Shown one piece after another: positions 1 to 64,000 of a stretch of 64,000 bases of DNA. Location: assembly GCA_963755815.1 (NCBI GenBank), contig CAVWLF010000001.1, forward strand, positions 1 to 64,000, in the 5' to 3' direction. Origin of the DNA: an uncultured Actinomycetes bacterium. GTDB taxonomy: Bacteria; Actinomycetota; Actinomycetes; Streptosporangiales; Streptosporangiaceae. The position numbers and the translations under genes are program-made. The notes under the pieces were generated by a model. It searched no databases and was not told where the DNA came from. It saw only the letters and a list, made by a program, of their open reading frames with translations. The stretch's first letter is position 1. The number at the start of each line of letters is the position of its first letter.

Positions 1-33
1 GCAGGCGCGCTAACCAAGCTGCGCCACATCCCG
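1..33 (-). tRNA. partial tRNA (5' portion only; anticodon lies outside the window; 5' half resembles tRNA-Pro)
   Basis: Reverse complement of 1-33 reads CGGGATG-TG-GCGC-AGCTTGGTTA-GCGC-G-CCTGC. That is an acceptor arm, a D-arm and the start of the anticodon stem. Cut by the window edge. Confidence 0.5.
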
Positions 34-170
34 TCAAGCCAGCCGAAGCCTATCCTGTCCGATCAGCCCAGGACGGGCACCGGGTCTCGCCCGCCCCTCG
101 CGCGCCTGCGGGCGCGGCTACTGCGGCCGTGCGGGAACGGTACGCTACGGTGTGGCGGCCAAGCCGCTGC

Positions 171-244
171 GCGGGCGTAGCTCAATGGTAGAGCCCCAGC
201 CTTCCAAGCTGGTCATGCCGGTTCGATCCCGGTCGCCCGCTCCA
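171..244 (+). tRNA. tRNA-Gly (anticodon UCC)
   Basis: 74-nt cloverleaf read by hand: acceptor GCGGGCG/CGCCCGC, D-arm GCTC-AATGGTA-GAGC, anticodon arm CCAGC-CTTCCAA-GCTGG (TCC), T-arm GCCGG-TTCGATC-CCGGT, discriminator T plus encoded CCA. Confidence 0.9.
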
Positions 245-256
245 CCGCTCCTCCGC

Positions 257-289
257 AGGTCAGCGCTATAATCCTCGCACCGCTGACCT
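257..289 (+). terminator. hairpin downstream of tRNA-Gly (possible terminator)
   Basis: 9-bp inverted repeat AGGTCAGCG...CGCTGACCT with a 15-nt loop, 13 nt after the tRNA 3' end. No clear U-tract. Confidence 0.3.
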
Positions 290-484
290 ATGTCACGACG
301 CGTTCCTCGTGCCCATGCCCGGTACGGTCAGCGATCATCAGGGATGAACTCGATCGGGGCGACATCAGCAAGCGGGCCGCCATTGAGGCAACGCCGGTCC
401 AGTCACTACAGGCATCTGGCCCGGGCGGGCACGACGCGGTGCCAGCCGGGCCAGAACGGGGTCGCTACAAGCTGCAGCTCGCCG

Positions 485-1114
485 TCACGATGTTCCGCCC
501 CTGAGGAAGATCGCAATGGTGCGGGGCTGCAGCGGAGTGGCGTGAGCAGTGCAGGTGTAAGAGCCCTTGTCGATGAGCGCGAAGTTGGTCTGCTCACCGT
601 TCGTCAGCTGGAAGTTACCGAAGCTCAGCTCCGTTCCGGCTGGCATTGCCGCGGGATTGATCGTGATGGTCCGAACGTAGCGGGTCCGCGGGATGGACAC
701 GACGTGCAAGAGACCGGCCGGGGCCGGGTCGGAGGAGCAAAAGCTGCCCACCGTGACCTTGGCGGAGATGCCGTCTCGCGCGAGGTCGCGTTGCAGGGTG
801 CCGGGCTCGAGGAGCACCTTCGGCTTGATGGTCAGCGTGGCCGTGCCGTTGGCGTTGCTGACCAGCGTGAAGGCCGCGGTTTGGATCGTGCTTGTGCCGT
901 GCACCGGTGCGGAGCTGGCCAGGCCAACGGCCAGCACCGCGGTCACCGCCACCGTCCCGGTTCCGGCCAGGCCAATGAGCCTGCGGCGCCTGCGTGTTGT
1001 CCGGCCCTGCCGCACGATGGTATCCAGCGGCGTGCTCATCCGAACCTCGGAGAGGGAGTCCTTGGCCGTGGTGAGAGAGTCCTGGACGGTGCCGAGCGCG
1101 CTGTCGTCGTTCAT
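485..1114 (-). CDS. putative membrane-anchored anti-sigma factor / hypothetical protein co-transcribed with ECF sigma
   Basis: 209-aa ORF. Its ATG overlaps the upstream sigma stop (ATGA at 1111-1114). Arg-rich segment followed by one hydrophobic helix (LIGLAGTGTVAVTAVLAVGLA), then an extracytoplasmic domain. This is the typical sigma/anti-sigma arrangement. Confidence 0.6.
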   Translation of the reverse strand: MNDDSALGTVQDSLTTAKDSLSEVRMSTPLDTIVRQGRTTRRRRRLIGLAGTGTVAVTAVLAVGLASSAPVHGTSTIQTAAFTLVSNANGTATLTIKPKVLLEPGTLQRDLARDGISAKVTVGSFCSSDPAPAGLLHVVSIPRTRYVRTITINPAAMPAGTELSFGNFQLTNGEQTNFALIDKGSYTCTAHATPLQPRTIAIFLRGGTS

Positions 1115-1623
1115 TTCCGTATCTCCTGATCATCGTGATGCGGGATCGCGGATCGCAGCGTCGCTACCGCTTTGTGCAGGTGGGCGCTGACGGTCCCGGG
1201 GGCAATGCCTAGGAGCTTGGCCGTGGTCTCGGTGTCCAGGTCGAGCAGCAGCCGCAGGGTGACGACCTCGCGCTGACGCAACGGCAGCCGGCGAAGCGCG
1301 GCTACCAGCTCGCCGCTCATCACAGAGTCCTGATCTGCCGGAATCGCGCTGTCGTGGCTGCCCAGGGCGACCTCGCGCCGGTGGCGCCGCCACCGGGACA
1401 CGTTCACGTTCAGCGCCGCGCGCACCACCCAGGCCCGCGGCGCCTGCAGGTCGCGCACCTTCCGCCATGCCATCCACGCCCGGGCGAACCCCTCCGCGAC
1501 CAGTTCCTCGGCAAGCAGCCGGTCACCGACGTTGAGCAGCACGATCCGCAGGCAGTCATCACGGGCGGACTCGTAGAACTCGGCGAACTCCATCGACGTT
1601 TGCTCCACACCCCATACACGCAT
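1111..1623 (-). CDS. ECF-type RNA polymerase sigma-70 family factor
   Basis: 170-aa ORF with a region-2-like segment (LAEELVAEGFARAWMAW) and a region-4 HTH (LPLRQREVVTLRLLLDLDTETTAKLLGIAPGTVSAHLHKA). The true start may be the internal MEFAEFY (1593). Confidence 0.85.
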   Translation of the reverse strand: MRVWGVEQTSMEFAEFYESARDDCLRIVLLNVGDRLLAEELVAEGFARAWMAWRKVRDLQAPRAWVVRAALNVNVSRWRRHRREVALGSHDSAIPADQDSVMSGELVAALRRLPLRQREVVTLRLLLDLDTETTAKLLGIAPGTVSAHLHKAVATLRSAIPHHDDQEIRK

Positions 1624-1720
1624 CAGCCGCCGGATTCCTTTATCTCCCCTCCGGCTCCTGGCGCAGTCAATCGGCCACCGGTGATGAGGGCGTGTCCTAC
1701 CACCTCTGCCGCACCCTCAG

Positions 1721-1955
1721 CAATGGGGGACGGCAATGTAGCCGGTCAGGACTCCAAGTAGCGGAGGACGGCGAGTACCCGGCGGTGGTCGGCGTCTGGG
1801 GGGGCAGGCCGAGCTTGCTGAAGATGTTTCCCACGTGCTTTTCGACGGACCGCTCGGAAACACCAGGATCGCGGCGATCGCGGCGTTGGAGCGGCCTTCG
1901 GCCATCAGCGCCAGCACCTCGCGTTCCCTGGTCGTGAGCGTGCCGAGCCCGTCAT
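1721..1955 (-). pseudogene. remnant of the 3' end of a NarL/LuxR response-regulator gene (duplicate of 4256-4489)
   Basis: About 235 bp nearly identical to the 3' end plus 3' flank of the intact regulator at 4280-4936. By-eye alignment of 1741-1950 shows 3 substitutions and one 1-nt deletion (ggaaacacc vs ggaaaccacc). The deletion breaks the frame after ...TTREREVLALMAEGRSNAAIAAILV. Confidence 0.75.
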
Positions 1956-2329
1956 TTAGCGCGGGTACAGTCCGCGGATTGCTGGCTCGGTTTCCGTCAC
2001 GCCCTTGGCGGCCTCCCAACGCCACAGGGCAATGTCGCTGGTGAGATCGGCAAACCAGCAGTCAGCTATCGTTCCGGCTGGCTGCAAGTACCAGGCGTCC
2101 CGTGCAGCGCCGCCGCCGTCAGGTTGCCGTCGAGAAACCGGAACAGGCGGGAACTTCCGCGGGCAGTGCGCCTCCGGGTCTTGCTGGGCCAGGTCATCGA
2201 GCCCTGCCTGCATCGCCGGGGTGGCGTAAACACGGATGGCCGAGACAACCGAGTTGGCATGGAATAGAAGGCCTTGGCCCGGTCCACGTCGGAGACCGGG
2301 ATGACGACTACCTCAAGGTGGGTGTCCAT
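1956..2329 (-). pseudogene. degraded VOC/glyoxalase-family gene remnant
   Basis: The N-terminus MDTHLEVVVIPVSDVDRAKAFY is typical of VOC-family proteins. The reading frame then degenerates into Arg/Pro-rich sequence. C-terminal-like pieces (F.DGN / PDGGG..W.LQ) sit in two different frames and the total length is too short. Confidence 0.4.
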
Positions 2330-3306
2330 GGTCCGGTCATATCCGGCTCGGGAAGAAATCCGAACACTGCGAGCAGGCCAGGATTTCCGAACGAGGTAAC
2401 CTGGCTGATCCCGCGGTCGGTCACGGTCAGCACGCAGACGCCGTAGGGCTGCAGCTGCCCGTCAGCGTCCCGCGCGTACACCGCTGCGGCGGGCTGCCCG
2501 TTGGCGCCGGTGGCCAGCATCCGCCAGTCGCCGGCGGCGCCGAGGACGCGGTCGCGCAGGAACGGGATGCAGGCACGGCGGCCCGAGAACCAGGACCGCA
2601 GCGGCGTCGCCTCCAGGATGACGTCCTCGACCAGCAGCCGCTCGAGGGCAGCGGCGTCGGCGTTCTCGAACGCGGCGATGTACTCATCCAGCAGCGCCCG
2701 CGCCTGCGGCATGTCCGGCTCGGTGATCTGATCAGCTGCGGGGGCTACTTCCTCCAGCCGGGCCCGGGCCCGCTGCAGCGCGCTCTTCACTGACGCCGTC
2801 GTCGTTTCGAGCATGACCGCGACCTGCGCGGCGGGAAACTCGAGCACGTCGCGCAGGACGAGCACGGCGCGCTGCCGGGGCGGCAGATACTGCAGGCTCG
2901 CGATGAGTGCCAGCCGCAGGCTCTCGCGGGCGGTGACGATGACCGCCGGGTCGGCCGCCTCCGGGATCGCCAGCGTGTCCGGGACCGGGTCGAGCCACGC
3001 GACGGCCGGTCCGGCGTCCTCGGGCCATACCGCCGGATCCGGCTCCGCATCGTATAGTCCCGACGGCAGCACCCGGCGATCGCGACGGGACAGCGCCGTG
3101 AGGCACGCATTGGTGGCGATCTGGTACAGCCACGTGCGCACCGAGGACCGGCCCTCGAAACTGTCGTACGAGCGCCACGCGCGCAGGTAGGTCTCCTGGA
3201 CCAGGTCCTCGGCGTCCGCTACCGAGCCGAGCATCCGATAGCAGTGCGCGAACAGCTCGCGCCGGAACGGCTCCGTGTCCCGGCCGAACGCCGCGCTATC
3301 CGGCAT
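2308..3306 (-). CDS. ECF sigma factor with C-terminal SnoaL/NTF2-like domain (SigG/SigJ-like type)
   Basis: 332 aa. It has sigma region 2 (DAEDLVQETYLRAWRSYDSFEGRSSVRTWLYQIATNACL), a region 4 HTH (LPPRQRAVLVLRDVLEFPAAQVAVMLETTTASVKSALQRAR) and an extra C-terminal domain of about 130 aa. Confidence 0.85.
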   Translation of the reverse strand: MPDSAAFGRDTEPFRRELFAHCYRMLGSVADAEDLVQETYLRAWRSYDSFEGRSSVRTWLYQIATNACLTALSRRDRRVLPSGLYDAEPDPAVWPEDAGPAVAWLDPVPDTLAIPEAADPAVIVTARESLRLALIASLQYLPPRQRAVLVLRDVLEFPAAQVAVMLETTTASVKSALQRARARLEEVAPAADQITEPDMPQARALLDEYIAAFENADAAALERLLVEDVILEATPLRSWFSGRRACIPFLRDRVLGAAGDWRMLATGANGQPAAAVYARDADGQLQPYGVCVLTVTDRGISQVTSFGNPGLLAVFGFLPEPDMTGPWTPTLR

Positions 3307-3309
3307 CAG

Positions 3310-3861
3310 TCACACCGGCCGGCCGAGGTAGGCGGCGAGCTGGTCCGCGGGCCCGGCCCCGGCCGGCGCGGGCGCGACGGGCCCGAACGGGGCCTGCCCG
3401 TCCGGCCCGCGGAAACCGTCGGTGATCGCCAGCCGTGCCGAGGCGAGCAGCCCGGTCGCCAGCTCGGGGTCCAGGTCGCTCGGGTAGCCGATAGCGCGGG
3501 CCAGGTCCCAGCCGTGAGCGAACTGATCGAGGGCTGCCATGCTCCGCACGGCAGCGCCCGGGAACTCGCCGAACGGCAGCCGGATCATCCGGCCGAGCAC
3601 GCCATCGGCCTCGAACGCCGCCGCCGCCATCCGGGCGCTCTCCTCGTAGGCGGCGACGAAATCACCGGCCGTGTAGTCCGCGTCGGTGGGCTCGCTAGTG
3701 CCGCTGACGACACCGGCCCACCAGCGGGCCGTGTCGGTGAAGTGGTTGATCAGCGCGCGAACGTCCCAGGATGCACACGGCGTGGGTGCATCCAGGTCGC
3801 CGGGCTGCACTTTCTGAAGGACTGCCAGGGTGCTGCTCAGGGCTCTATCCAGTTCGGTCAC
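3310..3861 (-). CDS. DinB/mycothiol-maleylpyruvate-isomerase-N-terminal-like metal-binding protein (TIGR03086-like)
   Basis: Motifs LDAPTPCASWDVRALINHF and the family-typical C-terminus LAAYLGRPV. The stop is 4 nt from the downstream sigma start. Start chosen at GTG 3861 (AGGAG 8 nt upstream); the ORF track extends to a TTG at 3900. Confidence 0.75.
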   Translation of the reverse strand: MTELDRALSSTLAVLQKVQPGDLDAPTPCASWDVRALINHFTDTARWWAGVVSGTSEPTDADYTAGDFVAAYEESARMAAAAFEADGVLGRMIRLPFGEFPGAAVRSMAALDQFAHGWDLARAIGYPSDLDPELATGLLASARLAITDGFRGPDGQAPFGPVAPAPAGAGPADQLAAYLGRPV

Positions 3862-3896
3862 GTGCTCGCTCCTGATTCTCTCGCCTGCCAAGGCCG

Positions 3897-4118
3897 TCAA
3901 TCAGGTAGACCTGGCCGCCCGGCGAAAGGAATCGGTACCGTTCGATCAGGTCTCGGTGATGATCTTGACGGGCTGGCCCGTGACGGGCTGCGATGCCCAG
4001 GCCGGGCATACCCCAACTCCCGGAGCGCGGGCGCTACCTGCTCACGCATCATCAGGTCATACGCCTGCTGCACCCCCGTTGACGCTGACCCAGCCTGCGA
4101 CTTGCTCGACACCAGCAC
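3897..4118 (-). CDS. hypothetical protein, possibly a DUF4304-like remnant
   Basis: 73-aa ORF. The N-terminal AYDLMMREQVAPALRELGY resembles DUF4304 starts; the rest is Ser/Pro/Arg-rich and looks out of frame. Confidence 0.25.
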   Translation of the reverse strand: MLVSSKSQAGSASTGVQQAYDLMMREQVAPALRELGYARPGHRSPSRASPSRSSPRPDRTVPIPFAGRPGLPD

Positions 4119-4279
4119 CGCCCCTTCGCGGAACGCGCATTCGCAAATGCCAGCATCGACCCTAGGCCCATCTGCATCGATCAGGCCAGCCGCTCAAGTC
4201 GGCCGGCGACCGTTCCTGCCACCGCGCAGCGACCCAGATCCCGCAGACATTTTGCGAATGGTGTGGGCAATGTGGCCGG

Positions 4280-4936
4280 TCAGGACTCCAGGTAGCGGAG
4301 GACGGCGAGTACCCGGCGGTGGTCGGCGTCTGAGGGGGGCAGGCCGAGCTTGCTGAAGATGTTCCCCACGTGCTTTTCGACGGACCGCTCGGAAACCACC
4401 AGGATCGCGGCGATCGCGGCGTTGGAGCGGCCTTCGGCCATCAGCGCCAGCACCTCGCGTTCCCTGGTCGTGAGCGTGCCGAGCCCGTCGTTGCGGCGGC
4501 TGGCGCCGAGCAGTTGCGTGACGACCTCCGGGTCGAGGGCGGTGCCGCCGGCGGCCACCCGGCTCAGCGCCTCGACGAACTCCTCGACGTCGCCGACCCG
4601 GTCCTTGAGCAGGTACCCGACCCCCGCTGCACCGCCGCCCGACGCCGCGCCGAGCAGGTCAGCCGCGTAGCGGGTCTCGATGTACTGAGAGAACACCAGC
4701 ACCCCGGTCTTGGGGTGGTCGCGGCGGATGGCGATCGCGGCGCGCAGGCCCTCGTCGGTGTAGCCGGGCGGCATCCGCACGTCCACCACGGCGGCGTCTG
4801 GGTGGTGCTCGTCCACCGCCGCTAGCAGATCGTCGGCGTTACCAACGGCGGCCGCCACTTGGTGGCCGCTGTCGGTCAGGATTTCGGCCAGGCCCGCTCG
4901 CACTACGGCCGAGTCTTCGGCGATCACGATCCGCAT
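4280..4936 (-). CDS. NarL/LuxR-family two-component response regulator
   Basis: MRIVIAEDSAVVRAGL... receiver domain plus a C-terminal GerE HTH (LTTREREVLALMAEGRSNAAIAAILVVSERSVEKHVGNIFSKLGL). Start taken at ATG 4936; the ORF-track upstream extension is Cys/Trp/Pro-rich and overlaps the kinase gene. Confidence 0.9.
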   Translation of the reverse strand: MRIVIAEDSAVVRAGLAEILTDSGHQVAAAVGNADDLLAAVDEHHPDAAVVDVRMPPGYTDEGLRAAIAIRRDHPKTGVLVFSQYIETRYAADLLGAASGGGAAGVGYLLKDRVGDVEEFVEALSRVAAGGTALDPEVVTQLLGASRRNDGLGTLTTREREVLALMAEGRSNAAIAAILVVSERSVEKHVGNIFSKLGLPPSDADHRRVLAVLRYLES

Positions 4937-4952
4937 GGGGGCTCCGGTTCGG

Positions 4953-5897
4953 TCAGGCGTGGGACGGCAGCTCGACGGTGACCGCGGTGGGGCCTCCGGG
5001 CGGACTGCTGATGCCCAGCTTGCCGTCCACGGTCCGGACCCGCTCAGTGAGCCCGGCCAGGCCGCCGCGGGCGACGACTCCGGCGCCGCCGGTGCCATCA
5101 TCGCTGACCCGCATCCGCAGCAGGCCAGGCACATGGACCGCCTCCAGCCTGGCATGCCGGGCGCCGCTGTGCTTGGTCACGTTGGTGAGCAGCTCGGCTG
5201 CGCAGAAGTAGGCGATGGTCTCGATCGCGGCCGACGGGCGCTCGGGCAGGTCGATAACGAGGTCGACGGGCAGGTCGCTGCGCGCGGCCAGGGTGGTGAG
5301 TGCGACGCCCAGGCCCTGGTCGAGCACTGAGGGGTGAATGCCGCGGGCTAGGTCACGCAGCTCGGTGATGGCCTCCTTGACCCCGCGGTGGGCAGCGGCG
5401 ACCAGCTCCAGGACCCGGTCCAGGTCGGTCTGCCCGGTCCCGTCGACCATGCCGCCGAGCTTCTTGGCGGCCAGCCCCAGCTTCATGGTGACAGCAACCA
5501 GCTGCGCCTGCGCGCCGTCGTGAAGGTCCCGCTCGATCCGGCGCAGCCTGGCGGCCGACTGGTCCACCAAATGCGCCCGGGACTGCTCCAGATCACGAAC
5601 CCGCTGCGGCAGCGGAGCAACGAGCAGCCGGTAGGCGATCCAGAGTTCCAGCGCTCCCACCGCTATCAGCGCCGCGCCCCACCAGAAGCCGTAAGAGCAC
5701 AGGATGACGCCAAGGATGAACAACCAGAGACTGACGGCCAAGCACGCGCGGCCCCAGGCCTTGGGGTGGCGATATGCGGCGGGCCGCAGCAGAATTCTCA
5801 TGATCAGAGGTTCCGAGGGAGCACTGTCGTCACTCGGCGCGTATGTCGAGATGCCGTCAGCGACCTGGGATGCCTTGGCCATTCGGGTCACCCACAT
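4953..5897 (-). CDS. sensor histidine kinase (HisKA_3 / NarX-DesK type)
   Basis: N-terminal 2-TM segment, H-box RIERDLHDGAQAQLVAV, and an HATPase region (AELLTNVTKHSGA ... DDGTGG). Lies directly upstream of the response regulator. The start is ambiguous (5897, 5882 or 5801). Confidence 0.85.
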   Translation of the reverse strand: MWVTRMAKASQVADGISTYAPSDDSAPSEPLIMRILLRPAAYRHPKAWGRACLAVSLWLFILGVILCSYGFWWGAALIAVGALELWIAYRLLVAPLPQRVRDLEQSRAHLVDQSAARLRRIERDLHDGAQAQLVAVTMKLGLAAKKLGGMVDGTGQTDLDRVLELVAAAHRGVKEAITELRDLARGIHPSVLDQGLGVALTTLAARSDLPVDLVIDLPERPSAAIETIAYFCAAELLTNVTKHSGARHARLEAVHVPGLLRMRVSDDGTGGAGVVARGGLAGLTERVRTVDGKLGISSPPGGPTAVTVELPSHA

Positions 5898-6130
5898 CTC
5901 AATGCTCGCCGGGCCCGCGAAGCCTGGGAGGAATTGGTATCAAGAGTGAATATGCCGCCTCGCGCTGGCACAGGAGGGCTGGACCGCTGATCAATCGCCG
6001 GGCTGGCGCACCTGTCCATCGCGCTCCTCGCTCCTTTAGTATCCGCCGCAAGCTCGCGCCACGAGCATGAAGCATCTCCCCAAGCGGGCCGGGGGTTGCT
6101 CGGTCCCCGTTACGGGGAGATGCTTCCAAG

Positions 6131-6391
6131 CTAGGTCTGGACACTGGCCTGCAGACGGTAGGCGGTCCAGAAGATCAGCGCCGCCCCCGCCAGCGGCAGC
6201 ACGCCCAACCAGGCGAGCGGGCCCAGCCAGGGGCCGGAAGTGAGCAGGAGCACGGCCAGGGCGACGTTGAAGACGCCACAGGCAACGCGCACACGAACCC
6301 ACACATGGGGGTAGCGGTATTCGCGTGACCTGACCAGAAATCTCATGAGGGCAGATCGCGAGGAAGCGGTCTTGTCATTCGGCGGGAACAT
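6131..6391 (-). CDS. small 2-TM membrane protein, paralog of the histidine-kinase N-terminus (probably the surviving 5' part of a decayed kinase gene)
   Basis: The 86-aa ORF aligns with the N-terminus of kinase 4953-5897 (PPNDKTASSRSALMRFLVRSREYRYPHVW vs APSDDSAPSEPLIMRILLRPAAYRHPKAW; WTAYRL vs WIAYRL). About 45 nt of 5' flank is also shared (GGCGAGCATTGAGAT). Confidence 0.5.
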   Translation of the reverse strand: MFPPNDKTASSRSALMRFLVRSREYRYPHVWVRVRVACGVFNVALAVLLLTSGPWLGPLAWLGVLPLAGAALIFWTAYRLQASVQT

Positions 6392-6621
6392 CGGAATGCC
6401 TCCTGGGAGCTGCGGTACCGGGCCACCCCGGTCACCTGTATCTCAATGCTCGCCGCCCGCGAACAGGACATCCACCGTGCGGATACCCGAACCTGAGGTG
6501 GGGCTAGCACGGTCCCCCGGCTCACCCGGCAGCTACGAGGAGGACGAGGGCCAGCACGACAAATATGGGCACGGCTGAGTCATTCGGAATCGCAGTCACT
6601 GAAGGCTGGGTGTTTCGGTAA

Positions 6622-6654
6622 ATGCTTGCCGTCTAACAGTCGACGGCAAAGCAT
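6622..6654 (-). terminator. stem-loop (possible terminator)
   Basis: 12-bp stem with one bulge (ATGCTTGCCGTC / GACGGCAAAGCAT) and an 8-nt loop. It lies 19 nt beyond the stop of a short minus-strand ORF (6673-6858). Only a weak T-run follows on the minus strand. Confidence 0.3.
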
Positions 6655-7014
6655 CGTCTGCGTGACGTAACTTCAGGCCGCGCCTTGGGGGCCACAGAGG
6701 TGCTCTGCCAGCAGTGCGGCGACACCGGCAGCCCGGTCGACGGGCACTTCGAAGCGGGCGCAGGGACAAGCGGAACAGGCCGACGCGCGGGTGCTTAGCC
6801 TGGCATTACCGGCGGATAAAGCGCGCGAAAACGTCACTCGGGGTAGCGATAGCCTCACCTAGAAGAACAATGGACGCCTTCATCTTCTCATTACCGAATC
6901 TTTACCAGGTGAAATTCTTGCCCGAAAGGTCCCTGCTGATAGAAAGGAAATTGGTACTGCCCTAGCCCCTGGCAGCCGCAGAGAACTCACCCGGCACAGT
7001 GAGCAGGAGCAGCC

Positions 7015-7359
7015 ATGAATGCCGTGACCAGTACCGGGAAGGCTGCCCATCCGGCCAGGTCACCGCGCAGCGCCCGCGGCACGCGGCCAGGCACGGACAC
7101 CCCGGCGGTCCCTCCCGCGGGCCAGCCCGGTCACGGTCTTAACGCGAGGCTGCGGCGCCAGCCGGTCCGGATCGTGGACGGCCGGATCGAAGGCGGCTAC
7201 ACCGACGCGTTCGAGGTCATCTGCCCCGACTGCGGCGACCATCAATACCTGGATTACGGCGAGGTCATACCCCGGCTCCGGCGCCTGCGCGGGCCCCGCA
7301 CGCTGGAGGCGGGCCTGGCGGAGTATGAACGACACCTCGGACTCGGACTGACTGGCTGA
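7015..7359 (+). CDS. hypothetical protein (contains CPDCGD motif)
   Basis: 114-aa ORF preceded by GAGCAGGAGCAGCC-ATG. Its stop overlaps the next start (TGATG). No family recognised. Confidence 0.45.
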   Translation: MNAVTSTGKAAHPARSPRSARGTRPGTDTPAVPPAGQPGHGLNARLRRQPVRIVDGRIEGGYTDAFEVICPDCGDHQYLDYGEVIPRLRRLRGPRTLEAGLAEYERHLGLGLTG

Positions 7360-7685
7360 TGGACGTGCTCCGGGCTCGTCATGCCCGGGACCACGTGCAT
7401 CGCATCGAGGCCGGGAAGGCGGCGACCATACCTCCGACCGGCCAGGCCCGGCACGCGAACGAGCGCGATTCAAGTGCACCCGGAGCATCGGCGCTGACCG
7501 GTGCCGAACTGCGCCTGCTGCCGCTGCTCTCCACCCACCTGTCGCTTCCGGAGATCGCCGGGGAATTCTCGCTGTCCCCGCACACCATCAAGTCGCAGGC
7601 GTCGTCGATCTACCGGAAGCTGGGGGCCTCCTCCCGCAGCCAGGCGGTCGCCCTATCCCGCGAGCTTGGACTCCTGGAGGTTTGA
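7359..7685 (+). CDS. LuxR/GerE-family HTH protein (DNA-binding domain only)
   Basis: C-terminal LTGAELRLLPLLSTHLSLPEIAGEFSLSPHTIKSQASSIYRKLGASSRSQAVALSRELGLL is a canonical GerE HTH. No receiver or ATPase domain. Confidence 0.65.
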   Translation: MDVLRARHARDHVHRIEAGKAATIPPTGQARHANERDSSAPGASALTGAELRLLPLLSTHLSLPEIAGEFSLSPHTIKSQASSIYRKLGASSRSQAVALSRELGLLEV

Positions 7686-7766
7686 CCATCCGGTCGTTCA
7701 CCCATCAGCGGATGAACGGCAGACCCAGGGGCGACTTCAAAGCTGACTGCAGGAGTTCGTCCTTTG

Positions 7767-8294
7767 CTAGCTGGGCTGCTGGAGGAGCTTGACCATTATC
7801 AGGCACGGGTTTTCGGGCCATAGGCCGTGAATCTCCTCCAGCGGCCGGAAGCCCATGGCCGCGTAGAACTGCCGCGTCCGGTCGTAGCCAGCGTCAGGCC
7901 GGGACGGACCGAGGGTCTTGACCTGGAGCAGCTCAACCCCGTCGGCGATCAGATCGGCCTCCAGGGCTTCGACCAGACCCCGGCCGACACCGCGGCGATG
8001 CGTGGCGGGCTCCACGGCCATCAGGTAAATCTCGGCTGCGCCGGGGAAATGGCGAGCCGCCAGTAGCACCCCCACCGGCGCGCGCTTCCCCACCCGGGCC
8101 TGCGGCGCAGCACTAGGCCACGCCAGGTAGGTGGGCAGCTCGCGGGCCATCTCGACGTACTCGATGATCGCGGACTCGATTCCGAACCAATCAGGCAGCG
8201 AGCGCAGCAGCCGGTCGACCGCATCGGGGTCCTGCTCGCCCGAGGTCACGTGCCACGGCGGGGATGCCGGAACTTGCCCGATGCCAGAAGTCAT
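7767..8294 (-). CDS. GNAT family N-acetyltransferase
   Basis: Acetyl-CoA-binding motif HRRGVGRGLVEALE and overall GNAT length (175 aa). Confidence 0.8.
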   Translation of the reverse strand: MTSGIGQVPASPPWHVTSGEQDPDAVDRLLRSLPDWFGIESAIIEYVEMARELPTYLAWPSAAPQARVGKRAPVGVLLAARHFPGAAEIYLMAVEPATHRRGVGRGLVEALEADLIADGVELLQVKTLGPSRPDAGYDRTRQFYAAMGFRPLEEIHGLWPENPCLIMVKLLQQPS

Positions 8295-8342
8295 TCCCGC
8301 ACGCTAGCCTGACCCCCGCCGCGGCGGTGATGAGGCCTCGCC

Positions 8343-9005
8343 TCATTCGGTCCACGACTCGGTGCGGCATAGACGATCCCGCCACAGCCGGACGCCATCC
8401 CCCTTCGGCTGCCATCGCTCGCACCGGCGAAGCATGGCGCGGCATCGCGCGAGCATGGCCTGCTGGCGTGATGCCCAGGCAGGAGCAGAGCCGTACGCGT
8501 CGAAGAGCCCGTCCAGGGCCGAGGCGTGCTCAGGGTGATGCATGCGGACGATCCACTCGCACCAGGCCAGGTCCTCGACTGGATGTCCGAGGTGGGCCCA
8601 TTCCCAGTCCAGGACAGCTGTGATCGCATCGGCAGCCGGGTCGAGCAGGACATTATTCGGCCCATAGTCGCCGTGGACCAGGACACTAGGAGCCTGGCCC
8701 GGACCGCCAGCAATGACTAGCGCGGGATCAATCGAGTGGATGCGCCTGAGCATCTGCCCGCACGCCCGCAGGACGTGTTCAGCCAGGCCAGCCTCGATCA
8801 GGTCCTGACCGTGGACACCGACCATGAAGGCCATGCACAGCCAATCGGCACCGGCGTCTACGACCCTGGGAATGGGCAGGCGGCCCGCAAGCCCGCGCAG
8901 CACCGCAGCCTCAAGCGCGCACCGGTCGACGGCGTCAGGCCCCTGATAGCCCTTGATCACCGTGAACCCGGCACGAGTGGTGCGGTTCGTGTAGCCATGC
9001 GGCAT
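8343..9005 (-). CDS. aminoglycoside/choline-kinase-like phosphotransferase (APH family)
   Basis: Motifs VLVHGDYGPNNVLLD and VLDWEWAHLGHPVEDLAW (Brenner and DxD-type APH motifs). Start at MPHGYTNRT (ATG 9005); the ORF track offers a TTG at 9041. Confidence 0.8.
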   Translation of the reverse strand: MPHGYTNRTTRAGFTVIKGYQGPDAVDRCALEAAVLRGLAGRLPIPRVVDAGADWLCMAFMVGVHGQDLIEAGLAEHVLRACGQMLRRIHSIDPALVIAGGPGQAPSVLVHGDYGPNNVLLDPAADAITAVLDWEWAHLGHPVEDLAWCEWIVRMHHPEHASALDGLFDAYGSAPAWASRQQAMLARCRAMLRRCERWQPKGDGVRLWRDRLCRTESWTE

Positions 9006-9054
9006 CCGCTCAGAGATCGTCCGGCCGCCCTCGAAGTCCAACTAGCGCGGGCCG

Positions 9055-9885
9055 CTAGAGATCGACGGTGCCGGAGATGCAGGTAACGGTCGAGCCGCCG
9101 ACCCAGACCGCGCCGTCGGGGCCGCTGGTGATGCGCACCTGCCCGTTCCGGCCGAGGACGGTGCCCTGCCGGGCCAGGTACGGGGCCTGCGCGCGGCCGG
9201 TGGCCAGCAGCCACTGCGCCAGCGAGGCGTTAAGGCTGCCCGTGACCGGATCCTCGGCCGTGCCGCCGTCGCTGGCGGTGAAGGCCCGCACCTCGAACGC
9301 GGCCGGTCCGCCGGGCGGGTGCGGCCCGGCGACGCCGATCTCGAGGTCGGTCGCGCCGGGCCGGAGCGCGAGCACGGCGTCGGCGCTGGCCAGCAGCACG
9401 GCGATCCAGCCGGGTCCGTTGTCCGCCCACTGCAGGTCGACGATTTCCTCGCGGCCGATCCGGAGGATGTCAGCGATGCGCTGCGCCAGCGGCTCGTCCA
9501 CCGGGCCGCTGCGCAACAGCGGGGGCGCGGCGAAGGCCAGCCCGCCGTCATCCTGGCGGATCGTGATCAGGCCTGCTTCGCACTGCTGCACCACAACGCC
9601 GGCCCGGCGGGGCTGGCCGCCAGCCTCCAGCCAGGCGTGACACGTGCCAAGCGTCGGGTGCCCGGCGAATGGCAGCTCCCGGCTGGCCGTGAAGATCCGC
9701 ACCTGGTAGTCCGCGCTGTCATCGTCAGGCACCAGCAGGAACGTGGTCTCAGACAGGTTCGTCCAGTTAGCGAAGCGCTGCATCTGCTCAGTCGTCAGCC
9801 CGTCCGCGCCGAACACGACGGCGAGCGCGTTGCCCCGATAGGGAGTTGAGGTAAAGACGTCGACCTGGCGAAACTGTCGCAACAT
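9055..9885 (-). CDS. PhzF-family isomerase
   Basis: 276 aa. N-terminus FRQVDVFTSTPYRGNALAVV, plus FAGHPTLG and two-domain PhzF architecture. Confidence 0.85.
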   Translation of the reverse strand: MLRQFRQVDVFTSTPYRGNALAVVFGADGLTTEQMQRFANWTNLSETTFLLVPDDDSADYQVRIFTASRELPFAGHPTLGTCHAWLEAGGQPRRAGVVVQQCEAGLITIRQDDGGLAFAAPPLLRSGPVDEPLAQRIADILRIGREEIVDLQWADNGPGWIAVLLASADAVLALRPGATDLEIGVAGPHPPGGPAAFEVRAFTASDGGTAEDPVTGSLNASLAQWLLATGRAQAPYLARQGTVLGRNGQVRITSGPDGAVWVGGSTVTCISGTVDL

Positions 9886-9966
9886 GATTCGATTCTGGCA
9901 TCCGCGCCCGGAGGCGAGGGCGTCACCGGCCGGTATCCGCCAACGGCAGGCCGAAGACCTCCGTCA

Positions 9967-10479
9967 CTACGCGGGCACGGCCAGGCGCTGCATCCATAGC
10001 GAGCTGATGTACTGACCATCCTTAACCGCGTACTCGCAGAACGTGCCCACCTCGGTAAAGCCGAACTTCCGGTGCAACGCGACCGACGCGTCGTTGGGCA
10101 GGGCGATGCCGGCCAGGGCGACATGAATCTTCTCGCCCGCCAGGCAGCTGAACAGCTCGCGGTAGAGCGCGGTCCCAGCGCCCTGCCCCCGGCAGCCGGC
10201 CTGCAGCGCGATGGTGACTTCGATGGTTTCCGAGAAGGCCTCGTGCCGCCGGTAGCGCTGGCTGCCGGCGTAGCCCATGACCTGGCCGTCACGCCGGGCC
10301 ACGAAGAGCCGGTAGCAGCCGGCCGGGGAGAACTGCCCGAACCAATCGCGCCGGTCAGCCACGCTGACCGGCCGGGTGCCGAAGTTGGCGATCGAGTTCG
10401 CCGCCGTGTAGTTGAAGATCTCCACGATTCCGGGCAGGTCAGCTTCGACCGCAGGCGCGATCCGCACGGGCGTCATCAT
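9967..10479 (-). CDS. GNAT acetyltransferase, phosphinothricin-N-acetyltransferase-like
   Basis: 170 aa. VEADLPGIVEIFNY...NFGTRPVSVADRRDWF...CRGQGAGTALYRELF...HRKFGFTEVG matches the PAT/Bar-like subfamily pattern. The start overlaps the stop of the upstream peptidase. Confidence 0.85.
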   Translation of the reverse strand: MMTPVRIAPAVEADLPGIVEIFNYTAANSIANFGTRPVSVADRRDWFGQFSPAGCYRLFVARRDGQVMGYAGSQRYRRHEAFSETIEVTIALQAGCRGQGAGTALYRELFSCLAGEKIHVALAGIALPNDASVALHRKFGFTEVGTFCEYAVKDGQYISSLWMQRLAVPA

Positions 10480-12416
10480 GCTTGCCCTTCCGCCGGATCA
10501 GCGAGCCACCGGTCGAACCACGCGCGGGCCCGCCGGAGCAGGTCGAGCTGATGATTGCGTTCCGCCAGCCCGTGACCCTCCCTCGGGTAGACGACAAGCT
10601 CATGCTCGGCCCCGAACCAGCTGAGCGCGCGGTGGAAGTAGATGGCCTGGCCGAGCGGCACGTTCGTGTCATCCTCGCCGTGCACGATCAGCACCGGGGT
10701 ACGGACCTTCGAGGCGAACGAGATCGGGCTGACCTGGTCGTGCGGGTGCGGGCCGGTGCCCTCCCAGCCGCAGCTGCCGCCGTACTCTGCCTCCAGGGTG
10801 CCATTTTCGCCGGTCGCGACGAGCATCCCCCAGTCGCTGATCCCGGCGCTCATCAGCGCGGCCCCGAACCGGCCGGTCTGCCCGATCGCCCACGCGGTCA
10901 TGAACCCGCCGTGGCTGCCTCCCTCGATCCCGAGCCGGCCGGAGTCCGCGACCCCGTCCGCGATCAGCAGGTCGATCCCGCTGACGATGTCGGTCCACTC
11001 TTCGCCGCCGATCGAGCCGGTGATCGTCGCGGCGAAGTCGTTGCCATGGCCCTGCCCGCCCCGCGGGTTGGGCAGGAACACCGCGTAACCCGCGGCGGCC
11101 AGCCACTGCCCCGGGGCGTGCGCGTGCAGCATGAGCCGGTCGGACCACCGATAGTAGGGACCGCCGTGCACCATCGTGACCAGCGGAAACGGGCCGTCCG
11201 TCCGGCGCCGGCCAGGCGGCAGGATCAGCAGGCCGTCCAGGCCGAGTCCGTCGGACGCGGTGTAGGAGAGGCGCTCCTGAGTCCCCCAGCTGATCTGGCG
11301 CAGCTCCGGGCTGGTGTCGCTGACCCGGACGAGCCGGCCGCCGGGCGGCCCGGCCTGAACGTCGGCCGGCTCGTACGACGTGGTCACCAGCACGGCGACC
11401 CGCTCACCCGAGCGGCTCACGGTCAGCGAGGCGGCGTCGCCGGCCAGAACCGACACCCGGTCGAAGCGCCGCAGGCCGGCGTCGAGCCGGTAGATCGCGG
11501 TATCGAGCCCGTCGGCGAACAGCGCCAGCGGCGGGCCGGCCGATACCTGCGCCAGGCCGAGCGGGCAGACGGTCATGCCCTCGGTCAGATTGACCTGCTT
11601 CCCGGCGGCACCGGCAGCGGGCACCGGGACGTCGAAGACGGCAAAGCCGCCATTCGGCCCGGGCATCGCCAGGTAGCTCAGGTGCCAGCCGCCATCGGCA
11701 TTCCACCAGGCCAGCGAGTGCGCCTCCGCTGCGATCTGGCCGAGATCGCGGACCGCGCCGGTCTCCGGATCGATCACGTGCAGCTCGTTAGTAGACATGC
11801 CGGGATCGATCTCCGGCGAGACCCAGCTGATCACCGCCAGCGGGCCGCCGTCCGGCCGCTGCGTCACCTCGGCCACGTGCCGGTCGCCGAGCCCGTCCAC
11901 CACGCGCAGCTCCCGGGTGGCCAGATCGAGCAGCCGCAGCCGCTCGCGGGGGAACTGTTCTCCCCAGACGAACGCGTCGTCGAATTCGGCGCGCCTGCGC
12001 TCCTCCTGCTCGGTCGGCTCGTCCGTCGCGACCACGGCCGCCAGCCGGGCGCCCGCGAGCGGGCAGGCATCGGAGATCGCGCCACGCCAGCTGGTCAGAG
12101 CCTGGGCCTCGCCGCCGTCAAGCGGGATCCCGTGCAGCTGGACGGAGCCGGCCCGGTCCGACCGGAAGAACAGCGACGCCGAGTCCGGTGCCCAGCGCGG
12201 GCCGGAGTCCGCCGCCGTACCGGCGGTCAGCTGCCGCGCCGGTGCGCTCCCGTCCGCGGCGGCGACCCAGAGCGCGCTGAGACGGCGCTCCCCCCGCCGG
12301 CCGACCGGGGCGACCACGTAGGCGACCCAGCGCCCGTCCGGTGAGATCACCGGCTGCAGCGCCGTGGCCCGGTCCACGATGAGCTCCGCGGTCAGTTCCG
12401 GTGTCTCCTCGCTCAT
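10476..12416 (-). CDS. S9 family serine peptidase (prolyl oligopeptidase / acylaminoacyl peptidase-like)
   Basis: N-terminal beta-propeller-like region (PRWAPDS, repeated WW/G motifs). C-terminal alpha/beta hydrolase with the nucleophile elbow GGSHGGF and HGEDDTNVP. Start at MSEETPEL (ATG 12416). Confidence 0.9.
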   Translation of the reverse strand: MSEETPELTAELIVDRATALQPVISPDGRWVAYVVAPVGRRGERRLSALWVAAADGSAPARQLTAGTAADSGPRWAPDSASLFFRSDRAGSVQLHGIPLDGGEAQALTSWRGAISDACPLAGARLAAVVATDEPTEQEERRRAEFDDAFVWGEQFPRERLRLLDLATRELRVVDGLGDRHVAEVTQRPDGGPLAVISWVSPEIDPGMSTNELHVIDPETGAVRDLGQIAAEAHSLAWWNADGGWHLSYLAMPGPNGGFAVFDVPVPAAGAAGKQVNLTEGMTVCPLGLAQVSAGPPLALFADGLDTAIYRLDAGLRRFDRVSVLAGDAASLTVSRSGERVAVLVTTSYEPADVQAGPPGGRLVRVSDTSPELRQISWGTQERLSYTASDGLGLDGLLILPPGRRRTDGPFPLVTMVHGGPYYRWSDRLMLHAHAPGQWLAAAGYAVFLPNPRGGQGHGNDFAATITGSIGGEEWTDIVSGIDLLIADGVADSGRLGIEGGSHGGFMTAWAIGQTGRFGAALMSAGISDWGMLVATGENGTLEAEYGGSCGWEGTGPHPHDQVSPISFASKVRTPVLIVHGEDDTNVPLGQAIYFHRALSWFGAEHELVVYPREGHGLAERNHQLDLLRRARAWFDRWLADPAEGQA

Positions 12417-12660
12417 GCAACGCGTCCTTTCGCCGACCGTGGGTACCAGCCACATCCTGCCGTAGCGGAGAGAACCTTCCGCGCCGCTGCGGCAAGCTCA
12501 GCGCGGGGCCCGGCCTGAGCCAGTGGGATGCGGTCCGAGGGAATCCGCCAGCGCCCGCGGCGCCTGGCCGCGCCAGGCATCCGTGATCAGTTCCGCGAGC
12601 AGTGTAGGCACCAGCCGGAGCATCGCCGGCCGGCAGCGGGCTGCCGATAATTTTTAACGG

Positions 12661-12855
12661 ATGGCCCGGCGTCGGTCGCCCGGCCCGGCGACCCCGCCCC
12701 GCGGGAGTGCCATCCCGGCCCGGGCAGGTTGACCTCCAGCGCACGTGAGGTACGACGATGGTCCGGCGCCGGTCGCCCGGCCAGGCGGCCCGCCCCGCGG
12801 GAGTGCCGTCGCGGCCCGGGCAGGTTGACCTCCAGTGCACATGAGGTACGACGAT
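12661..12855. repeat. tandem duplication, 97 + 96 bp (third unit starts at 12854), covering the 5' region of the MFS gene
   Basis: Unit 1 is 12661-12757 and unit 2 is 12758-12853. Both start ATGG(C/T)CCGGCG and end CAGGTTGACCTCCAG(C/T)GCAC(G/A)TGAGGTACGACG. The next copy begins ATGGGCCG. Confidence 0.85.
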
Positions 12856-12861
12856 GGGCCG

Positions 12862-14088
12862 ATGGCAGCGGCGGCGGGTGATGCCGGGGAGTGGTCGTAC
12901 TGGCGCGCACTGCGCAGCGGCCGGCTGGGTGCGCTGCTGGCCGGCAACCTGATCTCCAGCGCCGGTAACGGCATGATCATCAGTGCCCTGCCGCTGCTGA
13001 CCCTGCAGATCCGCGGCGGAATTCCGGCCGGACTGGCCATCGCGCTGGTCCAGGCGTCGCCGTACATCCTGGCCAGCGTGCTGGCCCTGACGCTGGGCCT
13101 GTCCCGGCTGCGGATCCCGCCGCGGGCACTGCTCATCTGGGACAGCATGCTGCGGAGTGCCACGTTTATCCTGCTCGGCACGCTCGCGGTGACCGGGACG
13201 CTCACCTTGTGGATGCTGGTGGGCGGGCTGCTGGCCGGATCGGTCTTCCAGATCGCCTCGAACAGCAGCCGGCGGCTGCTGGCCACCGGGATGACCGGCG
13301 CCGCTGGCCAGTTCGCGGTCAACGGGCTGCTGGGGACGAGCAGCAGCGTGGCCGCCTACGCGGTGGGCCCGGTCCTCGGCGGCATCGTGGCGACGGCGGC
13401 CAGCCCGGGCGTGGCGCTGATCGTCGACGGGCTCACCTTCGTGCCGATGCTCGGCGCCGTCTGCTTCGCGGTCTCCGCCACGTCCCGGCCGGCGCGCGGT
13501 CGTTTTGCTCCGGAGTCCGGCCTGCGCATCATGCGTGCCGTCCCGCCCGCGGCGCGGCTGTTCGTGGTGGTGTTCTGCTTCAACCTGTTCTACATGCCGG
13601 TCGAGGTCGCGCTGCCGCTGCTGGTGCACGGGCAGTTGCACGGCAGCGGAACGGCGCTCGGCCTGATCTGGTCCGGGTTCGGGGCCGGGGCGCTGCTCGG
13701 CGGGATGGGCACGTTGCTGCTGCGCCGGGTCCGGAGGCAGCGCGTGCTGGTCACGATCATCGGGGCGTGGGCCGCGGCGGTGCTGCTGCTCGCGTTCTCG
13801 CCGGCCGTGATCTTCGCGGTGGGGGCGTTCTTTCTCGGCGGGCTCATCTACGCGCCGTTCACGCCGATCGCCTATACCTACGTTCAGTCCATGCTGACGC
13901 CCGATGAGCAGCAGCCGGTCATCACCCTGTGGGCGGCGGGCGCCGTGCTCGCCGCGCCGGTCGGCCTCGCCCTGGCCGGGCCGCTGGTCAGCGCCGCGGG
14001 GGCCAGGAACGCCATGATCATCTCGGCATTGCTGACGGTCGCGCTCGTGCCCCTGGCCGCCGGCAGCCTGCGCCGGGCCCGACCATAG
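12862..14088 (+). CDS. MFS transporter
   Basis: About 12 hydrophobic segments and MFS-like loop motifs. The start is ambiguous (ATG 12835, 12841 or 12862) because the 5' end lies in the tandem duplication. Confidence 0.8.
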   Translation: MAAAAGDAGEWSYWRALRSGRLGALLAGNLISSAGNGMIISALPLLTLQIRGGIPAGLAIALVQASPYILASVLALTLGLSRLRIPPRALLIWDSMLRSATFILLGTLAVTGTLTLWMLVGGLLAGSVFQIASNSSRRLLATGMTGAAGQFAVNGLLGTSSSVAAYAVGPVLGGIVATAASPGVALIVDGLTFVPMLGAVCFAVSATSRPARGRFAPESGLRIMRAVPPAARLFVVVFCFNLFYMPVEVALPLLVHGQLHGSGTALGLIWSGFGAGALLGGMGTLLLRRVRRQRVLVTIIGAWAAAVLLLAFSPAVIFAVGAFFLGGLIYAPFTPIAYTYVQSMLTPDEQQPVITLWAAGAVLAAPVGLALAGPLVSAAGARNAMIISALLTVALVPLAAGSLRRARP

Positions 14089-14245
14089 GCTGGCTTCCGC
14101 CGGATTCGGCCAGGACATATCCCGGGCCAGGCCCTGGATCCGGCATCGAGCACTCCGGTACGGCCGCCATGGGCCGCTTGACACCGGTACTCGCCGTTGC
14201 CACGCTGGCGGCGGGCCTGCCCGGCGCTGCTGACGGGGGGACGAG

Positions 14246-14653
14246 ATGCGCGACGGCCGCTGGGAAGTGGCATCCGGCGACGCCGACTTCGGCCCGTACC
14301 TCGCTGGCCAGCCGGCCGCGAGCGCTGAGATGTTCCTGCGCTTCATCGAGATGGCCCGGGCCTGCGGGCCGGTCACCTTCGAGCTGCAGAACGGACGCGT
14401 CGTCCTGCGCGGAACCCGCCGGATCTTCGCCTCCGTCCGCGCCAGCAAGCAGGGGCTGGACGGGCATATCAATCTCGCGCGCAGCGTCGCCGATCGCCGG
14501 TTCCGCAAGGTCGAGATGCTGACCAAACGCCTGTACTTCCACCGTTACGCCGTCACCTCCCTCTCCGAGCTGGACGAGGAGTTCGGGCGGTGGCTGTGCG
14601 AGGCCCGCGCGATCGGAGACGGGAGCCATCTGACGGACTCGGACGTGACGTGA
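14246..14653 (+). CDS. DUF5655-like hypothetical protein
   Basis: The 135-aa ORF has balanced composition (FLRFIEMARACGPVTFELQNGRVVLRG...RLYFHRYAVTSLSELDEEF). The antisense ORF 14018-14680 is Pro/Gly/Ala-rich and judged spurious. Confidence 0.6.
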   Translation: MRDGRWEVASGDADFGPYLAGQPAASAEMFLRFIEMARACGPVTFELQNGRVVLRGTRRIFASVRASKQGLDGHINLARSVADRRFRKVEMLTKRLYFHRYAVTSLSELDEEFGRWLCEARAIGDGSHLTDSDVT

Positions 14654-14723
14654 TCTCCTTCGAGTTACGTCCGGCCGCACCCGCCGACCGCGAATTATGC
14701 CGGCGGCAGGCCGGAGGCCGCCG

Positions 14724-15227
14724 TCAGGCGAGGTACTTACGGAAGATCACCCCGTGCCGCGCGTAGCCCATCCGGTCCTCGTAGAAGGGCACCGACAGCG
14801 GGCTGCGCAGGTTGGTATCCAGGGCGACCAGAACCGCGCCGCCGGATCGTCCCCACTGCTCGACGGCCGCCATCAGGGCCGTGCCCACGCCGGCCCGCCG
14901 GTACCTTTCGGCCACCATCAGCGCGTTGACGTAGACGCGCGGGCTGGCTGCCGCGCGGGTCAGCTGCCACTGCGCACCGGGTACCGGAGGCTCAAATACC
15001 GCCACCACGAATCCGGCTACCTGCTCGTCGACGGTGGCGACCAGCCGCAGCACGGTCTGGCTGCCGTCGGCGTGGTCCTGCTCGAACCAGCCGGCCAGGC
15101 CTGCCTCCGCGGGCAGCTGGAAGTTCGCCGGGTCCAGCTCGACGTAATAACGGGCCGCATCGAGCCAGGCCCGGGCACAACCCGCTCCGTCACCCGGCTG
15201 GATTCCGCGAACCTTCACCTCGGCCAT
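14724..15227 (-). CDS. GNAT family N-acetyltransferase
   Basis: YRRAGVGTALMAAVEQW acetyl-CoA motif. Start at MAEVKVRGIQPGD (ATG 15227). Confidence 0.8.
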   Translation of the reverse strand: MAEVKVRGIQPGDGAGCARAWLDAARYYVELDPANFQLPAEAGLAGWFEQDHADGSQTVLRLVATVDEQVAGFVVAVFEPPVPGAQWQLTRAAASPRVYVNALMVAERYRRAGVGTALMAAVEQWGRSGGAVLVALDTNLRSPLSVPFYEDRMGYARHGVIFRKYLA

Positions 15228-15447
15228 TGACAATCCCCCTCCCCGGCACCGTATCTCTGGCTGCCGCATGCCTGGCGGCGCCGCGACCTGCTGTCGCTTT
15301 CTGGCAACCTCGGAATTGCGTTCCGCATGGTGGATATGGTCGATTGGTGTTGCCAGGGCAACAGCAAGGCGCCATCGATCAGGAGGAATGCTCCCCGCAC
15401 ACCGGCCGGCCGGGCGGGCTGGGGCGCATTGGCGGGGCTGGAGAGGT

Positions 15448-16755
15448 TCATGGCTGGTCGGCGTCCACGCAGATCAGGGCCCAGGGCCGGTCCTGGACCC
15501 GGGTCATCACCAGGGTCGCCCGGCGGGATCCGGAAAGCTTGAGGCGCCGGTGCAACTGGTCCACATCGCCGGCCAGTCCGCGGCGCCGGATGTCGACCGC
15601 GCCGATATCGAGTGCGCGCAGCCGGGCCGGGAGCTGCTTCTGGTTCCACGGGGCGGAGTCGATGACCCGCAGCCCTCGCCCGAACGGGGTACGCAGCGGC
15701 ACGTCAGCGGACAGGAAGGCGATCTGATCATCGATCTTCCAGGCGCCTAGCCCGCGCGCCAGTTCCGCCACCAGGCTGGCGCGGGTGACGGCCGGGTTGG
15801 GGTCGAGCAGGAACTCGCCGGGCATCCGGACCTCCACCGGCGGCCCGGGCTCGGGAACCAGGGTGTGACCGCCGGGCAGGAGGGTGGCGCGGGTGGCGCG
15901 GCCGGCTCCGGCGGCCGGCCTGGGGGCCGTCGCGAGCGCCGGAGACCAGGCGACCGCCTCTTTCAGCGCGCGGCCGATGGCGATGAACTCCAGCTCCCAG
16001 CCGGGCGGCACCGCCTCATGCGGCAGGCCGGGCGCGGCCTTGATGCCGACCGCCTCGACCCGCTCAGCCAGGCCGAGGCACCACGCCAGCGGTGGTTCGC
16101 TCTGGCCGGCCCGGAGCCGCCGGCCGCCGGCCCGCCGGGCGGGATCGACGAAGATCGCGTCCAGGCCGGCCAGGCTGACCTCCCGGACGTCGCCCTGCAC
16201 CGGTGTCAGGTTCCCGGCGACGCCGCAGACCTCGGCATTGGCCCGGGCGACGCGCAACTGCAGCGGGTCGCGGTCAACGGCGAGCACCTGACGGCTCCCG
16301 GCCGGCCCGCGGAGATCCTCGCCCGGCACCCGGTGGTCCTCGGCCGACGCGCGGAGATCCCCGGCCCGTACCCGGGGATCGTCGGCCGGCATGCAGGGGG
16401 CCTCGGCTAGGACGATGAGGTCGCCGCCGATCCCGCAGCACAGGTCCGCGACCCGGCCCGCGGCGCGGTAGCGGGCCGCCCGGTGCCGCGCCACTACCTC
16501 CGAGGACGCTTGCTCCAGGCCGGGCCGGGTGAAGAACATCTCCATGGCCCGGCTGAACTTGGCTCGCGCCAGCAGCCGCAGCTCATGCTGGGCCAGCGCT
16601 TCGGCCACGAGATCGGCCGGGTAACGCGAACGCAGCACCGTGCCCAGCCGCAGCGGCGTGTCCGCGGCGGCCGCCTCGGTGGCGAGATGATCGAGTAGCT
16701 CCCGGCCGCGCGGGGCCAGCAGGGACTCGAATCGCTCCACGCTTGCGTCAGCCAT
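15448..16755 (-). CDS. class I SAM-dependent methyltransferase with THUMP-like C-terminal region
   Basis: SAM motif I VADLCCGIGGDLIVLAE and a conserved C-terminal block (VTRASLVAELARGLGAWKIDDQIAFLSAD). It contains a low-complexity insertion (DDPRVRAGDLRASAEDHRVPGEDLRGP). Confidence 0.75.
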   Translation of the reverse strand: MADASVERFESLLAPRGRELLDHLATEAAAADTPLRLGTVLRSRYPADLVAEALAQHELRLLARAKFSRAMEMFFTRPGLEQASSEVVARHRAARYRAAGRVADLCCGIGGDLIVLAEAPCMPADDPRVRAGDLRASAEDHRVPGEDLRGPAGSRQVLAVDRDPLQLRVARANAEVCGVAGNLTPVQGDVREVSLAGLDAIFVDPARRAGGRRLRAGQSEPPLAWCLGLAERVEAVGIKAAPGLPHEAVPPGWELEFIAIGRALKEAVAWSPALATAPRPAAGAGRATRATLLPGGHTLVPEPGPPVEVRMPGEFLLDPNPAVTRASLVAELARGLGAWKIDDQIAFLSADVPLRTPFGRGLRVIDSAPWNQKQLPARLRALDIGAVDIRRRGLAGDVDQLHRRLKLSGSRRATLVMTRVQDRPWALICVDADQP

Positions 16756-16864
16756 GTCCTCTTCCCCGGGCGGGCCGGGCATAGGCCCCGGCCGCAGCGC
16801 GGCGAGGCAGCAACAGCCAGGCCGGCGGGCGGCCCGTGCTACAAAATGCTATGAGCGAGATGCG

Positions 16865-17497
16865 ATGAGCGAGCCATCGGAGGAAGCCCGGCCGAGCCTG
16901 TCCAGGAGCCCCCGGACGGTCAGGGACTTCGATTCCTCCTACGCGGGCACGCCACCGTGGGATATCGGGCACCCGCAGCCCGCGTTCTTGCGGCTGGCCG
17001 AGTCCGGCCAGCTGACGGGACGCGTGCTCGATGCGGGCTGCGGGACGGGCGAGCACGCGCTCATGTGCGCGGGCCTGGGGCTTCGGGCCACGGGCATCGA
17101 CGCGGCGCCGGCGGCTATCGGCCTGGCCAGGCGCAAGGCGGCCGAGCGCGGACTCGATGTCCGCTTCCTGGTCTGGGACGCGCTGGACCTGGGCGGGCTG
17201 GGCGAGCAGTACGACACGGTCATCGACAGCGGGCTCTTCCACACCTTCGAGGACGACGATCGGGCCCGGCTGGTGCACAGCCTGCGGGCCGCGGTCGCGC
17301 CGAGAGGCCATTACTTCCTGCTGTGCTTCACCGATCAGCAGCCCGGCGACTGGGGTCCCCGCCGGGTCAGCCAGGACGAGATCCGGGCCAGTTTCGCCGA
17401 TGGCTGGCGGGTCGAGAAGATCGAGGCCGCCACCTTCGAGATCACCCTGGATCCCGGCGGTGCGCTCTCCTGGCTGGCGACGATCACCCGGACGTGA
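16865..17497 (+). CDS. class I SAM-dependent methyltransferase
   Basis: VLDAGCGTGEHAL (motif I) and YDTVIDSGLFH (motif II/III). Start at MSEPSEE (ATG 16865). Confidence 0.8.
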   Translation: MSEPSEEARPSLSRSPRTVRDFDSSYAGTPPWDIGHPQPAFLRLAESGQLTGRVLDAGCGTGEHALMCAGLGLRATGIDAAPAAIGLARRKAAERGLDVRFLVWDALDLGGLGEQYDTVIDSGLFHTFEDDDRARLVHSLRAAVAPRGHYFLLCFTDQQPGDWGPRRVSQDEIRASFADGWRVEKIEAATFEITLDPGGALSWLATITRT

Positions 17498-17628
17498 GGG
17501 ACGAGACGGGCGGCCGGGCCGTCCCGTAACATCGCTGCCATGGGATTCCTTTGACTGTGACCTAGCTCCGCGGCACGTGGGCCGCCTTCCTCATCTGACC
17601 TGGCCGGTGAGACGAGGAAGGACAACAC

Positions 17629-18837
17629 GTGACACGCCTGAATGCAGCCGACGGGCCAGCGCGAGCGCGACGGTCTGCGCTGGTCGGGGCGTCGGTACTC
17701 GCGGCGGCGCTCGCCGTCGAGCTTGTCGATGAGCTGGTCGGCGGTACCCAGGGCGCGGCGATGCCGCTCATCCGGCACGCACTGGCGCTGAGCTACGGGC
17801 AGATTGGCTTGCTCGCGTCGGTTCCGCTGCTGCTCGGGAGCCTGCTGGAACTCCCTATTGGTGTACTGGCCGGGCATGGCAGGCGGCAGCGGATAGCGGT
17901 CCTGACCGGCGGCCTGGTGTTCATCGCGTCGCTGGCCGCCGCGGCCGCGGCGGGCTCGTTCGCGGCGCTGCTCGTCGCCTTGGTGGCCTTCTTCCCGGCC
18001 TCCGGGGCGTTCGTCGGGCTGACCCAGTCCGGCCTGATGGACGCCGATCCGGCGCGGCAGGAACAGCACATGGCGCGCTGGAATCTGGCCGGGTCAGCGG
18101 GCGCGGTGGCGGGCCCGTTCCTGCTCATCGCGGTGCTGGCCGCCGGGGGCAGCTGGCGGACGGCTTACCTCGTGCTGGCCGCCTGCTCGGTGCTGGCCTG
18201 GCTGGGCGTGGCCGGCCGCGGTCCGCGCCCGTCGTCGCCGCCCGCGGCCGGCGAAGACGGCGACGCTGACCGGGCCGGCGCCGTGCGGCGGGTGCGGGCC
18301 GCCCTCCAGCAGCCCGGGGTATTCCGCTGGCTCGTCCTGCTGCAGCTCTCTGACCTGCTGCTCGACGTACTGACCGGCTTCCTGGCGATCTACCTGGTCG
18401 ACGTGGTCCACGCCAGGCCGGCCGAGGCGGCGCTCGGCGTCGGGGTCCGGCTGGTGGCCGGGCTGGCCGGGGATATCACCCTCGTCCGGGTGCTGGAGCG
18501 GACAGCCGGGCGCCGGGTCCTGACCGCGAGCGCGGCCGCGGCGGCGGTGCTGTACCCGGGCTTCCTGCTGGTGCCCGGGTTCTGGCCCAAGCTCGCGATC
18601 CTCGCCGTGCTGAGCATCGCCACCGCACCCTGGTATCCGGTGCTGCAGGCCGGCCTGTATGGCAGCCTGCCCGGTCGCAGCGGAGTGGCGGTGACGCTTA
18701 GCAGCGCGGCCGCGCTGGCGGGCGGGGCCGGGCCGCTGGCCGTCGGGTTCCTGGCCGAGCGCTTCGGGCTGGCCTGGGCACTGGCCGGCCTGGCGCTCGC
18801 CCCGGTAGGCCTGCTGATCGGGCTGCGCAGGCGATAG
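17629..18837 (+). CDS. MFS transporter
   Basis: 402 aa, about 12 predicted hydrophobic helices, GTG start. Confidence 0.8.
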   Translation: MTRLNAADGPARARRSALVGASVLAAALAVELVDELVGGTQGAAMPLIRHALALSYGQIGLLASVPLLLGSLLELPIGVLAGHGRRQRIAVLTGGLVFIASLAAAAAAGSFAALLVALVAFFPASGAFVGLTQSGLMDADPARQEQHMARWNLAGSAGAVAGPFLLIAVLAAGGSWRTAYLVLAACSVLAWLGVAGRGPRPSSPPAAGEDGDADRAGAVRRVRAALQQPGVFRWLVLLQLSDLLLDVLTGFLAIYLVDVVHARPAEAALGVGVRLVAGLAGDITLVRVLERTAGRRVLTASAAAAAVLYPGFLLVPGFWPKLAILAVLSIATAPWYPVLQAGLYGSLPGRSGVAVTLSSAAALAGGAGPLAVGFLAERFGLAWALAGLALAPVGLLIGLRRR

Positions 18838-19193
18838 CGGACCGGCCGGGGCGGCGTTCGGCCAGGCGGGGGCGGCCGGCGCCGATTACTGCGTTTAATC
18901 CAAAGTAGGCCAGGCAGGGCGGCAGGCCGCCTATCTCGACCGGGATGGCCCGGTGGGCCTCCCAGGCGGCCCGGTCCAGGCGCAGCCGACGACTCACCAC
19001 CGGGCGGCCCCGGACGACCAGTCGCTCGATGCCGTCGTCGGCCGGGGCGTGGTCAGTCGCAGGCCGGTCAGCGGCCAGTGCGGCGTTGTCATGCCGTTGA
19101 TTCTGCGTTACCGGGCTCGCGTCCGAAACGTGTTATCGGCACGCGGCCGGTAGCTCCCGGGCTGGCCGCTGAAACGGCAGCGCCGGAGGGGCC

Positions 19194-19514
19194 TTAGAAA
19201 GCGGGCCCTGGCTCCGTGGTGAACTGCTGGAAGTCCTGCACCAGCCCGCCACTCGGGTTCTCCCGGTCGACGCCCAGCTGGTTGGTCGGGCCGTGACTGC
19301 CAGTGTCAACAGTCAGTGCCAGCGGGTGCGAAATGAAGGTGTCGCTGGCCGCGACCCACGGGCAGTAGTTGCCGGCGATCCGGCAGTCGCCGCCGAGGCC
19401 CTGGGCACGGTCGCCCACGAACAGCGTGCGGGTGGTGGCGCCGCAGGGAACAGATTCAGCAAATTCAGGGAGTTTATTTTGGCACACGAATTTGTCGACG
19501 GAAATCGTACGCAT
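19194..19514 (-). CDS. hypothetical small Cys-containing protein
   Basis: 106-aa ORF with GC-rich third positions over most of its length and an AT-rich first ~20 codons. Preceded by an AT-rich ~130-bp island. 4 Cys, no signal peptide, no family recognised. Confidence 0.45.
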   Translation of the reverse strand: MRTISVDKFVCQNKLPEFAESVPCGATTRTLFVGDRAQGLGGDCRIAGNYCPWVAASDTFISHPLALTVDTGSHGPTNQLGVDRENPSGGLVQDFQQFTTEPGPAF

Positions 19515-19783
19515 TTACCTTGATTTAGTCGCCGGAATTTCATCTGATATCGCAGCCATAAACGATATGCATTCATCTCATGAGGATTGCCAATACAAGA
19601 TCACGCAACATTAAAATAATACGTAATCATATTTAGAGGGCATATAGCCGGCATCTTGATGGGCCCGGGCAGGCCTGACGCCAGGCGGCCGGGCGGCCAG
19701 ACGACGTAGGTAGGGCCAGAACGCGCGGCCGTAAGTCGTGGATGCGCTCAGGCGCCCGGGCCGCGACACGCCGGGCCGCAGCG

Positions 19784-19916
19784 CCGAGGCCAGGTACGCC
19801 GCCGGAATTACGTGATCCCGCCGGGGTCCGGCCGGGGCGCAGCGTGCCTGGCCGGGACGCAGCACCGAGGCCAGGCACGCCGCCGGAATTACGTGATCGC
19901 GCCGGGGGTTCCGGCC
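19784..19916. repeat. direct repeat, two ~50-bp copies 81 bp apart
   Basis: CCGAGGCCAGG(T/C)ACGCCGCCGGAATTACGTGATC(C/G)CGCCGGGG(-/G)T(-/T)CCGGCC at 19784-19833 and 19865-19916. The second copy overlaps the flotillin stop codon region. Confidence 0.6.
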
Positions 19917-21076
19917 GCCTCCTGACTGTCGTTCGCCGGACCGGAGATCTCATTCTCCCGGCCGGAGAGCTCATAGGAGGTGCCGACCTTGTCCGTCGAG
20001 CCGCTCAGGCTCTTCTTCACCGACTCGAGAATCGTCAGGCCCTGGCCGACGAGGCCGGCCGCGATCTCGCTGAGGCCGTCCGCGCCGTTCAGCACGCTCA
20101 GGTTCGCGCCCGCCAGGCCGCCGGCCGCCTCCCGTACGATCTGCGGGAGTTGCTCGATCAGCATCCGGTCCAGGGCTATCCGCTGATGCGAGGCCGCCGC
20201 CTCGGCCTGGAACTTGACTCGCTGGGCATCGGCCTGCGCGAGGATGCGCACCTTCTCCGCCTCTGCCTCGGCCGGCCTGATCACCTCGGCGACGAGCTGG
20301 CGCTGGCGCAGTTCAGCCTGCCGGTGGGCCAGCTCCGTCTGAGCGGCGAGCACTCCCATGGTGGCCTGCGCCTGCGCGAGCGGCCCGGCCTGGGCCGCCT
20401 CGGCCTGCGCTTTGTCGATCTCCGCCTTGTACTGCGCCTGCACCACCGAGGTCTGCCGGGCGTACTCGGCCTGCTTGCGCTGTGACTCCTGCTGCGCCTC
20501 GGCCGAGGCCTGGTTAGCCTGCGCCTGGGCGATCTGCGCCTGCCGCTGGATCGCGGCGTTATGCGGCGCGGCCATCGCGTCGATGTAGCCGGAGTTCATG
20601 TCGTCGATCGACTGGATCTGCAGCGAGTCGACGGTCAGCCCGATCTTGACCATCTCCGCCTTGGAGCCGTCGAGCACCTCACTGGCCAGCTTCTGCCGCT
20701 CGGTGACGATCTCCTCGACCGTCATCGAGCCGATGATGGAGCGCAGGTGCCCGGCAAAGATCCGGCCGGTCAGCGTGGACATCTGGTCCTGGTCGGACAG
20801 AAACCGCTGCCCGGCATTGACGATGCTCTCCTCATCGTTGCCCACCTTGAACGCGATGACCGAGCGGACATTCAGCGAGATGCCCTGCTTGGTGACGCAG
20901 GTCTCGGCGACCTCGGCCTCGCACATGGCCAGCGTAAGGAATCTCGTTTTCCGGACAAACGGCACGATAAAAGCACCATGGCCGGTCACGACCCGGAACG
21001 GCGCACCGTTGCGGCCATATCTCCCACCGGAGACCAGCATGGCCTCATCCGGTGCTGGAACGCGGTATCCGAACAT
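19889..21076 (-). CDS. flotillin / SPFH (band 7) domain protein
   Basis: 395 aa. N-terminal SPFH domain (FVRKTRFLTLAMCEAEVAETCVTKQGISLNVRSVIAFKV...) followed by a long Ala/Gln/Glu-rich coiled coil (AQAQANQASAEAQQESQRKQAEYARQ...), as in FloT-type flotillins. Confidence 0.9.
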   Translation of the reverse strand: MFGYRVPAPDEAMLVSGGRYGRNGAPFRVVTGHGAFIVPFVRKTRFLTLAMCEAEVAETCVTKQGISLNVRSVIAFKVGNDEESIVNAGQRFLSDQDQMSTLTGRIFAGHLRSIIGSMTVEEIVTERQKLASEVLDGSKAEMVKIGLTVDSLQIQSIDDMNSGYIDAMAAPHNAAIQRQAQIAQAQANQASAEAQQESQRKQAEYARQTSVVQAQYKAEIDKAQAEAAQAGPLAQAQATMGVLAAQTELAHRQAELRQRQLVAEVIRPAEAEAEKVRILAQADAQRVKFQAEAAASHQRIALDRMLIEQLPQIVREAAGGLAGANLSVLNGADGLSEIAAGLVGQGLTILESVKKSLSGSTDKVGTSYELSGRENEISGPANDSQEAAGTPGAIT

Positions 21077-21312
21077 CTCTCATCTCCAAGCGCATTGCCG
21101 GGTTCTGGCCCGGCACCCTCAATTGTTGTCACTCTGGCCTATCGCGCTGGTGCCAGCTCTATAACATTCGCGGCCGGGCCGACCCGCGAGGTTCACCGCT
21201 AGCCGCCATGAGGTCCACCGCTGACCAGACCGGCCGGATCGCTGCCTGCCAACCCCGGCCGGTTGACTGCCCGCCAGTCGCGGCTCGCTCGCTAGTCACT
21301 GGCCCGGCCGGC

Positions 21313-21561
21313 TCACTGGTCACCGGCTTCTCCCGGAAAGGGACCAACCGGGTCGGTCCATTCGCTGACATCGACGGACCTGGCCCCCCGGGATTCGATG
21401 ACCAGGACCGTGGCGCCCTTAGGTATCGGCTCGGGCGACCAGGCGATGTAGGCCTCTGATCCGCCCCGGATCTTGACCAGTACCTCTCCCGGGCCCTTGG
21501 TGCCCCGCGTGGCGATGAGGATGACACCGATGGATCCGATCACTGACTCTTCCCGAGGCAC
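21313..21561 (-). CDS. NfeD-like protein, C-terminal OB-fold domain only
   Basis: The 82-aa ORF (GTG start) reads IGSIGVILIATRGTKGPGEVLVKIRGGSEAYIAWSPEPIPKGATVLVIESRGARSVDV, the typical NfeD soluble domain. It lies upstream of flotillin. No membrane segments; an in-frame stop sits 13 codons upstream. Confidence 0.65.
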   Translation of the reverse strand: MPREESVIGSIGVILIATRGTKGPGEVLVKIRGGSEAYIAWSPEPIPKGATVLVIESRGARSVDVSEWTDPVGPFPGEAGDQ

Positions 21562-21876
21562 CGGCAGCCACTCCTCATACCACCCAGACCTGGGTGCTCA
21601 CACTATCCCCGCCGCCGGCATCCGGGCGACTGGCGCTACCCGGGTCAGGCCGCCAACTTCGCCGGACGCGACCCGGAATAGGGCCGCGGCCGGGTGCGTT
21701 CACTCCACCGTCGGTGTGATGTGTCCCCCGGGCCTGATCACTGCCGTCGCGGAATACCGTCCGGCTGGAACCGCGTCGCGCCACTCGCCGAGAGGCGACC
21801 ACGCACCGGCACCGGGTAACGCCCTCGCCAGCGCGATCAACGCTGACGGGGGTGTTCTCATGTCCGCCGCTGGTCA

Positions 21877-22806
21877 TCAGCCTTTCAGCGCGCCGGAGAT
21901 GAGCCCGCGCACGTAGTACCGCTGCAGCGCGACGTAGACCAGGATGCAGGGAATCATCGCGATGACGGCGCCGGCCAGCAGCAACCCGAAGTTGACCGCG
22001 CCATAGGTGCCCGTCTCGACGTTGCTGAGCGCGACCGGCAGGGTGAAGAGGCTGTCATTGGTCATGAAACTCAGCGCGCCGATGAGTTCCGTCCACGAGA
22101 ACAGGAACGCGAACAGCGCGGCGGTCGCGATCCCGGGCAGGACCAGGGGCCGGAGCACGGACACCAGCGTCCGCGTCACCGACGCCCCGTCCACCCGGGC
22201 GGCGTCGACGATCTCCCGGGGCACCTGGAGGAAGCTGTTCCGCATCACGTAGACGCCGACCGGCAGATTAAACGTGGTGTAGAACAGCGCCAGGCCGATC
22301 AGGCTGTTCAGCAGGTGCAGGAAGTGCAGCTCAAGGAACAGCGGCGTCAGCACGGCCTGGAACGGGATCATGAACGCCAGCAGCACGAGGCCGAAGGCGA
22401 GGCCCGACAGGCGGAACTTGAAGAGCGCGAAGCCATACCCGGCGAGCGTCGCCACCAGGGCCGTCAGCAGCGCGGTGAGAACGGCCACGATCAGGCTGTT
22501 CACGACGTTGCGGATGATGTCATCCTGGCCGGTCAGCAGCGCCTGGTAGTTCGCGATCGTCAGGTGGCTGAAGCTCTCCCCGGACAGCGGCGCGCCGATC
22601 GCGGACTCGGGCTGCAGGGAGCGGACGATCTCCCAGAGCAGCGGCACGACGAACACCGCGCTGATCGCCACGCCCGCGACCAGGAAAGCGGCCAGCCCGC
22701 CGCGGCCCCGGCGGCCGCTCCGGGACGCGCCGCGGGCGGGCGGGCCGGACGGCGGCCGGGGACCGGTCGTGGCCCGCTGATCCCGGCGGCTGCGCACGGA
22801 TGCCAT
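21877..22806 (-). CDS. carbohydrate ABC transporter permease (MalG-like)
   Basis: Six hydrophobic segments and the EAA-type loop (VDAARVDGASVTRTLVSVLRPLVLPG). The start overlaps the stop of the upstream permease. Confidence 0.9.
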   Translation of the reverse strand: MASVRSRRDQRATTGPRPPSGPPARGASRSGRRGRGGLAAFLVAGVAISAVFVVPLLWEIVRSLQPESAIGAPLSGESFSHLTIANYQALLTGQDDIIRNVVNSLIVAVLTALLTALVATLAGYGFALFKFRLSGLAFGLVLLAFMIPFQAVLTPLFLELHFLHLLNSLIGLALFYTTFNLPVGVYVMRNSFLQVPREIVDAARVDGASVTRTLVSVLRPLVLPGIATAALFAFLFSWTELIGALSFMTNDSLFTLPVALSNVETGTYGAVNFGLLLAGAVIAMIPCILVYVALQRYYVRGLISGALKG

Positions 22807-23765
22807 TAGTAGTCGTCCTCCCCCTGGAGGAAGTGGAACTGAATAAAGGTGATGAGCCCGACGACCACGACGAGCACGACCGACATCGCGCTGGCCAGGC
22901 CCACATCCGTCTGCGGGAATGCGGTGTCATAGATCGACATCACGACGGGTACCGTGCTGGTCCCCGGCCCGCCGTCGGTAATGATGAAGAACTGATTAAA
23001 GGCCAGAAACGAGCCCACCACCGAAATGATCAGGCTCAGCGCGATCGACCTGCGCAGCAGCGGAATCGTGATCCGCCGCTCGGTCATCCACCAGGAAGCC
23101 CCGTCGACCCGGGCCGCCTCGTAGAGTTCGGTCGGGATCGCCTGCATTCCGGCCATCAGCAGCATCATGGTCAGCCCGGCCGCGAACCAGATAACGAGAC
23201 CGCTGATCGCCGTCAGCGCCAGCCCAGTATGCACGGTCCACGCGGTATTGATGCTGGCCAGGCCGAGCTTCGACAGCACGAAGTTCGCCGTCCCCGAGCC
23301 GGGCTGCAGCTCCACCACCGCCATGTAGCTCTCCGCCACCAGCCCGACGATGTAGGGCAGGAAGATCATCGTCCGGAACAGCGACGAACCGCGCCGGTTC
23401 GACCGGACGAACAGCGCCAGGGCGTAGCCGAGCACGAAGATCGGGACCGTGACGATCGCCGTGTACTTCAGCGTGAACACGATCGACTGGATGAACACCG
23501 TGTTATGGATGAGCCCGCTGTAGTTCGACAGGCCGATGAAGTGATACGCCCCGATGAGCGGCCAGTTCGTCAGCGAGATGTAGATGCCGAACCCGAGCGG
23601 GAAGAGGGCGAAAACGCCGACGAACAGCAGCGCGGGCGAGACCAGCAGCAGGCCGGTCCGGGCGTCCCTGCGGGCTCGCGCACTGGGCGGCGACGCAGGC
23701 CGGCCCCTTCGCCGTAGCAGCGTGGCTCTGGCCGGAATCGCGCCCGGCGCCTCTGTCCGTGCCAA
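22806..23765 (-). CDS. sugar ABC transporter permease (MalF-like)
   Basis: EAA loop YEAARVDGASWWMTERRITIPLLRRS plus multiple TM segments. Confidence 0.9.
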   Translation of the reverse strand: MARTEAPGAIPARATLLRRRGRPASPPSARARRDARTGLLLVSPALLFVGVFALFPLGFGIYISLTNWPLIGAYHFIGLSNYSGLIHNTVFIQSIVFTLKYTAIVTVPIFVLGYALALFVRSNRRGSSLFRTMIFLPYIVGLVAESYMAVVELQPGSGTANFVLSKLGLASINTAWTVHTGLALTAISGLVIWFAAGLTMMLLMAGMQAIPTELYEAARVDGASWWMTERRITIPLLRRSIALSLIISVVGSFLAFNQFFIITDGGPGTSTVPVVMSIYDTAFPQTDVGLASAMSVVLVVVVGLITFIQFHFLQGEDDY

Positions 23766-23858
23766 CGGTCCTCTTCCTCCGCTTGTCGCGCCCTGCGCCC
23801 GCTTGCGCCGCGTCCGGCCTGGCTCCCGGCCAGGCCGGACGCGCGGCGCAAGGTCCGG

Positions 23859-25190
23859 TCAGCCCTTCACGGTGTCCAGTGTGCTCTGGACACCGGACTG
23901 GCCTTCCTGCAATCCGGCGCTGAGATTGCCGTTGTAGACCGCATCCTCGAACATCTTGAACCACGGCGACCCTGGCTCGTTGAATACCGCGTCGTAAGCG
24001 AGCGTGTACTCGACCGATCCCTTGGCCAGTGCCTTTAGTGCCACGGCGTCGTAGGGGAACTTGGCCGCGAAGGCAGGCGTCAGCACGTCGCTGCGGACCG
24101 GCGTGTCGCCCAGCGTCGGGTACTCGGCCTGCTGCTTCGGCTCAAGCGCCCACTTGACGAACTCCCAGGCACCGGACGGATTCGGAGCGCCGGCCGGGAT
24201 CACGAAGTTGTCGCCGCCGTCGAAGGTGCTGTAGCCGCCGCCGTTGACCGCGGGGAGCGGCGCGTCGGCGAAATCGGCCTTATCCTGCTTGCTCGTCATC
24301 GCGGCCGCGAATCCGTAGTCGCCAGGTAGGATGCCGACCTTGCCTGCTTCGAAGTCCTTGCCCCAGGTGAGGCCATTCTGGGTCTGGTCGGCCACGGGCA
24401 CGAGGTGCTTGGCCCACAGCGTGTGGTAGTCGGCCAGCATCGTCTTGAGCGGAGCGTCGTTAGCGACGTTGGCCTTCTGCGTGCCGAGGGGCCCGACAAT
24501 GAGGTGCTGGCCGGACGCCCACAGCGAAGGCAGCATCACGAACCCGAGGCAGCCCTGGCAGTCGCCGGCGAACGAGAATCCGGAGATGCCGTGGCCGAGC
24601 GCACTGATCTTCTCGGAATCCGACACAATCTGGGCGTAGCTCGTCGGCGGGGCGTTCGGGTTGAGCCCGGCCCTCTTGAACAGGGCCTTGTTGTACCAGA
24701 GGACCGAGAGGTCGGCCAGGTAGGGCACGCCGTAGTACTGGTTGCCGATGGTGGCGAGCTTCAGGTGGCCCGGGCTGAGCTGGTTCTTGTACGGCAGCGC
24801 GTTGACGTACTTGGTGATGTTCAACAGCGCGTGCTCACGGGCAAAGGCTGGCACGTCGATGTCGTTCAGCCCGACGACGTCGGGCACCGAGCCGGCCCGG
24901 ATGGCCGTCGCCAGCTGGCTGGTGTCATCGTTGGGCGGGGTGAGGTGAAGCACTACCTTCAGGTTCTTGTGCGTCGCGTTGAACTGGGCAGTCAGTGCCT
25001 TGGCCGGGCCGTCAGTGGCCTGCCTCGCCCAGAAATGCACCACGCCGGTGGCGTTCACGCCGAACGTCTTGGCCGACTGCCCGGTCCCTGATGATGACGA
25101 CGACCCGCCGCAGGCCGCGAGCACCAGCGCTGCGGCGGCGCCAGCCGCGATGACCGCAAGCGATCTGGAGTGGGCATGTCTCATGGCCAT
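23859..25190 (-). CDS. extracellular sugar-binding lipoprotein of ABC transporter
   Basis: Lipobox LVLAACGGSSSSSG after MAMRHAHSRSLAVIAAGAAAA, and family-1 SBP length. Start taken at ATG 25190 (AAAGG upstream). Confidence 0.9.
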   Translation of the reverse strand: MAMRHAHSRSLAVIAAGAAAALVLAACGGSSSSSGTGQSAKTFGVNATGVVHFWARQATDGPAKALTAQFNATHKNLKVVLHLTPPNDDTSQLATAIRAGSVPDVVGLNDIDVPAFAREHALLNITKYVNALPYKNQLSPGHLKLATIGNQYYGVPYLADLSVLWYNKALFKRAGLNPNAPPTSYAQIVSDSEKISALGHGISGFSFAGDCQGCLGFVMLPSLWASGQHLIVGPLGTQKANVANDAPLKTMLADYHTLWAKHLVPVADQTQNGLTWGKDFEAGKVGILPGDYGFAAAMTSKQDKADFADAPLPAVNGGGYSTFDGGDNFVIPAGAPNPSGAWEFVKWALEPKQQAEYPTLGDTPVRSDVLTPAFAAKFPYDAVALKALAKGSVEYTLAYDAVFNEPGSPWFKMFEDAVYNGNLSAGLQEGQSGVQSTLDTVKG

Positions 25191-25280
25191 CCGCCTTTCG
25201 TGCCTAGTGCTCGAACCGCGGGCGGGTGCCGCCCGGGTGTTACGCCCTTGCATGTCGATGAGCCTCCTCGGTGAGGGGTC

Positions 25281-27434
25281 TTACGCTTCTTCTGCTGACA
25301 GCGGGGCCCGGCCAGCGGCCGGGTGATCCCTGGTGGCCGGCTGGCCGGACCGGCTCAATGGCATCCAGACCCGCATGGCCTGGCCGTCGCGGTTGTCCCA
25401 CTGGAAGTAAGGGACGGCAACCGCCGTTACGGGACCGCCGCCGGGCTCGTCCGGCAGCGGGGCATAGGGCAGTCCGCCGCGGCTGACTGACGGCAGCCGG
25501 ACCGCGGCCGCCTCGATGATCACGGTCGGGCCCACGCCCGGCAGCCTGGCCTCGCGCTCGGTGAGGCCGCCCGCGCCCGGGCCGGCGGAGCCGCCGCCGG
25601 CGCCCTCCGGGCTCTCGCCGCCAGCGCCCGCCGGGCTGAGCGCGAGATCTTCGACACTCACCCCGCTGGGCTGGTCGGCCTGCTCGAAGCAGTAAGTGAG
25701 CGGGCCCCGTTCTACCGCCACGGTGCCCCGCAACGCGTCAATCCGCCGGTTCGGATACGTCAGGCGCGGCCTGACGTCCATCGACAGGGACAGCACGTCA
25801 TCCGGCTGCCAGCACCGTCGCACGATCAGGTAACCGTGGTCATCGGCGGCCGAGGCAACCGGCTGGCCGTTGACGCTGACGGACGCATCGCGGCACCAGC
25901 CCGGGATCCGCACCGCCAGCCCGCACTCGGCGCCGGGCGCACGGCGCACCCGGAGGTCAGCGGTGCCGGTCCAGGGGTAGCTGGTGGCGACGTCCAGGGC
26001 GAAGTCGCCCTCCGGCAGCCGCGCGCTGACCTGCGAGCCGGTTAGCTGGTGCAGGTACAGCACGTCGCCGGCCACGGTCGCGATGTAGTGCTCAAGCGAC
26101 GCCATCAGCCGCATGATGTTCGGCGGGCAGCAGGCGCAGGAGAACCATTCCCGGCGGCGCCCCGGATCGTCGTCCTCGAAGTGATCATCACGCCGCTGCA
26201 GCGGGTTGACGTAGAAGAACCGCCGCCCGTCCGCGGACAATGCCGCGGCGAAGCCGTTGTAGAGCACTCGCTCCATCAGGTCCGCGTACCGTGCGTCGCC
26301 GGTCGCGAGCAGCAGCCGCCAGCTCCACTGGAAGCTCGCGATCGCGGCGCAGGTCTCGTTGTAGGCGCGGTCCGGCGGCAGCTCGAAGGCGTCGCCGAAT
26401 GCCTCGCCCGAATGCCGGGACCCGTTGCCGCCAGTGAGCGCGGTCTTGGTGGCGACCATGTCCTCCCAGCGGGCGATCGACGCGGCCAGCAGTTCGGGGT
26501 CGCCGGTCTCGACGGCCACGTCGACGACGCCGCTCTCCAGGTACAGTGCCCGGACGACATGCCCGACCTCGGTCGGGGACTCGCGGACGGGCAGGTGATC
26601 CTGCAGGTAGCGGATGCCGAAGCCGGAGTCGCCGATCATGCCGTGGCCGCGCTGGTTGATGAACTGCGTGGCCAGCTGGAGATAGCCGGGCGTGCCGGTC
26701 TGCCGGTATAGCTCCACCAGGGCCGTCTCGATGATCGGGTGACCGTCCAGCCCGGCTTCCTGGCCGAGGAAGACGTCCACCAGGTGATCGGCGAAGCGCC
26801 GGGCCACCTCCAGCAGCCCATCATCGAACGTCCTGCTGGTTGCGACCGCGGCCTGGATCAGGTGGCCCGCGCAGTACAGTTCATGGCTCGACTCAAGCCT
26901 GGCGTAGCGCCGGGCTCCGCTGGCCTGGATGCAGGAGTTCAGGTATCCGTCCGCCTGCTGCGCCTTCGCCAGCAGGGACGTGACCTCGGCGGCGAAGGCG
27001 GCCAGCCCGGGATCTGCCGCGTGACCGAGCTCCCAGCCGATCGCCTCCAGCGTCTTGTAGATATCGGAGTCCATGAACGCCGGGCCGCGGTACCCCTCGC
27101 CGGTCCCGGCGATAGCCAGCCGCAGGTTGTCGAGGTTGCCCGCCGCCTGCAGCTGGCGCAGCGCCAGCGGAAGGCTCGCCGCGCGATTCCGCTGCTGCCA
27201 GTCGTACAGCAGGCCGCTGGTAAGCCGGACACCGCTCCCGACCGCACTCGTCGTGCCCGCATCATCCCCGGCCGCACTCGTGCCGTCGGCGCCCGTGCTG
27301 GCCAGCGGCCGGTGGGCCACGGCGGCCGACGCCGTCGGGTGTACCGGACCGCGGGCCGGTACTGCTCTCTCCGCATTAGCCACGTGCGCGACTCCGCTGC
27401 TGCTGACCGGGTGACCCTGGCTGCCGGAAGCCAC
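25281..27434 (-). CDS. glycoside hydrolase family 127 (beta-L-arabinofuranosidase, DUF1680)
   Basis: Characteristic blocks YNETCAAIASFQWSWRLLLATGDARYADLMERVLYNG, FFYVNPL and WFSCACCPPNIMR (the Cys-rich catalytic/zinc region of HypBA1-type enzymes). Confidence 0.88.
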   Translation of the reverse strand: MASGSQGHPVSSSGVAHVANAERAVPARGPVHPTASAAVAHRPLASTGADGTSAAGDDAGTTSAVGSGVRLTSGLLYDWQQRNRAASLPLALRQLQAAGNLDNLRLAIAGTGEGYRGPAFMDSDIYKTLEAIGWELGHAADPGLAAFAAEVTSLLAKAQQADGYLNSCIQASGARRYARLESSHELYCAGHLIQAAVATSRTFDDGLLEVARRFADHLVDVFLGQEAGLDGHPIIETALVELYRQTGTPGYLQLATQFINQRGHGMIGDSGFGIRYLQDHLPVRESPTEVGHVVRALYLESGVVDVAVETGDPELLAASIARWEDMVATKTALTGGNGSRHSGEAFGDAFELPPDRAYNETCAAIASFQWSWRLLLATGDARYADLMERVLYNGFAAALSADGRRFFYVNPLQRRDDHFEDDDPGRRREWFSCACCPPNIMRLMASLEHYIATVAGDVLYLHQLTGSQVSARLPEGDFALDVATSYPWTGTADLRVRRAPGAECGLAVRIPGWCRDASVSVNGQPVASAADDHGYLIVRRCWQPDDVLSLSMDVRPRLTYPNRRIDALRGTVAVERGPLTYCFEQADQPSGVSVEDLALSPAGAGGESPEGAGGGSAGPGAGGLTEREARLPGVGPTVIIEAAAVRLPSVSRGGLPYAPLPDEPGGGPVTAVAVPYFQWDNRDGQAMRVWMPLSRSGQPATRDHPAAGRAPLSAEEA

Positions 27435-27523
27435 GATCGGAGGAATAGGTTTTCCTCAGCAAGGTAGAGTCTGCGAATGTTGCCGTCAAGCCTGTACAGG
27501 TTCTCTTTTATTACGATATTAAG

Positions 27524-28663
27524 ATGGTGGCCGAGGCGTTAGATGGGAGCAACCGTTTGCCTGGCAGGGAAGCTGACCCGAAGCGGGCGACCATCAGGGA
27601 CGTCGCGGCGCAAGCCGGCGTCTCGATCGGCACTGCCTCGAAGGCACTCAACGGTCAGGGAAAGCTGCGCCCGGAGACCCGGGACCGGGTCGCCGCGGCG
27701 GCGCGCAAGCTGGACTTCGCGCCGAATGTCCTGGCCCGGGGTCTGCTCGCAGGAAGAACCTACACCGTGGGCGTCATCACCACGGATAGCTTCGGGCGGT
27801 TCAGCATCCCGGTCATGCTCGGTGCCGAGGACGCCCTGGGAGCGGGCCAGATTTCGGTCTTCATGTGTGATACCCGCGATGACCCGGCCCGGGAGCGGCA
27901 GTACCTGGAGATGCTGCTGAGCCGCCGGGTGGACGGCCTGATCGTGACCGGCCGGCGGATCGAGCCGCGGCCGAGCATCGGCCGGACGCTGGGAATCCCC
28001 GTGGTCTACGCGATGACGCAGTCCCTCGACAGCGACGAGCCGGCGATCCTGCCCGACGACTATGGCGGCGGCATGATGGCGGCCAGGCACCTGCTGGCCG
28101 ATGGCCGGACCCGGATCGGGCATATCACCGGTCCCGAGCGATTCCTGGCCGCGCGCAAGCGCGCGGGGGGTTTCTGCGAGGCCGTCGCCAGCGCCGGCGT
28201 GCAGTTCTCGCCGCATGATGTCCTGTACGGCGAGTGGAGCGAGCGGTGGGGCCGCGAGGGGGTTCGCATCCTGCTGCGGGGTTCCCCGGACGTGCAGGCC
28301 ATCTTCTGCGGCAGCGACCAGATAGCCCGCGGCGTCTCCGAGACGCTGCGGTTGCTCGGCCACCGGGTGCCTGATGACATCGCGCTGGTGGGCTTCGACA
28401 ACTGGGAGCCCATGGTTGCCGGCGCGGATCCGCCGCTCACCAGCATCGACATGTGCCTGGAGGACGTCGGGCGGACGGCGGCCGAGCACTTGCTCGCAGC
28501 GATCAACGACGAGCCGACGCATGGCGTGCATACCGTGCCGTGCCGTCTGGTCATCCGCAGATCAGCCGGCCTGGCCGAGAACGGGCCCGCTGACCTGGCC
28601 GGCAGCAGGTCCGGTGAGCGGCCGGATGGCGGGCCGGCCGTCCAGCCCGGCGGCGCCGGATGA
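27524..28663 (+). CDS. LacI family transcriptional regulator
   Basis: N-terminal HTH ATIRDVAAQAGVSIGTASKALNG plus a periplasmic-binding-protein-like sugar-binding core. Divergent from the GH127 operon. Confidence 0.9.
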   Translation: MVAEALDGSNRLPGREADPKRATIRDVAAQAGVSIGTASKALNGQGKLRPETRDRVAAAARKLDFAPNVLARGLLAGRTYTVGVITTDSFGRFSIPVMLGAEDALGAGQISVFMCDTRDDPARERQYLEMLLSRRVDGLIVTGRRIEPRPSIGRTLGIPVVYAMTQSLDSDEPAILPDDYGGGMMAARHLLADGRTRIGHITGPERFLAARKRAGGFCEAVASAGVQFSPHDVLYGEWSERWGREGVRILLRGSPDVQAIFCGSDQIARGVSETLRLLGHRVPDDIALVGFDNWEPMVAGADPPLTSIDMCLEDVGRTAAEHLLAAINDEPTHGVHTVPCRLVIRRSAGLAENGPADLAGSRSGERPDGGPAVQPGGAG

Positions 28664-28721
28664 CGCGGTGGCGCCGCAGCGGCGGCACGCTGCCCGGCGC
28701 CATCGCGGGCTGGAACCATCG

Positions 28722-28846
28722 GCACGATCGCGGATCACAACTACCAGCACGATCACAGATCAGAACCACCAGCACCGCCGCGGGTCAGAGCTCCGGGCAC
28801 GATCACGGATCAGAGCTACCGGCACGATCGCGGATGAGAACTTGCG
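28722..28846. repeat. 5 x 25-bp perfect-phase tandem repeat immediately upstream of the ABC ATPase start
   Basis: Units start at 28722, 28747, 28772, 28797 and 28822. Consensus GCACGATC(G/A)C(G/A)GATCA(G/C)A(A/G)C(T/C)ACC(A/G). Unit 3 is degenerate. The period is not a multiple of 3. The array ends 10 nt before ATG 28857. Confidence 0.9.
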
Positions 28847-28856
28847 GAGGGACGGC

Positions 28857-30143
28857 ATGTCCACGGTGACAGCCGAAGGGCTGACCAAGGTCTACGCGGG
28901 TGGCGTCGAGGCAGTCAACGACCTTGACCTGCAGGTCGACGACGGAGAGTTCGTCGTGCTCGTCGGGCCGTCCGGGTGCGGCAAGACCACGGCGCTGCGC
29001 ATGGTAGCGGGGCTGGAGGAGATCACATCGGGCACGCTGCGGCTCGGTGACCGGGTGGTTAACGATCTCTCGCCGCGCGAGCGTGACGTCGCCATGGTCT
29101 TCCAGAACTACGCGCTTTACCCGCATCTGAGCGTGCACGAGAACATCGGCTTCGCGTTGCATAGCAGGAAGGTTGCTAAGGTCGAGCGGGACTCGAAGGT
29201 GCGCGCCGCGGCGGCCGTGCTCGGCCTGACCGGGGAACTCGATCGCAAGCCGCGGCAGCTCTCGGGCGGTCAGCGGCAGCGCGTCGCGATGGGCCGGGCG
29301 CTCGTGCGCGAGCCCTCGGTCTTCCTGATGGACGAGCCGCTGTCCAACCTCGACGCCAAGCTGCGGATCCAGATGCGCTCGGAGGTGCTGCGGGTGCACC
29401 GGCGGATCGGGGTCGCGACGCTGTATGTCACGCACGATCAGACCGAGGCCATGACGATGGGCGACCGCGTCGCCGTGCTCCGCTCCGGAACGCTCCAGCA
29501 ATGCTCGGCGCCCAGGGAGCTTTACGACTCGCCGGCGAACATCTTCGTGGCTACGTTCATCGGCTCGCCATCGATGAACCTCTACCGGGCCGGCCTCGAA
29601 TCCGCCGGCGAATCCGGCACCATCGTGCTCGGTTCGCAGCGGCTGACGCTCCCGGCCGCGGTCATGCGGCAGAACCCTGGCCTCGCCCGTTACCAGGGCC
29701 GCGCAGTCATCGCCGGGATCCGGCCTGAGCACCTGGTCGACCAGGCGATACTCGGCACCGCGCCAGAGCCGGGCGCGAGTCTCACCGCGACGGTCGACCT
29801 CGTCGAGGTCCTCGGCAGCGAGCAGCTTGTCCACTTCACCATCGACGCGCCCGGGGTTCGCGGGGAAATGGAAGAGCAGGACCAGTCCTTGGCCGGAGCC
29901 GCGCCCGGGCCCGGGACCGGGACCGGAGCCGGGCCCGGGACCGGAGCCGGAGCCGGGACTGGGGAGGGCGAGATCGTCGCCGCGGCGGTAGCGGAGGGTG
30001 TGGCCAGGATCGACCCGCGCTCGGGGATCCGCGCCGGGGAAAGGGCGGTCTTCGGAGTGGACGTCCGGCGGATCCATTTCTTCGACCCGGACAGTGGAGT
30101 CGCGATCGCGCCGGCCAGCCCGACGACCAGCACTGCCCGCTGA
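28857..30143 (+). CDS. sugar ABC transporter ATP-binding protein (MalK/MsiK/UgpC-like)
   Basis: Walker A GPSGCGKTT, signature LSGGQRQRVAMGRAL, Walker B VFLMDEPLSNLD, and a C-terminal TOBE-like domain with a Gly/Pro/Thr low-complexity insertion. Start at MSTVTAEGLTKVY with GGAGGGA upstream. Confidence 0.9.
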   Translation: MSTVTAEGLTKVYAGGVEAVNDLDLQVDDGEFVVLVGPSGCGKTTALRMVAGLEEITSGTLRLGDRVVNDLSPRERDVAMVFQNYALYPHLSVHENIGFALHSRKVAKVERDSKVRAAAAVLGLTGELDRKPRQLSGGQRQRVAMGRALVREPSVFLMDEPLSNLDAKLRIQMRSEVLRVHRRIGVATLYVTHDQTEAMTMGDRVAVLRSGTLQQCSAPRELYDSPANIFVATFIGSPSMNLYRAGLESAGESGTIVLGSQRLTLPAAVMRQNPGLARYQGRAVIAGIRPEHLVDQAILGTAPEPGASLTATVDLVEVLGSEQLVHFTIDAPGVRGEMEEQDQSLAGAAPGPGTGTGAGPGTGAGAGTGEGEIVAAAVAEGVARIDPRSGIRAGERAVFGVDVRRIHFFDPDSGVAIAPASPTTSTAR

Positions 30144-30298
30144 CTGCTGGCACCGTCGCCCCGACTGCCAGCACCGCCCCGGACGGCTAGCACCGCTCGG
30201 ACTGCCACCTCGGCCCCGGATTGCCCCCCGCCCGGATTGCCAGCACTGGGCCGGATTGCCAGCACTGGCCCGGCCCGCCCCGGATTGCCAGCACCTCC
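30140..30298. repeat. degenerate ~19-nt tandem array (about 8 copies of CCCGGA(T/C)TGCCAGCAC)
   Basis: Copies read by eye from the ATPase stop codon onward. The three best are at 30231-30249, 30250-30268 and 30280-30298. Confidence 0.6.
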
Positions 30299-30492
30299 CG
30301 GCCGCGGGCCGGGCACGACCGGGGTTTGCGAGGAGCAGCGCGGACCGTGTGCAGCCGATTCGCGAGGAGCGGGAAGGCCACGAGACCGGACGGCGTTGAC
30401 GCTGGCGCGGACGGGTGCCCACCCGGTGGTGGGCCGGACCGCCCCGGGCGGCCGCTGGCTCCGGATGACCTCGCCGATCGCGGAAAGGCTGA

Positions 30493-31293
30493 ATGTTCAT
30501 GGCTGATGTCCTGCCGGACCCCTCGAAGATGACGCTGGACGACCCATTCGCCGTGCTGTCCGGACCGCTGGCGGGGACGTCCCGGCTATCGCTGCAGGTC
30601 GTCGAGGCGGGGCTGCTCACGCCGCATATGCGCCGGCTGCGACTGACCGCGCCGGAGCTTGCCGGTTTCAGCTATGCCGCCGGCCAGGACGTGATGCTGC
30701 TCGTCGACGTCGAGGGCAATCGCCCGGTCCGCCGCCGGTACACCATCCGCGCGCTGGAGGCGGCCAGCGCGATGCTGACCCTCGACATCGTCCTGCACGG
30801 AGACGGCCCAGGTGAGCGCTGGGTACGGGACACGAGCCCGGGAGACCGGATCGAGGGGATCGGGCCCCGGGGGAAGATCACGACGGCGGGAGGCGCCGAC
30901 TGGCACCTTTTCGTCGGCGATGAGTCGGCACTGCCCGCGATCTTCCGGATGGCCGAGTCGCTGCCCGGCGGCACCCCGGTGCGGGTGCTGCTCGAGATTC
31001 CCGGACCAGAGGACGAGCAGGACCTGCAGGCGGCAGCGAGCACGCAGGTCACCTGGCTGCACCGCGGTGACGGGCGCGCGGGCGAGCCGGGTGCGCTGGC
31101 CGCGGCCGTCGGCGAGGTGCCGCTCCCGGCCGGGCGCGGACATGCCTACCTGCTGGGCGAGGCAAGAGTCGTGTCGCGGCTCCGCGAGGTGCTGGCAGCG
31201 CGCGGGCTCGAACCGGATCAGATGTCCCCCAAGGCCTACTGGGGCCGCGGGCGGGCGAACGCCAGCCACGGCGAGCCGGCCAGGGACGCCTGA
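30493..31293 (+). CDS. siderophore-interacting protein (FAD-binding ferric-siderophore reductase family)
   Basis: RRYTIR FAD-binding motif, plus GDESALPAI and a C-terminal NAD(P)H-binding-like part (GEARVVSRLREVL). Confidence 0.85.
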   Translation: MFMADVLPDPSKMTLDDPFAVLSGPLAGTSRLSLQVVEAGLLTPHMRRLRLTAPELAGFSYAAGQDVMLLVDVEGNRPVRRRYTIRALEAASAMLTLDIVLHGDGPGERWVRDTSPGDRIEGIGPRGKITTAGGADWHLFVGDESALPAIFRMAESLPGGTPVRVLLEIPGPEDEQDLQAAASTQVTWLHRGDGRAGEPGALAAAVGEVPLPAGRGHAYLLGEARVVSRLREVLAARGLEPDQMSPKAYWGRGRANASHGEPARDA

Positions 31294-31352
31294 CGCGAGA
31301 CGCGGAGACTTAAGGCCCAGGGGCCCCAGTCCGCAGCGGAGGCACCGCATTC

Positions 31353-32294
31353 TCAGCCGAGTGCGGCCGGCCATTCCGCGCCGGTGGCCGCGCGGATCTC
31401 GGCCGGGCGCGGCAGCGCTACCTGAGTGCCCCGGCGGGTAGTCGCGGTGGCCCCCGCCGCGCACGCGGCCCGCAGCGCTTCGGCCGGAGTTACCCCCGCC
31501 GCCAGCATCACGCCGAGCGCGGCCACGAAGGCGTCACCGGCTCCGACGCTGTCCACGCTGCGGACCCGGAATCCGGGTACCGACTCGGCCCCGGCGGCCC
31601 CGGCCAGCACCGCTCCGTGCGACCCCGCCGTGACCACCGCGTGGCGAGCGCCAATGAGAGCCAGCGCGGCGGCCGCGCTAGCCGCGTCCCGCAGGCCGGC
31701 CACGGTCCGCCCGAGGATCGCGGACGCCTCTGACTCATTGACCACCAGCCAGTCAACGCCCGCCGACAGCAGGGACTCGGGCTCCGCCGGCACCGGCGCG
31801 AGGTTGAGCAAGCAGGTCATGCCCCGGTCGCCGGCCTGGCTGAGCACCGCCGCGAGGACTTCGGCGGGGATCTCGGCGGAGAGCACCAGCAGGCCGGCCG
31901 GGCCGGAGAGCGCCGCGGCGGCCTCTTGCTCTCCGGCCTCGCCGTTTGCCCCCGGCGCGACCGTGATCATGTTCTCGCCGGCCGCATCGACGGTGATCAG
32001 CGCCAGGCCGGTAGCGCAATCGGGCACCGCCCGCACTGAGGCGAGACCGATATCCTCCGCCCGCAGCGCTGCGGTGATCCGGTCGCCGAACTCGTCCTCG
32101 CCCACGCAGCCGACCATCCGCACCGCCGCGCCAAGCCGCGCCGCGGCGACCGCCTGATTGGCGCCCTTTCCGCCCGGCGCGATCACCGCCCCGGCACCCA
32201 GGATCGTCTCGCCCGGCCCTGGCAGCCTGCGGACAGACACCGAGATGTCCATGTTCAGGCTGCCCAGAACAGTCAGCCGGGGCTGGCTTCGCAT
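31353..32294 (-). CDS. rbsK: ribokinase
   Basis: N-terminal LTVLGSLNMDISV...PGETI....PGGKGANQAVAAARLG and C-terminal DSVGAGDAFVAALG, the PfkB/ribokinase signatures. Confidence 0.88.
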   Translation of the reverse strand: MRSQPRLTVLGSLNMDISVSVRRLPGPGETILGAGAVIAPGGKGANQAVAAARLGAAVRMVGCVGEDEFGDRITAALRAEDIGLASVRAVPDCATGLALITVDAAGENMITVAPGANGEAGEQEAAAALSGPAGLLVLSAEIPAEVLAAVLSQAGDRGMTCLLNLAPVPAEPESLLSAGVDWLVVNESEASAILGRTVAGLRDAASAAAALALIGARHAVVTAGSHGAVLAGAAGAESVPGFRVRSVDSVGAGDAFVAALGVMLAAGVTPAEALRAACAAGATATTRRGTQVALPRPAEIRAATGAEWPAALG

Positions 32295-32321
32295 GATCCT
32301 CCTCAGGGCCGGGCTGGGGCC

Positions 32322-32415
32322 GGGGCCAGGGCCGACCCCTGGGCCAGGACCGACCCCGGGGGCCAGGGCCGAGCCGGGACCAGAGCCGAACCGGGGCCAG
32401 AGCCGGGCCGGGCCG
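32322..32415. repeat. degenerate ~18-nt GC-rich tandem repeat upstream of rbsK
   Basis: GGGCCAGG(G/A)CCGA(C/G)CC-type units repeated about 5 times, starting 28 nt upstream of the rbsK ATG. Confidence 0.5.
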
Positions 32416-32693
32416 GCCTAGCCGGGCACTGCGCCCGCCTCCGCCGACCTGCCCGCCCCGGATCTCATCATTGTCTGGCCTGCCGCCGCTGGCCCGGTGC
32501 CCGGGTCACCGGCCGGGCACCAGGCCGGGGCACCAGGCCAGCTACCCGCCCGGGATGGAACGGGCAGGAGCCCGGTTCTGGATAAATAACAGCGAGTCAT
32601 GCCAGAACAACTGCCCGTTCTTTCTCGATATGAGCAAAGCTGCTCCATAATTGGACGATCCGCTAGCAATCGGGGTCGGAGGGAGCGCAACCC

Positions 32694-34751
32694 GTGACGT
32701 CTGGGATTAACACCGAGATCTCCGCGCTCCTGTCGCACACCTCAGCCCCGACCTTGCTGCTGGGGATCGACAAGGCCGGGCGGATCATCCAGCATGATCG
32801 CAATGCCGCGGATATCCTCGCGTACCCGCGGGACGCGCTGCTCGGCGTTGAACTCAGCAGCCTGATAACCGACTCCCCCGCGTCGGCCGCGGCGCTTGAG
32901 GGCCTGCTCAGCGCCGCCTTGGCTGACCGCGAAGGCACCGCGGTCCTGACCCTGCAAACCGGTAAGGGCGATCAGGTCGACTCGGTGGTCACCATGCAGC
33001 CGATGCGATCCTCCGATCCCCAGCTGGCCGCGCTGGCCGTCGTGCGCATCCCGCAATCGGAAGGACGGTTTCTCGACCCGGCGGTGATGCGCCGCGCCCT
33101 CCTCGATAGCGCCTTCAAGCGAATCGGCGAGGCGCTCGACATTGACCAGCTGGCCAGCGAGTTCGTCAATATCGTGGTCCCGCACTTCTCCAACTCCGCC
33201 GGCCTGCTGGTACTGGAGAGCCTGGTCGGCGGCGACGAGCTCCCGAGCAGCGCCCCGGACGGATCGCACCTGCTCCGGCGGCTGGCGATTGCCTACGACG
33301 ACGGCGAGCCAGGCTGGGACGCGGCGTTTCCTACCGGCGAGATCCTCCGCTATCCGCCGGACACCCCCTTCGCGCGGTGCATGGACTCGGGCGAGCCGGT
33401 CCGGGAGATCAGCTTCGCCGCGGAAAGCGCCCGCGCTCTCGCTGAGGCCTGGCTGCGCCCGCCGGTCGCCCAGCTGCTTTCCAGCACCTCGATGCTGCTG
33501 CTGCCGCTGGTGGCCAGGGACGTCACGCTGGGTTTTATCGTCTGCACCCGCACCGAGGGCTACCGCCGGTTCGACGCGTACGACACCGAGATCGGGATGG
33601 AGTTCGCTTCCCGCTCGGCGATCTTCATCGATAACGCCCGCCGGTACAACCGGGAACGCGCGACCGCGCTCACCCTGCAGCGCAGCCTGCTGCCGACCGG
33701 GCTGTCCGCGCCCTCGTCGGTGGAGGTCCGGCACCGCTACCTGCCGGGCAGCAAGATGATCGAGGTAGGCGGCGACTGGTACGAGTCAATCGCCCTGCCG
33801 GGCGGCCGGGTGGCGCTCATTGTCGGGGACGTGGCCGGGCACGGCGTGCGCGCCGCCGTCACCATGGGCCGGCTGCGGACCGCGATCCACACACTGGCCA
33901 TGCTGGAGCTGCCGCCCGCCCAGACCCTGCAGCAGCTCGACGAGCTGATGCAGGAACTCGGCGAACGCGAGCCGCACTTCGCCACCTGCGTCTACGCGGT
34001 ATTCGACGCGGTCTCCGGGACGCTGGAGGTCGCGTCCGCCGGTCACCTCCCGCCGCTGCTGGTCCGGCCGGATGACACGATCGAGTTCCTCGACGTCTCG
34101 CCCGCACCGCCGCTCGGCGTCGGCACGGGACCGATCCTGAGCCGGACGATCAAGATCGACGATGGCAGCCTGCTGGTGCTCTATACCGACGGGCTGGTGG
34201 AGAAGAGGACCCAGGACATCGACGAGGGCCTGCGGCTGCTCGGCGAGGTCTTCGGCCCCGGCGCGACCAAGCGCCCGCTGGAGGATCTCTGCCGGGCGTC
34301 GCTGGCCGATGTCTACGGCGATGAGCAGCGTGACGACATCGCGCTGCTCGTCGCGCGGCTGAGCCGGATCTCACCGGACCGCCATGTCAGCTGGAAGCTG
34401 GCGCCCGAGCTGACGTCAGCGCGGCGCGCGCGGGAGCTCATCCGGCGCCCGCTGACCCGCTGGAACGTCGCCGAGCTCATCCCCGTCACCGAGCTGCTCG
34501 TCTCCGAACTCGTCACCAACGCGGTCAGGTACGCGCAGGGCGCGATCGAGCTGCGGCTGGTGCTGGAGGGCGGGCTGGTGTGCGAGGTACTGGACAATTC
34601 GGCCGCGCTGCCCCGGCTCCGGTATCCCGGCAACGAGGATGAGCGCGGCCGGGGACTCCAGGTCGTCAGCCGGATGGCACAGCGCTGGGGCGCGCGGCGG
34701 ACAACCGCTGGCAAGATCGTCTGGACCGAGCAGGCCCTCCCCCGCCACTGA
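32694..34751 (+). CDS. multidomain signalling protein: PAS/GAF-like sensor + PP2C (SpoIIE) phosphatase + HATPase_c anti-sigma-kinase-like domain
   Basis: PP2C motifs GGDWYE, VGDVAGHGVRAA and LYTDGLVE. The C-terminus (ELVTNAVRYA ... RGRGLQVV) is typical of RsbW/SpoIIAB-like ATP-binding domains. Confidence 0.85.
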   Translation: MTSGINTEISALLSHTSAPTLLLGIDKAGRIIQHDRNAADILAYPRDALLGVELSSLITDSPASAAALEGLLSAALADREGTAVLTLQTGKGDQVDSVVTMQPMRSSDPQLAALAVVRIPQSEGRFLDPAVMRRALLDSAFKRIGEALDIDQLASEFVNIVVPHFSNSAGLLVLESLVGGDELPSSAPDGSHLLRRLAIAYDDGEPGWDAAFPTGEILRYPPDTPFARCMDSGEPVREISFAAESARALAEAWLRPPVAQLLSSTSMLLLPLVARDVTLGFIVCTRTEGYRRFDAYDTEIGMEFASRSAIFIDNARRYNRERATALTLQRSLLPTGLSAPSSVEVRHRYLPGSKMIEVGGDWYESIALPGGRVALIVGDVAGHGVRAAVTMGRLRTAIHTLAMLELPPAQTLQQLDELMQELGEREPHFATCVYAVFDAVSGTLEVASAGHLPPLLVRPDDTIEFLDVSPAPPLGVGTGPILSRTIKIDDGSLLVLYTDGLVEKRTQDIDEGLRLLGEVFGPGATKRPLEDLCRASLADVYGDEQRDDIALLVARLSRISPDRHVSWKLAPELTSARRARELIRRPLTRWNVAELIPVTELLVSELVTNAVRYAQGAIELRLVLEGGLVCEVLDNSAALPRLRYPGNEDERGRGLQVVSRMAQRWGARRTTAGKIVWTEQALPRH

Positions 34752-34770
34752 CATACGGCAGAACGGGGCA

Positions 34771-36501
34771 CTACTGGCCAGTGAGCCGCCGCCAGTTGGG
34801 CACCGACGGGTGCTGGCGGCAGGCCGGCCCGGTGCCGAACGCACGCAGGATGTTGCCGGTGATCCGCCGCACGATCGCTGACGCACAGGTCCCGGCCGCA
34901 GTCTTCCCGCCTGGCCTGTTCCCGGTCCTGTCCCTGGTCGTGTTCCCGGTCCTGTTCCCGGTGTTGCTCCCCGGCCGGTCTCTGGCATCGCATCCGCTCC
35001 GGCCGGCGAGCGCGGGAATCCAGTTGGTGGTCCCGGTGTCCAGCACGCCCGCGCCGCCGGCCGCATCGGTGTAGTACGTCATATCCGAGTAGAACGGCCC
35101 GATGTCCGTCTGGCCCAGGCCCGCCGGGATCGGCGAGTGCGACAAGACCTGAAGGCCCGCCGGATGGATCATCGCCGGGTAAAAGCGATCGACGTCCGAG
35201 CCGATGACCCCCGGCACCGTCGACCCGTCATGCAGGCCGGTGCCGCGGTACACCCAGGATGATGCGTCGGACACCACCAGGCTGGCCCGCAGGCCGGGCT
35301 CCAGGAAGCCGGCGTACATCTCGCCGACGAAGTCACTTTCCGGCCAGTTGGTGGGCGGCGACCCCCAGGTGTTAGCGGTGACCTTCAGCCGGCTGCCCTT
35401 CCCGTCGAGCGGGTCCTCCGCGGCATCCCGGTAGTCGACCTCCTCGCGGCCGGGCCCGAGTGGCGAGGGCTGCAGCCGGACATGCCGCAGGATCGGCTGG
35501 CCCCGAAGAAGACGATGTTCATGCCTGCGTCGTGGGCGGCCACGACGGCGGTCCGCTCGGACAGTGACCAGCATTCGTCGTGGCCGAGGGTGAGCAGGAC
35601 GCGATGACGCAGCAGGTAGCGCGGATGCTGGGCGACCGCCTGATCCGTCACGTAGGTCACGTCCAGGCCATGCTGCTCGGCGAACCGGACCAGCGGATAT
35701 TCCAGGGTCAGGAAGTTCCCTGACCCTTCCTCGGCGGCATAGGGGCGGCGTCCAGTTGGCGCAGGACACCATATTTATCCCGGCCGTCACCGGGCAGCGC
35801 TGCTGCACCTTTCCGGCTATTTCCGCCGACTGCCATACCAGCCGGGCACCTTTGCCCTGGTAGTAACCCATCCGGAATGCCTCAGCGCGGAATTCGGCGG
35901 CGGCGGTGGTGACGTAGAGCCTGACCTGCTGGCCGCGGTGAGCATAGGTGCGGCTCGCGAATCCGGCGATACTGCCTTTCGGGTGCCGTATCTTCCATGC
36001 GGTCGTACCCGGCCGGTTATTCTCGGTGATAACCCACTGGGCTTTCCTGCCGTCCGGCCCCGGCCACGTCGCCGCCGCCGTCCTGGCGCCGGGCGGACCG
36101 CCGCGGCCGGCCCGCGATCCGGTGCCGCGCCCGGTGGCCGGGCCCGGGCCTCCGCCCGGAGGCGCAGCCTGCGGGCGGCCATTGGCCGGCGCCGCCACAT
36201 CGCGCAGGCTGTGCCGGATAAGGACCACGCCGGCCGTGACGACGACCGCTAACAGCAGGATCCCGGCCACGCCCGCCATGCCCGCCCGGATACCGGGGCG
36301 CCCGGGTTTGCCGCGGTCCCGCCAGATCCCGGAGTTAATGACTGATCCTCCTGCCTGCCGCTGCCCGGGGGGAGCGAGGATGCCGCCCCGTGCATCAGCG
36401 CGACGGAAGAGGGCAGCTAGGGAATGAGCCCGGCCGTACGCGAGCAGCACGCACATGATCTTCGCTGCATTAATTCTAACGGCAGGCAAATCAAACAACA
36501 A
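34771..36501 (-). pseudogene. frameshifted gene for a membrane-anchored N,N-dimethylformamidase-beta-subunit-like (DUF6605-type) protein
   Basis: The long ORF stays open, but its middle (about 35500-35760) is Arg-rich nonsense. The sensible sequence (EEGSGNFLTLEYPLVRFAEQHGLDVTYVTDQAVAQHPRYLLRHRVLLTLGHDECWSLSERTAVVAAHDAGMNIVFFGA) is in another frame. It rejoins the main frame at ILRHVRLQPSPLGP after an apparent 1-nt deletion near 35500. The family call is tentative. Confidence 0.55.
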
Positions 36502-36684
36502 AGAACTCCGGCGGCTTATTCAGCTCGGCTCGCAGCCGGGCGAAAGCCATTAGCCGGTATTTGCCTGAATATAACTAATGACGGCGCTGTGCGGGACTAC
36601 GGCTATTGCCCGATACATGTACCAGTTAGCCGCGGACCAGGTAAGCTCGCGGAAAATCCTCCTGGCCGGACTGGACGGCGGCAG

Positions 36685-38240
36685 ATGCATCGGTGGACGT
36701 GGCTGGCCGGGACGGAGCGGCCGCAGGCGCACCGCCGGACCTGGCTGGCCCGGACGGGACAGCCGCAGGCGCACCGCCGGGCCTGGCTGGCCGGGACGGT
36801 AACCGCCGCCGCCGTGCTGTGCGTTACGTCGGTTGCCGCCTGCGCGGCTCCGCCGCCACGGCTGCTGCTCGGCGGGATCACCGCGGAGCGCTCGGCGCCG
36901 GACGGTATCAGGGCGTTGCCGCCGGACCCGTCATCCCCGGCCAGCTCCGCATCCCGGGACGGTTCCGCATCCCAGGGCGGCTCCGCGTCCGCGGCTGGTT
37001 CCGCATCCGCGGCCGGCCCCGCATCACCGGCCCGCACCGCGTCGCCGGCCGGACTCGCGCTCCCGTCCCTGGCCGGACCGCCGCATAGCGCGGCGCAGCG
37101 CTGGCTGGCGGCCGGCTCGGTGCCGGGCCGCACCCCGGCGCAGCGGCAGCTGGCCGAGGGCGCGCTCATCGACCTGCGGCTGCTTACCCGCCCGGACGGC
37201 GCGGTCGCCGCCGCCTGGTTCGGTCCGTGGAAGTTCGCCTGGCCGCGTGACTCCAGCTGGGTGGCCGCCGCGTTCGCCGCCACCGGCCATTCCGGCGACG
37301 CACTGCGCATCCTGCGCTTCCTCGCCCGGGTGCAGGGCCCGGCCGGCACCTGGGCCGCCAAGTACACGCTGGCGGGCGGGCCGGCCCCGGCCGGGCCAGG
37401 GGCCGAGCTCGATGCCAACGGCTGGTTTCCCTGGGCGGTCTGGATCTGGTACGCCGAGCAAGGCGGCCGGGCCGGGGCGCGGCGGGAACTGGCCGCCCTG
37501 TGGCCCGCCGTCCGCCGCGCGGCGGACGCCACCGCGGCGTCGCTGTCGGCCGGCGGGCTGCCACCGCCATCGCCGGACTACTGGGAACAGCCGGTCAGCC
37601 AGCCGACGATCGGTACCGCCGGCCCGCTGCTGGCCGGGCTGCGCGCCGCCGCCCGGCTGGCGGCCGGCCTCGGCGACGTCAGTGACGAGCGCCGCTGGGC
37701 ATCCTCCGCGGCGCGGCTTGACCGGGGAATCCAGGCTGCGTTTGGCCCGGAATTCAATCGGTTCCCGAACTCGGCCGGGGGCACTGGCACCTGGCTGGCC
37801 CTCTTCGGTACCGGCCCCGGCCCGGCCCATGACGGCCTTTCGGCCGACTCGGTGCTGAACGGGCCCGATGCCGCGGTGACCTTTCTCGGCCCGCCATTCG
37901 GCCGGCCAGCGCGGCGGTCAGCGCGGCGGTCGCGCGCGCGGCCCGGGTCCTGACGCTGCCGGACGGCGGCATCCTGCCCGGCACTACCTGGCGGGGCGAC
38001 CGCACCGTCGCCTGGACGCCGGCGACCGGTTTCTTCGCGCTTTACGACGCGGCCACCGGCCACCGGGCCGCGGCGGCCGGCTGGCTGGACTGGCTGGCCG
38101 CGCATCGCACCGCGGACGGGGCGCTGCCCGAGCAGGTCAACGCCAGCGGGCAGCCGGTGTCGGTCGCCCCGCTCGGCTGGACGTGCGCCATTGTGCTGCT
38201 GGCGCTCACCGCGATGCGGCACCCGCTGCCGGTCCCGTGA
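36685..38240 (+). pseudogene. glycoside hydrolase family 15-like (glucoamylase-related) lipoprotein gene with a frameshift near 37905
   Basis: Lipobox-like LCVTSVAAC, and GH15-like blocks WPRDSSWVAAAFAATGH and DYWEQ. Frame 1 ends at 37953 in Arg-rich sequence. The authentic-looking C-terminus (AAVSAAVARAARVLTLPDGGILPGTTW...LGWTCAIVLLAL) continues in another frame to the stop at 38240. Confidence 0.6.
36698..36810. repeat. 42-bp tandem repeat (about 2.7 copies) inside the N-terminal coding region of the GH15-like gene
   Basis: Units are at 36698-36739, 36740-36781 and 36782-36810 (partial). They encode (W/T)WLAGT(E/G)(R/Q)PQAHRR repeats in frame. Confidence 0.7.
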
Positions 38241-38252
38241 GCCGGGCCGGCC

Positions 38253-38945
38253 TCAGCTGGCCTGCGGCCGGATGTCCTGCTTGATGGACAGCTTGCCGTC
38301 CCTCATCACCCCGACCCGCTGCGCCCGGCGCGCGATCGAGCTGTCATGAGTGATCAGGACCATGGTCAGCCCGAGTTCGCGCCAGAACTTCTCCAGCAGG
38401 GCGATGATCTCGTCTCTGGTGTCCTCGTCGAGGTTGCCGGTCGGCTCGTCGGCCAGCAGCACCTTGGGCTTCTTCACCAGCGCCCGGGCGATGGCAACGC
38501 GCTGCTGCTGGCCGCCGGACAGTTCCGAGGGCAGGTGCCGCAGCCGGTCGCCGAGCCCGAGATCGGTCAGCGCCTCGGCCGCCCGGGCCCGCCGCTGCGC
38601 GGCGGGCAGCCCGGCCGGCACCAGGGCCGCCTCCACGTTCTCCTGCGCGCTGAGCGTGGGTATCAGGTTGAACGTCTGGAAGACGAACCCGATCGACCTG
38701 GCTCGCACCGTCGTGACCTGGCTCTCACGGATGCTGGCTAGGTCCTGGCCGTCGAAGTCGACGAGGCCGGCCGTCGGCCGGTCCAGCCCGCCGAGTATCT
38801 GCAGCAGCGTGCTCTTACCGTGGCCGGTCGGGCCCTGGATGGAGAGCCACTCGCCGTCCTCGATGACCAGGTCGATCCCGCGCAGCGCGGCCACCGTGCC
38901 GCGGTCCTTCCGGTAGTCCTTGGTCACGCCAGTGAGCTTGTACAT
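38253..38945 (-). CDS. ABC transporter ATP-binding protein (MacB/LolD/FtsE-like)
   Basis: Walker [10 protein letters not shown], signature [15 protein letters not shown], Walker [13 protein letters not shown]. Start at [11 protein letters not shown] (ATG 38945). Confidence 0.9.
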
Positions 38946-39000
38946 CTGCTTCCCCTCGTCGAGGTCCGCGGAATCCGCCGCCGGGTCCGGCCGCTGCCCG

Positions 39001-40521
39001 TCACGCGACCCTGGCCAGCGCGTCCGCCGGGCGCAGCCGTGCTGCCCGCCAGCCGCCGAACGTCCCGGCGATGAGGCCGCCGGCCATGGCCAGGACCACG
39101 GCCAGCACGATGACATCGAGCGTTACCTGAGCGGTCAGGTGCACCGGCACGGTGTGGCTGGCATTCGCGGCGGCCCGCCGGAAGCCGCCGCCGAAGCCAC
39201 CGCCACCACCACCGAAACCGCCGCCGAAGCCGCCGCCACCGCCACCGCCGAACGTGCGCGCGCCGCCCGGCGTCGCGCTGCCGGTCGTCGGGCCGATCGA
39301 TGCCGACAGCGGCCCGGACAGCCGGGTTACCAGCGTGGCGCCGAGGAAGCCGAGCGCGACGCCGGCGATGCCGCCCGCCAGGCCGATCACGAGTGACTCG
39401 CCCATCACCTGGCTGACCACCCGCCGGCTCCGCCAGCCGAGCGCCTTCAGCGTGCCGAACTCCCTGACCCGGCGGGCAACCGCCGCCATCGTCAGCAGGC
39501 TGGCCAGCAGGAACGCGGCGGCGAGCACGGCGATGGAGAGCCAGCGGCCGAGGTTGCTGGCCAGGCTGGACGCGCTGGACAGCGAGCCGGTCACCTCGCT
39601 GGCCAGGTCGCTGGAGTTGGTCACGGTGGCCTTGGGCATGAGCCCGGAGATTTCCTGCGATACGGCGGTGATGTCCGACGCGCTGCTGGCGGCCACGTAG
39701 ACCGTGTTCACCTTGTTCTTCAGGCCGGCCAGGGCCTGCGCCCGGGCCAGCGGAATGTAGGTGTCCGCGGCACTGGCGCCGGCCGGCACGCCGACCACCC
39801 CGATCACCTTGAAGCTCTTCTTGGCGATCGTGATCGAGGAGCCGACCTTGAGCTTGGCCTGCTTGGCGTAGTCGGAATCCACCACGGCGACGTTCGAAGT
39901 CGCGTCGGCGGCGGTGAACGTCCGCCCGGCCGTGACCTTGCCCGAGCTGAGCGGGCCAAGCTCGCCCTGGGACAGGTCAACGCCGGAGACACTGAACGAG
40001 CTCGGGGTAAAAGCGCCGCGGAACCTTCCGCCTCCGCCACTTCCGCCTCCGCCACCACCGCCGCCGCCGAATCCGCCGCCGCCCCCGCCGCCGGCGTTGA
40101 TCGACGGGATCTTTCCGGTGATCTTGGTGTCGGTGAGGGTCAGCCCGCCCGCGGCGGCCGCGACGTCGTGCAGCCTGGAGACGGTCGTCACCGACGCCGA
40201 ACTCAGTGTCCCGAGCCCGAAGTTCCCCAGGGTGTCGATGTCAATCTTGGTGCCGGGCGCGGGCCGGGTCCGCGAGCCGGTTGTCCCCCGGAACCCGAAC
40301 GAGCGGGGCCCGCCGGCGCTGGCCGCCGGGGCCTGCGTGACGGTCACGTCCGTGCCCACCCCGTACAGCGAGTGCAGCACGGTGCCCTGCGCGGTCCGCA
40401 CCCCGGCCGACAGCGCCGCGACCGTGATGACCAGCCCGATCCCGACGGCCAGGCCGGACGCGATGAGAATGGCCTGGCGCATCCGGCGGCGTAGCTCGCG
40501 CCGCAGGTAGGTGAAGAACAA
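39001..40521 (-). CDS. ABC transporter permease, FtsX/MacB-type, with poly-Gly insertions
   Basis: N-terminal TM, a large extracytoplasmic domain, and a C-terminal FtsX 3-TM bundle (FGTLKALGWRSRRVVSQVMGESLVIGLAGG). Two long Gly/Phe runs (GGGGGGFGGGGGGGGGSGGGG and GGGGGGFGGGFGGGGGGFGGGF). Confidence 0.85.
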   Translation of the reverse strand: MFFTYLRRELRRRMRQAILIASGLAVGIGLVITVAALSAGVRTAQGTVLHSLYGVGTDVTVTQAPAASAGGPRSFGFRGTTGSRTRPAPGTKIDIDTLGNFGLGTLSSASVTTVSRLHDVAAAAGGLTLTDTKITGKIPSINAGGGGGGGFGGGGGGGGGSGGGGRFRGAFTPSSFSVSGVDLSQGELGPLSSGKVTAGRTFTAADATSNVAVVDSDYAKQAKLKVGSSITIAKKSFKVIGVVGVPAGASAADTYIPLARAQALAGLKNKVNTVYVAASSASDITAVSQEISGLMPKATVTNSSDLASEVTGSLSSASSLASNLGRWLSIAVLAAAFLLASLLTMAAVARRVREFGTLKALGWRSRRVVSQVMGESLVIGLAGGIAGVALGFLGATLVTRLSGPLSASIGPTTGSATPGGARTFGGGGGGGFGGGFGGGGGGFGGGFRRAAANASHTVPVHLTAQVTLDVIVLAVVLAMAGGLIAGTFGGWRAARLRPADALARVA

Positions 40522-40618
40522 AGGAACTCCTCAGGGTCGCGGGCGCCAGGGCCAGGACGGGGCGCCGGGACACGAGCCGGGCGGCGACGTCGCGGCCGGG
40601 CTTGCGCCAGGCGCGCAG

Positions 40619-42544
40619 TCAGGAACCTGAGGAGATCCTGGCCAGCGATTCTGAACGGACCCTGTAAGGAGTCTGCAAAATTACCGGGTTCCGGCGAGGG
40701 ACGCCGGGCCGGTATACCTTCACGCCGTCCGCGGTGTAGCCGAGCCGGAAGCCGGTCTCGTGCAGATAGCGGATGGCCGGCCGGGTCCGGCCATGCCATC
40801 TCCAGACCAGCACCCAGCCGATGTCCAGGTGGCGCGCGTCCAGCCGGGCCGCCGCCAGCTGCGCCGGGGTGACCTGCTGGCCGTGCTGGACGGCCACCAG
40901 CTCGGCGAAGAAGGCATGCTTCCTGGCCGCGGCCAGGGTGGGACCGGGTATCCGGGACAGGAAGCCCACCGCGCGCGGGTGCCCGTCGGCGGTCGCCAGT
41001 ACCTGCGCCTCCGGGTCGAACCGGCCTCCGTAGACCGGGGCTCCGCCGCGGAGGCCGTACGGGACGTCGACGACGAGTGACCCGGAATGGTCGGCGGCGA
41101 TCGGCCGGTCGACGGCGGGCAGCGAGGTCGGCATGGAACCGATGCGGGGATTGCCGGACCAGCCGGCTTCCAGCATTCCGAGCGCCAGCACGACGACGAT
41201 GGCGGGGGCTGCGTGGTAGCGCAGCCAGTTCACCGCCGCGCCGGCCAGCAGGGCGGCGGGCACCATGCCCAGCATCAGGATCCGGGCCGGCTCCCGGAAG
41301 CCGGACAGCCCGGGGATGCGGACGAACCAGGTGTACGGCATCACCGCGGACACCCGCACCCCGTCCAGGGTGGTGGCGTCGGGAACGTAGACGTGCGGGC
41401 CGATCCGCAGCACCGGACCTAGGGCCAGCGCGGCGCAGCCGAGGCACAGCAGCGCCAGCAGCCATGCGCTGCGCCGCCGCCAGGCGGCCAGCAGCCCGAG
41501 CAGGGCGAGCAGGCTCAGCACCAGGCCGTAGGTGGGAACCCCGTCGATGAGCCGGCCAGAATAGATGAGCCCGGCGGGGACGTGCAGCCTGAGCTCGGTC
41601 ACCCGCGGGGAAAGCTCGAACATGCCGGGGAGCGGGACCGAGTAGGCCAGGTAGGAGGTGCCCAGGTCACCCGCCGGGGTGGTGGCGCCGCCGGATCTGG
41701 TCTGCTGGGCGATGGCGATGAGCTGCGGGCTGGCGACCAGCAAGGTCACCAGCCCGGCCAGCGCGGCCGGCCACAGCTTCGCCACCACCGGACGCCGCAC
41801 CAGCCACGGCACCAGCGCCGCGCACGCCAAGATGACCACCAGCACGGCCATCTCCTGATCAGTCAGCAGCGCCCCGCCGGCCACCACCCCCAGGACCACC
41901 GCCCGCCGCCACCCCGGCCGCCGCGTCAGCCGCACCGCGGCCTCCAGCGCCAGCGGCAAGAACAACGCCCCCGCGGCCAGGTTCAGGTGATACCAGGACC
42001 GCCACGTCAGCATCGACGACAACCCGAAAAACGCCCCCGCCGCGATCGCGCCCACCTGCGAGGGCAGCCACAACCGCGCCACCCGGTACATCGCATAACA
42101 CAGCAACCCCGGCATCACCACCGACAGCAGGTTGTACGACGCACTCGGCCCGAACACCACCGTCACCGGCATCATCACCACGCCCGGCAGCGGCATCAGC
42201 GCATGCAACCCCAGCTGAGCCCCCGCCGGAGCATCGATATAACGGGTAAACCACGGATTACCCAGATGCTCCACCTGCCGCGCAACCCACCAGAACCCCC
42301 ACACGTAACTACCCGCATCACGCGTCGCCGGCAACCGGCCCGCCAGATACGTCACCCGCGGCCAGCTCACCGCCATCCCCGCCGCCACAAACCCAGCCAG
42401 CACCCCCAGCTGAACCGCCACCGGACCACGAACCACCCGGAAAACCCGCCACCACCCGAACCCGCCCGGCCCGGGACCACCCGCCGCAACGCCCGGCAGC
42501 CTCCGGCCCGGCTCCGGCCCCGACCGGAGCCCTGACCGCCGCAT
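40619..42544 (-). CDS. large polytopic membrane protein, putative GT-C-type glycosyltransferase (uncharacterised family), copy 1
   Basis: 641 aa with more than 10 hydrophobic helices. An Asp-containing first loop follows TM1 (LPATRDAGSYVWGFWW). A soluble C-terminal domain of about 200 aa. The GT-C function is inferred from architecture and neighbours only. Confidence 0.7.
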   Translation of the reverse strand: MRRSGLRSGPEPGRRLPGVAAGGPGPGGFGWWRVFRVVRGPVAVQLGVLAGFVAAGMAVSWPRVTYLAGRLPATRDAGSYVWGFWWVARQVEHLGNPWFTRYIDAPAGAQLGLHALMPLPGVVMMPVTVVFGPSASYNLLSVVMPGLLCYAMYRVARLWLPSQVGAIAAGAFFGLSSMLTWRSWYHLNLAAGALFLPLALEAAVRLTRRPGWRRAVVLGVVAGGALLTDQEMAVLVVILACAALVPWLVRRPVVAKLWPAALAGLVTLLVASPQLIAIAQQTRSGGATTPAGDLGTSYLAYSVPLPGMFELSPRVTELRLHVPAGLIYSGRLIDGVPTYGLVLSLLALLGLLAAWRRRSAWLLALLCLGCAALALGPVLRIGPHVYVPDATTLDGVRVSAVMPYTWFVRIPGLSGFREPARILMLGMVPAALLAGAAVNWLRYHAAPAIVVVLALGMLEAGWSGNPRIGSMPTSLPAVDRPIAADHSGSLVVDVPYGLRGGAPVYGGRFDPEAQVLATADGHPRAVGFLSRIPGPTLAAARKHAFFAELVAVQHGQQVTPAQLAAARLDARHLDIGWVLVWRWHGRTRPAIRYLHETGFRLGYTADGVKVYRPGVPRRNPVILQTPYRVRSESLARISSGS

Positions 42545-44700
42545 CCACGCCGGCCGCCACGGTCGAGCCGGCCCGGTCAGCGGCCGTCTCCGGTCCCGCC
42601 TCGCGGGAATCGATCACGCTCTGATCGGCCGCTTTCATCGCCGGGCAGCGCCGCCCGCGCGGTATACCCGCACGCCGCCCGCGCGGTATACCTTCACGCC
42701 GCCCGCACGGTGTACCTTCACGCCGTCCGGCCGGTATACCTTCACGCCGTCCGCGATGTAGCCGAGCCGGAAGCCGGTCTCGTGCAGATAGCGGATGGCC
42801 GGCCGGGTCCGGCCGTGCCATCTCCAGACCAGCACCCAGCCGATGTCCAGGTGGCGCGCGTCCAGCCGGGCGGCCGCCAGCTGCGCCGGGGTGATCTGCT
42901 GGCCGTGCTGGACGGCCACCAGCTCGGCGAAGAAGGCGTGCTTCCTGGCCGCGGCTACGGTCGGGGCCGGTACCCGGGACAGGAAGCCCACCGCGCGCGG
43001 ATGCCCGTCGGCAGTCGCCAGCACCTGCGCCTCCGGATCGAACTGGTCACCGTAGGCGCCAGTTCCGCCCCGGAGGCCGTACGGGATATCAACCACGAGT
43101 GACCCGGAATGGTCCGCGGCGATCGGCCGGTCGATGGCCGGCGGCTGGTGGCGATGGACCCAATGCCAGGATTGCCGGACCAGCCGGCTTCCAGCATTCC
43201 GAGCGCCAGTACGACGACGATGGCGGGGGCTGCGTGGTAGCGCAGCCAGTTCACCGCCGCGCCGGCCAGCAGGGCGGCGGGCACCATGCCCAGCATCAGG
43301 ATCCGGGCCGGCTCCCGGAAGCCGGACAGCCCGGGGATGCGGACGAACCAGGTGTACGGCATCACCGCGGACACCCGCACGCCGTCCAGGGTGGTGGCGT
43401 CCGGGACGAAGATATGGTTGCCGACCCGGATTACGGGGCCAAGGGCCATGACCGCGCAGCCGAGCCAGAGCAGTGCCAGCAGCCACGCGCTGCGCCGCCG
43501 CCAGGCGGCCAGCAGGCCAGCCACCGCCAGGACGCTCAGCACCAGGCCGTAGGTGGGGATCCCGTCGCCGATCCGGCCGCCGTAGATGAACCCCGGCGGG
43601 CCGTGCAGCCCGAACGCGGTCACTCGCGGGGAGAGCTCGAACATCCGGGGGAAGATGACGTCGTTCCCGAGATACGACCCGCCGAGGACGAGCTTCGGGA
43701 TAGTGGCGCCGCCGGATCTGGTCTGCTGGGCGATGGCGATGAGCTGCGGGCTGGCGACCAGCAAGGTCACCAGCCCGGCCAGCGCGGCCGGCCACAGCTT
43801 CGCCACCACCGGACGCCGCACCAGCCACGGCACCAGCGCCGCGCACGCCAAGATGACCACCAGCACGGCCATCTCCTGATCAGTCAGCAGCGCCCCGCCG
43901 GCCACCACCCCCAGGACCACCGCCCGCCGCCACCCCGGCCGCCGCGTCAGCCGCACCGCGGCCTCCAGCGCCAGCGGCAAGAACAACGCCCCCGCGGCCA
44001 GGTTCAGGTGATACCAGGACCGCCACGTCAGCATCGACGACAACCCGAAAAACGCCCCCGCCGCGATCGCGCCCACCTGCGAGGGCAGCCACAACCGCGC
44101 CACCCGGTACATCGCATAACACAGCAACCCCGGCATCACCACCGACAGCAGGTTGTACGACGCACTCGGCCCGAACACCACCGTCACCGGCATCATCACC
44201 ACGCCCGGCAGCGGCATCAGCGCATGCAACCCCAGCTGAGCCCCCGCCGGAGCATCGATATAACGGGTAAACCACGGATTACCCAGATGCTCCACCTGCC
44301 GCGCAACCCACCAGAACCCCCACACGTAACTACCCGCATCACGCGTCGCCGGCAACCGGCCCGCCAGATACGTCACCCGCGGCCAGCTCACCGCCATCCC
44401 CGCCGCCACAAACCCAGCCAGCACCCCCAGCTGAACCGCCACCGGACCACGAACCACCCGGAAAACCCGCCACCACCCGAACCCGCCCGGCCCGCCACCC
44501 CGCGGCCCGGCATCCGGCCCCCCGACCGGAGCCCTGACCGCCGCACCCACGCCGGGCGGCCGCACCTCAGCCGGCCGCACACCGGCCGGCGTTACCGGCG
44601 AGCTAGCCGCCGGACCCGGCCCGCTCAGTGCGGCCGGCCCGGGACCACCCGCCGCCACGGCCGAGCCGGCCCGGTCAATGGTCTGTGCCGGGCCGGAGGC
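40721..44700. repeat. about 2.02-kb tandem duplication (two gene-length units)
   Basis: Offset is 2021-2022 bp. The ORF track shows identical translated runs of 262 aa and identical 131-aa ORFs (41859-42254 = 43880-44275). This gives an identical block 41687-42472 = 43708-44493, flanked by visibly diverged sequence. Confidence 0.9.
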
Positions 44701-44736
44701 CAGCGGCCCCTGCCGGTCACTGTCCGCCCGGTCCAT
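42635..44736 (-). pseudogene. tandem paralog (copy 2) of the polytopic membrane protein, interrupted by a 1-nt deletion near 43150
   Basis: ORF 42955-44736 matches the N-terminal two-thirds of copy 1. The C-terminal domain (PPAIDRPIAADHSGSLVVDIPYGLRGG...) continues in another frame (ORF 42635-43846). Copy 1 has 30 nt (ATGCCGACCTCGCTGCCCGCCGTCGACCGG) where copy 2 has 29. Confidence 0.65.
42659..42754. repeat. 4 x 24-bp tandem repeat at the 3' end of copy 2
   Basis: Units start at 42659, 42683, 42707 and 42731 ((G/A/C)CGGT(A/G)TACC(C/T)(G/T)CACGCCG(C/T)CCG(C/G)). They encode (D/G)GV(K/R)V(Y/H)R(P/A) octapeptides. Copy 1 has a single unit (40709-40732). Confidence 0.85.
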
Positions 44737-44769
44737 CCGTTCCCTCGCTTAGCTCGTCGCGTGCGCGGC

Positions 44770-45801
44770 TTACAGTCGTCCTTCGCTAACGGCCTGCTCA
44801 ATCCACGGAATGACCTCGTCGAGCATCTCGTCGAGCGTGGTGGTGGCCCGGTAGCCGAGCACCCGCCGGGCCTTCTCGACGTCAGGAACCCGCCGTTGCA
44901 CGTCGTGCTCGTACGGCTGCTCAGCCACGAAGCGGAACGGCACATCCGGGCCCTTGACCTTGCGCCAGATGAGCCCGGCCAGGTCGAGCACGGTCGTCGA
45001 CTCCGCGGTCGACAGGTTGAAGTCCTCATTGACCGTGCCCGGGTGCAGCAGCGTGGCGACGATCCCGCGGGCCAGGTCACCGCCGTAGGTGTAGTGCCGG
45101 ATCTGGTCGCCCTGACCGAGGATGCGCAGCGGATCCTGGCCCTTGAGCACCTTCTGCACGAGATCGGGAACGACATGCGACATGGCCAGCCGGACGTTTC
45201 CGGACAGCACCTCGGCCTGGCCAAGCGCCCGTCCCTCGCCGATGCCAACGCAGTTGAACGGGCGCACGATCGTGTACGGCAGCTGGTACTGGTCCCACGC
45301 GGCGCGGGCGAAGTACTCCACGGCGAGCTTCTGGAAGCCGTACGAGGAGCGCGGCGGCGGGATCCGCCGCTCGTCCCCCTCCCGGGACGGCCAGTTGTCC
45401 GTGCTCTCGTACACCATGGAGGAGCTGACATAAGTCATCTTTTGCAGCGTGCCGGATTTATGCGCCCGCAGCGCCGCGTCGCAACTCGACGCGATGATCC
45501 GCTCGTTAGTGGCGAGCAGATCGTAGGCATAGGCGTGAAAGTAGCTAATTCCTCCGATCATCGCGGCTCCGGCGATGAAGTGATCGCACCCTTCCAGTAG
45601 CTCGGCCAGCAAGCCGGCCTCAGCGGCGTCGCCTTCAACAAAATGGTGGTTCGGGTGGTCATCGAAACTATGCTTCACCGGCCCGTACTTGGAGAAGTTG
45701 TCGACCCCGACCACGGTGTGGCCCTGATCGAGCAACTCCTGAACCACGTAGCCGCCGATGAAGCCAGCCGAGCCGGTGACAAGAACCTTCGCCACGAACA
45801 C
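44770..45801 (-). CDS. NAD-dependent epimerase/dehydratase (extended SDR; UDP-sugar modifying)
   Basis: Rossmann motif VTGSAGFIGG, catalytic YGFQK (YxxxK), 343 aa. Confidence 0.9.
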   Translation of the reverse strand: MFVAKVLVTGSAGFIGGYVVQELLDQGHTVVGVDNFSKYGPVKHSFDDHPNHHFVEGDAAEAGLLAELLEGCDHFIAGAAMIGGISYFHAYAYDLLATNERIIASSCDAALRAHKSGTLQKMTYVSSSMVYESTDNWPSREGDERRIPPPRSSYGFQKLAVEYFARAAWDQYQLPYTIVRPFNCVGIGEGRALGQAEVLSGNVRLAMSHVVPDLVQKVLKGQDPLRILGQGDQIRHYTYGGDLARGIVATLLHPGTVNEDFNLSTAESTTVLDLAGLIWRKVKGPDVPFRFVAEQPYEHDVQRRVPDVEKARRVLGYRATTTLDEMLDEVIPWIEQAVSEGRL

Positions 45802-45852
45802 TCCTTCGTCGCAGTACTCGTATCTGGTCTCAGTACTCGCATGTAGGTCAGT

Positions 45853-46605
45853 TCAGCGCGGTGCCGCGGCATCGCTTTCCCGGCGCGCGGTCAGTTTCTC
45901 CAGGGTCAGCCGCGGGCCGAAGGCGAAGCGATACCAGTGCAGGTAGCCAGGCAGCCATTGCACCAAGTCGAAGCGGGACTCCCCGAACGAGCGATCCAGC
46001 CAGATGGTCGGGATCTCGGCGACCGGGCGTCCCAGCCTGGTGGCCTTCGCGGTGAGCTCGAGGCCGATCTCGAATCCGGCTCGCGAGTCAATTCCTACCT
46101 GCCGCACGAACTCGGTCGAGTAGGCCTTGAAGCTATTGGTGGCGTCCCTCGTGCCGACCCGGGCGAGCAGCCGCAGTGACTTGCCCGCCGATCTGGACAG
46201 CAGGCGCTTGAGCTTCGGGCCGCCAACCTGCTGGCCGCCCGGCATATACCGGGATGCGGCGGCGACCGCAACCCCCCGTTCCACTAGCCGGGCCAGGTCG
46301 TCGATCTGCCGCGGGTCGTCGCTGCCATCCGCCATCGTCACCACGGTGACCGGCGACCGCGCCTCGTCGAAGCCGGCCCGGATGGCGTTCGCGGGACCGG
46401 GACCGTAGCCATTGAGCACGCCGCGCACGCGCGCGTCCGCGCTGGCCACCTTCTCGATGTAGGGGACCGTGGTGTCGTCTGGCCGGTCGTAGACGACGAG
46501 TACCTCACACGGCGACGTCACCGCGGCCAGCACCCGGTCCAGGCACGGGCGAATGGCCTCGCCCTCGTTGTAGACCGGAATCACCACAGTGATCTCGGGA
46601 CTCAT
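45853..46605 (-). CDS. family 2 glycosyltransferase, polyprenyl-phosphate sugar synthase-like (DPM1/ArnC-like)
   Basis: ITVVIPVYNEGEAI, the DxD-type MADGSDDP, and a size of about 250 aa without TM segments. The ATG overlaps the dehydrogenase stop (ATGA). Confidence 0.88.
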   Translation of the reverse strand: MSPEITVVIPVYNEGEAIRPCLDRVLAAVTSPCEVLVVYDRPDDTTVPYIEKVASADARVRGVLNGYGPGPANAIRAGFDEARSPVTVVTMADGSDDPRQIDDLARLVERGVAVAAASRYMPGGQQVGGPKLKRLLSRSAGKSLRLLARVGTRDATNSFKAYSTEFVRQVGIDSRAGFEIGLELTAKATRLGRPVAEIPTIWLDRSFGESRFDLVQWLPGYLHWYRFAFGPRLTLEKLTARRESDAAAPR

Positions 46606-47816
46606 ACCCGCATGCCTCTTCCGGTCACGCCCCACAGGTCCGCGACCGGCTTGTCGGTGACCAGGTCGCGATATTCCGGATGAGGTGCGGCAACGATCAG
46701 CAGGTCGGCGCGCTCAAGCACCTCGGCCAGCGATGTGAACCGCTTATCGGTGATGTAGGGGTCCGAGCACAGGACCTCGTTCGCCTTGAGAATCAGAATT
46801 TTACGGAGCTTATAGGACAAACTCTCCCGCGAGTCATCGCTGCCGGCCTTGAAGCCCATTCCCAGGACCCCGACGGTGAGTGCGGCGAGATCGTAGCGGG
46901 TCTCCAGCCGGGAGACGAGGTAGAGCGGGAGACCCTCATTGATCAGCATTGCCGAGTGGCCGAGCACGAATTTGTTCTGGTTGAATGCCGCGAGCTGCAT
47001 CGTGTCCTTGAGCAGGCACGGGCCGGCCGCGAAGCCCGGCCCCGGCATATCGGCGGCCCGCGGATAGTCGTGCCGGATGGCCCAGCGTATCCGCTCAAAA
47101 TCTAGCCCGTAGTCATTCGCCATCATCCAGAACTGATTGGCCGTCGCGAATTTGATGTACCGCCAGGTGTTGGTGAAAAGCTTAGCGAGCTCGGCTTCCT
47201 CGGGTTGCAGCCGGACGACCTCATTAGTCAGGATGCGGAAGAACTTTTCCGCCCGGTCGCCAGCACGGTCAGTGCGGGCACCGACGATTTGCGGCAGGTC
47301 GAACAGCTCCTCCATGGCATGTCCCTCGGCGATGCGCTCGGGGCAGAAAGCTATATCCACGTCGATGCCGCGTTTGCTGAGCATGCGCTCGGTCAATGCG
47401 GTGACCGTCGGGTGAATGGTGCTGCGCAGAATGACGAGCTGGCCGTCGACCAGATATTCGGCGCACCGGTCCAGGGCGGCCGGCACCGCGCCCAGGTCCG
47501 GGTTGAGATGCTCGTCAACCGGGGTCCCGACGACGACAACGAGGATCTCGGCGGTACCGACCACCGCCGGGTCGGTCGTGGCCGTGAGCCTGCCTGCGCA
47601 CACGGCCGCGCGCAGCGGCTCCTCGGCACCTTCCTCGGTGAACGGCATGCGCGCATTGCTGACAATTTCTACCGCAGCCGCGTTGAGGTCATATAGGCGC
47701 ACCGATAGGCCGCGCGAAGCCAAGGCCACGCCAAAGGGGAGGCCGACGCGCCCGCAGCCGCCAATGATCGCCACATCGGCCGAGAAGGATGGGGGGGCCT
47801 GCTTGTCCGTTGGCAT
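46602..47816 (-). CDS. nucleotide-sugar dehydrogenase (UDP-glucose/GDP-mannose dehydrogenase family)
   Basis: N-terminal VAIIGGCGRVGLPFG Rossmann motif and a catalytic Cys context GFAAGPCLLKD. Start at MPTDKQ (ATG 47816). Confidence 0.9.
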   Translation of the reverse strand: MPTDKQAPPSFSADVAIIGGCGRVGLPFGVALASRGLSVRLYDLNAAAVEIVSNARMPFTEEGAEEPLRAAVCAGRLTATTDPAVVGTAEILVVVVGTPVDEHLNPDLGAVPAALDRCAEYLVDGQLVILRSTIHPTVTALTERMLSKRGIDVDIAFCPERIAEGHAMEELFDLPQIVGARTDRAGDRAEKFFRILTNEVVRLQPEEAELAKLFTNTWRYIKFATANQFWMMANDYGLDFERIRWAIRHDYPRAADMPGPGFAAGPCLLKDTMQLAAFNQNKFVLGHSAMLINEGLPLYLVSRLETRYDLAALTVGVLGMGFKAGSDDSRESLSYKLRKILILKANEVLCSDPYITDKRFTSLAEVLERADLLIVAAPHPEYRDLVTDKPVADLWGVTGRGMRV

Positions 47817-47850
47817 GCTGTTCCTCGTCCGTTGGCATGCTGTTACTCGT
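47807..47850. repeat. 2 x 22-bp tandem duplication spanning the dehydrogenase start codon
   Basis: CCGTTGGCATGCTGTT(C/A)CTCGT at 47807-47828 and 47829-47850, 21/22 identical. Each copy carries a CAT (ATG on the minus strand). Confidence 0.75.
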
Positions 47851-48067
47851 TCGGGCGCAGACATAACGTCATCCGGCGGCTAGTTAAACTGCTGCGGAAA
47901 ACTACCGCAGCAGTCCCGCACCGCCTCGATGGTCCGCAGGCACCGGATTTCCCCGATTCCTTCCGAAGCCGAAGTGTACCTACCGGCGGCGTAACGTAAA
48001 AATCCATTACTTTACCGAGATCTGCACTTGGGGCGCACTTGACGTACGTCAATATTCCAGTGGTGAT

Positions 48068-48709
48068 CTATTTACCCAGGCCGGGAGGCGGCGGGCAATG
48101 CTTTGCCAATAGCACCGGCGCCGAATCCGCCGGCCGGCCCGGAAGCGGCCCGCCGACCCGGTAGCGGCGGCCGTCGAGCGCCGAGCACCCCGACCAGCAG
48201 GTAGCTCGCCGTGGTGGCGAGCGCCGTGACGATGGCAAACGATCGTGCGTCCTGGCCGTACCAGCTGATCTCCGGCAGCGCGGCGAAGAAACCAGCCCGG
48301 CGAAGAGCCCGGCCCGCGGCGACACCAGCCGCCGCCCGATCGCCGCCACCCCGGCCGCCGCCGCGGCCATCGCCAGCGCCGACGGCAGCCGGGTGGTGAA
48401 CTCGCTGCTGCCGCCAAGCCGCACCACGACCCAGATGATCATGTAGTAGGCGCCGTGCACGGCGTCAGTGTGGCCCAGTATCCGGATCAGGGCGCCGAAC
48501 GGGCGGCGCACCGCCGCCAGGGTGGCGCCCTCATCCCGCCAGTACGACGGGGTAGTGATCCGCCAGAGCATCAGCGTGAGCGTGGCCGCCGGCGGGACGG
48601 CCCGCATCCAGAGCGGGCCGCCGGCGGCCTGATCCGGCGGCCGCCGGGCCGCTCCGGCCGTCTCCCCGGCTGGCCTGTCCAGGACGGCAGGCCGGCCAGC
48701 TGACGACAT
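48068..48709 (-). pseudogene. truncated, frameshifted N-terminal fragment of a GT-C mannosyltransferase-like (PMT_2/GT39-like) gene
   Basis: The first ~135 aa (TPSYWRDEGATLAAVRRPFGALIRILGHTDAVHGAYYMIIWVVVRLGGSSEFTTRLPSALAMAAAAAGVAAIGRRL) match the conserved start of actinobacterial membrane mannosyltransferases. Sensible sequence then continues in another frame (FFAALPEISWYGQDARSFAIVTALATTASYLLVGVLG) and stops after about 200 aa in total. Confidence 0.6.
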
Positions 48710-48796
48710 GATGCGGTTCCTCCCGGCACGTCAGGCTACGACGAACGGGCCAGAACTAGCTACTGCCCGCAATCGGGAGAATACAAGAAGTGACGG

Positions 48797-49801
48797 TCAG
48801 GCTCCGCGCATGGCCCGGATTGATTCCCGCAGTGACCCCATCGTGGCGAGCACGGCGGACGGCTCGTACCCGCAATGGGCCATGCAGTTGGAGCACCGCT
48901 CGTCCTTGCCGCGGCCGTAGGCGTCCCAGTCGGTGGTCTCGATGAGCTCCTTGTACGTCTTCACGTAGCCGTCGGCCATCAGGTAGCACGGCTTCTGCCA
49001 GCCCAGCAGGGAGTACGACGGGATGCCCCAGGCGGTGCAGCCGAAGTCGGTCTTGCCCTCCAGGAAGTCCAGGAACATCGGCGAGTGATTCAGCCGCCAG
49101 CGCTTCCGGTTGCCGTTGTCGAACGCCTTGCGGAACAGCTCCCTGGTCTCGGTCACGCCGAGGAAGTGCTCCTGGTCCGGTGCCTTCTCGTAGGCGTAGG
49201 CCGGCGAGATCATCATGTCGCTGACCTTGAGGTCGTCGTTGAGGTAGTCGAGCACGTCGATGACGGTCTGCGGGGTGTCGGTGTTGAAGACCGTCGTGTT
49301 CGTGGTGACCCGGAAGCCGCGGCGCTGGGCTTCCCTGATCGCCGCGACCGCCTCGTCGAAGACACCGTCCTTGCAGACCGATGCGTCGTGCCGCTCGGCC
49401 AGGCCGTCAATGTGCACGGTCCAGGCGAAGTACCGGGACGGCGTGAACTTGTCGATGTGCTTGGGCAGCAGCAGCGCGTTAGTGCACAGGTAGACGTACT
49501 TCTTGCGCTTGACCAGTTCTTCCACCAGCACGTGGATCTGCGGGTGCATCAGCGGCTCACCGCCGGCCAGGGAGACCATCGGCGCGCCGCATTCCTCGAT
49601 CGCCGCCAGCGCCTGCTCCACCGGCATCCGCTGCTTCAGCAGGCTGGCCGGCTGCTGGATCTTGCCGCAGCCGGCGCACTTCAGGTTGCACGCGAACAGC
49701 GGCTCCAGCTCAACGATCAGCGGGAACTTCTCCCGCCGGGCGAGCTTCTGGCGGGCTAGGTACGCCCCGACCCGGATGCTCTGGCGCATGGGGATACTCA
49801 T
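48797..49801 (-). CDS. hpnH: adenosylhopane synthase, radical SAM (HpnH)
   Basis: 334 aa. Radical-SAM cluster motif [11 protein letters not shown], and HpnH-typical N-terminus [31 protein letters not shown]. Located in the hopanoid operon. Confidence 0.92.
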
Positions 49802-51303
49802 GTTTGCCTTACCTCCTTGGGCAGGCCGAACCGGATGTTCTCAGTAGCGACGACGCGCTCGCTCACCTCGACCGGGCCGAGGCCGCCGAGCGCGGCGATA
49901 ATCTCGTCGACGACGGACGGCGGCGCCGAGGCGCCGGCCGTGAGCCCGATCGTCGACACTCCAGCCAGCCAGCCGAGCTCGATGTCCTCAGGGCCATCGA
50001 TCAGGTAAGCGGGCCTGCCAGCCCGCTCCGCCGTCTCCACCAGGCGGCGCGAGTTGGAAGAGTTGGCCGACCCGGCCACGAGCACCAGGTCGGATTCGGC
50101 GGCCACGGCACGGACCGAGAGCTGCCGGTTGGTGGTGGCGTAGCAGATGTCGTCGCTGCCGGGCCCGCGGGCGGCCGGGAACCGTTCGAGCAACTCCCCG
50201 ACGAGCCCGCCGGCCTCGTCGGCCGACAGCGTGGTCTGCATCAGGTAAGCCACCTTGCCGGGATCCTCGGGGCGCAGGCCGGCCACGTCGGCCTCGTTTT
50301 CGACCAGGACAGTTGAACCGGGCGCCTCGCCCAGCGTGCCCTCGACTTCCTCGTGGCCGGCGTGCCCGATGAGCGCGACCAGATAGCCGTCGGCGGCGAA
50401 CCGGCGGGCCTCCACATGCACCTTGGACACCAGCGGGCAGGTGGCATCGACGGTTTCCAGCCCGCGCCGGGCCGCCTCGTCCCGCACCGCCGGCGACACG
50501 CCGTGCGCGGAGAACACCGTCACGGCACCGTCCGGAACCTCGCTCAGCTCGTCCACGAAGATCGCGCCGCGGCGCTCCAGGCCCGCCACCACATGGGTGT
50601 TGTGCACGATCTGCTTACGCACGTAGACCGGCGGACCGTGCTGATCAAGCGCCCGCTCGACGATCTCGATCGCCCGCTCGACCCCGGCGCAGAAGGACCG
50701 CGGCCCGGCCAGCACCACCCGCCGCCGCCCGGCCGCGGCCGCCCAGCTGGCGAGCGCGGGCGCGGCCAGCCGCAGGGAGCGCAGCGCCGCGACCCCGCCG
50801 GCCAGGCCCGCCGGGCTCAGCAGCGGCCGCTGCGGCGTATCCGATACGGCCCGGAGCACGATCGCGGGCCGGTCGGCGGCCGCCGCGAGCAGCTGCGCCG
50901 ATTCCATATCGGCCACCAGCGCGCCGGTGCGCGCGAGCCGCTCCCGCTCGGCGCCGTGCACCAGGTGATCGACGGTGACGATCTGGCCGGCCCGGGCGTT
51001 CAGCCCGGCCCGCCGCAGCTCGCCCGCCAGCAGCGGGGCCGACGGGCAGCTGATGGCTGCCGCCCCGGAGCCACTGACCTGCGTGCCAACGACGAGGTCG
51101 CCGGGCGACAGGTCGCCGGAGAGGCCGCCGCCGGTTCCGGCGATGGCCAGCATCCCAAACGAGCCCGGGCGGAGCTTCGCCGCCGCCGAGGCCGATTTCA
51201 CCGGCCCGTAGCCGGTCTGCCTGACCTCGGCGCCGGAGCCGATGCCGCGCCGCACGGCGCGCGCTTCCAGCCGGAGCGGCGAGCAGACGAGCAGCCGGTT
51301 CAT
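49798..51303 (-). CDS. ispH: fusion protein: N-terminal nucleoside phosphorylase-like domain (HpnG-like) + C-terminal 4-hydroxy-3-methylbut-2-enyl diphosphate reductase (IspH/LytB)
   Basis: Residues ~1-190 look like the PNP_UDP_1 family ([14 protein letters not shown]...[10 protein letters not shown]...LRAVSD). Residues ~200-500 carry IspH motifs ([45 protein letters not shown]). Start at MNRLLVC (ATG 51303). The stop overlaps the hpnH start. Confidence 0.85.
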
Positions 51304-51385
51304 CGCATTCCTCCGCTCGGCCCGGCGGGCGCGCCGGGGGCCCGCCCGCCCGCGATTAGCCCGCCCGCGGTCAGCGACGGCCGGC

Positions 51386-53443
51386 TCATCCCGCACCGGC
51401 CAGGTAGCGGCCCAGCGCGCTGACCGGGAAGACCAGGCGGTACAGGTGGTAATTGATGTAGAAGTCACCCGGGAACCCGGTGCCGGTGTACTGCGGCTCG
51501 TCCCAGGTACCGTCCGGGCGCTGATGACTGGCCAGCCAGCGGACGCCGCGCTCTACGCAGGCCGCGTCATCCGCGCTGTCCCCGTCCCCGCTGGCCCCGT
51601 CCCCGTTGTTCCCGGCGCGGCCGGCCGCGCCGTGGCTGCTGCCGGTCTCGCCGTGGCCGGGTCCGGCGGCCGTGGAGCCCTGGCTCGCGGCCAGCAGCGC
51701 GAGCAGCGCCCATGCCGTCTGCGACGCCGTCGACTCGCCGCGCCCGGCCAGGCCCGGGTCGTCATAGGACCGCAGGTCCTCGCCCCAGCCGCCGTCCGGA
51801 TTCTGGTGCTCCCGGAGCCAGGCCACGGCCCGCCTGATCGGCGGCTTGCCGGGCAGCACGCCCGCGGCGATCAGCGCGGGCACCACCGCGCCGGTACCGT
51901 ACACGTAGTTCGCTCCCCACCGGCCGAACCAGGACCCGTCGTCCTCCTGCGCCCGCAGCAGCCAGGCCACGCCGCGGCGCACCGCCTTGCTGCCCGCCAG
52001 GCCCGCCGCGGCAAGCGCCTCGATGGTGTGCGCCGTGACATCCGCGGACGGCGGGTCGATCACCTCGCCGAAGTCGCAGAACGGCAGCTTGGCCACGATC
52101 TTCCTGGTGTTGTCCGCGTCGAAGGCGCCCCAGCCCCCGTCCCGGGACTGCATGCCGGTCAGCCAGCGGAGGCCGCGCGCCGTGGCCGCGGCCGACCGCG
52201 GCTCGGCGGCCGGGTCGACCCGCCGGAGCGCGAGCACCACCTCGGCGGTGTCGTCGATGTCCGGGTAGCCGTCGTTGTCGAACTCGAAGGCCCAGCCACC
52301 CGGGCTGAGCCCGGGCCGGCGGGCCTGCCAGTCACCCGGCCCGCGGATCTCCTCGCCGGCCACCCAGCGGGCCGCTGACGCCAGCGCCGGATGGTCGGCC
52401 GGAAGGCCGGCGTCGGAAAGCGCGATCATCGCCAGCACGGTGTCCCAGACCGGCGACTGGCATGCCTCCAGCCGCCTGGTCGGGCCGTCCGGCCCGTCGG
52501 CCCAGATGGTGAACCGGTCCAGCCCGGCCAGGCCGCGCTTGATCACCGGATGCTCCAGGCCGTAGCCCAGCAGGTGCAGCGCGATCAGCGAGTACACCCA
52601 GGGCGGCTGAATCCCGCCCCAGCAGCCATCGGCCTCCTGCCGGGCGATGATCCACTCCGCGCAGCGCCGCAGGGCCGCGGTCCGGACCGCGCGCATCGGG
52701 CGGGTTTGCTCGCCATGCCGGTGGTAGGCGTGCAGCACGCGGTCAAGCCCGCCGAAGAAGGCCGGCCAGCCCGGCCGCGGCAGGCCCCCGGCGCGGGCCG
52801 CGGCCGGCCCGGGGCCCGGATCAGGCGCGGCCGGCCACAGCTCGGGCAGCGCAAAGGGCAGCGAGCGGACGGGGCGCAGCGATCCGACAATGGTCAGCGG
52901 GACGATCGTCTGCCTGGCCCAGCAGGCCCAGTCCTGCACGTTCAGCGGGAACCAGCCGGGCAGGTAGATCATCTCCGGCGGCATCACCGGGAGCTCGTCC
53001 CAGGACCACTCGCCGAAGAGGGCCAGCCAGATCCTGGTGAACACGCGGGTGGCGGGAATGCCCCCGGCCGCGCGGATCCAGCCCGCCGCCCGCGCCATGT
53101 GCGCGGCGTCCGGCGAGTCGCCGGCCAGCCGCAGCGCGACGTAGGCCTCGACGGTGGTGGAGAGGTCAGCGTCGCCCTGGTAGTAGTTCGCCCAGGTCCC
53201 GTCCGCTCGCTGCCGGGACCTGATCCACCGCGCCGCGGCCGCCGTCTCCGGCTCCGCCCGGATGCCGAGGAACTCGCGGAGGAGCAGGTCCTCCGCATCC
53301 ATGGTGACGTTGGTCTCCAGCTCGCCCTGCCACCAGCCGCCGGGGTGCTGCAGGTCAAGCAGATGACGGGCGGCCAGGTCCAGCGCCGTCCGCGCGACCT
53401 CGGGCGCCGCCTGCCCGCCGGGGCGTGCCTGCGTCACCGTCAT
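51386..53443 (-). CDS. shc: squalene-hopene cyclase
   Basis: 685 aa. Catalytic DxDDTA context ([15 protein letters not shown]) and repeated QW motifs ([57 protein letters not shown]). Confidence 0.95.
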
Positions 53444-53524
53444 GTCGCCGTCCCGCTCATCTCGCCGCTCTCCGCTTCGTCTGCCCTGCGGTACTCGGCT
53501 CAGCCGCGTACCGGTCCGTCATGA

Positions 53525-54556
53525 TCAGCTCTGCCGCGCCGTGATGAACTCGGCGATCCCCGCGAACTCCGCCCGTACGTCATCGGGCATGTCGGTCGCG
53601 GCCAGGCACTCGCCGGCCGAGGCGAGCTGCACATCCGCCTCCGCCTCGACCCAGGCCCGGCCGCCGGCCGCCTCGACCAGGTCAGCGGCCCGCAGCAGGT
53701 CGTCCTCGCCGAGCGGCCCGGTGGAACTCAGCAACTCGCCGAGCTCAGCGCCCGCCTCGGTGCCGCTGGTCAGCGCCGCGACGACCGGAAGTGACTTCTT
53801 CCTGGCCCGCAGGTCGGAGCGGACCGGCTTGCCGGTGACCTCGGGGGCGCCCCAGATGCCGAGCAGGTCGTCGGTGAGCTGGAACGCGAGCCCGGCGTGC
53901 GCGCCGAACCCGGCCAGGCCCATGGCCAGCTCGGCCGGGGCGCCGACGTAGATCGCCCCGATGCTGCAGGCGCACGCCATCAGCGCGGCGGTCTTGTCAC
54001 CCGCCATCTCCAGGCACTCATCCAGCGTCACGTCATCGCGCCGCTCGAAGGCCAGGTCCGCGCCCTGGCCCGCGATCAGCCGCTGGACCGAGGCGGACAG
54101 GCAGCGGGACGCCCACAGGCCCTGCGGCGCCGGGCCCTCCAGCAGCATGTCCTGGGCGAGCACCAGGAGGGCGTCGCCGGCCAGGATGGCCGCTCCCACG
54201 CCGAACACCGTCCACGCCGTCGGCCGGTGCCTGCGTTCGGTGTCGCCGTCCATGATGTCGTCGTGCACGAGGGAGAAGTTGTGCACGAGTTCCACCGCCG
54301 CCGCGGCGGCCACCCCGCGCTCGGGCGCGGTTCGGGCCGCCCGGGTGGACAGCAAGGCGAATGCGGGCCGCAGCGCCTTGCCCATCCCGCCGGGCCGGCC
54401 GTCGGTACCGGTCGGCTGGCCCGCCGCGTCCGCCAGGCCGAGGTGGTAGGCGGCGACGGATCGCACGTCCGGGCTCAGCCGGCTGACCGCGGCGGCGATC
54501 GCCGGTCCGACCAGATCGCGGGCCGTCTCAACGCCGGCCGGCATGGTGGCCGTCAT
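53525..54556 (-). CDS. polyprenyl diphosphate synthase (probable farnesyl diphosphate synthase of the hopanoid operon)
   Basis: First and second Asp-rich motifs LVHDDIMDGD and FQLTDDLLG. The ATG overlaps the hpnE stop (ATGA at 54553-54556). Confidence 0.9.
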   Translation of the reverse strand: MTATMPAGVETARDLVGPAIAAAVSRLSPDVRSVAAYHLGLADAAGQPTGTDGRPGGMGKALRPAFALLSTRAARTAPERGVAAAAAVELVHNFSLVHDDIMDGDTERRHRPTAWTVFGVGAAILAGDALLVLAQDMLLEGPAPQGLWASRCLSASVQRLIAGQGADLAFERRDDVTLDECLEMAGDKTAALMACACSIGAIYVGAPAELAMGLAGFGAHAGLAFQLTDDLLGIWGAPEVTGKPVRSDLRARKKSLPVVAALTSGTEAGAELGELLSSTGPLGEDDLLRAADLVEAAGGRAWVEAEADVQLASAGECLAATDMPDDVRAEFAGIAEFITARQS

Positions 54557-56004
54557 GACGGCGCTCCGGCCCCGGCCGGCGCAGGCGTGCCCGCCGGGCA
54601 GGCCAGCTCCCGGCCAGGCGGCCAGGCCAGGCCTCGTCTCAGTTCCCGCGCCGCATTCAGCCCGCTTCGCACTGCGCCCTCCATGGTGTCCGGCCAGCCG
54701 GTATCGGTCCACGCGCCGGCCAGCACCAGCCCGGGCAGGCCGGTGGCCGCGGCCGGCCGTAGCTGACCGCACCCCGGCGCCTGGCGGAATGTCGCCTGGC
54801 GCTCCCTGGTCACGAAGAAATCGGTAATCTGCGCCTGCCGGGCCGCCGGGAATAGCTCCGCCAGCGCGGGCACGAATTGCTCGCGCAGCCGCGCGGCGGG
54901 GACGTCGATGTAGTCGTCCGCGGCCGACAGCGACACCGCGAGGTACTGGCCGCCCGGCTGGCCCGAGGATGCGGTCTTGTCGAAGACCCACTGCACCGGG
55001 GAGTCCACCGCGGCGGCGAACGGCAGCCTGGTGACCCGCCGGTCGTAGATGACATGCACATTGACGATCGGCGATGAGCCGAGCGCGGCCCACCGGGTTT
55101 CGCCGGCCGCGGCCGGCATCAGGCGCGCGGCCGGCCCGGGCGGCACGGCGATCACCACGCCGTCGGCGGGCAGCGACGACTGCGCGCGATCGGCGCCGGC
55201 CGCGGCGGTGACGCTCAGCCCGCCGCCTGGCCCGGGCGTGACGGCGACCGCGGCCGTGCCGAGCCGCACCTCGGCTCCGAGTTCCGCCAGCAGCGTCGCG
55301 GCGGCGGTGCCGTGCAGTTCGCCGAGCGGAACCGCCGGCACCCCGATGTCAGCGGCATCCCGGGCGCCGAGCAGGGCCATCCGGACCACGGTGGCGGCCA
55401 GCGCCAGGCTCGCGTCATCGCCGGCGATGTTCAGGGCCGAGACGACGAAGAGATCCCACAGCACCCGGCGGGCCCGCTCGCCCTGGCCCCGGGCGGCCAG
55501 CCAGTCCCCGAGCCGCTCGCTGTCCAGGCCGGGCCGGGCCGGGTTGAGGAAGCGCATGGCCAGCGCGGCCCGGGCCACGCCGAGCCGCGCCGCGGGCGAG
55601 AGCAGCGAGTATCCGGCCAGCGCCCGGCCCATCTGCAGCGGGCCGGGCAGTGCGGTCCGGCGCAGCCGGGCCGTGCCGCCGGGGGAAAGCACGGTGATGT
55701 CAAAGCGATCCTGGATCGTGGCCGAGCCCGTCATGCCGAGCCTGGCCAGCAGGCCCCGGTAGGCACTGCAGCAGCGGAGGAAGACATGCTGGCCGTTGTC
55801 GATGACCAGGCCGTCCCGGCTGAAGGAGCTGGTCGCCCCGCCCAGCCTGGGCCTGGCCTCCAGCAGCGTGACGCCGACGCCCGACTCCCGCAGCGCGATA
55901 GCGGCGGTGATCCCGGCCAGACCGCCGCCGATCACCACCACGCTGCGGCCGGGCGCGGCATCGCCTGGCCGGGGGGCGGGCCCGCCGCCGGCCGGGGCGC
56001 TCAT
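54553..56004 (-). CDS. hpnE: hydroxysqualene dehydroxylase (FAD-dependent amine-oxidase/phytoene-desaturase family, HpnE)
   Basis: FAD dinucleotide motif VVVIGGGLAGITAAIALRESG, and its position between hpnD and the prenyl synthase. The ATG overlaps the hpnD stop. Confidence 0.88.
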   Translation of the reverse strand: MSAPAGGGPAPRPGDAAPGRSVVVIGGGLAGITAAIALRESGVGVTLLEARPRLGGATSSFSRDGLVIDNGQHVFLRCCSAYRGLLARLGMTGSATIQDRFDITVLSPGGTARLRRTALPGPLQMGRALAGYSLLSPAARLGVARAALAMRFLNPARPGLDSERLGDWLAARGQGERARRVLWDLFVVSALNIAGDDASLALAATVVRMALLGARDAADIGVPAVPLGELHGTAAATLLAELGAEVRLGTAAVAVTPGPGGGLSVTAAAGADRAQSSLPADGVVIAVPPGPAARLMPAAAGETRWAALGSSPIVNVHVIYDRRVTRLPFAAAVDSPVQWVFDKTASSGQPGGQYLAVSLSAADDYIDVPAARLREQFVPALAELFPAARQAQITDFFVTRERQATFRQAPGCGQLRPAAATGLPGLVLAGAWTDTGWPDTMEGAVRSGLNAARELRRGLAWPPGRELACPAGTPAPAGAGAPS

Positions 56005-56909
56005 GCCGCCGCCACCGGGCCGGCGGGCGGCAGCACCACTGGCATCACGCCCGCCAGCGAGCGCACCGCGACGATGGCCTTCTCCCCCGCCGACAGCGAC
56101 AGCCGGCGCTGCAGCGCCGCGGCCGGCTCCGCGCTGATGTGCCCGAGCAGCCGGACGTAGATGCCGGCCATCGCCCCGGCGCACGCCGCGCTGCGCCGGT
56201 CAAGCAGCGGCAGCAGCCGCAGCCCGGTGGCATACCAGCCGCGGGCGCGATCGGCCTCGAACCGCACCACGTCCTCCAGCTGGGCGCTGGCGGGCAGGCC
56301 GGTGGTGCCATCCGGGGCCAGTGCCGTGCCGAAGCGCGCGAGGTCGTCGGCGGGCAGATAGACCCGGCCGGTGCCGAAATCCTCCCGGATGTCCCGCAGG
56401 ATGTTGGTCAGCTGCAGCGCCACGCCCAGCGCATCGGCCAGCGGCGCCGCCACGGCCGTGTCCGGGCAGCCGAACACGCCCAGCGACAGCCGCCCGATCG
56501 AGCCGGCCACGCACCGGCAGTAGTGCTCAAGGTCGTCAAACGTGGCGTACGTGGTGCCCCGCACGTCCGCCTCGCAGCCGTCGATGAGCTCACCGAAGGC
56601 ATCGAGCGGGATCGCGAACTGGGTGGCCGCGTCGGCCAGCGCGACGAGCACCGGGTCAGCGGAGGTGCCCGCGGCCGGCCCGGACAGTGCGGTCACGCTG
56701 GCCCTGGCCTCCGCGAGCGCCGCCAGCTTGCTGGCGGCGGGCAGGGTGCCGTCACCGATGTCATCGACCCGCCGCGCGAACGCGTACACGGCGGACAGCG
56801 CGCGGCGCTTGGCCGCGGGCAGCAGCCGGATTCCGTAGGAGAAATTCCTCGCCTGCGTCCTGGTGATCTGCTCACAGTGCTGATACGCGGCACGCACCTC
56901 GATCGGCAT
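56001..56909 (-). CDS. hpnD: presqualene diphosphate synthase (HpnD; squalene/phytoene synthase family)
   Basis: ARNFSYGIRLLPAAKRRALSAVYAFARRVDDIGD and the second Asp-rich region (NILRDIREDFGTGRVYLP). Start at MPIEVRAAY (ATG 56909). Confidence 0.88.
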   Translation of the reverse strand: MPIEVRAAYQHCEQITRTQARNFSYGIRLLPAAKRRALSAVYAFARRVDDIGDGTLPAASKLAALAEARASVTALSGPAAGTSADPVLVALADAATQFAIPLDAFGELIDGCEADVRGTTYATFDDLEHYCRCVAGSIGRLSLGVFGCPDTAVAAPLADALGVALQLTNILRDIREDFGTGRVYLPADDLARFGTALAPDGTTGLPASAQLEDVVRFEADRARGWYATGLRLLPLLDRRSAACAGAMAGIYVRLLGHISAEPAAALQRRLSLSAGEKAIVAVRSLAGVMPVVLPPAGPVAAA

Positions 56910-56931
56910 CGGAACCCGGGTGTCCACCGCG

Positions 56932-58026
56932 TTACCGTCCCGTCGCATAGCAGCGCAGCAGTTCCGCCACGGTCCGGCGCGCGCGGGGGCGCGGCGTGGC
57001 CCTGAGCACATCGTGATCGGCGGCCGCGATCGCGGCCAGCGCGGCCCGGCCGCCGGCCACGTATCCGGCCACGGCCGCCCGGGCGAACCCGCGCAGCGTG
57101 CCGACCAGCGGAGCGCCGGCATCGAGCAGCGCCCGGGCCCGCTGCGTCTCGAACCCGACCAGCGCGCGCAGCGCGGGCGACGACCGGGGCGCGGAAAGGT
57201 CGGACTCGGCGCAGCCGTACCTGGTCATGTCCTCGCCGGGCAGGTAGATACGCCCGGCCCGGAAGTCCTCGCCGACGTCCTGCCAGTGCTCGGCCAGCTG
57301 CAGCGCGGTGCAGACCTGATCGGAGAGCGCGGCCCGGGCCGGGGAGAACGCGCCGAAGGCATACAGCACAATCCGGCCGACCGGATTGGCCGAAAGGCGG
57401 CAGTATCCCTGCAGGTCATCGAATGTCGGATAGCGGGTGACCAGCTGGTCCTGCCGGTTGGCCTGGATCAGGTCCAGAAAGGGCTGCGGCGGGATCGCGC
57501 ACTGGCTGACGACCGGGCCGAGTGCGCGGATCACGCTCAGTTCCGGGCCGCCGCCCTGGCCCGCGTCCCGGTGGCCCGCCTCGTCCCGGTGACCCGCAGC
57601 GGCCTGATCCGCAGCGGGCCCCCCAGCGCCCGCCCGGTCCGCATCCGGCAGGCCCGCGCCCGCCTGGTCCGCATCCGGCGGGCTCGCACCCGCCCCGTCC
57701 GCATCCGGCAGGCCCGCGTACAGCCTGCCCAGGTCGGCCTCCAGCTCATCGAGCAGGCGGGCCCGCTCGGCGACCGGAGCGCGGTCCCCGATGTCATCGG
57801 CCGTGCGGGCGAAGCCGTAGACGGCCATCAGGTGCTGCCGGTGGCGCGCGGGCAGCAGCCGGAGGGCGACCGGGAAATTCTCGCCCGCCGACCGGGCCGC
57901 CATCGCCGCCTGGATACCCGGCCCGGTGGCCGGCGAAGGGCCGGTTGATGCCGGGCCCCCGTCGGCCGCGACCGCGATTGTGTCAGCCGACAGGCCGGAT
58001 TCCCGGTCGGGGAACCCGGTGCCCAT
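56932..58026 (-). CDS. hpnC: hydroxysqualene synthase (HpnC; squalene/phytoene synthase family) with internal repeat insertion
   Basis: GENFPVALRLLPARHRQHLMAVYGFARTADDIGD and HWQDVGEDFRAGRIYLP. Start taken at ATG 58026 because the upstream ORF extension is AT-rich with low GC3. Confidence 0.85.
   Translation of the reverse strand: MGTGFPDRESGLSADTIAVAADGGPASTGPSPATGPGIQAAMAARSAGENFPVALRLLPARHRQHLMAVYGFARTADDIGDRAPVAERARLLDELEADLGRLYAGLPDADGAGASPPDADQAGAGLPDADRAGAGGPAADQAAAGHRDEAGHRDAGQGGGPELSVIRALGPVVSQCAIPPQPFLDLIQANRQDQLVTRYPTFDDLQGYCRLSANPVGRIVLYAFGAFSPARAALSDQVCTALQLAEHWQDVGEDFRAGRIYLPGEDMTRYGCAESDLSAPRSSPALRALVGFETQRARALLDAGAPLVGTLRGFARAAVAGYVAGGRAALAAIAAADHDVLRATPRPRARRTVAELLRCYATGR
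57607..57726. repeat. 4 x 30-bp in-frame tandem repeat inside hpnC
   Basis: Units start at 57607 (degenerate), 57637, 57667 and 57697. Core GTCCGCATCCGGC(A/G)GGC(C/T)CGC. They encode (L/P)PDAD(G/Q/R)AGA(S/G)-type decapeptides. Confidence 0.75.
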
Positions 58027-58087
58027 TGGCGTCCGGTCGCGTGTCACGGTCCCTATTTCTGCACAGTTCTCATGGATTTGCAAATAA

Positions 58088-58166
58088 ATGACATCGACGT
58101 CATATGACATGCGTGTCGCTCTTCCCGGAAATCATGACGCGGACGTCACATGACGTCCGTGTCGCC
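58088..58166 (-). promoter_or_regulatory. candidate operator pair upstream of the hopanoid operon
   Basis: Two ~33-bp direct repeats, 46 bp apart: ATGACATCGACGTCATATGACATGCGTGTCGCT at 58088-58120 and ATGACGCGGACGTCACATGACGTCCGTGTCGCC at 58134-58166. Each contains an inverted repeat GACGTCA-N2-TGAC(G/A)T(C/G). They sit in an AT-rich stretch 62-140 nt upstream of the hpnC ATG, next to a TTGCAA hexamer (58077-58082). Confidence 0.4.
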
Positions 58167-58388
58167 TTTCCGCGTGACTCCCGCCAGATCGCGGCGGTGC
58201 GCAGATCATATAGGCCGGCCGGGCTGGCGGGAGCACATTATTCCGTTCGTGACCGATTGTCGGCACCGATTGCAATAAACCCGCCGCGGCGGAATTAATC
58301 TGCTAAGTAAAATTCATATCGCCGGAGCGGTCCCCCGATCGGGCCGCGCCGTCGCGATCAGGGCCGCCGCCAGGTGCCGCTGGGCAGC

Positions 58389-59489
58389 TCAGGCCCGCCA
58401 GATGAGAACCAGCGCGCAGTCGTCCGAGCTGCGCGCGCCCGCCTGCATGGACCGGACCAGCGCCCCGGCCCCGGCCCCGAAGCCCGATGCCACCAGCCGG
58501 TCCGCCTCGCCGAGCAGCCGGTCAATCCCGGCGTCAATGTCCCGGCCCGGCACTTCCACCAGCCCGTCGGTGTAAAGCATCAGCGCGTCACCCGGCCGCA
58601 GCGCGCCGCGTTCCGGAACGCTACGCAAATCGGGAACCACGCCGAGGACGATCCCCCGGGCCTGGGTAATCCGCCAGGTCCCGGCGCCCGCGTCAAAATG
58701 CGCGGCCGGCGGGTGCCCGGCAGAAGCGACAATGTAGTCCCCGGTCGCGAGGTCCAGCGACAGGTGCACGGCGGTGACGAAACCCTCCGTGGATGGCCCG
58801 CGCCGCAGATAGGCATTGCACGAAGCGAGAAACTCGCCGCGGGGCACGGAGCCAAGGAGCCCGCCGAATGCGCCGGATAGCAGCAGCGCACGGGTGCCGG
58901 CGTCGATCCCCTTTCCGGGCACGTCGACCAGCGCCACCTCAAGGGTCTTGCCGTCGCAGGCGGAGACCAGGAAATCGCCGCCGAACGACGCCCCGTCGGC
59001 CGGCTGCAGGATCGAGGTCGATTTCCAGCCGGGCGGCAGCGCGGGCAGCTTGCCCTGCGCCCGGATCCGGTCCCGCAGCTCGATCAGCATCTGGTCCCCG
59101 CGCAGGCCCTGCACGCCGAGCTTGGCCCGGGTCCTGGCCAGGACAAACGCGAACGCGGCAGTGATCACGATGGTCGCGATGATGCCAGGAGGAGCCCGGC
59201 CCGCCATCACGTCGTAGGCCAGCGTGGCTGCGACGACGCCGAACAGGACCAGCAGCGCGCGGGGCCAGAGCAGCAGGCCGCCGGCCATGATGGGCAGGAT
59301 CATCACCCCGGCCGGGAACCACGACTGGGACACGTGCCCGCCCGCGATGCCGATGCCCACGGTGACGGCGGCCAGCACGACGAAGAGCCGCCGGTTCCTG
59401 GTAATGAACTGCCGCCGAACCCAGCCGCGCACCCGTGCCGCGGCCGCCTGCGCGGCGCGGAGCTGGCGGTGCGGCACCGAGGTAACCAT
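58389..59489 (-). CDS. membrane-anchored PP2C (SpoIIE-type) serine/threonine phosphatase
   Basis: Start at MVTSVPHRQL (ATG 59489). About 4 TM helices, then PP2C motifs FGGDFLV, DVPGKGIDAG and LYTDGLVE. The longer ORF-track extension overlaps the plus-strand TGT-like gene and is rejected. Confidence 0.85.
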   Translation of the reverse strand: MVTSVPHRQLRAAQAAAARVRGWVRRQFITRNRRLFVVLAAVTVGIGIAGGHVSQSWFPAGVMILPIMAGGLLLWPRALLVLFGVVAATLAYDVMAGRAPPGIIATIVITAAFAFVLARTRAKLGVQGLRGDQMLIELRDRIRAQGKLPALPPGWKSTSILQPADGASFGGDFLVSACDGKTLEVALVDVPGKGIDAGTRALLLSGAFGGLLGSVPRGEFLASCNAYLRRGPSTEGFVTAVHLSLDLATGDYIVASAGHPPAAHFDAGAGTWRITQARGIVLGVVPDLRSVPERGALRPGDALMLYTDGLVEVPGRDIDAGIDRLLGEADRLVASGFGAGAGALVRSMQAGARSSDDCALVLIWRA

Positions 59490-59717
59490 GTTGGCCGCAC
59501 TGTATCGGTATGCGGCCGTTCCGGCACGTTCCCGCCGGTCCGCGCGGCCCCGCTGCCGCCCGGCCGGGCTGGCCGGCAGCGGGCAGGCCGCCGATCGCCA
59601 AGCCGGGCCCGGCCGAGGATACTGTGCAGGCGGACTTGATACGAGGGGGTCGAAAGCAGCCTGACTACGTTCTCGCGGGAGTTCGTCACCAATCGCGGCA
59701 CCAGGCACCAGCTCCCC

Positions 59718-60710
59718 ATGTTCCTGCCCGTCTACCAGCCGCACCGGCTGGCCGGGCTGCTCGACGGCTGGGCCGGCGGCCCGGCCGTCGACGGCTGCAT
59801 TGTCAATGCCTACTTCCTGTACAAGCAGCGCGACCTCAAGCGCAGGCTGACGACCGAGCAGGACCTGCACGACTACCTGTCCTTCCAGCGGCTGGTCGCG
59901 ACCGACTCCGGGGCGTTCCAGGGCTTCACCCGGCGGCTGTACCTCAAGAACGCCGACATCGTCAGGTTCCAGGACCGGATCGGCAGCGACGTGCTGGCGC
60001 CGCTGGACCTGGTCACCCCGCCCGGTGACAACCGCGAGACCGCGACGGCCAAGCTGCGCGCCACCGAGACCCGGATCCGGCAGGCGCTGCGCATCGTGGA
60101 GCGCGGCGTGCTGGCCGGGGTCCAGCAGGGCGGCCGGTTCCCCGACCTGCGGCACGAGAGCACCAGCGTGCTGCGCGACCTCGGCGTGCGCTACCTGGCG
60201 CTGGGCAGCCTGGTGCCGTTCTTCACCCGGAATCACGACATCCGGTTCGTCTGCGCGGTCGCGGCCGACGCCCGCCAGGTGATCGGGCCAGAGGTGCCCA
60301 TCCACCTTTACGGCGCCGGTGATCCGGTCGAGCTCCCGTTCCTGGTCGCCTCCGGGGTGAGCATCTTCGACTCCGCGTCCTACGGCCACTTCGCCCAGGG
60401 CGGCTGGTACATGACGCCGTACGGGTCGCTGCGCGACATCGGCCCGGTCCGCGCCGGGGAGTACCGGTGCGCGTGCCCGGTCTGCCCGCCGGACATGACG
60501 GAACTGCCCGGCGGCGATGACCTGTTCCGGCACAACCTCTGGACCATCCTCGCCACGATGGAGGAGATCAACCGCCGCCTCGAGGCCGGCACCCTGGCCG
60601 GGTACCTGGCCGAGGTGCTCGATGTGCACGGTGCCTGGTTCCCCGGCAGCGCGCTCGCCACGTCCTGGCGCACCGTGGAGGACGGACGTGACCAGCCAGC
60701 CAGTTCCTGA
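59718..60710 (+). CDS. tRNA-guanine transglycosylase-fold protein (TGT/DpdA-like 7-deazaguanine base-exchange enzyme)
   Basis: 330 aa with TGT-family blocks: PMFLPVYQ, ATDSGAFQG, LALGSLVP, HLYGAGDPVELPFLVASGVSIFDSASY, and the zinc motif CACPVCPP...FRHNLW. Shorter than housekeeping bacterial Tgt. Confidence 0.85.
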   Translation: MFLPVYQPHRLAGLLDGWAGGPAVDGCIVNAYFLYKQRDLKRRLTTEQDLHDYLSFQRLVATDSGAFQGFTRRLYLKNADIVRFQDRIGSDVLAPLDLVTPPGDNRETATAKLRATETRIRQALRIVERGVLAGVQQGGRFPDLRHESTSVLRDLGVRYLALGSLVPFFTRNHDIRFVCAVAADARQVIGPEVPIHLYGAGDPVELPFLVASGVSIFDSASYGHFAQGGWYMTPYGSLRDIGPVRAGEYRCACPVCPPDMTELPGGDDLFRHNLWTILATMEEINRRLEAGTLAGYLAEVLDVHGAWFPGSALATSWRTVEDGRDQPASS

Positions 60711-61599
60711 CGACCTGCTCGCCCGGCTCGCGGCGGACTTCGCCGACCAGGTGACGGCGCGCTACCGCATCGACCGCGCCGATGCGGTCGCGATGATCCT
60801 GGCCGACTGGCAGGGCCGGCCCCGGCTGGTCGCGGCGGCGGCCGCCGCGTCCTCGCCCGCGGAGGTGCGCAGGCTGCGGATCTATCAGGACGCAGCCGCC
60901 GCAACCAAGCGGGACATCTACCGCCGGCTCCGGCGTTACCGGGCGGCCGGGACCGCCTTCGACGATGCGGTGCGCGCGCTCGCCACCCTGGCGCCGGGCT
61001 GCCCGCCGGACCTGCTCGCCGGACGGATCACCGCGATCGCGGCCGCGCACGTGAGCACCGCCGAGCGGCTGCCGCATCTCGGCGAGTTCCTGGCCGCGCT
61101 GACCGCCGCCGCCGGCGCCTTCGAGACGGTGGTCGACGCCGGATGCGGGGTGCTGCCGTTGCTGTTCCCGTTCGACTCGGACGCCAGCGCCGGCGTTCGC
61201 GAGTACTGGGCCATGGACAAGGACCAGCGCGCCATCACCGCCCTGCGCGAGTACGCCCGCGTCCGCGCGGACCGGCGGATCCGCCCGCTGCACTGGAATA
61301 TCGCCGATGGCTGGCAGCCGGCGTTCGACGCCGGCCTGCCGGCCCGCTGTGACCTGGGCCTGCTGCTCAAGGTGGTGCCGGTGGTCCGGCGCCAGGACCC
61401 GGCCCTGCTGCGCGGGCTGGCCGCCATCCCGGCCGACCGGCTGGTGATCAGCGGCTCCCGGACGGCCATGGCCAAGCGCCGCGATATCGAGCGCCGGGAG
61501 ACCCGGGAACTGCAGCGCTTCTGCGCTGAGCATGCGCTGACGGAGATCGGGCGTTTCCGCACGGCCGACGAGGTCTGCCTGGTGGTGCAACGGGGATAG
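60688..61599 (+). CDS. FmrO/Sgm/Rmt-family SAM-dependent methyltransferase homolog (16S rRNA m7G1405 methyltransferase family)
   Basis: GTG start with GGAGGA 6 nt upstream, overlapping the TGT-like gene by 23 nt. Motifs recalled from Sgm/Rmt proteins: HVSTAERLPHLGEF, VVDAGCGVLPL (SAM motif I), WAMDKD, and CDLGLLLKVVPVV. The comparison is from memory, not a search. Confidence 0.72.
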   Translation: MTSQPVPDDLLARLAADFADQVTARYRIDRADAVAMILADWQGRPRLVAAAAAASSPAEVRRLRIYQDAAAATKRDIYRRLRRYRAAGTAFDDAVRALATLAPGCPPDLLAGRITAIAAAHVSTAERLPHLGEFLAALTAAAGAFETVVDAGCGVLPLLFPFDSDASAGVREYWAMDKDQRAITALREYARVRADRRIRPLHWNIADGWQPAFDAGLPARCDLGLLLKVVPVVRRQDPALLRGLAAIPADRLVISGSRTAMAKRRDIERRETRELQRFCAEHALTEIGRFRTADEVCLVVQRG

Positions 61600-61645
61600 T
61601 GCCCCGTTTCCGCGTTTTCTGGTGCGGGCGGAAACCGGCCGGCCG

Positions 61646-62011
61646 TCAGGATGGCTCGTCTTCGCCCCGGTACACGCAGCCGCAGGTGCACGTCTCGCGC
61701 ACGATGACCGCCGACAGCGGCAGCTGCCCGGTCAGCCGCCGCCAGATCCACCGGGCCAGGACCTCGCTGGTCGGGTTGTCCAGGCCCGCCACCTCGTTCA
61801 GGTAGCGGTGGTCCAGCTGATCATGCAGCGGCCGGAACGCCGCGGAAATCTCGGCGAAGTCCAGCACCCAGCCGGTCACCTGGTCCACGTCGCCCCGGAC
61901 GTGAATCTCCACCCGGTACGAGTGCCCGTGCAGGCGGGCGCACTTGTGCCCGGCGGGCACCTGCGGCAGCCGGTGCGCGGCCTCGAAGGTGAACTCGCGG
62001 TAGATCTCCAT
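61646..62011 (-). CDS. queD: 6-carboxy-5,6,7,8-tetrahydropterin synthase
   Basis: [16 protein letters not shown]...[11 protein letters not shown] (zinc-binding His triad and catalytic Cys context). The ATG overlaps the queE stop. Confidence 0.9.
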
Positions 62012-62658
62012 CAGGCAATTCCGGCGTACTTGTGGGTCTGCAGGCTGAGCCGCCACTGCGGGTGCGCCAGGCAGTATTCGATGGCGGCCCTGGTATTCGC
62101 CTCGCGATCGGGGCCATCCATCGGCTGCAGCAGGAAATTCGCGAAGTCGAGATCCTCGAACCGCCCGGGCTCCGCGCCCGGCTGCGGGAACACCAGCTTG
62201 AGGTCGTCACCTTCGGTCAGCACCAGGCCGGCGCCGGCCTTGGGGCTGACGCAGATCCAGTCCAGGCCGGCCGGGGCCGGCCGGGTGCCGTTGGTCTCCA
62301 CCGCCACCTCGAACCCCACGCCGTGCAGTGCGTCGACCGCGGCCTTATCGAGCTGCAGCAGCGGCTCTCCGCCGGTGCACACCACGTAGGGCCGGCTCCG
62401 CAGGTGCGGCTGGCCCTGCCACGCCCAGGCCACCGCGGCGGCGAGATGGGCGGCGCTGTCAAACCGGCCCCCGCCCGGCCCGTCGGTCCCGGTGAACTCG
62501 GTATCGCAGAACTGGCAGATCGCCCGATGGCGGTCACTCTCCCGCCCGGTCCACAGGTTGCAGCTGGTGAAGCGGCAGAACACGGCCGGCCAGCCGGCCC
62601 GGGTGCCCTCCCCCTGCAGCGTGTAGAAGATCTCCTTGACCCGGTACGCCGGTCTCAC
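62011..62658 (-). CDS. queE: 7-carboxy-7-deazaguanine synthase (radical SAM)
   Basis: [30 protein letters not shown]...CQFCDT. The GTG start overlaps the queC stop (GTGA at 62655-62658). Confidence 0.9.
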
Positions 62659-63368
62659 CCGGCGACCGCCAGCGCCGGGTCGGTCAGGCCCAGCTCGGCG
62701 AAGCCGCGCGCGCGCAGCAGGCACGAGTCACAGCTGCCGCAGGCCAGGCCGCCGGCCGGGTCGTAGCAGCTGTGGGTGAGCCCGTAGTCCACGCCGAGCT
62801 CCAGCCCGCGGCGGATCGTCCCGGCCTTGGTCAGCTGGATCAGGGGGGTGTGGATCTTCAGCTGCTGGCGGCCCTCGACACCGGCCTTGGTGGCCAGGTT
62901 GGCCATCCGCTCGAAGGCGGTGATGTACTCCGGCAGGCAGTCGGGGTAGCCGCTGTAGTCCAGCGCGCTCACCCCGATGAAGACGTCTGAGGCGCCCAGG
63001 GTCTCGGCCCAGGCGAGCGCGAACGACAGGAAGATCGTGTTCCTGGCCGGCACGTAGGTGACCGGAATCACGTCATCCAGGTCGTCGGCGCTGTCGTGGT
63101 GCGGCACGGCGATGGAGTCGTCGGTAAGCGCCGATCCGCCGAAGATGCGCAGGTCGATCTCGGCGATCACGTGCCGGGTGGTGCCCTGGGCGCGGGCCAC
63201 CCGCGCGGCGGCGTCAAGTTCCACCGTGTGCCGCTGCCCGTAGCGGAAGCTCAGCGCGTAAGCCTCGTAGTTCTCGCTGATGGCGACAGCCAGTGCGGTG
63301 GCCGAATCCAGGCCGCCGCTGAGCAGCACCACCGCTTTGCGTTGCGCCGTCATGGCCGGGCGAGTCAC
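62655..63368 (-). CDS. queC: 7-cyano-7-deazaguanine (preQ0) synthase
   Basis: PP-loop [10 protein letters not shown], then [19 protein letters not shown], and the C-terminal zinc motif CYDP...ACGSCDSC. Confidence 0.92.
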
Positions 63369-63568
63369 TGTCCTGTTCCTTCCGGGGCAGCCCGTCGTCC
63401 TGGGCCGCCGCCACGATCCAGGGTATCCCGATCATGGCCCCCGGCCCCCGGCCGCCGGGCCGCCGGACCGGGCGCGACCCGGAGCCGGGCCGGCCGGGCG
63501 GCGGCCTGGCCGGGCGGCGGCCTGGCCGGGGGGACCCGGCGGGCCATGCGAGACTGGGCTAGGAGGCT

Positions 63569-63922
63569 GTGATGCCGGCGATGAAGATAGTGATCGATAC
63601 GGCCATGCGGGCCAGGGACGTCTCCCGGCCGCAGCCCGAGGACGTGGCCCGGGCGGAGGCGGCCGACGCGGCCGCGCGGGCGGCGAGCCCGGCCCGGCCA
63701 GCCACGACAGCCCGGCCCGGCCGGCCAGGCCGGCCACTGCCGCCCGGGAAACCGCCGAACAGCACGGGCCACCCGGGCGCGGCAAGCGCCGATGACCGCG
63801 CGAACGCCGCCAGCACCGCGGACAGGCCGGCCGAGCCAGGCTCAGGCCGGACGGACGCCCGGCCGCGCGCGGCCGGGCTGCCGTCGCCGCCACCCCGGCG
63901 GCGAGCCCGCCGGCACCGGTGA
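63569..63922 (+). CDS. hypothetical Pro/Ala/Arg-rich protein
   Basis: 117-aa ORF with a GC3-rich, ordered-looking N-terminus (MKIVIDTAMRARDVSRP) followed by low-complexity sequence. No family recognised. Confidence 0.3.
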   Translation: MMPAMKIVIDTAMRARDVSRPQPEDVARAEAADAAARAASPARPATTARPGRPGRPLPPGKPPNSTGHPGAASADDRANAASTADRPAEPGSGRTDARPRAAGLPSPPPRRRARRHR

Positions 63923-63935
63923 TGGTGGCCGGCGG

Positions 63936-64000
63936 TTACCCGCCCGGCAGCGGGGGCAGCACGCCGGTTTCCTCGTAGTCGGCGATCATCGCGAGCCGCC
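63936..64000 (-). CDS. 3' end of an unidentified minus-strand gene (partial, continues beyond the window)
   Basis: The reverse complement reads ...RLAMIADYEETGVLPPLPGG-stop (TAA at 63936-63938). Too short to assign. Confidence 0.3.
   Translation of the reverse strand, partial: RLAMIADYEETGVLPPLPGG

What the first reader, a model, noticed from the sequence alone, without database searches (positions are those of the whole stretch)
49798..51303. Single ORF fusing an HpnG-like nucleoside phosphorylase domain to IspH inside the hopanoid operon
- Seen: one uninterrupted 501-codon frame. Its first ~190 residues resemble the PNP/UDP phosphorylase family ([24 protein letters not shown]). The remainder is a full IspH with all three Cys contexts.
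- Established: HpnG removes adenine from adenosylhopane, the product of HpnH, which is the next gene. IspH makes IPP/DMAPP.
- Inference: a physical fusion would tie precursor supply to side-chain maturation. It also means the operon carries its own MEP-pathway terminal enzyme.
Basis: partly seen in the sequence, partly recalled or inferred. Interest (0 to 1): 0.5.

Follow-up and report, generated by a model that had tools for sequence, protein, structure and literature searches.

The report
Fused HpnG–IspH hopanoid operon enzyme
A real, conserved actinomycete gene joins the enzyme that trims the hopanoid side chain (HpnG) to an extra copy of the last enzyme of isoprenoid precursor synthesis (IspH); the architecture was noted once before in Frankia, so it is a solid but only moderately novel find.

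Summary
On the minus strand, 49798-51303 is one 501-codon gene. Residues 1-192 form a complete MTAN/PNP-type nucleosidase domain whose best family match is HpnG. Residues 193-501 are a full IspH with every catalytic residue intact. The gene lies in the operon hpnC-hpnD-hpnE-ids-shc-[fusion]-hpnH.

It is not a sequencing artefact. The same fused frame, in the same gene order, occurs in 48 of the 51 species loci that hold both domains entire, and in 120 metagenomic protein clusters. The junction has a fixed length. In close pairs both halves show dN/dS of about 0.1-0.35.

The architecture is already recorded: Rao et al. 2015 listed a "UDP/PNP phosphorylase-IspH" in three Frankia strains as a possibly random oddity, with no link to hopanoids.

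New here:
- The fusion is widespread in actinomycete hopanoid operons.
- It has decayed in both directions. Some relatives keep HpnG plus only IspH domain 3, or only the IspH tail. Encapsulin-operon IspHs keep a vestigial HpnG.
- The IspH tail codons (P-K-E-V) encode the ribosome-binding site of hpnH.

Most likely it is a bifunctional enzyme with two independent active sites and an accessory IspH copy. No evidence supports substrate channelling. Interest is moderate.

The parts
49798..51303 (-). Whole hpnG-ispH fusion CDS (501 aa plus stop codon)
   Evidence: ORF list and translation. Pfam and NCBIfam domain hits. Full-length orthologues in related species loci and 120 protein clusters. AF2 model: pLDDT 89.7, pTM 0.87.
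50728..51303 (-). N-terminal HpnG-like NP-I nucleosidase/phosphorylase domain (residues 1-192)
   Evidence: - PF01048: 37 bits, above the 25.1 cut-off.
- TIGR03468 HpnG: 65.4 bits, E 5e-18. It is the best NP-I family but below the 187.1 cut-off.
- E13, D132, E134, R151 and D155 are invariant in 47 fused orthologues.
- These residues align with the MTAN M-E and R-x-x-S-D motifs.
50734..50814 (-). Long C-terminal helix of the HpnG domain (residues 164-190), running with a 3-residue turn into the first IspH strand: a rigid, linker-less junction
   Evidence: AF2 secondary structure shows helix 164-190 then strand 194-199, with pLDDT 93-98 at the junction. The junction has fixed length in the orthologues displayed.
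49801..50727 (-). Complete IspH (LytB) domain, residues 193-501
   Evidence: - PF02401: 297.6 bits. TIGR00216: 290.2 bits, above the 187.85 cut-off.
- phmmer to E. coli IspH 3KE8: E 1e-95 over 305 residues.
- C205, H234, H267, C289, H317, E319, T357, C387, S415, S416, N417 and S459 correspond to E. coli C12, H41, H74, C96, H124, E126, T167, C197, S225, S226, N227 and S269.
- Ten of these are invariant in all 47 fused orthologues; S416 and N417 are kept in 46 of 47.
49811..49818 (-). AAGGAGGT Shine-Dalgarno of hpnH, embedded in codons K496-E497-V498 of the conserved IspH C-terminal tail (F-x-L-P-K-E-V)
   Evidence: Read directly from the sequence. An SD-like motif (in most loci the same AAGGAGG) lies 7-10 nt before the hpnH start in 46 of 51 related loci. 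The tail motif is a genuine IspH feature (E. coli ...NIVFEVPKELR).
51308..51314 (-). GGAGGAA Shine-Dalgarno of the fusion gene, 6 nt upstream of ATG 51303
   Evidence: Read directly from the sequence.
48797..49801 (-). hpnH (adenosylhopane synthase, radical SAM); its start overlaps the fusion's stop as ATGA
   Evidence: TIGR03470: 529.9 bits, cut-off 225. PF04055 plus PF11946. The overlap is read from the sequence.
51386..53443 (-). shc (squalene-hopene cyclase), immediately upstream of the fusion
   Evidence: TIGR01507: 722.6 bits, cut-off 431.
53525..54556 (-). Polyprenyl diphosphate synthase (ids); its probable ATG at 54556 overlaps the hpnE stop as ATGA
   Evidence: PF00348: 179.9 bits. 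The closest NCBIfam model is the family-2 encapsulin cargo polyprenyl transferase (402.9 bits, below the 450 cut-off). Start candidates.
54553..56004 (-). hpnE (hydroxysqualene dehydroxylase); start uncertain, ATG 56004 is likely
   Evidence: TIGR03467: 402.9 bits, cut-off 283. Start candidates.
56001..56948 (-). hpnD (presqualene diphosphate synthase); start uncertain
   Evidence: TIGR03465: 294.4 bits, cut-off 278.6. Start candidates.
56932..57903 (-). hpnC (squalene synthase HpnC); start uncertain
   Evidence: TIGR03464: 288.2 bits, cut-off 250.45. Start candidates.

Best explanation
The gene encodes a bifunctional enzyme with two independent, catalytically competent active sites.

- **N-terminal domain.** Residues 1-192 are the actinomycete form of HpnG. 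It removes adenine from adenosylhopane, the product of the downstream-encoded HpnH, to give ribosylhopane or its 1-phosphate. Its catalytic set looks like that of MTA/SAH nucleosidase (Glu13, Asp132-Met133-Glu134, Arg151-x-x-Ser154-Asp155). A hydrolytic mechanism is therefore at least as likely as phosphorolysis (inference).
- **C-terminal domain.** Residues 193-501 are an ordinary [4Fe-4S] HMBPP reductase (IspH) that makes IPP and DMAPP.
- **Junction.** The halves are welded without a linker. The last HpnG helix runs straight into the first IspH strand, which belongs structurally to IspH domain 3.
- **What the fusion does (inferred).** It does not channel a substrate. It gives obligatory co-expression and 1:1 stoichiometry of an extra, operon-dedicated IspH with the hopanoid side-chain enzymes. 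IspH domain 3 also serves as a structural partner for HpnG. The last IspH codons double as the ribosome-binding site of hpnH, which couples translation of hpnH to that of the fusion.
- **Evolution.** The fusion appears ancestral to much of the actinomycete HpnG family sampled here. It has been resolved repeatedly, either by in-frame loss of IspH domains 1-2 or of all but the tail, or by decay of HpnG where hopanoid genes were lost.
- **Copy number (inferred).** The fused IspH is probably a second, accessory copy.
For: **Shown**
- Both domain assignments pass Pfam cut-offs.
- HpnG is the best NP-I family for all 69 homologues tested.
- In close pairs, dN/dS is about 0.07-0.25 for IspH and 0.10-0.35 for the N-domain.
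- The synteny hpnCDE-ids-shc-fusion-hpnH holds, in whole or in part, in 56 loci.
- AF2 gives pLDDT 89.7 and pTM 0.87, with no low-confidence linker.
- Class II relatives keep exactly IspH strand 1 plus domain 3. They fold confidently with HpnG (pLDDT 92.6, pTM 0.90) and sit in situ between shc and hpnH.
- The tail codons form the hpnH Shine-Dalgarno.

**Support for an accessory copy**
- Congeners in Nonomuraea, Micromonospora and Microbispora have lost the IspH part.

**Background**
- hpnG knockouts accumulate adenosylhopane, and phosphoribohopane has never been observed (PMC13459092).
Against: - No biochemistry exists for any member of this fused family.
- The N-domain scores far below the trusted cut-off of the curated HpnG model (65.4 versus 187.1 bits).
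- Its relation to the genetically characterised S. coelicolor HpnG could not be tested.
- Whether the source genome has a second ispH could not be checked.
- The AF2 model of the class II protein used full-length IspH rows in its alignment, which favours an IspH-like domain 3.
Confidence: 0.75

Rival explanations
1. The fused IspH is the organism's only, housekeeping IspH, simply parked in the hopanoid operon. This is the arrangement in bacteria where a separate ispH gene sits next to shc and hpnH. The fusion would then be a neutral consequence of gene adjacency.
For: - ispH clusters with shc and hpnH as a separate gene in subdivision-1 Acidobacteria (PMC5462960).
- No second ispH is present in the 64-kb window.
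- The IspH domain is under strong purifying selection.
- In encapsulin-operon relatives IspH is the part that was kept.
Against: - Several genera with the intact fusion also contain species that deleted IspH domains 1-2, or nearly all of IspH, in frame while keeping the operon. Those species must have another ispH. By parsimony, so do their congeners.
- The junction has a fixed length, and IspH domain 3 is retained in 28 clusters. Both argue that the fusion is more than neutral adjacency.
Confidence: 0.2
2. The IspH moiety has been recruited for hopanoid side-chain chemistry. One candidate is the still unassigned reductive conversion of (phospho)ribosylhopane to bacteriohopanetetrol. The fusion would then join two consecutive steps.
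For: - The enzyme that converts ribosylhopane to BHT is not established (PMC12583986).
- IspH is a reductase.
- The fusion places it next to HpnG on the same polypeptide.
Against: - Every HMBPP- and diphosphate-binding residue of E. coli IspH is kept in the fused orthologues, with 52% overall identity.
- Lineages that keep hpnG and hpnH often delete the catalytic parts of IspH.
- Closely related IspHs (64-71% identity) work in encapsulin/polyprenyl operons that have no hopanoid genes.
Confidence: 0.04
3. One half of the window's protein is a non-functional relic. It would be either a dead HpnG vestige, as in the encapsulin-operon IspHs, or a dead IspH, as in class II proteins.
For: Such relics do exist among close relatives.
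Against: - In the window protein both halves are full length with all catalytic residues present.
- Both halves evolve under purifying selection.
- No other hpnG is present in the operon.
Confidence: 0.04
4. It is an assembly or sequencing artefact: a lost stop codon or a frameshift merged two adjacent genes, hpnG and ispH.
For: A few related MAG loci and proteins do show frameshifts in this gene (L044, L051, L053; P0011, P0019).
Against: - The same continuous frame appears in 48 independent species loci, including isolate genomes (Thermomonospora echinospora, Microtetraspora malaysiensis, Actinomadura, Prauserella, Micromonospora). It also appears in 120 metagenomic clusters.
- The junction sequence ...[22 protein letters not shown] has no room for a stop, a ribosome-binding site and a start.
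Confidence: 0.01

Closest known systems
'UDP/PNP phosphorylase-IspH' fusion of Frankia sp. QA3, EUN1f and EAN1pec (Rao, O'Dowd, Li, Wang & Oldfield 2015, Chem Sci; PMC4746011, Fig. 2d)
   Same: Same two-domain architecture (NP-I phosphorylase family at the N-terminus, IspH at the C-terminus) in Actinomycetota. A Pseudofrankia orthologue (L048, 56% identity) is in my set.
   Different: [quoted passage not shown] It did not connect it with hopanoids or HpnG. Here it is found in dozens of species across many actinomycete genera, nearly always next to hopanoid genes (between shc and hpnH where both flanks are held).
Stand-alone HpnG (TIGR03468, hopanoid-associated phosphorylase), defined genetically in Methylobacterium, Rhodopseudomonas and Streptomyces
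   Same: NP-I fold. It is the best-scoring NP-I family for the N-domain (E 5e-18). The genes are linked to shc and hpnH. The expected role is removing adenine from adenosylhopane.
   Different: The score is well below the model's trusted cut-off (65.4 versus 187.1 bits). Only profile positions 9-161 of 212 match. Here it is fused to IspH.
E. coli IspH/LytB (PDB 3KE8, 3ZGL)
   Different: It carries a 192-residue N-terminal enzyme domain. It is encoded inside a hopanoid operon. It is probably a second copy.
MTA/SAH nucleosidases (MTAN; PDB 5B7G, 4L0M, 4F1W, 4JOS)
   Different: Only 17-21% identity. The expected substrate is a C35 lipid nucleoside. The context is a hopanoid operon.
IspDF, IspH-RPS1 and IspH-UbiA 'Rosetta-stone' fusions of the MEP pathway
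   Same: A MEP-pathway enzyme is fused to a partner that does not catalyse the neighbouring step. The fusion reflects functional linkage and co-expression rather than channelling (PMC4746011; IspDF in PMC13001223).
   Different: The partner is a hopanoid side-chain enzyme. The fusion has been repeatedly and partially undone in evolution.
Separate ispH genes embedded in hopanoid (hpn) clusters, e.g. shc-hpnH-ispH in subdivision-1 Acidobacteria
   Same: ispH is genetically linked to shc and hpnH (PMC5462960).
   Different: There the genes are separate. Here ispH is translationally fused to hpnG.

Membership tests
IspH / LytB (PF02401; TIGR00216) | Score above the curated family cut-offs | tested here: met
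   PF02401: 297.6 bits against a cut-off of 24.5. TIGR00216: 290.2 bits against 187.85. Three narrower PRK01045 sub-models fall just under their cut-offs (425 versus 444, 406 versus 420, 388.2 versus 389).
IspH / LytB (PF02401; TIGR00216) | Three Cys ligands of the [4Fe-4S] cluster (E. coli C12, C96, C197) | tested here: met
   C205, C289 and C387 are invariant in 47 fused orthologues.
IspH / LytB (PF02401; TIGR00216) | HMBPP- and diphosphate-binding and catalytic residues (H41, H74, H124, E126, T167, S225, S226, N227, S269) | tested here: met
   H234, H267, H317, E319, T357, S415, S416, N417 and S459 are all present in the window protein. Seven are invariant in 47 orthologues; S416 and N417 are kept in 46 of 47. 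The residue list comes from my own knowledge of the E. coli structures.
IspH / LytB (PF02401; TIGR00216) | Trefoil of three alpha/beta domains | tested here: met
IspH / LytB (PF02401; TIGR00216) | HMBPP reductase activity | not testable with these tools
   Needs an enzyme assay or complementation of an ispH mutant.
NP-I nucleoside phosphorylase/nucleosidase superfamily (PF01048 PNP_UDP_1) | Pfam gathering score and NP-I fold | tested here: met
HpnG, hopanoid-associated phosphorylase (TIGR03468) | Score above the curated cut-off of the family model | tested here: not met
   65.4 bits against 187.1 (E 5e-18), matching profile positions 9-161 of 212. All 69 homologues hit this model, none with an E-value better than 2e-24, and for the window protein it is the best NP-I model. 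I therefore do not file the protein as a TIGR03468 member. I call it an HpnG-like actinomycete clade.
HpnG, hopanoid-associated phosphorylase (TIGR03468) | Gene linked to shc and hpnH in a hopanoid cluster | tested here: met
   It lies between shc and hpnH in the window and in the related loci that hold both flanks. Its stop overlaps the hpnH start.
HpnG, hopanoid-associated phosphorylase (TIGR03468) | Catalytic acid and ribose-binding residues of adenine-cleaving NP-I enzymes are conserved | tested here: met
   E13, D132, E134, R151 and D155 are invariant. M-E and R-x-x-S-D align with the MTAN motifs. The equivalence of E13 to MTAN Glu12 rests on topology only and is an inference.
HpnG, hopanoid-associated phosphorylase (TIGR03468) | Removes adenine from adenosylhopane; orthology to a genetically characterised HpnG | not testable with these tools
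   No sequence of a characterised HpnG could be retrieved, and the S. coelicolor paper is not held. An assay or complementation is needed.
MTA/SAH nucleosidase (NF004079) | Score above the curated cut-off | tested here: not met
   26.5 bits against 169. It is the structural nearest neighbour but not a family member.

The most novel reading that the evidence does not exclude
Much of the actinomycete HpnG family sampled here descends from an ancestral HpnG-IspH fusion, in which IspH domain 3 became an obligate structural partner of HpnG.
- This would explain why many lineages that discarded IspH catalysis still keep a precisely excised 'HpnG + IspH strand 1 + domain 3' protein.
- It would also explain why even the shortest forms keep the IspH tail, which carries the hpnH ribosome-binding site.
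- In the intact enzyme, the rigid coupling could allow cross-talk between hopanoid side-chain processing and IPP/DMAPP production, or assembly with HpnH around a shared electron donor.
- The family-2B encapsulin ids-ispH module would be a spin-off of a decayed hopanoid operon.
Probability: 0.3. Interest if true: 0.55.

Novelty: new member of a known kind. Interest (0 to 1): 0.38.

Why it matters
- **Annotation and surveys.** These roughly 500-aa proteins are named only "IspH" in public databases. That hides the HpnG step of actinomycete hopanoid pathways. The TIGR03468 cut-off also misses them, so genome surveys can under-call C35 hopanoid capacity in Actinomycetota. The naming also spreads errors: some 194-226-aa HpnG-only proteins are labelled IspH.
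- **Biochemistry.** The fused enzyme may offer a new route to HpnG, whose product and mechanism (hydrolase or phosphorylase) are still unverified.
- **Metabolic design.** It is a natural example of a pathway-dedicated IspH copy. This is relevant to MEP-pathway engineering, where IspH is a bottleneck.
- **Evolution.** The graded series of in-frame deletions is a clean case of how a Rosetta-stone fusion is dismantled. The dismantling respects both a protein-folding unit (IspH domain 3) and an embedded translation signal for the next gene.

Tried and rejected
**Searches that led nowhere**
- Four literature searches looked for an HpnG-IspH fusion, HpnG biochemistry and Frankia hopanoid clusters. 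No paper links this fusion to hopanoids. Only the 2015 Frankia mention exists.
- The S. coelicolor ribosylhopane paper (PMC4245026) is not held. I could not identify or compare the characterised Streptomyces HpnG.

**Limits of the tools**
The window has none.
- Model coordinates are not exposed, so HpnG-IspH contacts could not be measured.

**Ideas rejected**
- The 556-aa GTG start at 51468: it overlaps shc, lacks an SD, and orthologues start at MNRLL.
- The ids gene (53525-54556) as an encapsulin cargo protein. It resembles that family (402.9 bits, below the 450 cut-off). However, its real start leaves no N-terminal targeting extension, and no encapsulin gene is in the window.

**Caveats on my own analyses**
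- dN/dS for distant pairs is inflated by saturation and codon bias. Only close pairs (dS about 0.17-0.3) were used.
- 'Class III' counts include some contig-end fragments and frameshifted calls. Only members with the IspH tail motif or from isolate genomes are relied on.
Full report

Yes. It starts at ATG 51303 and stops at 49800-49798, giving 501 residues. The longest possible frame begins at a GTG at 51468. That start would overlap the end of the upstream squalene-hopene cyclase gene (stop at 51386). ATG 51303 is preceded by GGAGGAA at 51308-51314, and orthologues begin at the same MNRLL sequence.

Pfam places PNP_UDP_1 on residues 29-158 (37.0 bits, cut-off 25.1). It places LYTB on residues 196-472 (297.6 bits).

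The gene sits in a minus-strand operon:
- hpnC, hpnD and hpnE
- a polyprenyl synthase (ids)
- shc
- the fusion
- hpnH

Each neighbour except ids passes its NCBIfam equivalog cut-off. Three gene junctions are ATGA overlaps (hpnD/hpnE, hpnE/ids and fusion/hpnH), which is typical of translational coupling.

**2. Is it an artefact?**

No.
- A scan of one genome per species returned 56 loci with both domains, 51 of them entire. They come from Streptosporangiaceae and Trebonia MAGs and from isolates: Microtetraspora, Thermomonospora, Actinomadura, Nonomuraea, Microbispora, Prauserella, Saccharomonospora, Micromonospora, Dactylosporangium, Planosporangium, Pseudofrankia and Speluncibacter. One Solirubrobacteraceae MAG is also included.
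- The surrounding gene order matches the window's wherever the flanks are held.
- In 48 of the 51 loci holding both domains entire, the halves share one frame with no stop. The three exceptions are MFD-labelled MAGs, possibly indel errors.
- The protein database holds 120 clusters at 74-99% identity, almost all 484-542 residues long.
- The junction ...[22 protein letters not shown]... shows no length variation in the 19 orthologues displayed.
- The source organism is not in the species collection. The best locus match is 77% identical, and one metagenome protein is 99% identical. It appears to be an uncultured relative of the Streptosporangiaceae.

**3. What are the two halves?**

- Its best curated family is HpnG (TIGR03468, 65.4 bits, E 5e-18). 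The next best are a generic phosphorylase model (34 bits), futalosine hydrolase (28) and MTAN (26.5).
- All 69 homologues tested hit HpnG.
- The score is far below that model's trusted cut-off of 187.1. I therefore describe it as an HpnG-like actinomycete clade, not a TIGR03468 member.
- E13, D132, E134, R151 and D155 are invariant.
- M133-E134 and R151-x-x-S154-D155 align with the ribose-binding Met-Glu and the Arg/Ser-Asp catalytic motif of MTANs.
- This MTAN-like set suggests that hydrolysis to ribosylhopane is at least as plausible as phosphorolysis. A recent review notes that phosphoribohopane has never been observed (PMC13459092). This point is an inference.

*Selection.* In close pairs dN/dS is about 0.07-0.25 for the IspH half and 0.10-0.35 for the N-domain, so both halves are under purifying selection.

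**4. How are they joined?**

The AlphaFold model is confident throughout (pLDDT 89.7, pTM 0.87). It shows no flexible linker. The last helix of the nucleosidase domain (residues 164-190) turns within three residues into the first IspH strand (194-199). From my own knowledge of the E. coli structure, that first strand belongs to the third IspH lobe (D3). I did not verify this here.

**5. What relatives reveal**

I searched 1.84 billion representative proteins with the N-domain (569 hits at E<=1e-10). I then classified the hits with HMMs built from the fused orthologues. Three forms emerge.

| Class | Composition | Length |
|---|---|---|
| I | Full HpnG-IspH fusion | about 500 aa |
| II | HpnG + IspH strand 1 + IspH lobe D3 only; lobes D1 and D2, with two of the three cysteines, removed in frame (28 clusters) | about 290-330 aa |
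| III | HpnG followed only by the last IspH residues, ...F-x-L-P-K-E-V | about 195-230 aa |

- That tail is a genuine IspH feature. E. coli IspH ends ...NIVFEVPKELR.
- Example of class II: Nonomuraea sp. C10 P0085 matches the window protein at residues 1-178 (E 1e-40). It matches again at about residues 400-497 (E 7e-23), with SANSSNS degraded to GPAGSPE.
- P0085 and the class III protein of a Streptosporangium species both lie exactly between shc and hpnH.
- The classes interleave on a neighbour-joining tree of N-domains. Single genera hold several classes: Nonomuraea I, II and III; Micromonospora I and III; Microbispora I and III. The IspH part has therefore been deleted repeatedly and recently.
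- Those species must have another ispH. By parsimony, the fused IspH is an accessory copy in their class I congeners too. This is an inference; the source genome could not be checked.
- The class II protein is predicted to fold as confidently as the full fusion (pLDDT 92.6, pTM 0.90). This fits D3 being a structural partner of HpnG. One caveat is that full-length IspH rows were in that alignment.

**6. Why the tail always survives**

The codons for P-K-E-V read CCC AAG GAG GTx. That is the Shine-Dalgarno sequence of hpnH, 7-10 nt before its start codon. The window has AAGGAGGT at 49811-49818. An SD-like motif, in most loci the same AAGGAGG, is found there in 46 of 51 related loci. Deletions that removed IspH had to spare these codons to keep hpnH translated.

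**7. The reciprocal decay**

The 24 IspH-only loci from the species scan are not hopanoid loci. In 18 of them the flank holds family-2B encapsulin shell genes. Where the upstream flank is complete, the operon reads two SrpI-like/cNMP shell genes, a polyprenyl synthase, then IspH.
- In 14 of them the IspH carries a 100-190-residue N-terminal extension. That extension is significantly similar to the middle of the HpnG-like domain (E 1e-14 to 3e-5).
- By inspection of the extension sequences, the catalytic motifs appear to be missing.
- Where the hopanoid genes are absent, then, IspH was kept and HpnG decayed.
- The window's own ids gene is the nearest relative of the encapsulin cargo polyprenyl transferase family (402.9 bits, cut-off 450). 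This hints that the encapsulin ids-ispH module derives from a hopanoid operon.
- The main text of the main encapsulin survey does not mention IspH.

**8. Most likely mechanism**

The protein is a bifunctional enzyme with two independent active sites. One is HpnG-type removal of adenine from adenosylhopane. The other is ordinary HMBPP reduction. The two reactions are far apart in the pathway, so channelling is implausible.

The fusion most plausibly provides four things:
- obligatory co-expression of the two enzymes;
- 1:1 stoichiometry of a pathway-dedicated IspH with the side-chain enzymes;
- a structural scaffold (D3) for HpnG;
- translational coupling to hpnH.

The domain identities, conservation, synteny and embedded ribosome-binding site are shown. 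The activities, the scaffold role and the accessory status are inferred.

Rivals are scored in the report sections: a sole housekeeping IspH (0.2), IspH recruited for the unassigned ribosylhopane-to-BHT step (0.04), one half dead (0.04) and an artefact (0.01).

**9. Comparison with what is known, and novelty**

Rao et al. 2015 (PMC4746011) listed a "UDP/PNP phosphorylase-IspH" from three Frankia strains among rare IspH fusions. They thought it might be random, and they made no link to hopanoids. The architecture is therefore already on record, and databases name these proteins simply IspH. The window's gene is a new member of that known kind.

What this analysis adds:
- the HpnG interpretation;
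- the wide distribution and fixed operon position;
- the two-way decay series;
- the ribosome-binding site embedded in the IspH tail.

Practical consequences:
- HpnG is hidden in actinomycete annotations.
- Some HpnG-only proteins are mislabelled IspH.
- Surveys that rely on TIGR03468 will under-call this step (compare).

Interest is moderate. A specialist would find it tidy and useful rather than very surprising.

Noticed in passing
L057-L080 (e.g. L061:3821-5236, 5435-6841, 7953-9260; L069:7917-9257): The IspH-only relatives lie mostly in family-2B encapsulin operons: two SrpI-like/cNMP shell genes, a polyprenyl synthase, then IspH. In 14 of them IspH carries a vestigial, apparently non-catalytic remnant of the HpnG-like domain. 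This suggests that the module derives from a hopanoid operon.
   Followed up: partly
L081:10001-10900 (Nonomuraea sp. C10, P0085); L082:10001-10621 (Streptosporangium sp., P0072): In-frame deletion derivatives of the fusion sit in the same operon slot. One is HpnG plus IspH strand 1 plus domain 3 (299 aa). The other is HpnG plus only the IspH tail (206 aa). The first type occurs in 28 sequence clusters and is predicted to fold well (pLDDT 92.6).
   Followed up: yes
window 49811-49818 (minus strand): The conserved IspH C-terminal motif P-K-E-V is encoded by CCC AAG GAG GTA. This is also the Shine-Dalgarno of hpnH. The arrangement is conserved in 46 of 51 related loci.
   Followed up: yes
Proteins P0337 (226 aa) and P0361 (194 aa); all clusters: Public sources name the 500-aa fusions only 'IspH'. 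They even name some HpnG-only proteins of about 200 aa 'IspH'. The curated HpnG model (TIGR03468) misses the whole actinomycete clade at its cut-off, so hopanoid surveys may under-count HpnG in Actinomycetota.
   Followed up: partly
window 44770-48709 (minus strand): Downstream of hpnH lie four genes:
- a short PMT_2/GT39-like ORF (48068-48709, apparently truncated);
- a nucleotide-sugar dehydrogenase (46602-47864);
- a GT2 glycosyltransferase (45853-46635);
- an NAD-dependent epimerase with weak HpnA similarity (44770-45801; 41.8 bits, cut-off 367.65).
Together they could be a glycosylation module. No link to hopanoids is established.
   Followed up: no
window 40619-42544 and 42955-44736 (minus strand); 58389-60629 (minus strand): Three large ORFs (641, 593 and 746 aa) have no NCBIfam match; the 641- and 593-aa ORFs also have no Pfam match (the 746-aa ORF was not scanned against Pfam). 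The first two have coding-like GC3.
   Followed up: no
window 53525-54556 (minus strand): The operon's polyprenyl synthase scores best against the family-2 encapsulin cargo polyprenyl transferase model (402.9 bits, cut-off 450). However, it has no N-terminal targeting extension, and no encapsulin gene is in the window.
   Followed up: partly
L044, L051, L053, L021, L045, L060; proteins P0011, P0019, P0080, P0086: Several MAG copies of the fusion carry frameshifts or read-through. Sequencing or assembly indel errors seem the likeliest cause, rather than real pseudogenes.
   Followed up: no
window 54553-54556, 56001-56004, 49798-49801: Three ATGA start/stop overlaps (hpnE/ids, hpnD/hpnE, fusion/hpnH) indicate translational coupling along the hopanoid operon.
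   Followed up: partly
L048 (Pseudofrankia sp. BMG5.36) and L052 (Solirubrobacteraceae MAG): Gene order differs from the common pattern. In L048, hpnH lies about 4 kb downstream of the fusion rather than abutting it. In L052, shc lies upstream of hpnC.
   Followed up: no

Follow-up and report, generated by a model that had tools for sequence, protein, structure and literature searches.

Hopanoids, which are widely used as membrane lipids, also serve as geological biomarkers. Control of hopanoid genes has been described through a stress sigma factor in Rhodopseudomonas and through developmental timing in Streptomyces. To our knowledge, neither a transcription factor nor an operator dedicated to the core squalene/hopene genes is described for actinobacteria, and literature searches gave none; they likewise gave no DNA-binding regulator or operator dedicated to hpnC. 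Proteins of the TetR family mostly act as repressors. TetR-tetO and QacR-IR1 are classical repressor/operator pairs of this family, and QacR-IR1 is bound by two dimers. At the mycobacterial fas-acpS promoter, the TetR-like activator FasR binds three inverted repeats and is released from DNA by acyl-CoA products, giving feedback (PMC7382501, PMC7652896).

The array of palindromes upstream of hpnC in the window, the whole 64-kb stretch of DNA that was analyzed, belongs to a familiar kind, the ordinary array of transcription-factor operators, and does not represent a new sort of system. It shares with FasR and fas-acpS of Mycobacterium several inverted repeats in the promoter region of a lipid-biosynthesis operon and, as a candidate, a regulator with the TetR fold. 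FasR is among the best fold matches to this candidate, at a generic level only. Unlike FasR, the candidate fails the FasR subfamily model (NF053731, cutoff 330; the unlinked member P0113 reaches 25.7 bits, and the linked member P0035 has no FasR match) and is about 20% identical to it, its predicted target is hopanoid rather than fatty-acid synthesis, and the site sequence and the tandem 16+16 layout are specific to the clade of the window. Activation and a lipid ligand, both known for FasR, are proposals here. TetR-tetO and QacR-IR1 have half-sites ~10 bp apart centre to centre and two adjacent dimer sites, as here, and in many relatives of the window the candidate regulator gene is likewise divergent from its target. 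The differences are that the sites described here lie wholly upstream of the -35 box and overlap neither promoter, the TetR gene's own promoter has no site, and in the window the regulator gene is not adjacent. The proposed control is transcriptional, like that of Rhodopseudomonas and Streptomyces, and differs from it in the specific operator array and the candidate one-component sensor; in Streptomyces, and also in the Kribbella, Pseudonocardia and Amycolatopsis loci examined, the motif is absent upstream of hpnC. The analysis supplies a precise cis-element with its search pattern, a predicted transcription start, a candidate regulator family and more than 100 natural promoter variants. These provide a concrete handle on the poorly understood control of hopanoids in an abundant uncultured lineage of soil actinobacteria, and the question of what signal switches on hopanoid synthesis in abundant peat- and forest-soil actinobacteria becomes directly testable.

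Tandem palindromes upstream of hpnC

The hopanoid operon lies on the minus strand in the order hpnC-hpnD-hpnE-polyprenyl synthase-shc-hpnG/ispH-hpnH. The product of hpnC (56932..58047, minus strand), squalene synthase HpnC, scores 288.5 bits on the HpnC equivalog TIGR03464 (cutoff 250.45); HpnD, HpnE and HpnH also exceed their own model cutoffs, and shc, the polyprenyl synthase and the hpnG-like/LytB gene are present in the operon. The equivalog score and the hopanoid gene neighborhood together identify HpnC. The spacer at 58048-58388 separates two minus-strand genes, hpnC on the left and a SpoIIE/PP2C-type phosphatase gene on the right (58389..59420, minus strand; start approximate, stop codon at 58389; PF07228, E = 3.8e-29). 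An earlier note on this DNA had named a PP2C phosphatase as the upstream neighbor and reported no adjacent regulator gene, and we agree that no DNA-binding gene flanks the spacer in the window. A terminator-like hairpin followed by a T-rich run (58280..58293, minus strand) is located ~95 nt past the PP2C stop codon. The interval upstream of the operon had also been called AT-rich, and its G+C content of 0.585-0.595 at 58000-58299 (about 59%) compares with 0.70-0.80 on either side.

The two direct repeats previously noted 46 bp apart are present at 58088-58125 and 58134-58171, and they are 79% identical over 38 nt. The inverted repeat is perfect in the distal copy (GACGTCACATGACGTC, 58142-58157) and has two mismatches in the proximal copy (GACGTCATATGACATG, 58096-58111), consistent with the earlier description. 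These inverted repeats had been read as paired GACGTCA-N2-TGACGTC operators. The palindromic operator region stands, and its register and count are revised. The GACGTCA-N2-TGACGTC sequence is rejected as the unit: it is the junction of two abutting 16-mers, and its outer GAC/GTC bases occupy variable spacer positions. Solitary sites in relatives, such as ATATGACATTTACGTCAGGC, consist of one TGAC-N6-GTCA palindrome and nothing more, which sets the register as TGAC-N6-GTCA. The unit is a 16-bp palindrome, nTGACry-NN-ryGTCAn, arranged head to tail in pairs, and four sites (two pairs) extend across 58088-58165. Read along the hpnC strand, the order is GCGACACGGACGTCAT joined directly to GTGACGTCCGCGTCAT, 14 nt, GCGACACGCATGTCAT joined directly to ATGACGTCGATGTCAT, TTAT and TTGCAA.

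A position-weight matrix built from 49 sites was used to score the array. The matrix information resides in TGACry and ryGTCA, and the two central positions, 8-9, contribute 0.04 bit. Conservation of TGAC and of GTCA is 0.96 or higher, except for the outermost T/A, where it is 0.84. The four sites score 17-26 bits and all fall within 58088-58165, compared to 13.4 bits for the next best match in the 64 kb. All four are on the minus strand, and their positions are given relative to the start proposed below. O1 (ATGACGTCGATGTCAT, 58088..58103, -41..-56) is a perfect TGAC-N6-GTCA of 25.6 bits, and its equivalent is found in every promoter of the clade. O2 (GCGACACGCATGTCAT, 58104..58119, -57..-72) abuts O1 and scores 17.9 bits; its outer half-site is CGAC, as in most relatives. 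O3 (GTGACGTCCGCGTCAT, 58134..58149, -87..-102; 20.2 bits) is the proximal half of the duplicated pair, and O4 (GCGACACGGACGTCAT, 58150..58165, -103..-118; 17.3 bits) belongs to direct-repeat family D2. A second pair of the O3/O4 type is also present in L004. A further sequence, ATGAATTTTACTTAGC (58302..58317, minus strand), scores -5.1 bits and aligns with ATGACATTTACGTCAG of L001; the homologous place scores 18-25 bits in L001, L002, L007 and L008, and the window copy is a decayed remnant of this distal auxiliary site. The clade consensus from 109 distinct promoters, among the matches listed, is nCGACrynnnyGTCAk followed directly by nTGACGynnryGTCAT. Thus, the dyad-symmetric half-sites lie about one helical turn apart and keep their sequence while the spacer varies, as operators do. 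The repeats at 58088-58165 look functional, and we predict that they are four conserved docking sites for a dimeric helix-turn-helix DNA-binding regulator.

Conservation of the array and the promoter of hpnC

A search of the genome collection with HpnC gave 80 loci. The tandem pair is located directly upstream of hpnC in all 12 closest loci, which come from Streptosporangiaceae-like and unclassified actinobacterial MAGs from peat, palsa and other soils. The composite was not found in the 68 hpnC loci outside this clade (L013-L080), and the loci that lack the pair include those of Streptomyces, Kribbella, Pseudonocardia, Amycolatopsis and Gaiellaceae. Metagenome contigs were scanned once with a 30-nt one-pair pattern, YGACRYNNNYRTCAKNTGACRYNNNYGTCA (37-bit), and at least 120 loci were recovered. 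Among the matches listed, the pair is 3-5 nt upstream of TTGC in 107 of the 120 loci. The hpnC gene follows directly downstream in 98 of these 107 listed loci, and the other nine contigs end within 230 bp of the pair. The position of the pair relative to the promoter is conserved in orthologous loci, as expected of an operator. The earlier note had held that a motif not conserved upstream of hpnC orthologs would refute its proposal; conservation holds within a large actinobacterial clade.

The proximal pair occurs throughout, and the rest of the architecture varies. In many loci that lack an adjacent TetR gene, auxiliary sites, one to three in number, lie a further 140-177 bp upstream. A few loci have entire additional pairs, spaced 46-50 bp apart, namely the window and L004 (two pairs each), L007, L008 and L163. 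In the window, as in L004, the pair is duplicated and the distal auxiliary site is decayed. Among the matches listed, the TetR-linked metagenome loci with at least 500 bp of upstream sequence (11 of 14) have no site beyond the proximal pair at a 14-bit threshold.

The TTGCAA hexamer reported beside the repeats is a -35-like element (58078..58083, minus strand) located 4 nt downstream of O1, and its TTGC is invariant. Of the 107 distinct promoters among the matches listed, 93 have a gap of 4 nt between the final pattern GTCA and TTGC, 13 have 3 nt and one has 5 nt. The conserved blocks downstream of the pair are TTGC(A/C/T)(A/T), an A-rich block ending in T, and GTG. The A-rich block in the window is AGAAAT (58055..58060, minus strand), a non-consensus -10-like element 17 nt after the -35 element. 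A strict sigma-70 scan returned no promoter here and AGAAAT fails it; the promoter was defined instead by conservation and by the fixed start codon. Among the matches listed, 101 distinct promoters have enough downstream sequence for this comparison, and 100 of them have an open in-frame GTG (95) or ATG (5) 35-37 nt past the first T of TTGC. Such alternation of GTG and ATG at one fixed position marks a start codon. This codon lies 6-7 nt past the A-rich -10-like block, and the few bases available leave no room for a Shine-Dalgarno sequence. A start codon at a fixed short distance past a -10 element and no Shine-Dalgarno sequence characterize leaderless actinobacterial promoters. The hpnC mRNA is most likely leaderless and would start at GTG 58047, judging from the aligned sequences. 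The hpnC start was re-assigned to this codon (58047-58045), which is seven codons upstream of ATG 58026. The predicted leaderless start at 58047 places the operator sites at -41 to -72 and -87 to -118. Conservation and geometry thus favor the prediction of the earlier note, a control region upstream of hpnC in which sites for a dimeric regulator abut a -35-like TTGCAA. An ECF-type reading of the promoter, GAGAAC-N17-CGTGAC, was rejected; L009 and L012 do not conserve GAAC, and the conserved start codon falls within CGTGAC. A TATGAT / TAGGAT -10-like box lies upstream of the site array (58205..58210, minus strand) and aligns with TAGGAT, TACGAT or TATGAT in L001, L002, L004, L007 and L008. It is a possible second promoter.

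A TetR-family candidate for the operator binder

The gene divergent from hpnC in L009 and L012 encodes a TetR-family regulator, and the pair lies between the divergent TetR and hpnC genes in L009, L012, L081 and L083. Among the matches listed, 14 of the 120 metagenome loci share this arrangement of divergent TetR and hpnC genes around the pair; a TetR gene adjacent to and divergent from hpnC is also found in L009, L012, L081, L083, L212, L214, L215 and L218-L220. The association was also approached from the protein. A TetR-first search identified a large, tightly conserved family, and six of the eight representatives looked up are divergent from hpnC-hpnD-hpnE, with the other two located elsewhere. 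The pair was found between TetR and hpnC in all four of those six that were checked (L081, L083, L212, L214). TetR-linked loci occur in 8 of 18 hpnC clusters (70% identity), and the linkage is therefore widespread and not one recent event.

The DNA-reading segment RV(E/D)D(I/V)VRRA(K/N)TSHGTFYLYF (search string RVEDIVRRAKTSHGTFYLYF) is invariant bar three conservative positions in linked and unlinked members alike. An arm, RPS-GGG(I/L)PA, precedes the helix-turn-helix and is likewise invariant bar a conservative position in both groups. The 4 kb around the unlinked members contained no matrix match of at least 12 bits, save one background-type 15-bit match inside L084, and the composite was not found in the nine loci around TetR genes unlinked to hpnC (L082, L084-L091). 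With no local site, the target of the unlinked copies would be remote if they bind the same sequence.

A TetR_N gene adjacent to and divergent from the regulated gene is found in relatives; in the window the neighbor is the PP2C gene, and a tblastn search detected no TetR homologue in the 64 kb. Among the matches listed, 49 of the 120 metagenome loci have PP2C as their same-strand upstream neighbor at no more than 710 bp and six more have it further off, and PP2C-type and TetR-type neighborhoods never occur in one locus. The other upstream neighbors were considered as regulators and rejected; none of the PP2C, GNAT-SCP2, permease or conservon genes is DNA-binding. TetR is the only DNA-binding gene that recurs next to hpnC. 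The TetR gene itself appears leaderless; the conserved -10 box of its promoter, TAGTCT, lies 150-250 bp away from the pair, and no operator site was found near it. No operator overlaps the core promoter of either the target or the regulator gene, and the sites end at -41.

The TetR protein belongs to no named subfamily of NCBIfam by score, as none reaches its cutoff. Its best PDB sequence match has E = 4e-9. The AlphaFold model has moderate confidence (pLDDT 70.9) with a disordered N-terminus, and a fold search with it returned only generic TetR folds at 15-24% identity. Among the top fold matches are FasR, PfmR, acyl-CoA-binding FadR proteins and the steroid-binding MtrR. No known TGACG/CGTCA TetR operator was found in the literature. 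The BldD, CRP/GlxR, McbR, LysR-box and WhiA (GACAC) motifs seem not to fit in spacing or sequence, and the WhiA GACAC is not conserved in L001 or L003. The linkage to hpnC found in both directions, the invariant reading helices and the lack of a competing DNA-binding neighbor make TetR the best candidate binder. These comparisons suggest that the operators are probably bound by an uncharacterized TetR-family protein that is encoded elsewhere in the genome in the window's lineage and acts in trans.

Activation, repression and the other readings

Our main reading, which we hold at a probability of about 0.5, is that the four palindromic operators and a TetR-family regulator supplied in trans control the promoter of the hopanoid operon, with the regulator serving as an activator. 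A dimeric helix-turn-helix regulator would bind the four operators as two head-to-tail pairs and control a promoter of the form TTGCAA-17 nt-AGAAAT, from which a leaderless mRNA would start at GTG 58047. The TetR-family regulator would be encoded elsewhere in the genome of the window and act in trans. The bound regulator would contact RNA polymerase and activate transcription, and a lipid or isoprenoid ligand would modulate its binding to DNA. The sign of regulation is the weakest step of this model, and activation is favored somewhat ahead of repression for three reasons. No site overlaps the -35 element, the -10 element or the start in the 107 diverged promoters among the matches listed; the operator-TTGC gap is nearly fixed (3-5 nt), as tight as the promoter's own geometry; and the core promoter is non-consensus.

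A more specific version of the activator reading is offered tentatively. The binder would be a dedicated one-component lipid sensor, from an uncharacterized TetR subfamily, that acts across the lineage as a FasR-like activator of hopanoid synthesis through tandem operators abutting the -35 element of a leaderless hpnC promoter; in window-type lineages, its gene would have moved away and PP2C would stand in its place. The lineage concerned is a large and mostly uncultured group of acid- and peat-soil actinobacteria. The TetR subfamily has a conserved Gly-rich arm and a long disordered N-terminus. The presence of a membrane PP2C phosphatase in the place of TetR hints at an added phosphorylation input.

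The main rival keeps the same sites and the same TetR binder and makes the regulator a classical repressor. Its dimers, two to four of them bound at -41 and further upstream, would block the contacts of the RNA polymerase alpha-subunit and sigma region 4, ligand release would derepress hopanoid synthesis, and looping to distal or duplicated sites may help. Most regulators of this family repress, a prior that counts against activation, and O1 ends only 4 nt from the -35 box. The auxiliary sites that most non-TetR loci have 140-177 bp upstream and the extra pairs at 46-50 bp spacing resemble a looping or spreading arrangement and would suit it, as would the divergent orientation of TetR and hpnC in many loci. 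However, the lack of overlap in the 107 listed promoters speaks against repression, a 3-5 nt gap to the -35 box is tighter than steric blocking needs, and a core promoter that is weak by consensus makes a repressor less necessary. We regard repression as possible and somewhat doubtful.

It is unlikely, in our estimate, that the operators are real and a different regulator binds them, either in the window's lineage or throughout, with TetR as a coincidental neighbor or a second regulator. The window has no TetR gene, and the mutual exclusion of PP2C-type and TetR-type loci among the matches listed means that the PP2C-type lineages could differ. The TetR promoter also lacks a site, unlike the classic autoregulated TetR pairs. 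Against this, TetR and hpnC are associated from both directions (at least 14 motif-first loci and six of eight TetR-first representatives) and in eight hpnC clusters, the DNA-reading helices are invariant even in unlinked copies that have no local site, and no other DNA-binding gene recurs nearby. The TetR-family protein thus stays the preferred binder.

A very improbable reading is that the palindromes act as an RNA leader hairpin, riboswitch or attenuator on a transcript from the upstream TATGAT box, or as a DNA cruciform. The box is conserved as a TAGGAT-like -10 element in the closest relatives, and a 153-nt stretch folds with z = -2.69, the two palindromic units pairing mutually; the fold score arises because the palindromes themselves pair. 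The symmetric positions 6/11, 7/10 and 8/9 vary independently, with mutual information of at most 0.09 bit in 61 distinct proximal and 87 distinct second sites among the matches listed, and Watson-Crick pairing at these positions occurs about as often as expected. This lack of covariation identifies a protein site rather than an RNA element. In relatives the spacer bases of the arms are not complementary, the long hairpin is out of reach for most promoters, which have a single pair, Rfam returned no match at E <= 1, and the sites lie upstream of the predicted leaderless start. The sequence does not behave as a structured RNA leader or riboswitch.

Pattern counts in the window bear on chance. 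The GACGTCA-N2-TGACGTC 16-mer, which the earlier note proposed for a regulon search, is unremarkable alone; with up to three mismatches it occurs 3 times against 3.0 expected. Two other patterns are better defined. TGACRYNNRYGTCA has two exact matches against 0.02 expected, and a 28-nt tandem composite is found in two places (four strand matches) against 0.03 expected and nowhere else in the 64-kb window. Direct repetition over a short length, the internal inverted repeats and the A+T-richer spacer would fit an origin by chance, or a small mobile or dispersed element (MITE/REP-like) landing here by accident. This reading is scarcely credible: two places were observed for an expectation of 0.02-0.03, the window has no other copy, and, decisively, more than 100 orthologous promoters keep a fixed syntenic position of the pair before hpnC.

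The regulon search revealed no further sites in the window or in ~776 kb of related loci. Among the matches listed, 13 of the 120 metagenome loci have no TTGC after the pair. In two of these 13 listed loci, the contig end cuts just past a typical pair, and several others are low-G+C sequences or a tandem array, at about the level of chance for a 37-bit pattern. L193 and perhaps L111 may be the only meaningful-looking extra targets among the listed matches without TTGC. The pair in L111 is ~700 bp upstream of an open frame that holds dxs, and in L193 three tandem sites abut a TTGAGC -35 box upstream of a class-III aminotransferase.

Possible promoter elements around the predicted operator sites

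In relatives whose TetR gene, the candidate regulator, is divergent from hpnC, the TetR side of the spacer carries the leaderless promoter-plus-start module of the TetR gene (GGGCTAGTCTCCCGAACATGACCAGGGAACC, TetR strand). Several lineages, with loci L083, L101, L136, L156, and L202, have two or three tandem copies of this module, 150–330 bp upstream of the operator pair. In the TetR-linked loci L083, L101, L126, L136, L155, L156, and L177, the pair is also flanked on its TetR side, ~20–30 nt upstream, by a second conserved element, GTTTGCA(A/G)nG(C/G)TCA. This element is a rough mirror of the hpnC-side TTTGCA and may serve as a divergent promoter element; the window lacks it.

The window has a TATGAT box on the minus strand (58205–58210), which precedes the site array by ~40 nt and aligns with TAGGAT or TACGAT in relatives L001, L002, L004, L007, and L008. 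The box has the form of a textbook actinobacterial −10. If the box is active, the resulting transcript would run through all four predicted operator sites.

Pair-like sites upstream of other genes

Three head-to-tail sites of the TGACG-N4-CGTCA type were found upstream of a class-III aminotransferase gene in L193 (positions 1930–1995), a metagenome contig of only 2.1 kb with 67% G+C. The three-site array abuts a promoter-like TTGAGC-N17-CACTAT pair. HpnO, the hopanoid aminotransferase, is a class-III aminotransferase, and because the L193 enzyme belongs to the same class, its gene may be a second regulon member besides hpnC. Another contig, L111, contains a tandem pair and a third partial copy (repeated AATGACGCGTCCGTC) at 5100–5210, ~700 bp upstream of an open frame that holds dxs. 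The 63% G+C content of L111 and its gene for an outer-membrane beta-barrel protein indicate that the source is probably not actinobacterial. The pair near dxs may be there by chance or may be an analogous site for isoprenoid control. The match in L176, a 40% G+C contig, is a tandem array in which a 16-bp unit (CTGTCATGTGACATRC) occurs at least 14 times in succession (2602–2903); the array matches the search pattern fortuitously and is unrelated to hpnC.

Gene neighborhood and an insertion in hpnC

Genes for a TGT-like tRNA-guanine transglycosylase, an FmrO-type rRNA methyltransferase, a radical-SAM protein, and QueC cluster at 59718–63368 of the window. The cluster points to a 7-deazapurine pathway that may include a resistance methyltransferase. 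Several relatives (L011, L134, L151, L162, L164, and L166) have a divergent set of conservon-type genes (NIT-domain histidine-kinase-like, Roadblock/LC7, and ATP_bind_1 GTPase) upstream of the hpnC promoter. The set is either inserted between that promoter and the PP2C gene or takes the place of the PP2C gene. The window hpnC itself, on the minus strand, contains a low-complexity Asp/Ala/Gly/Pro-rich insertion of ~55 residues (PDADGAGASPPDADQAGAG...GHRDEAGHRDAGQGGG; ~57550–57715) that divides the match to the HpnC model in two.
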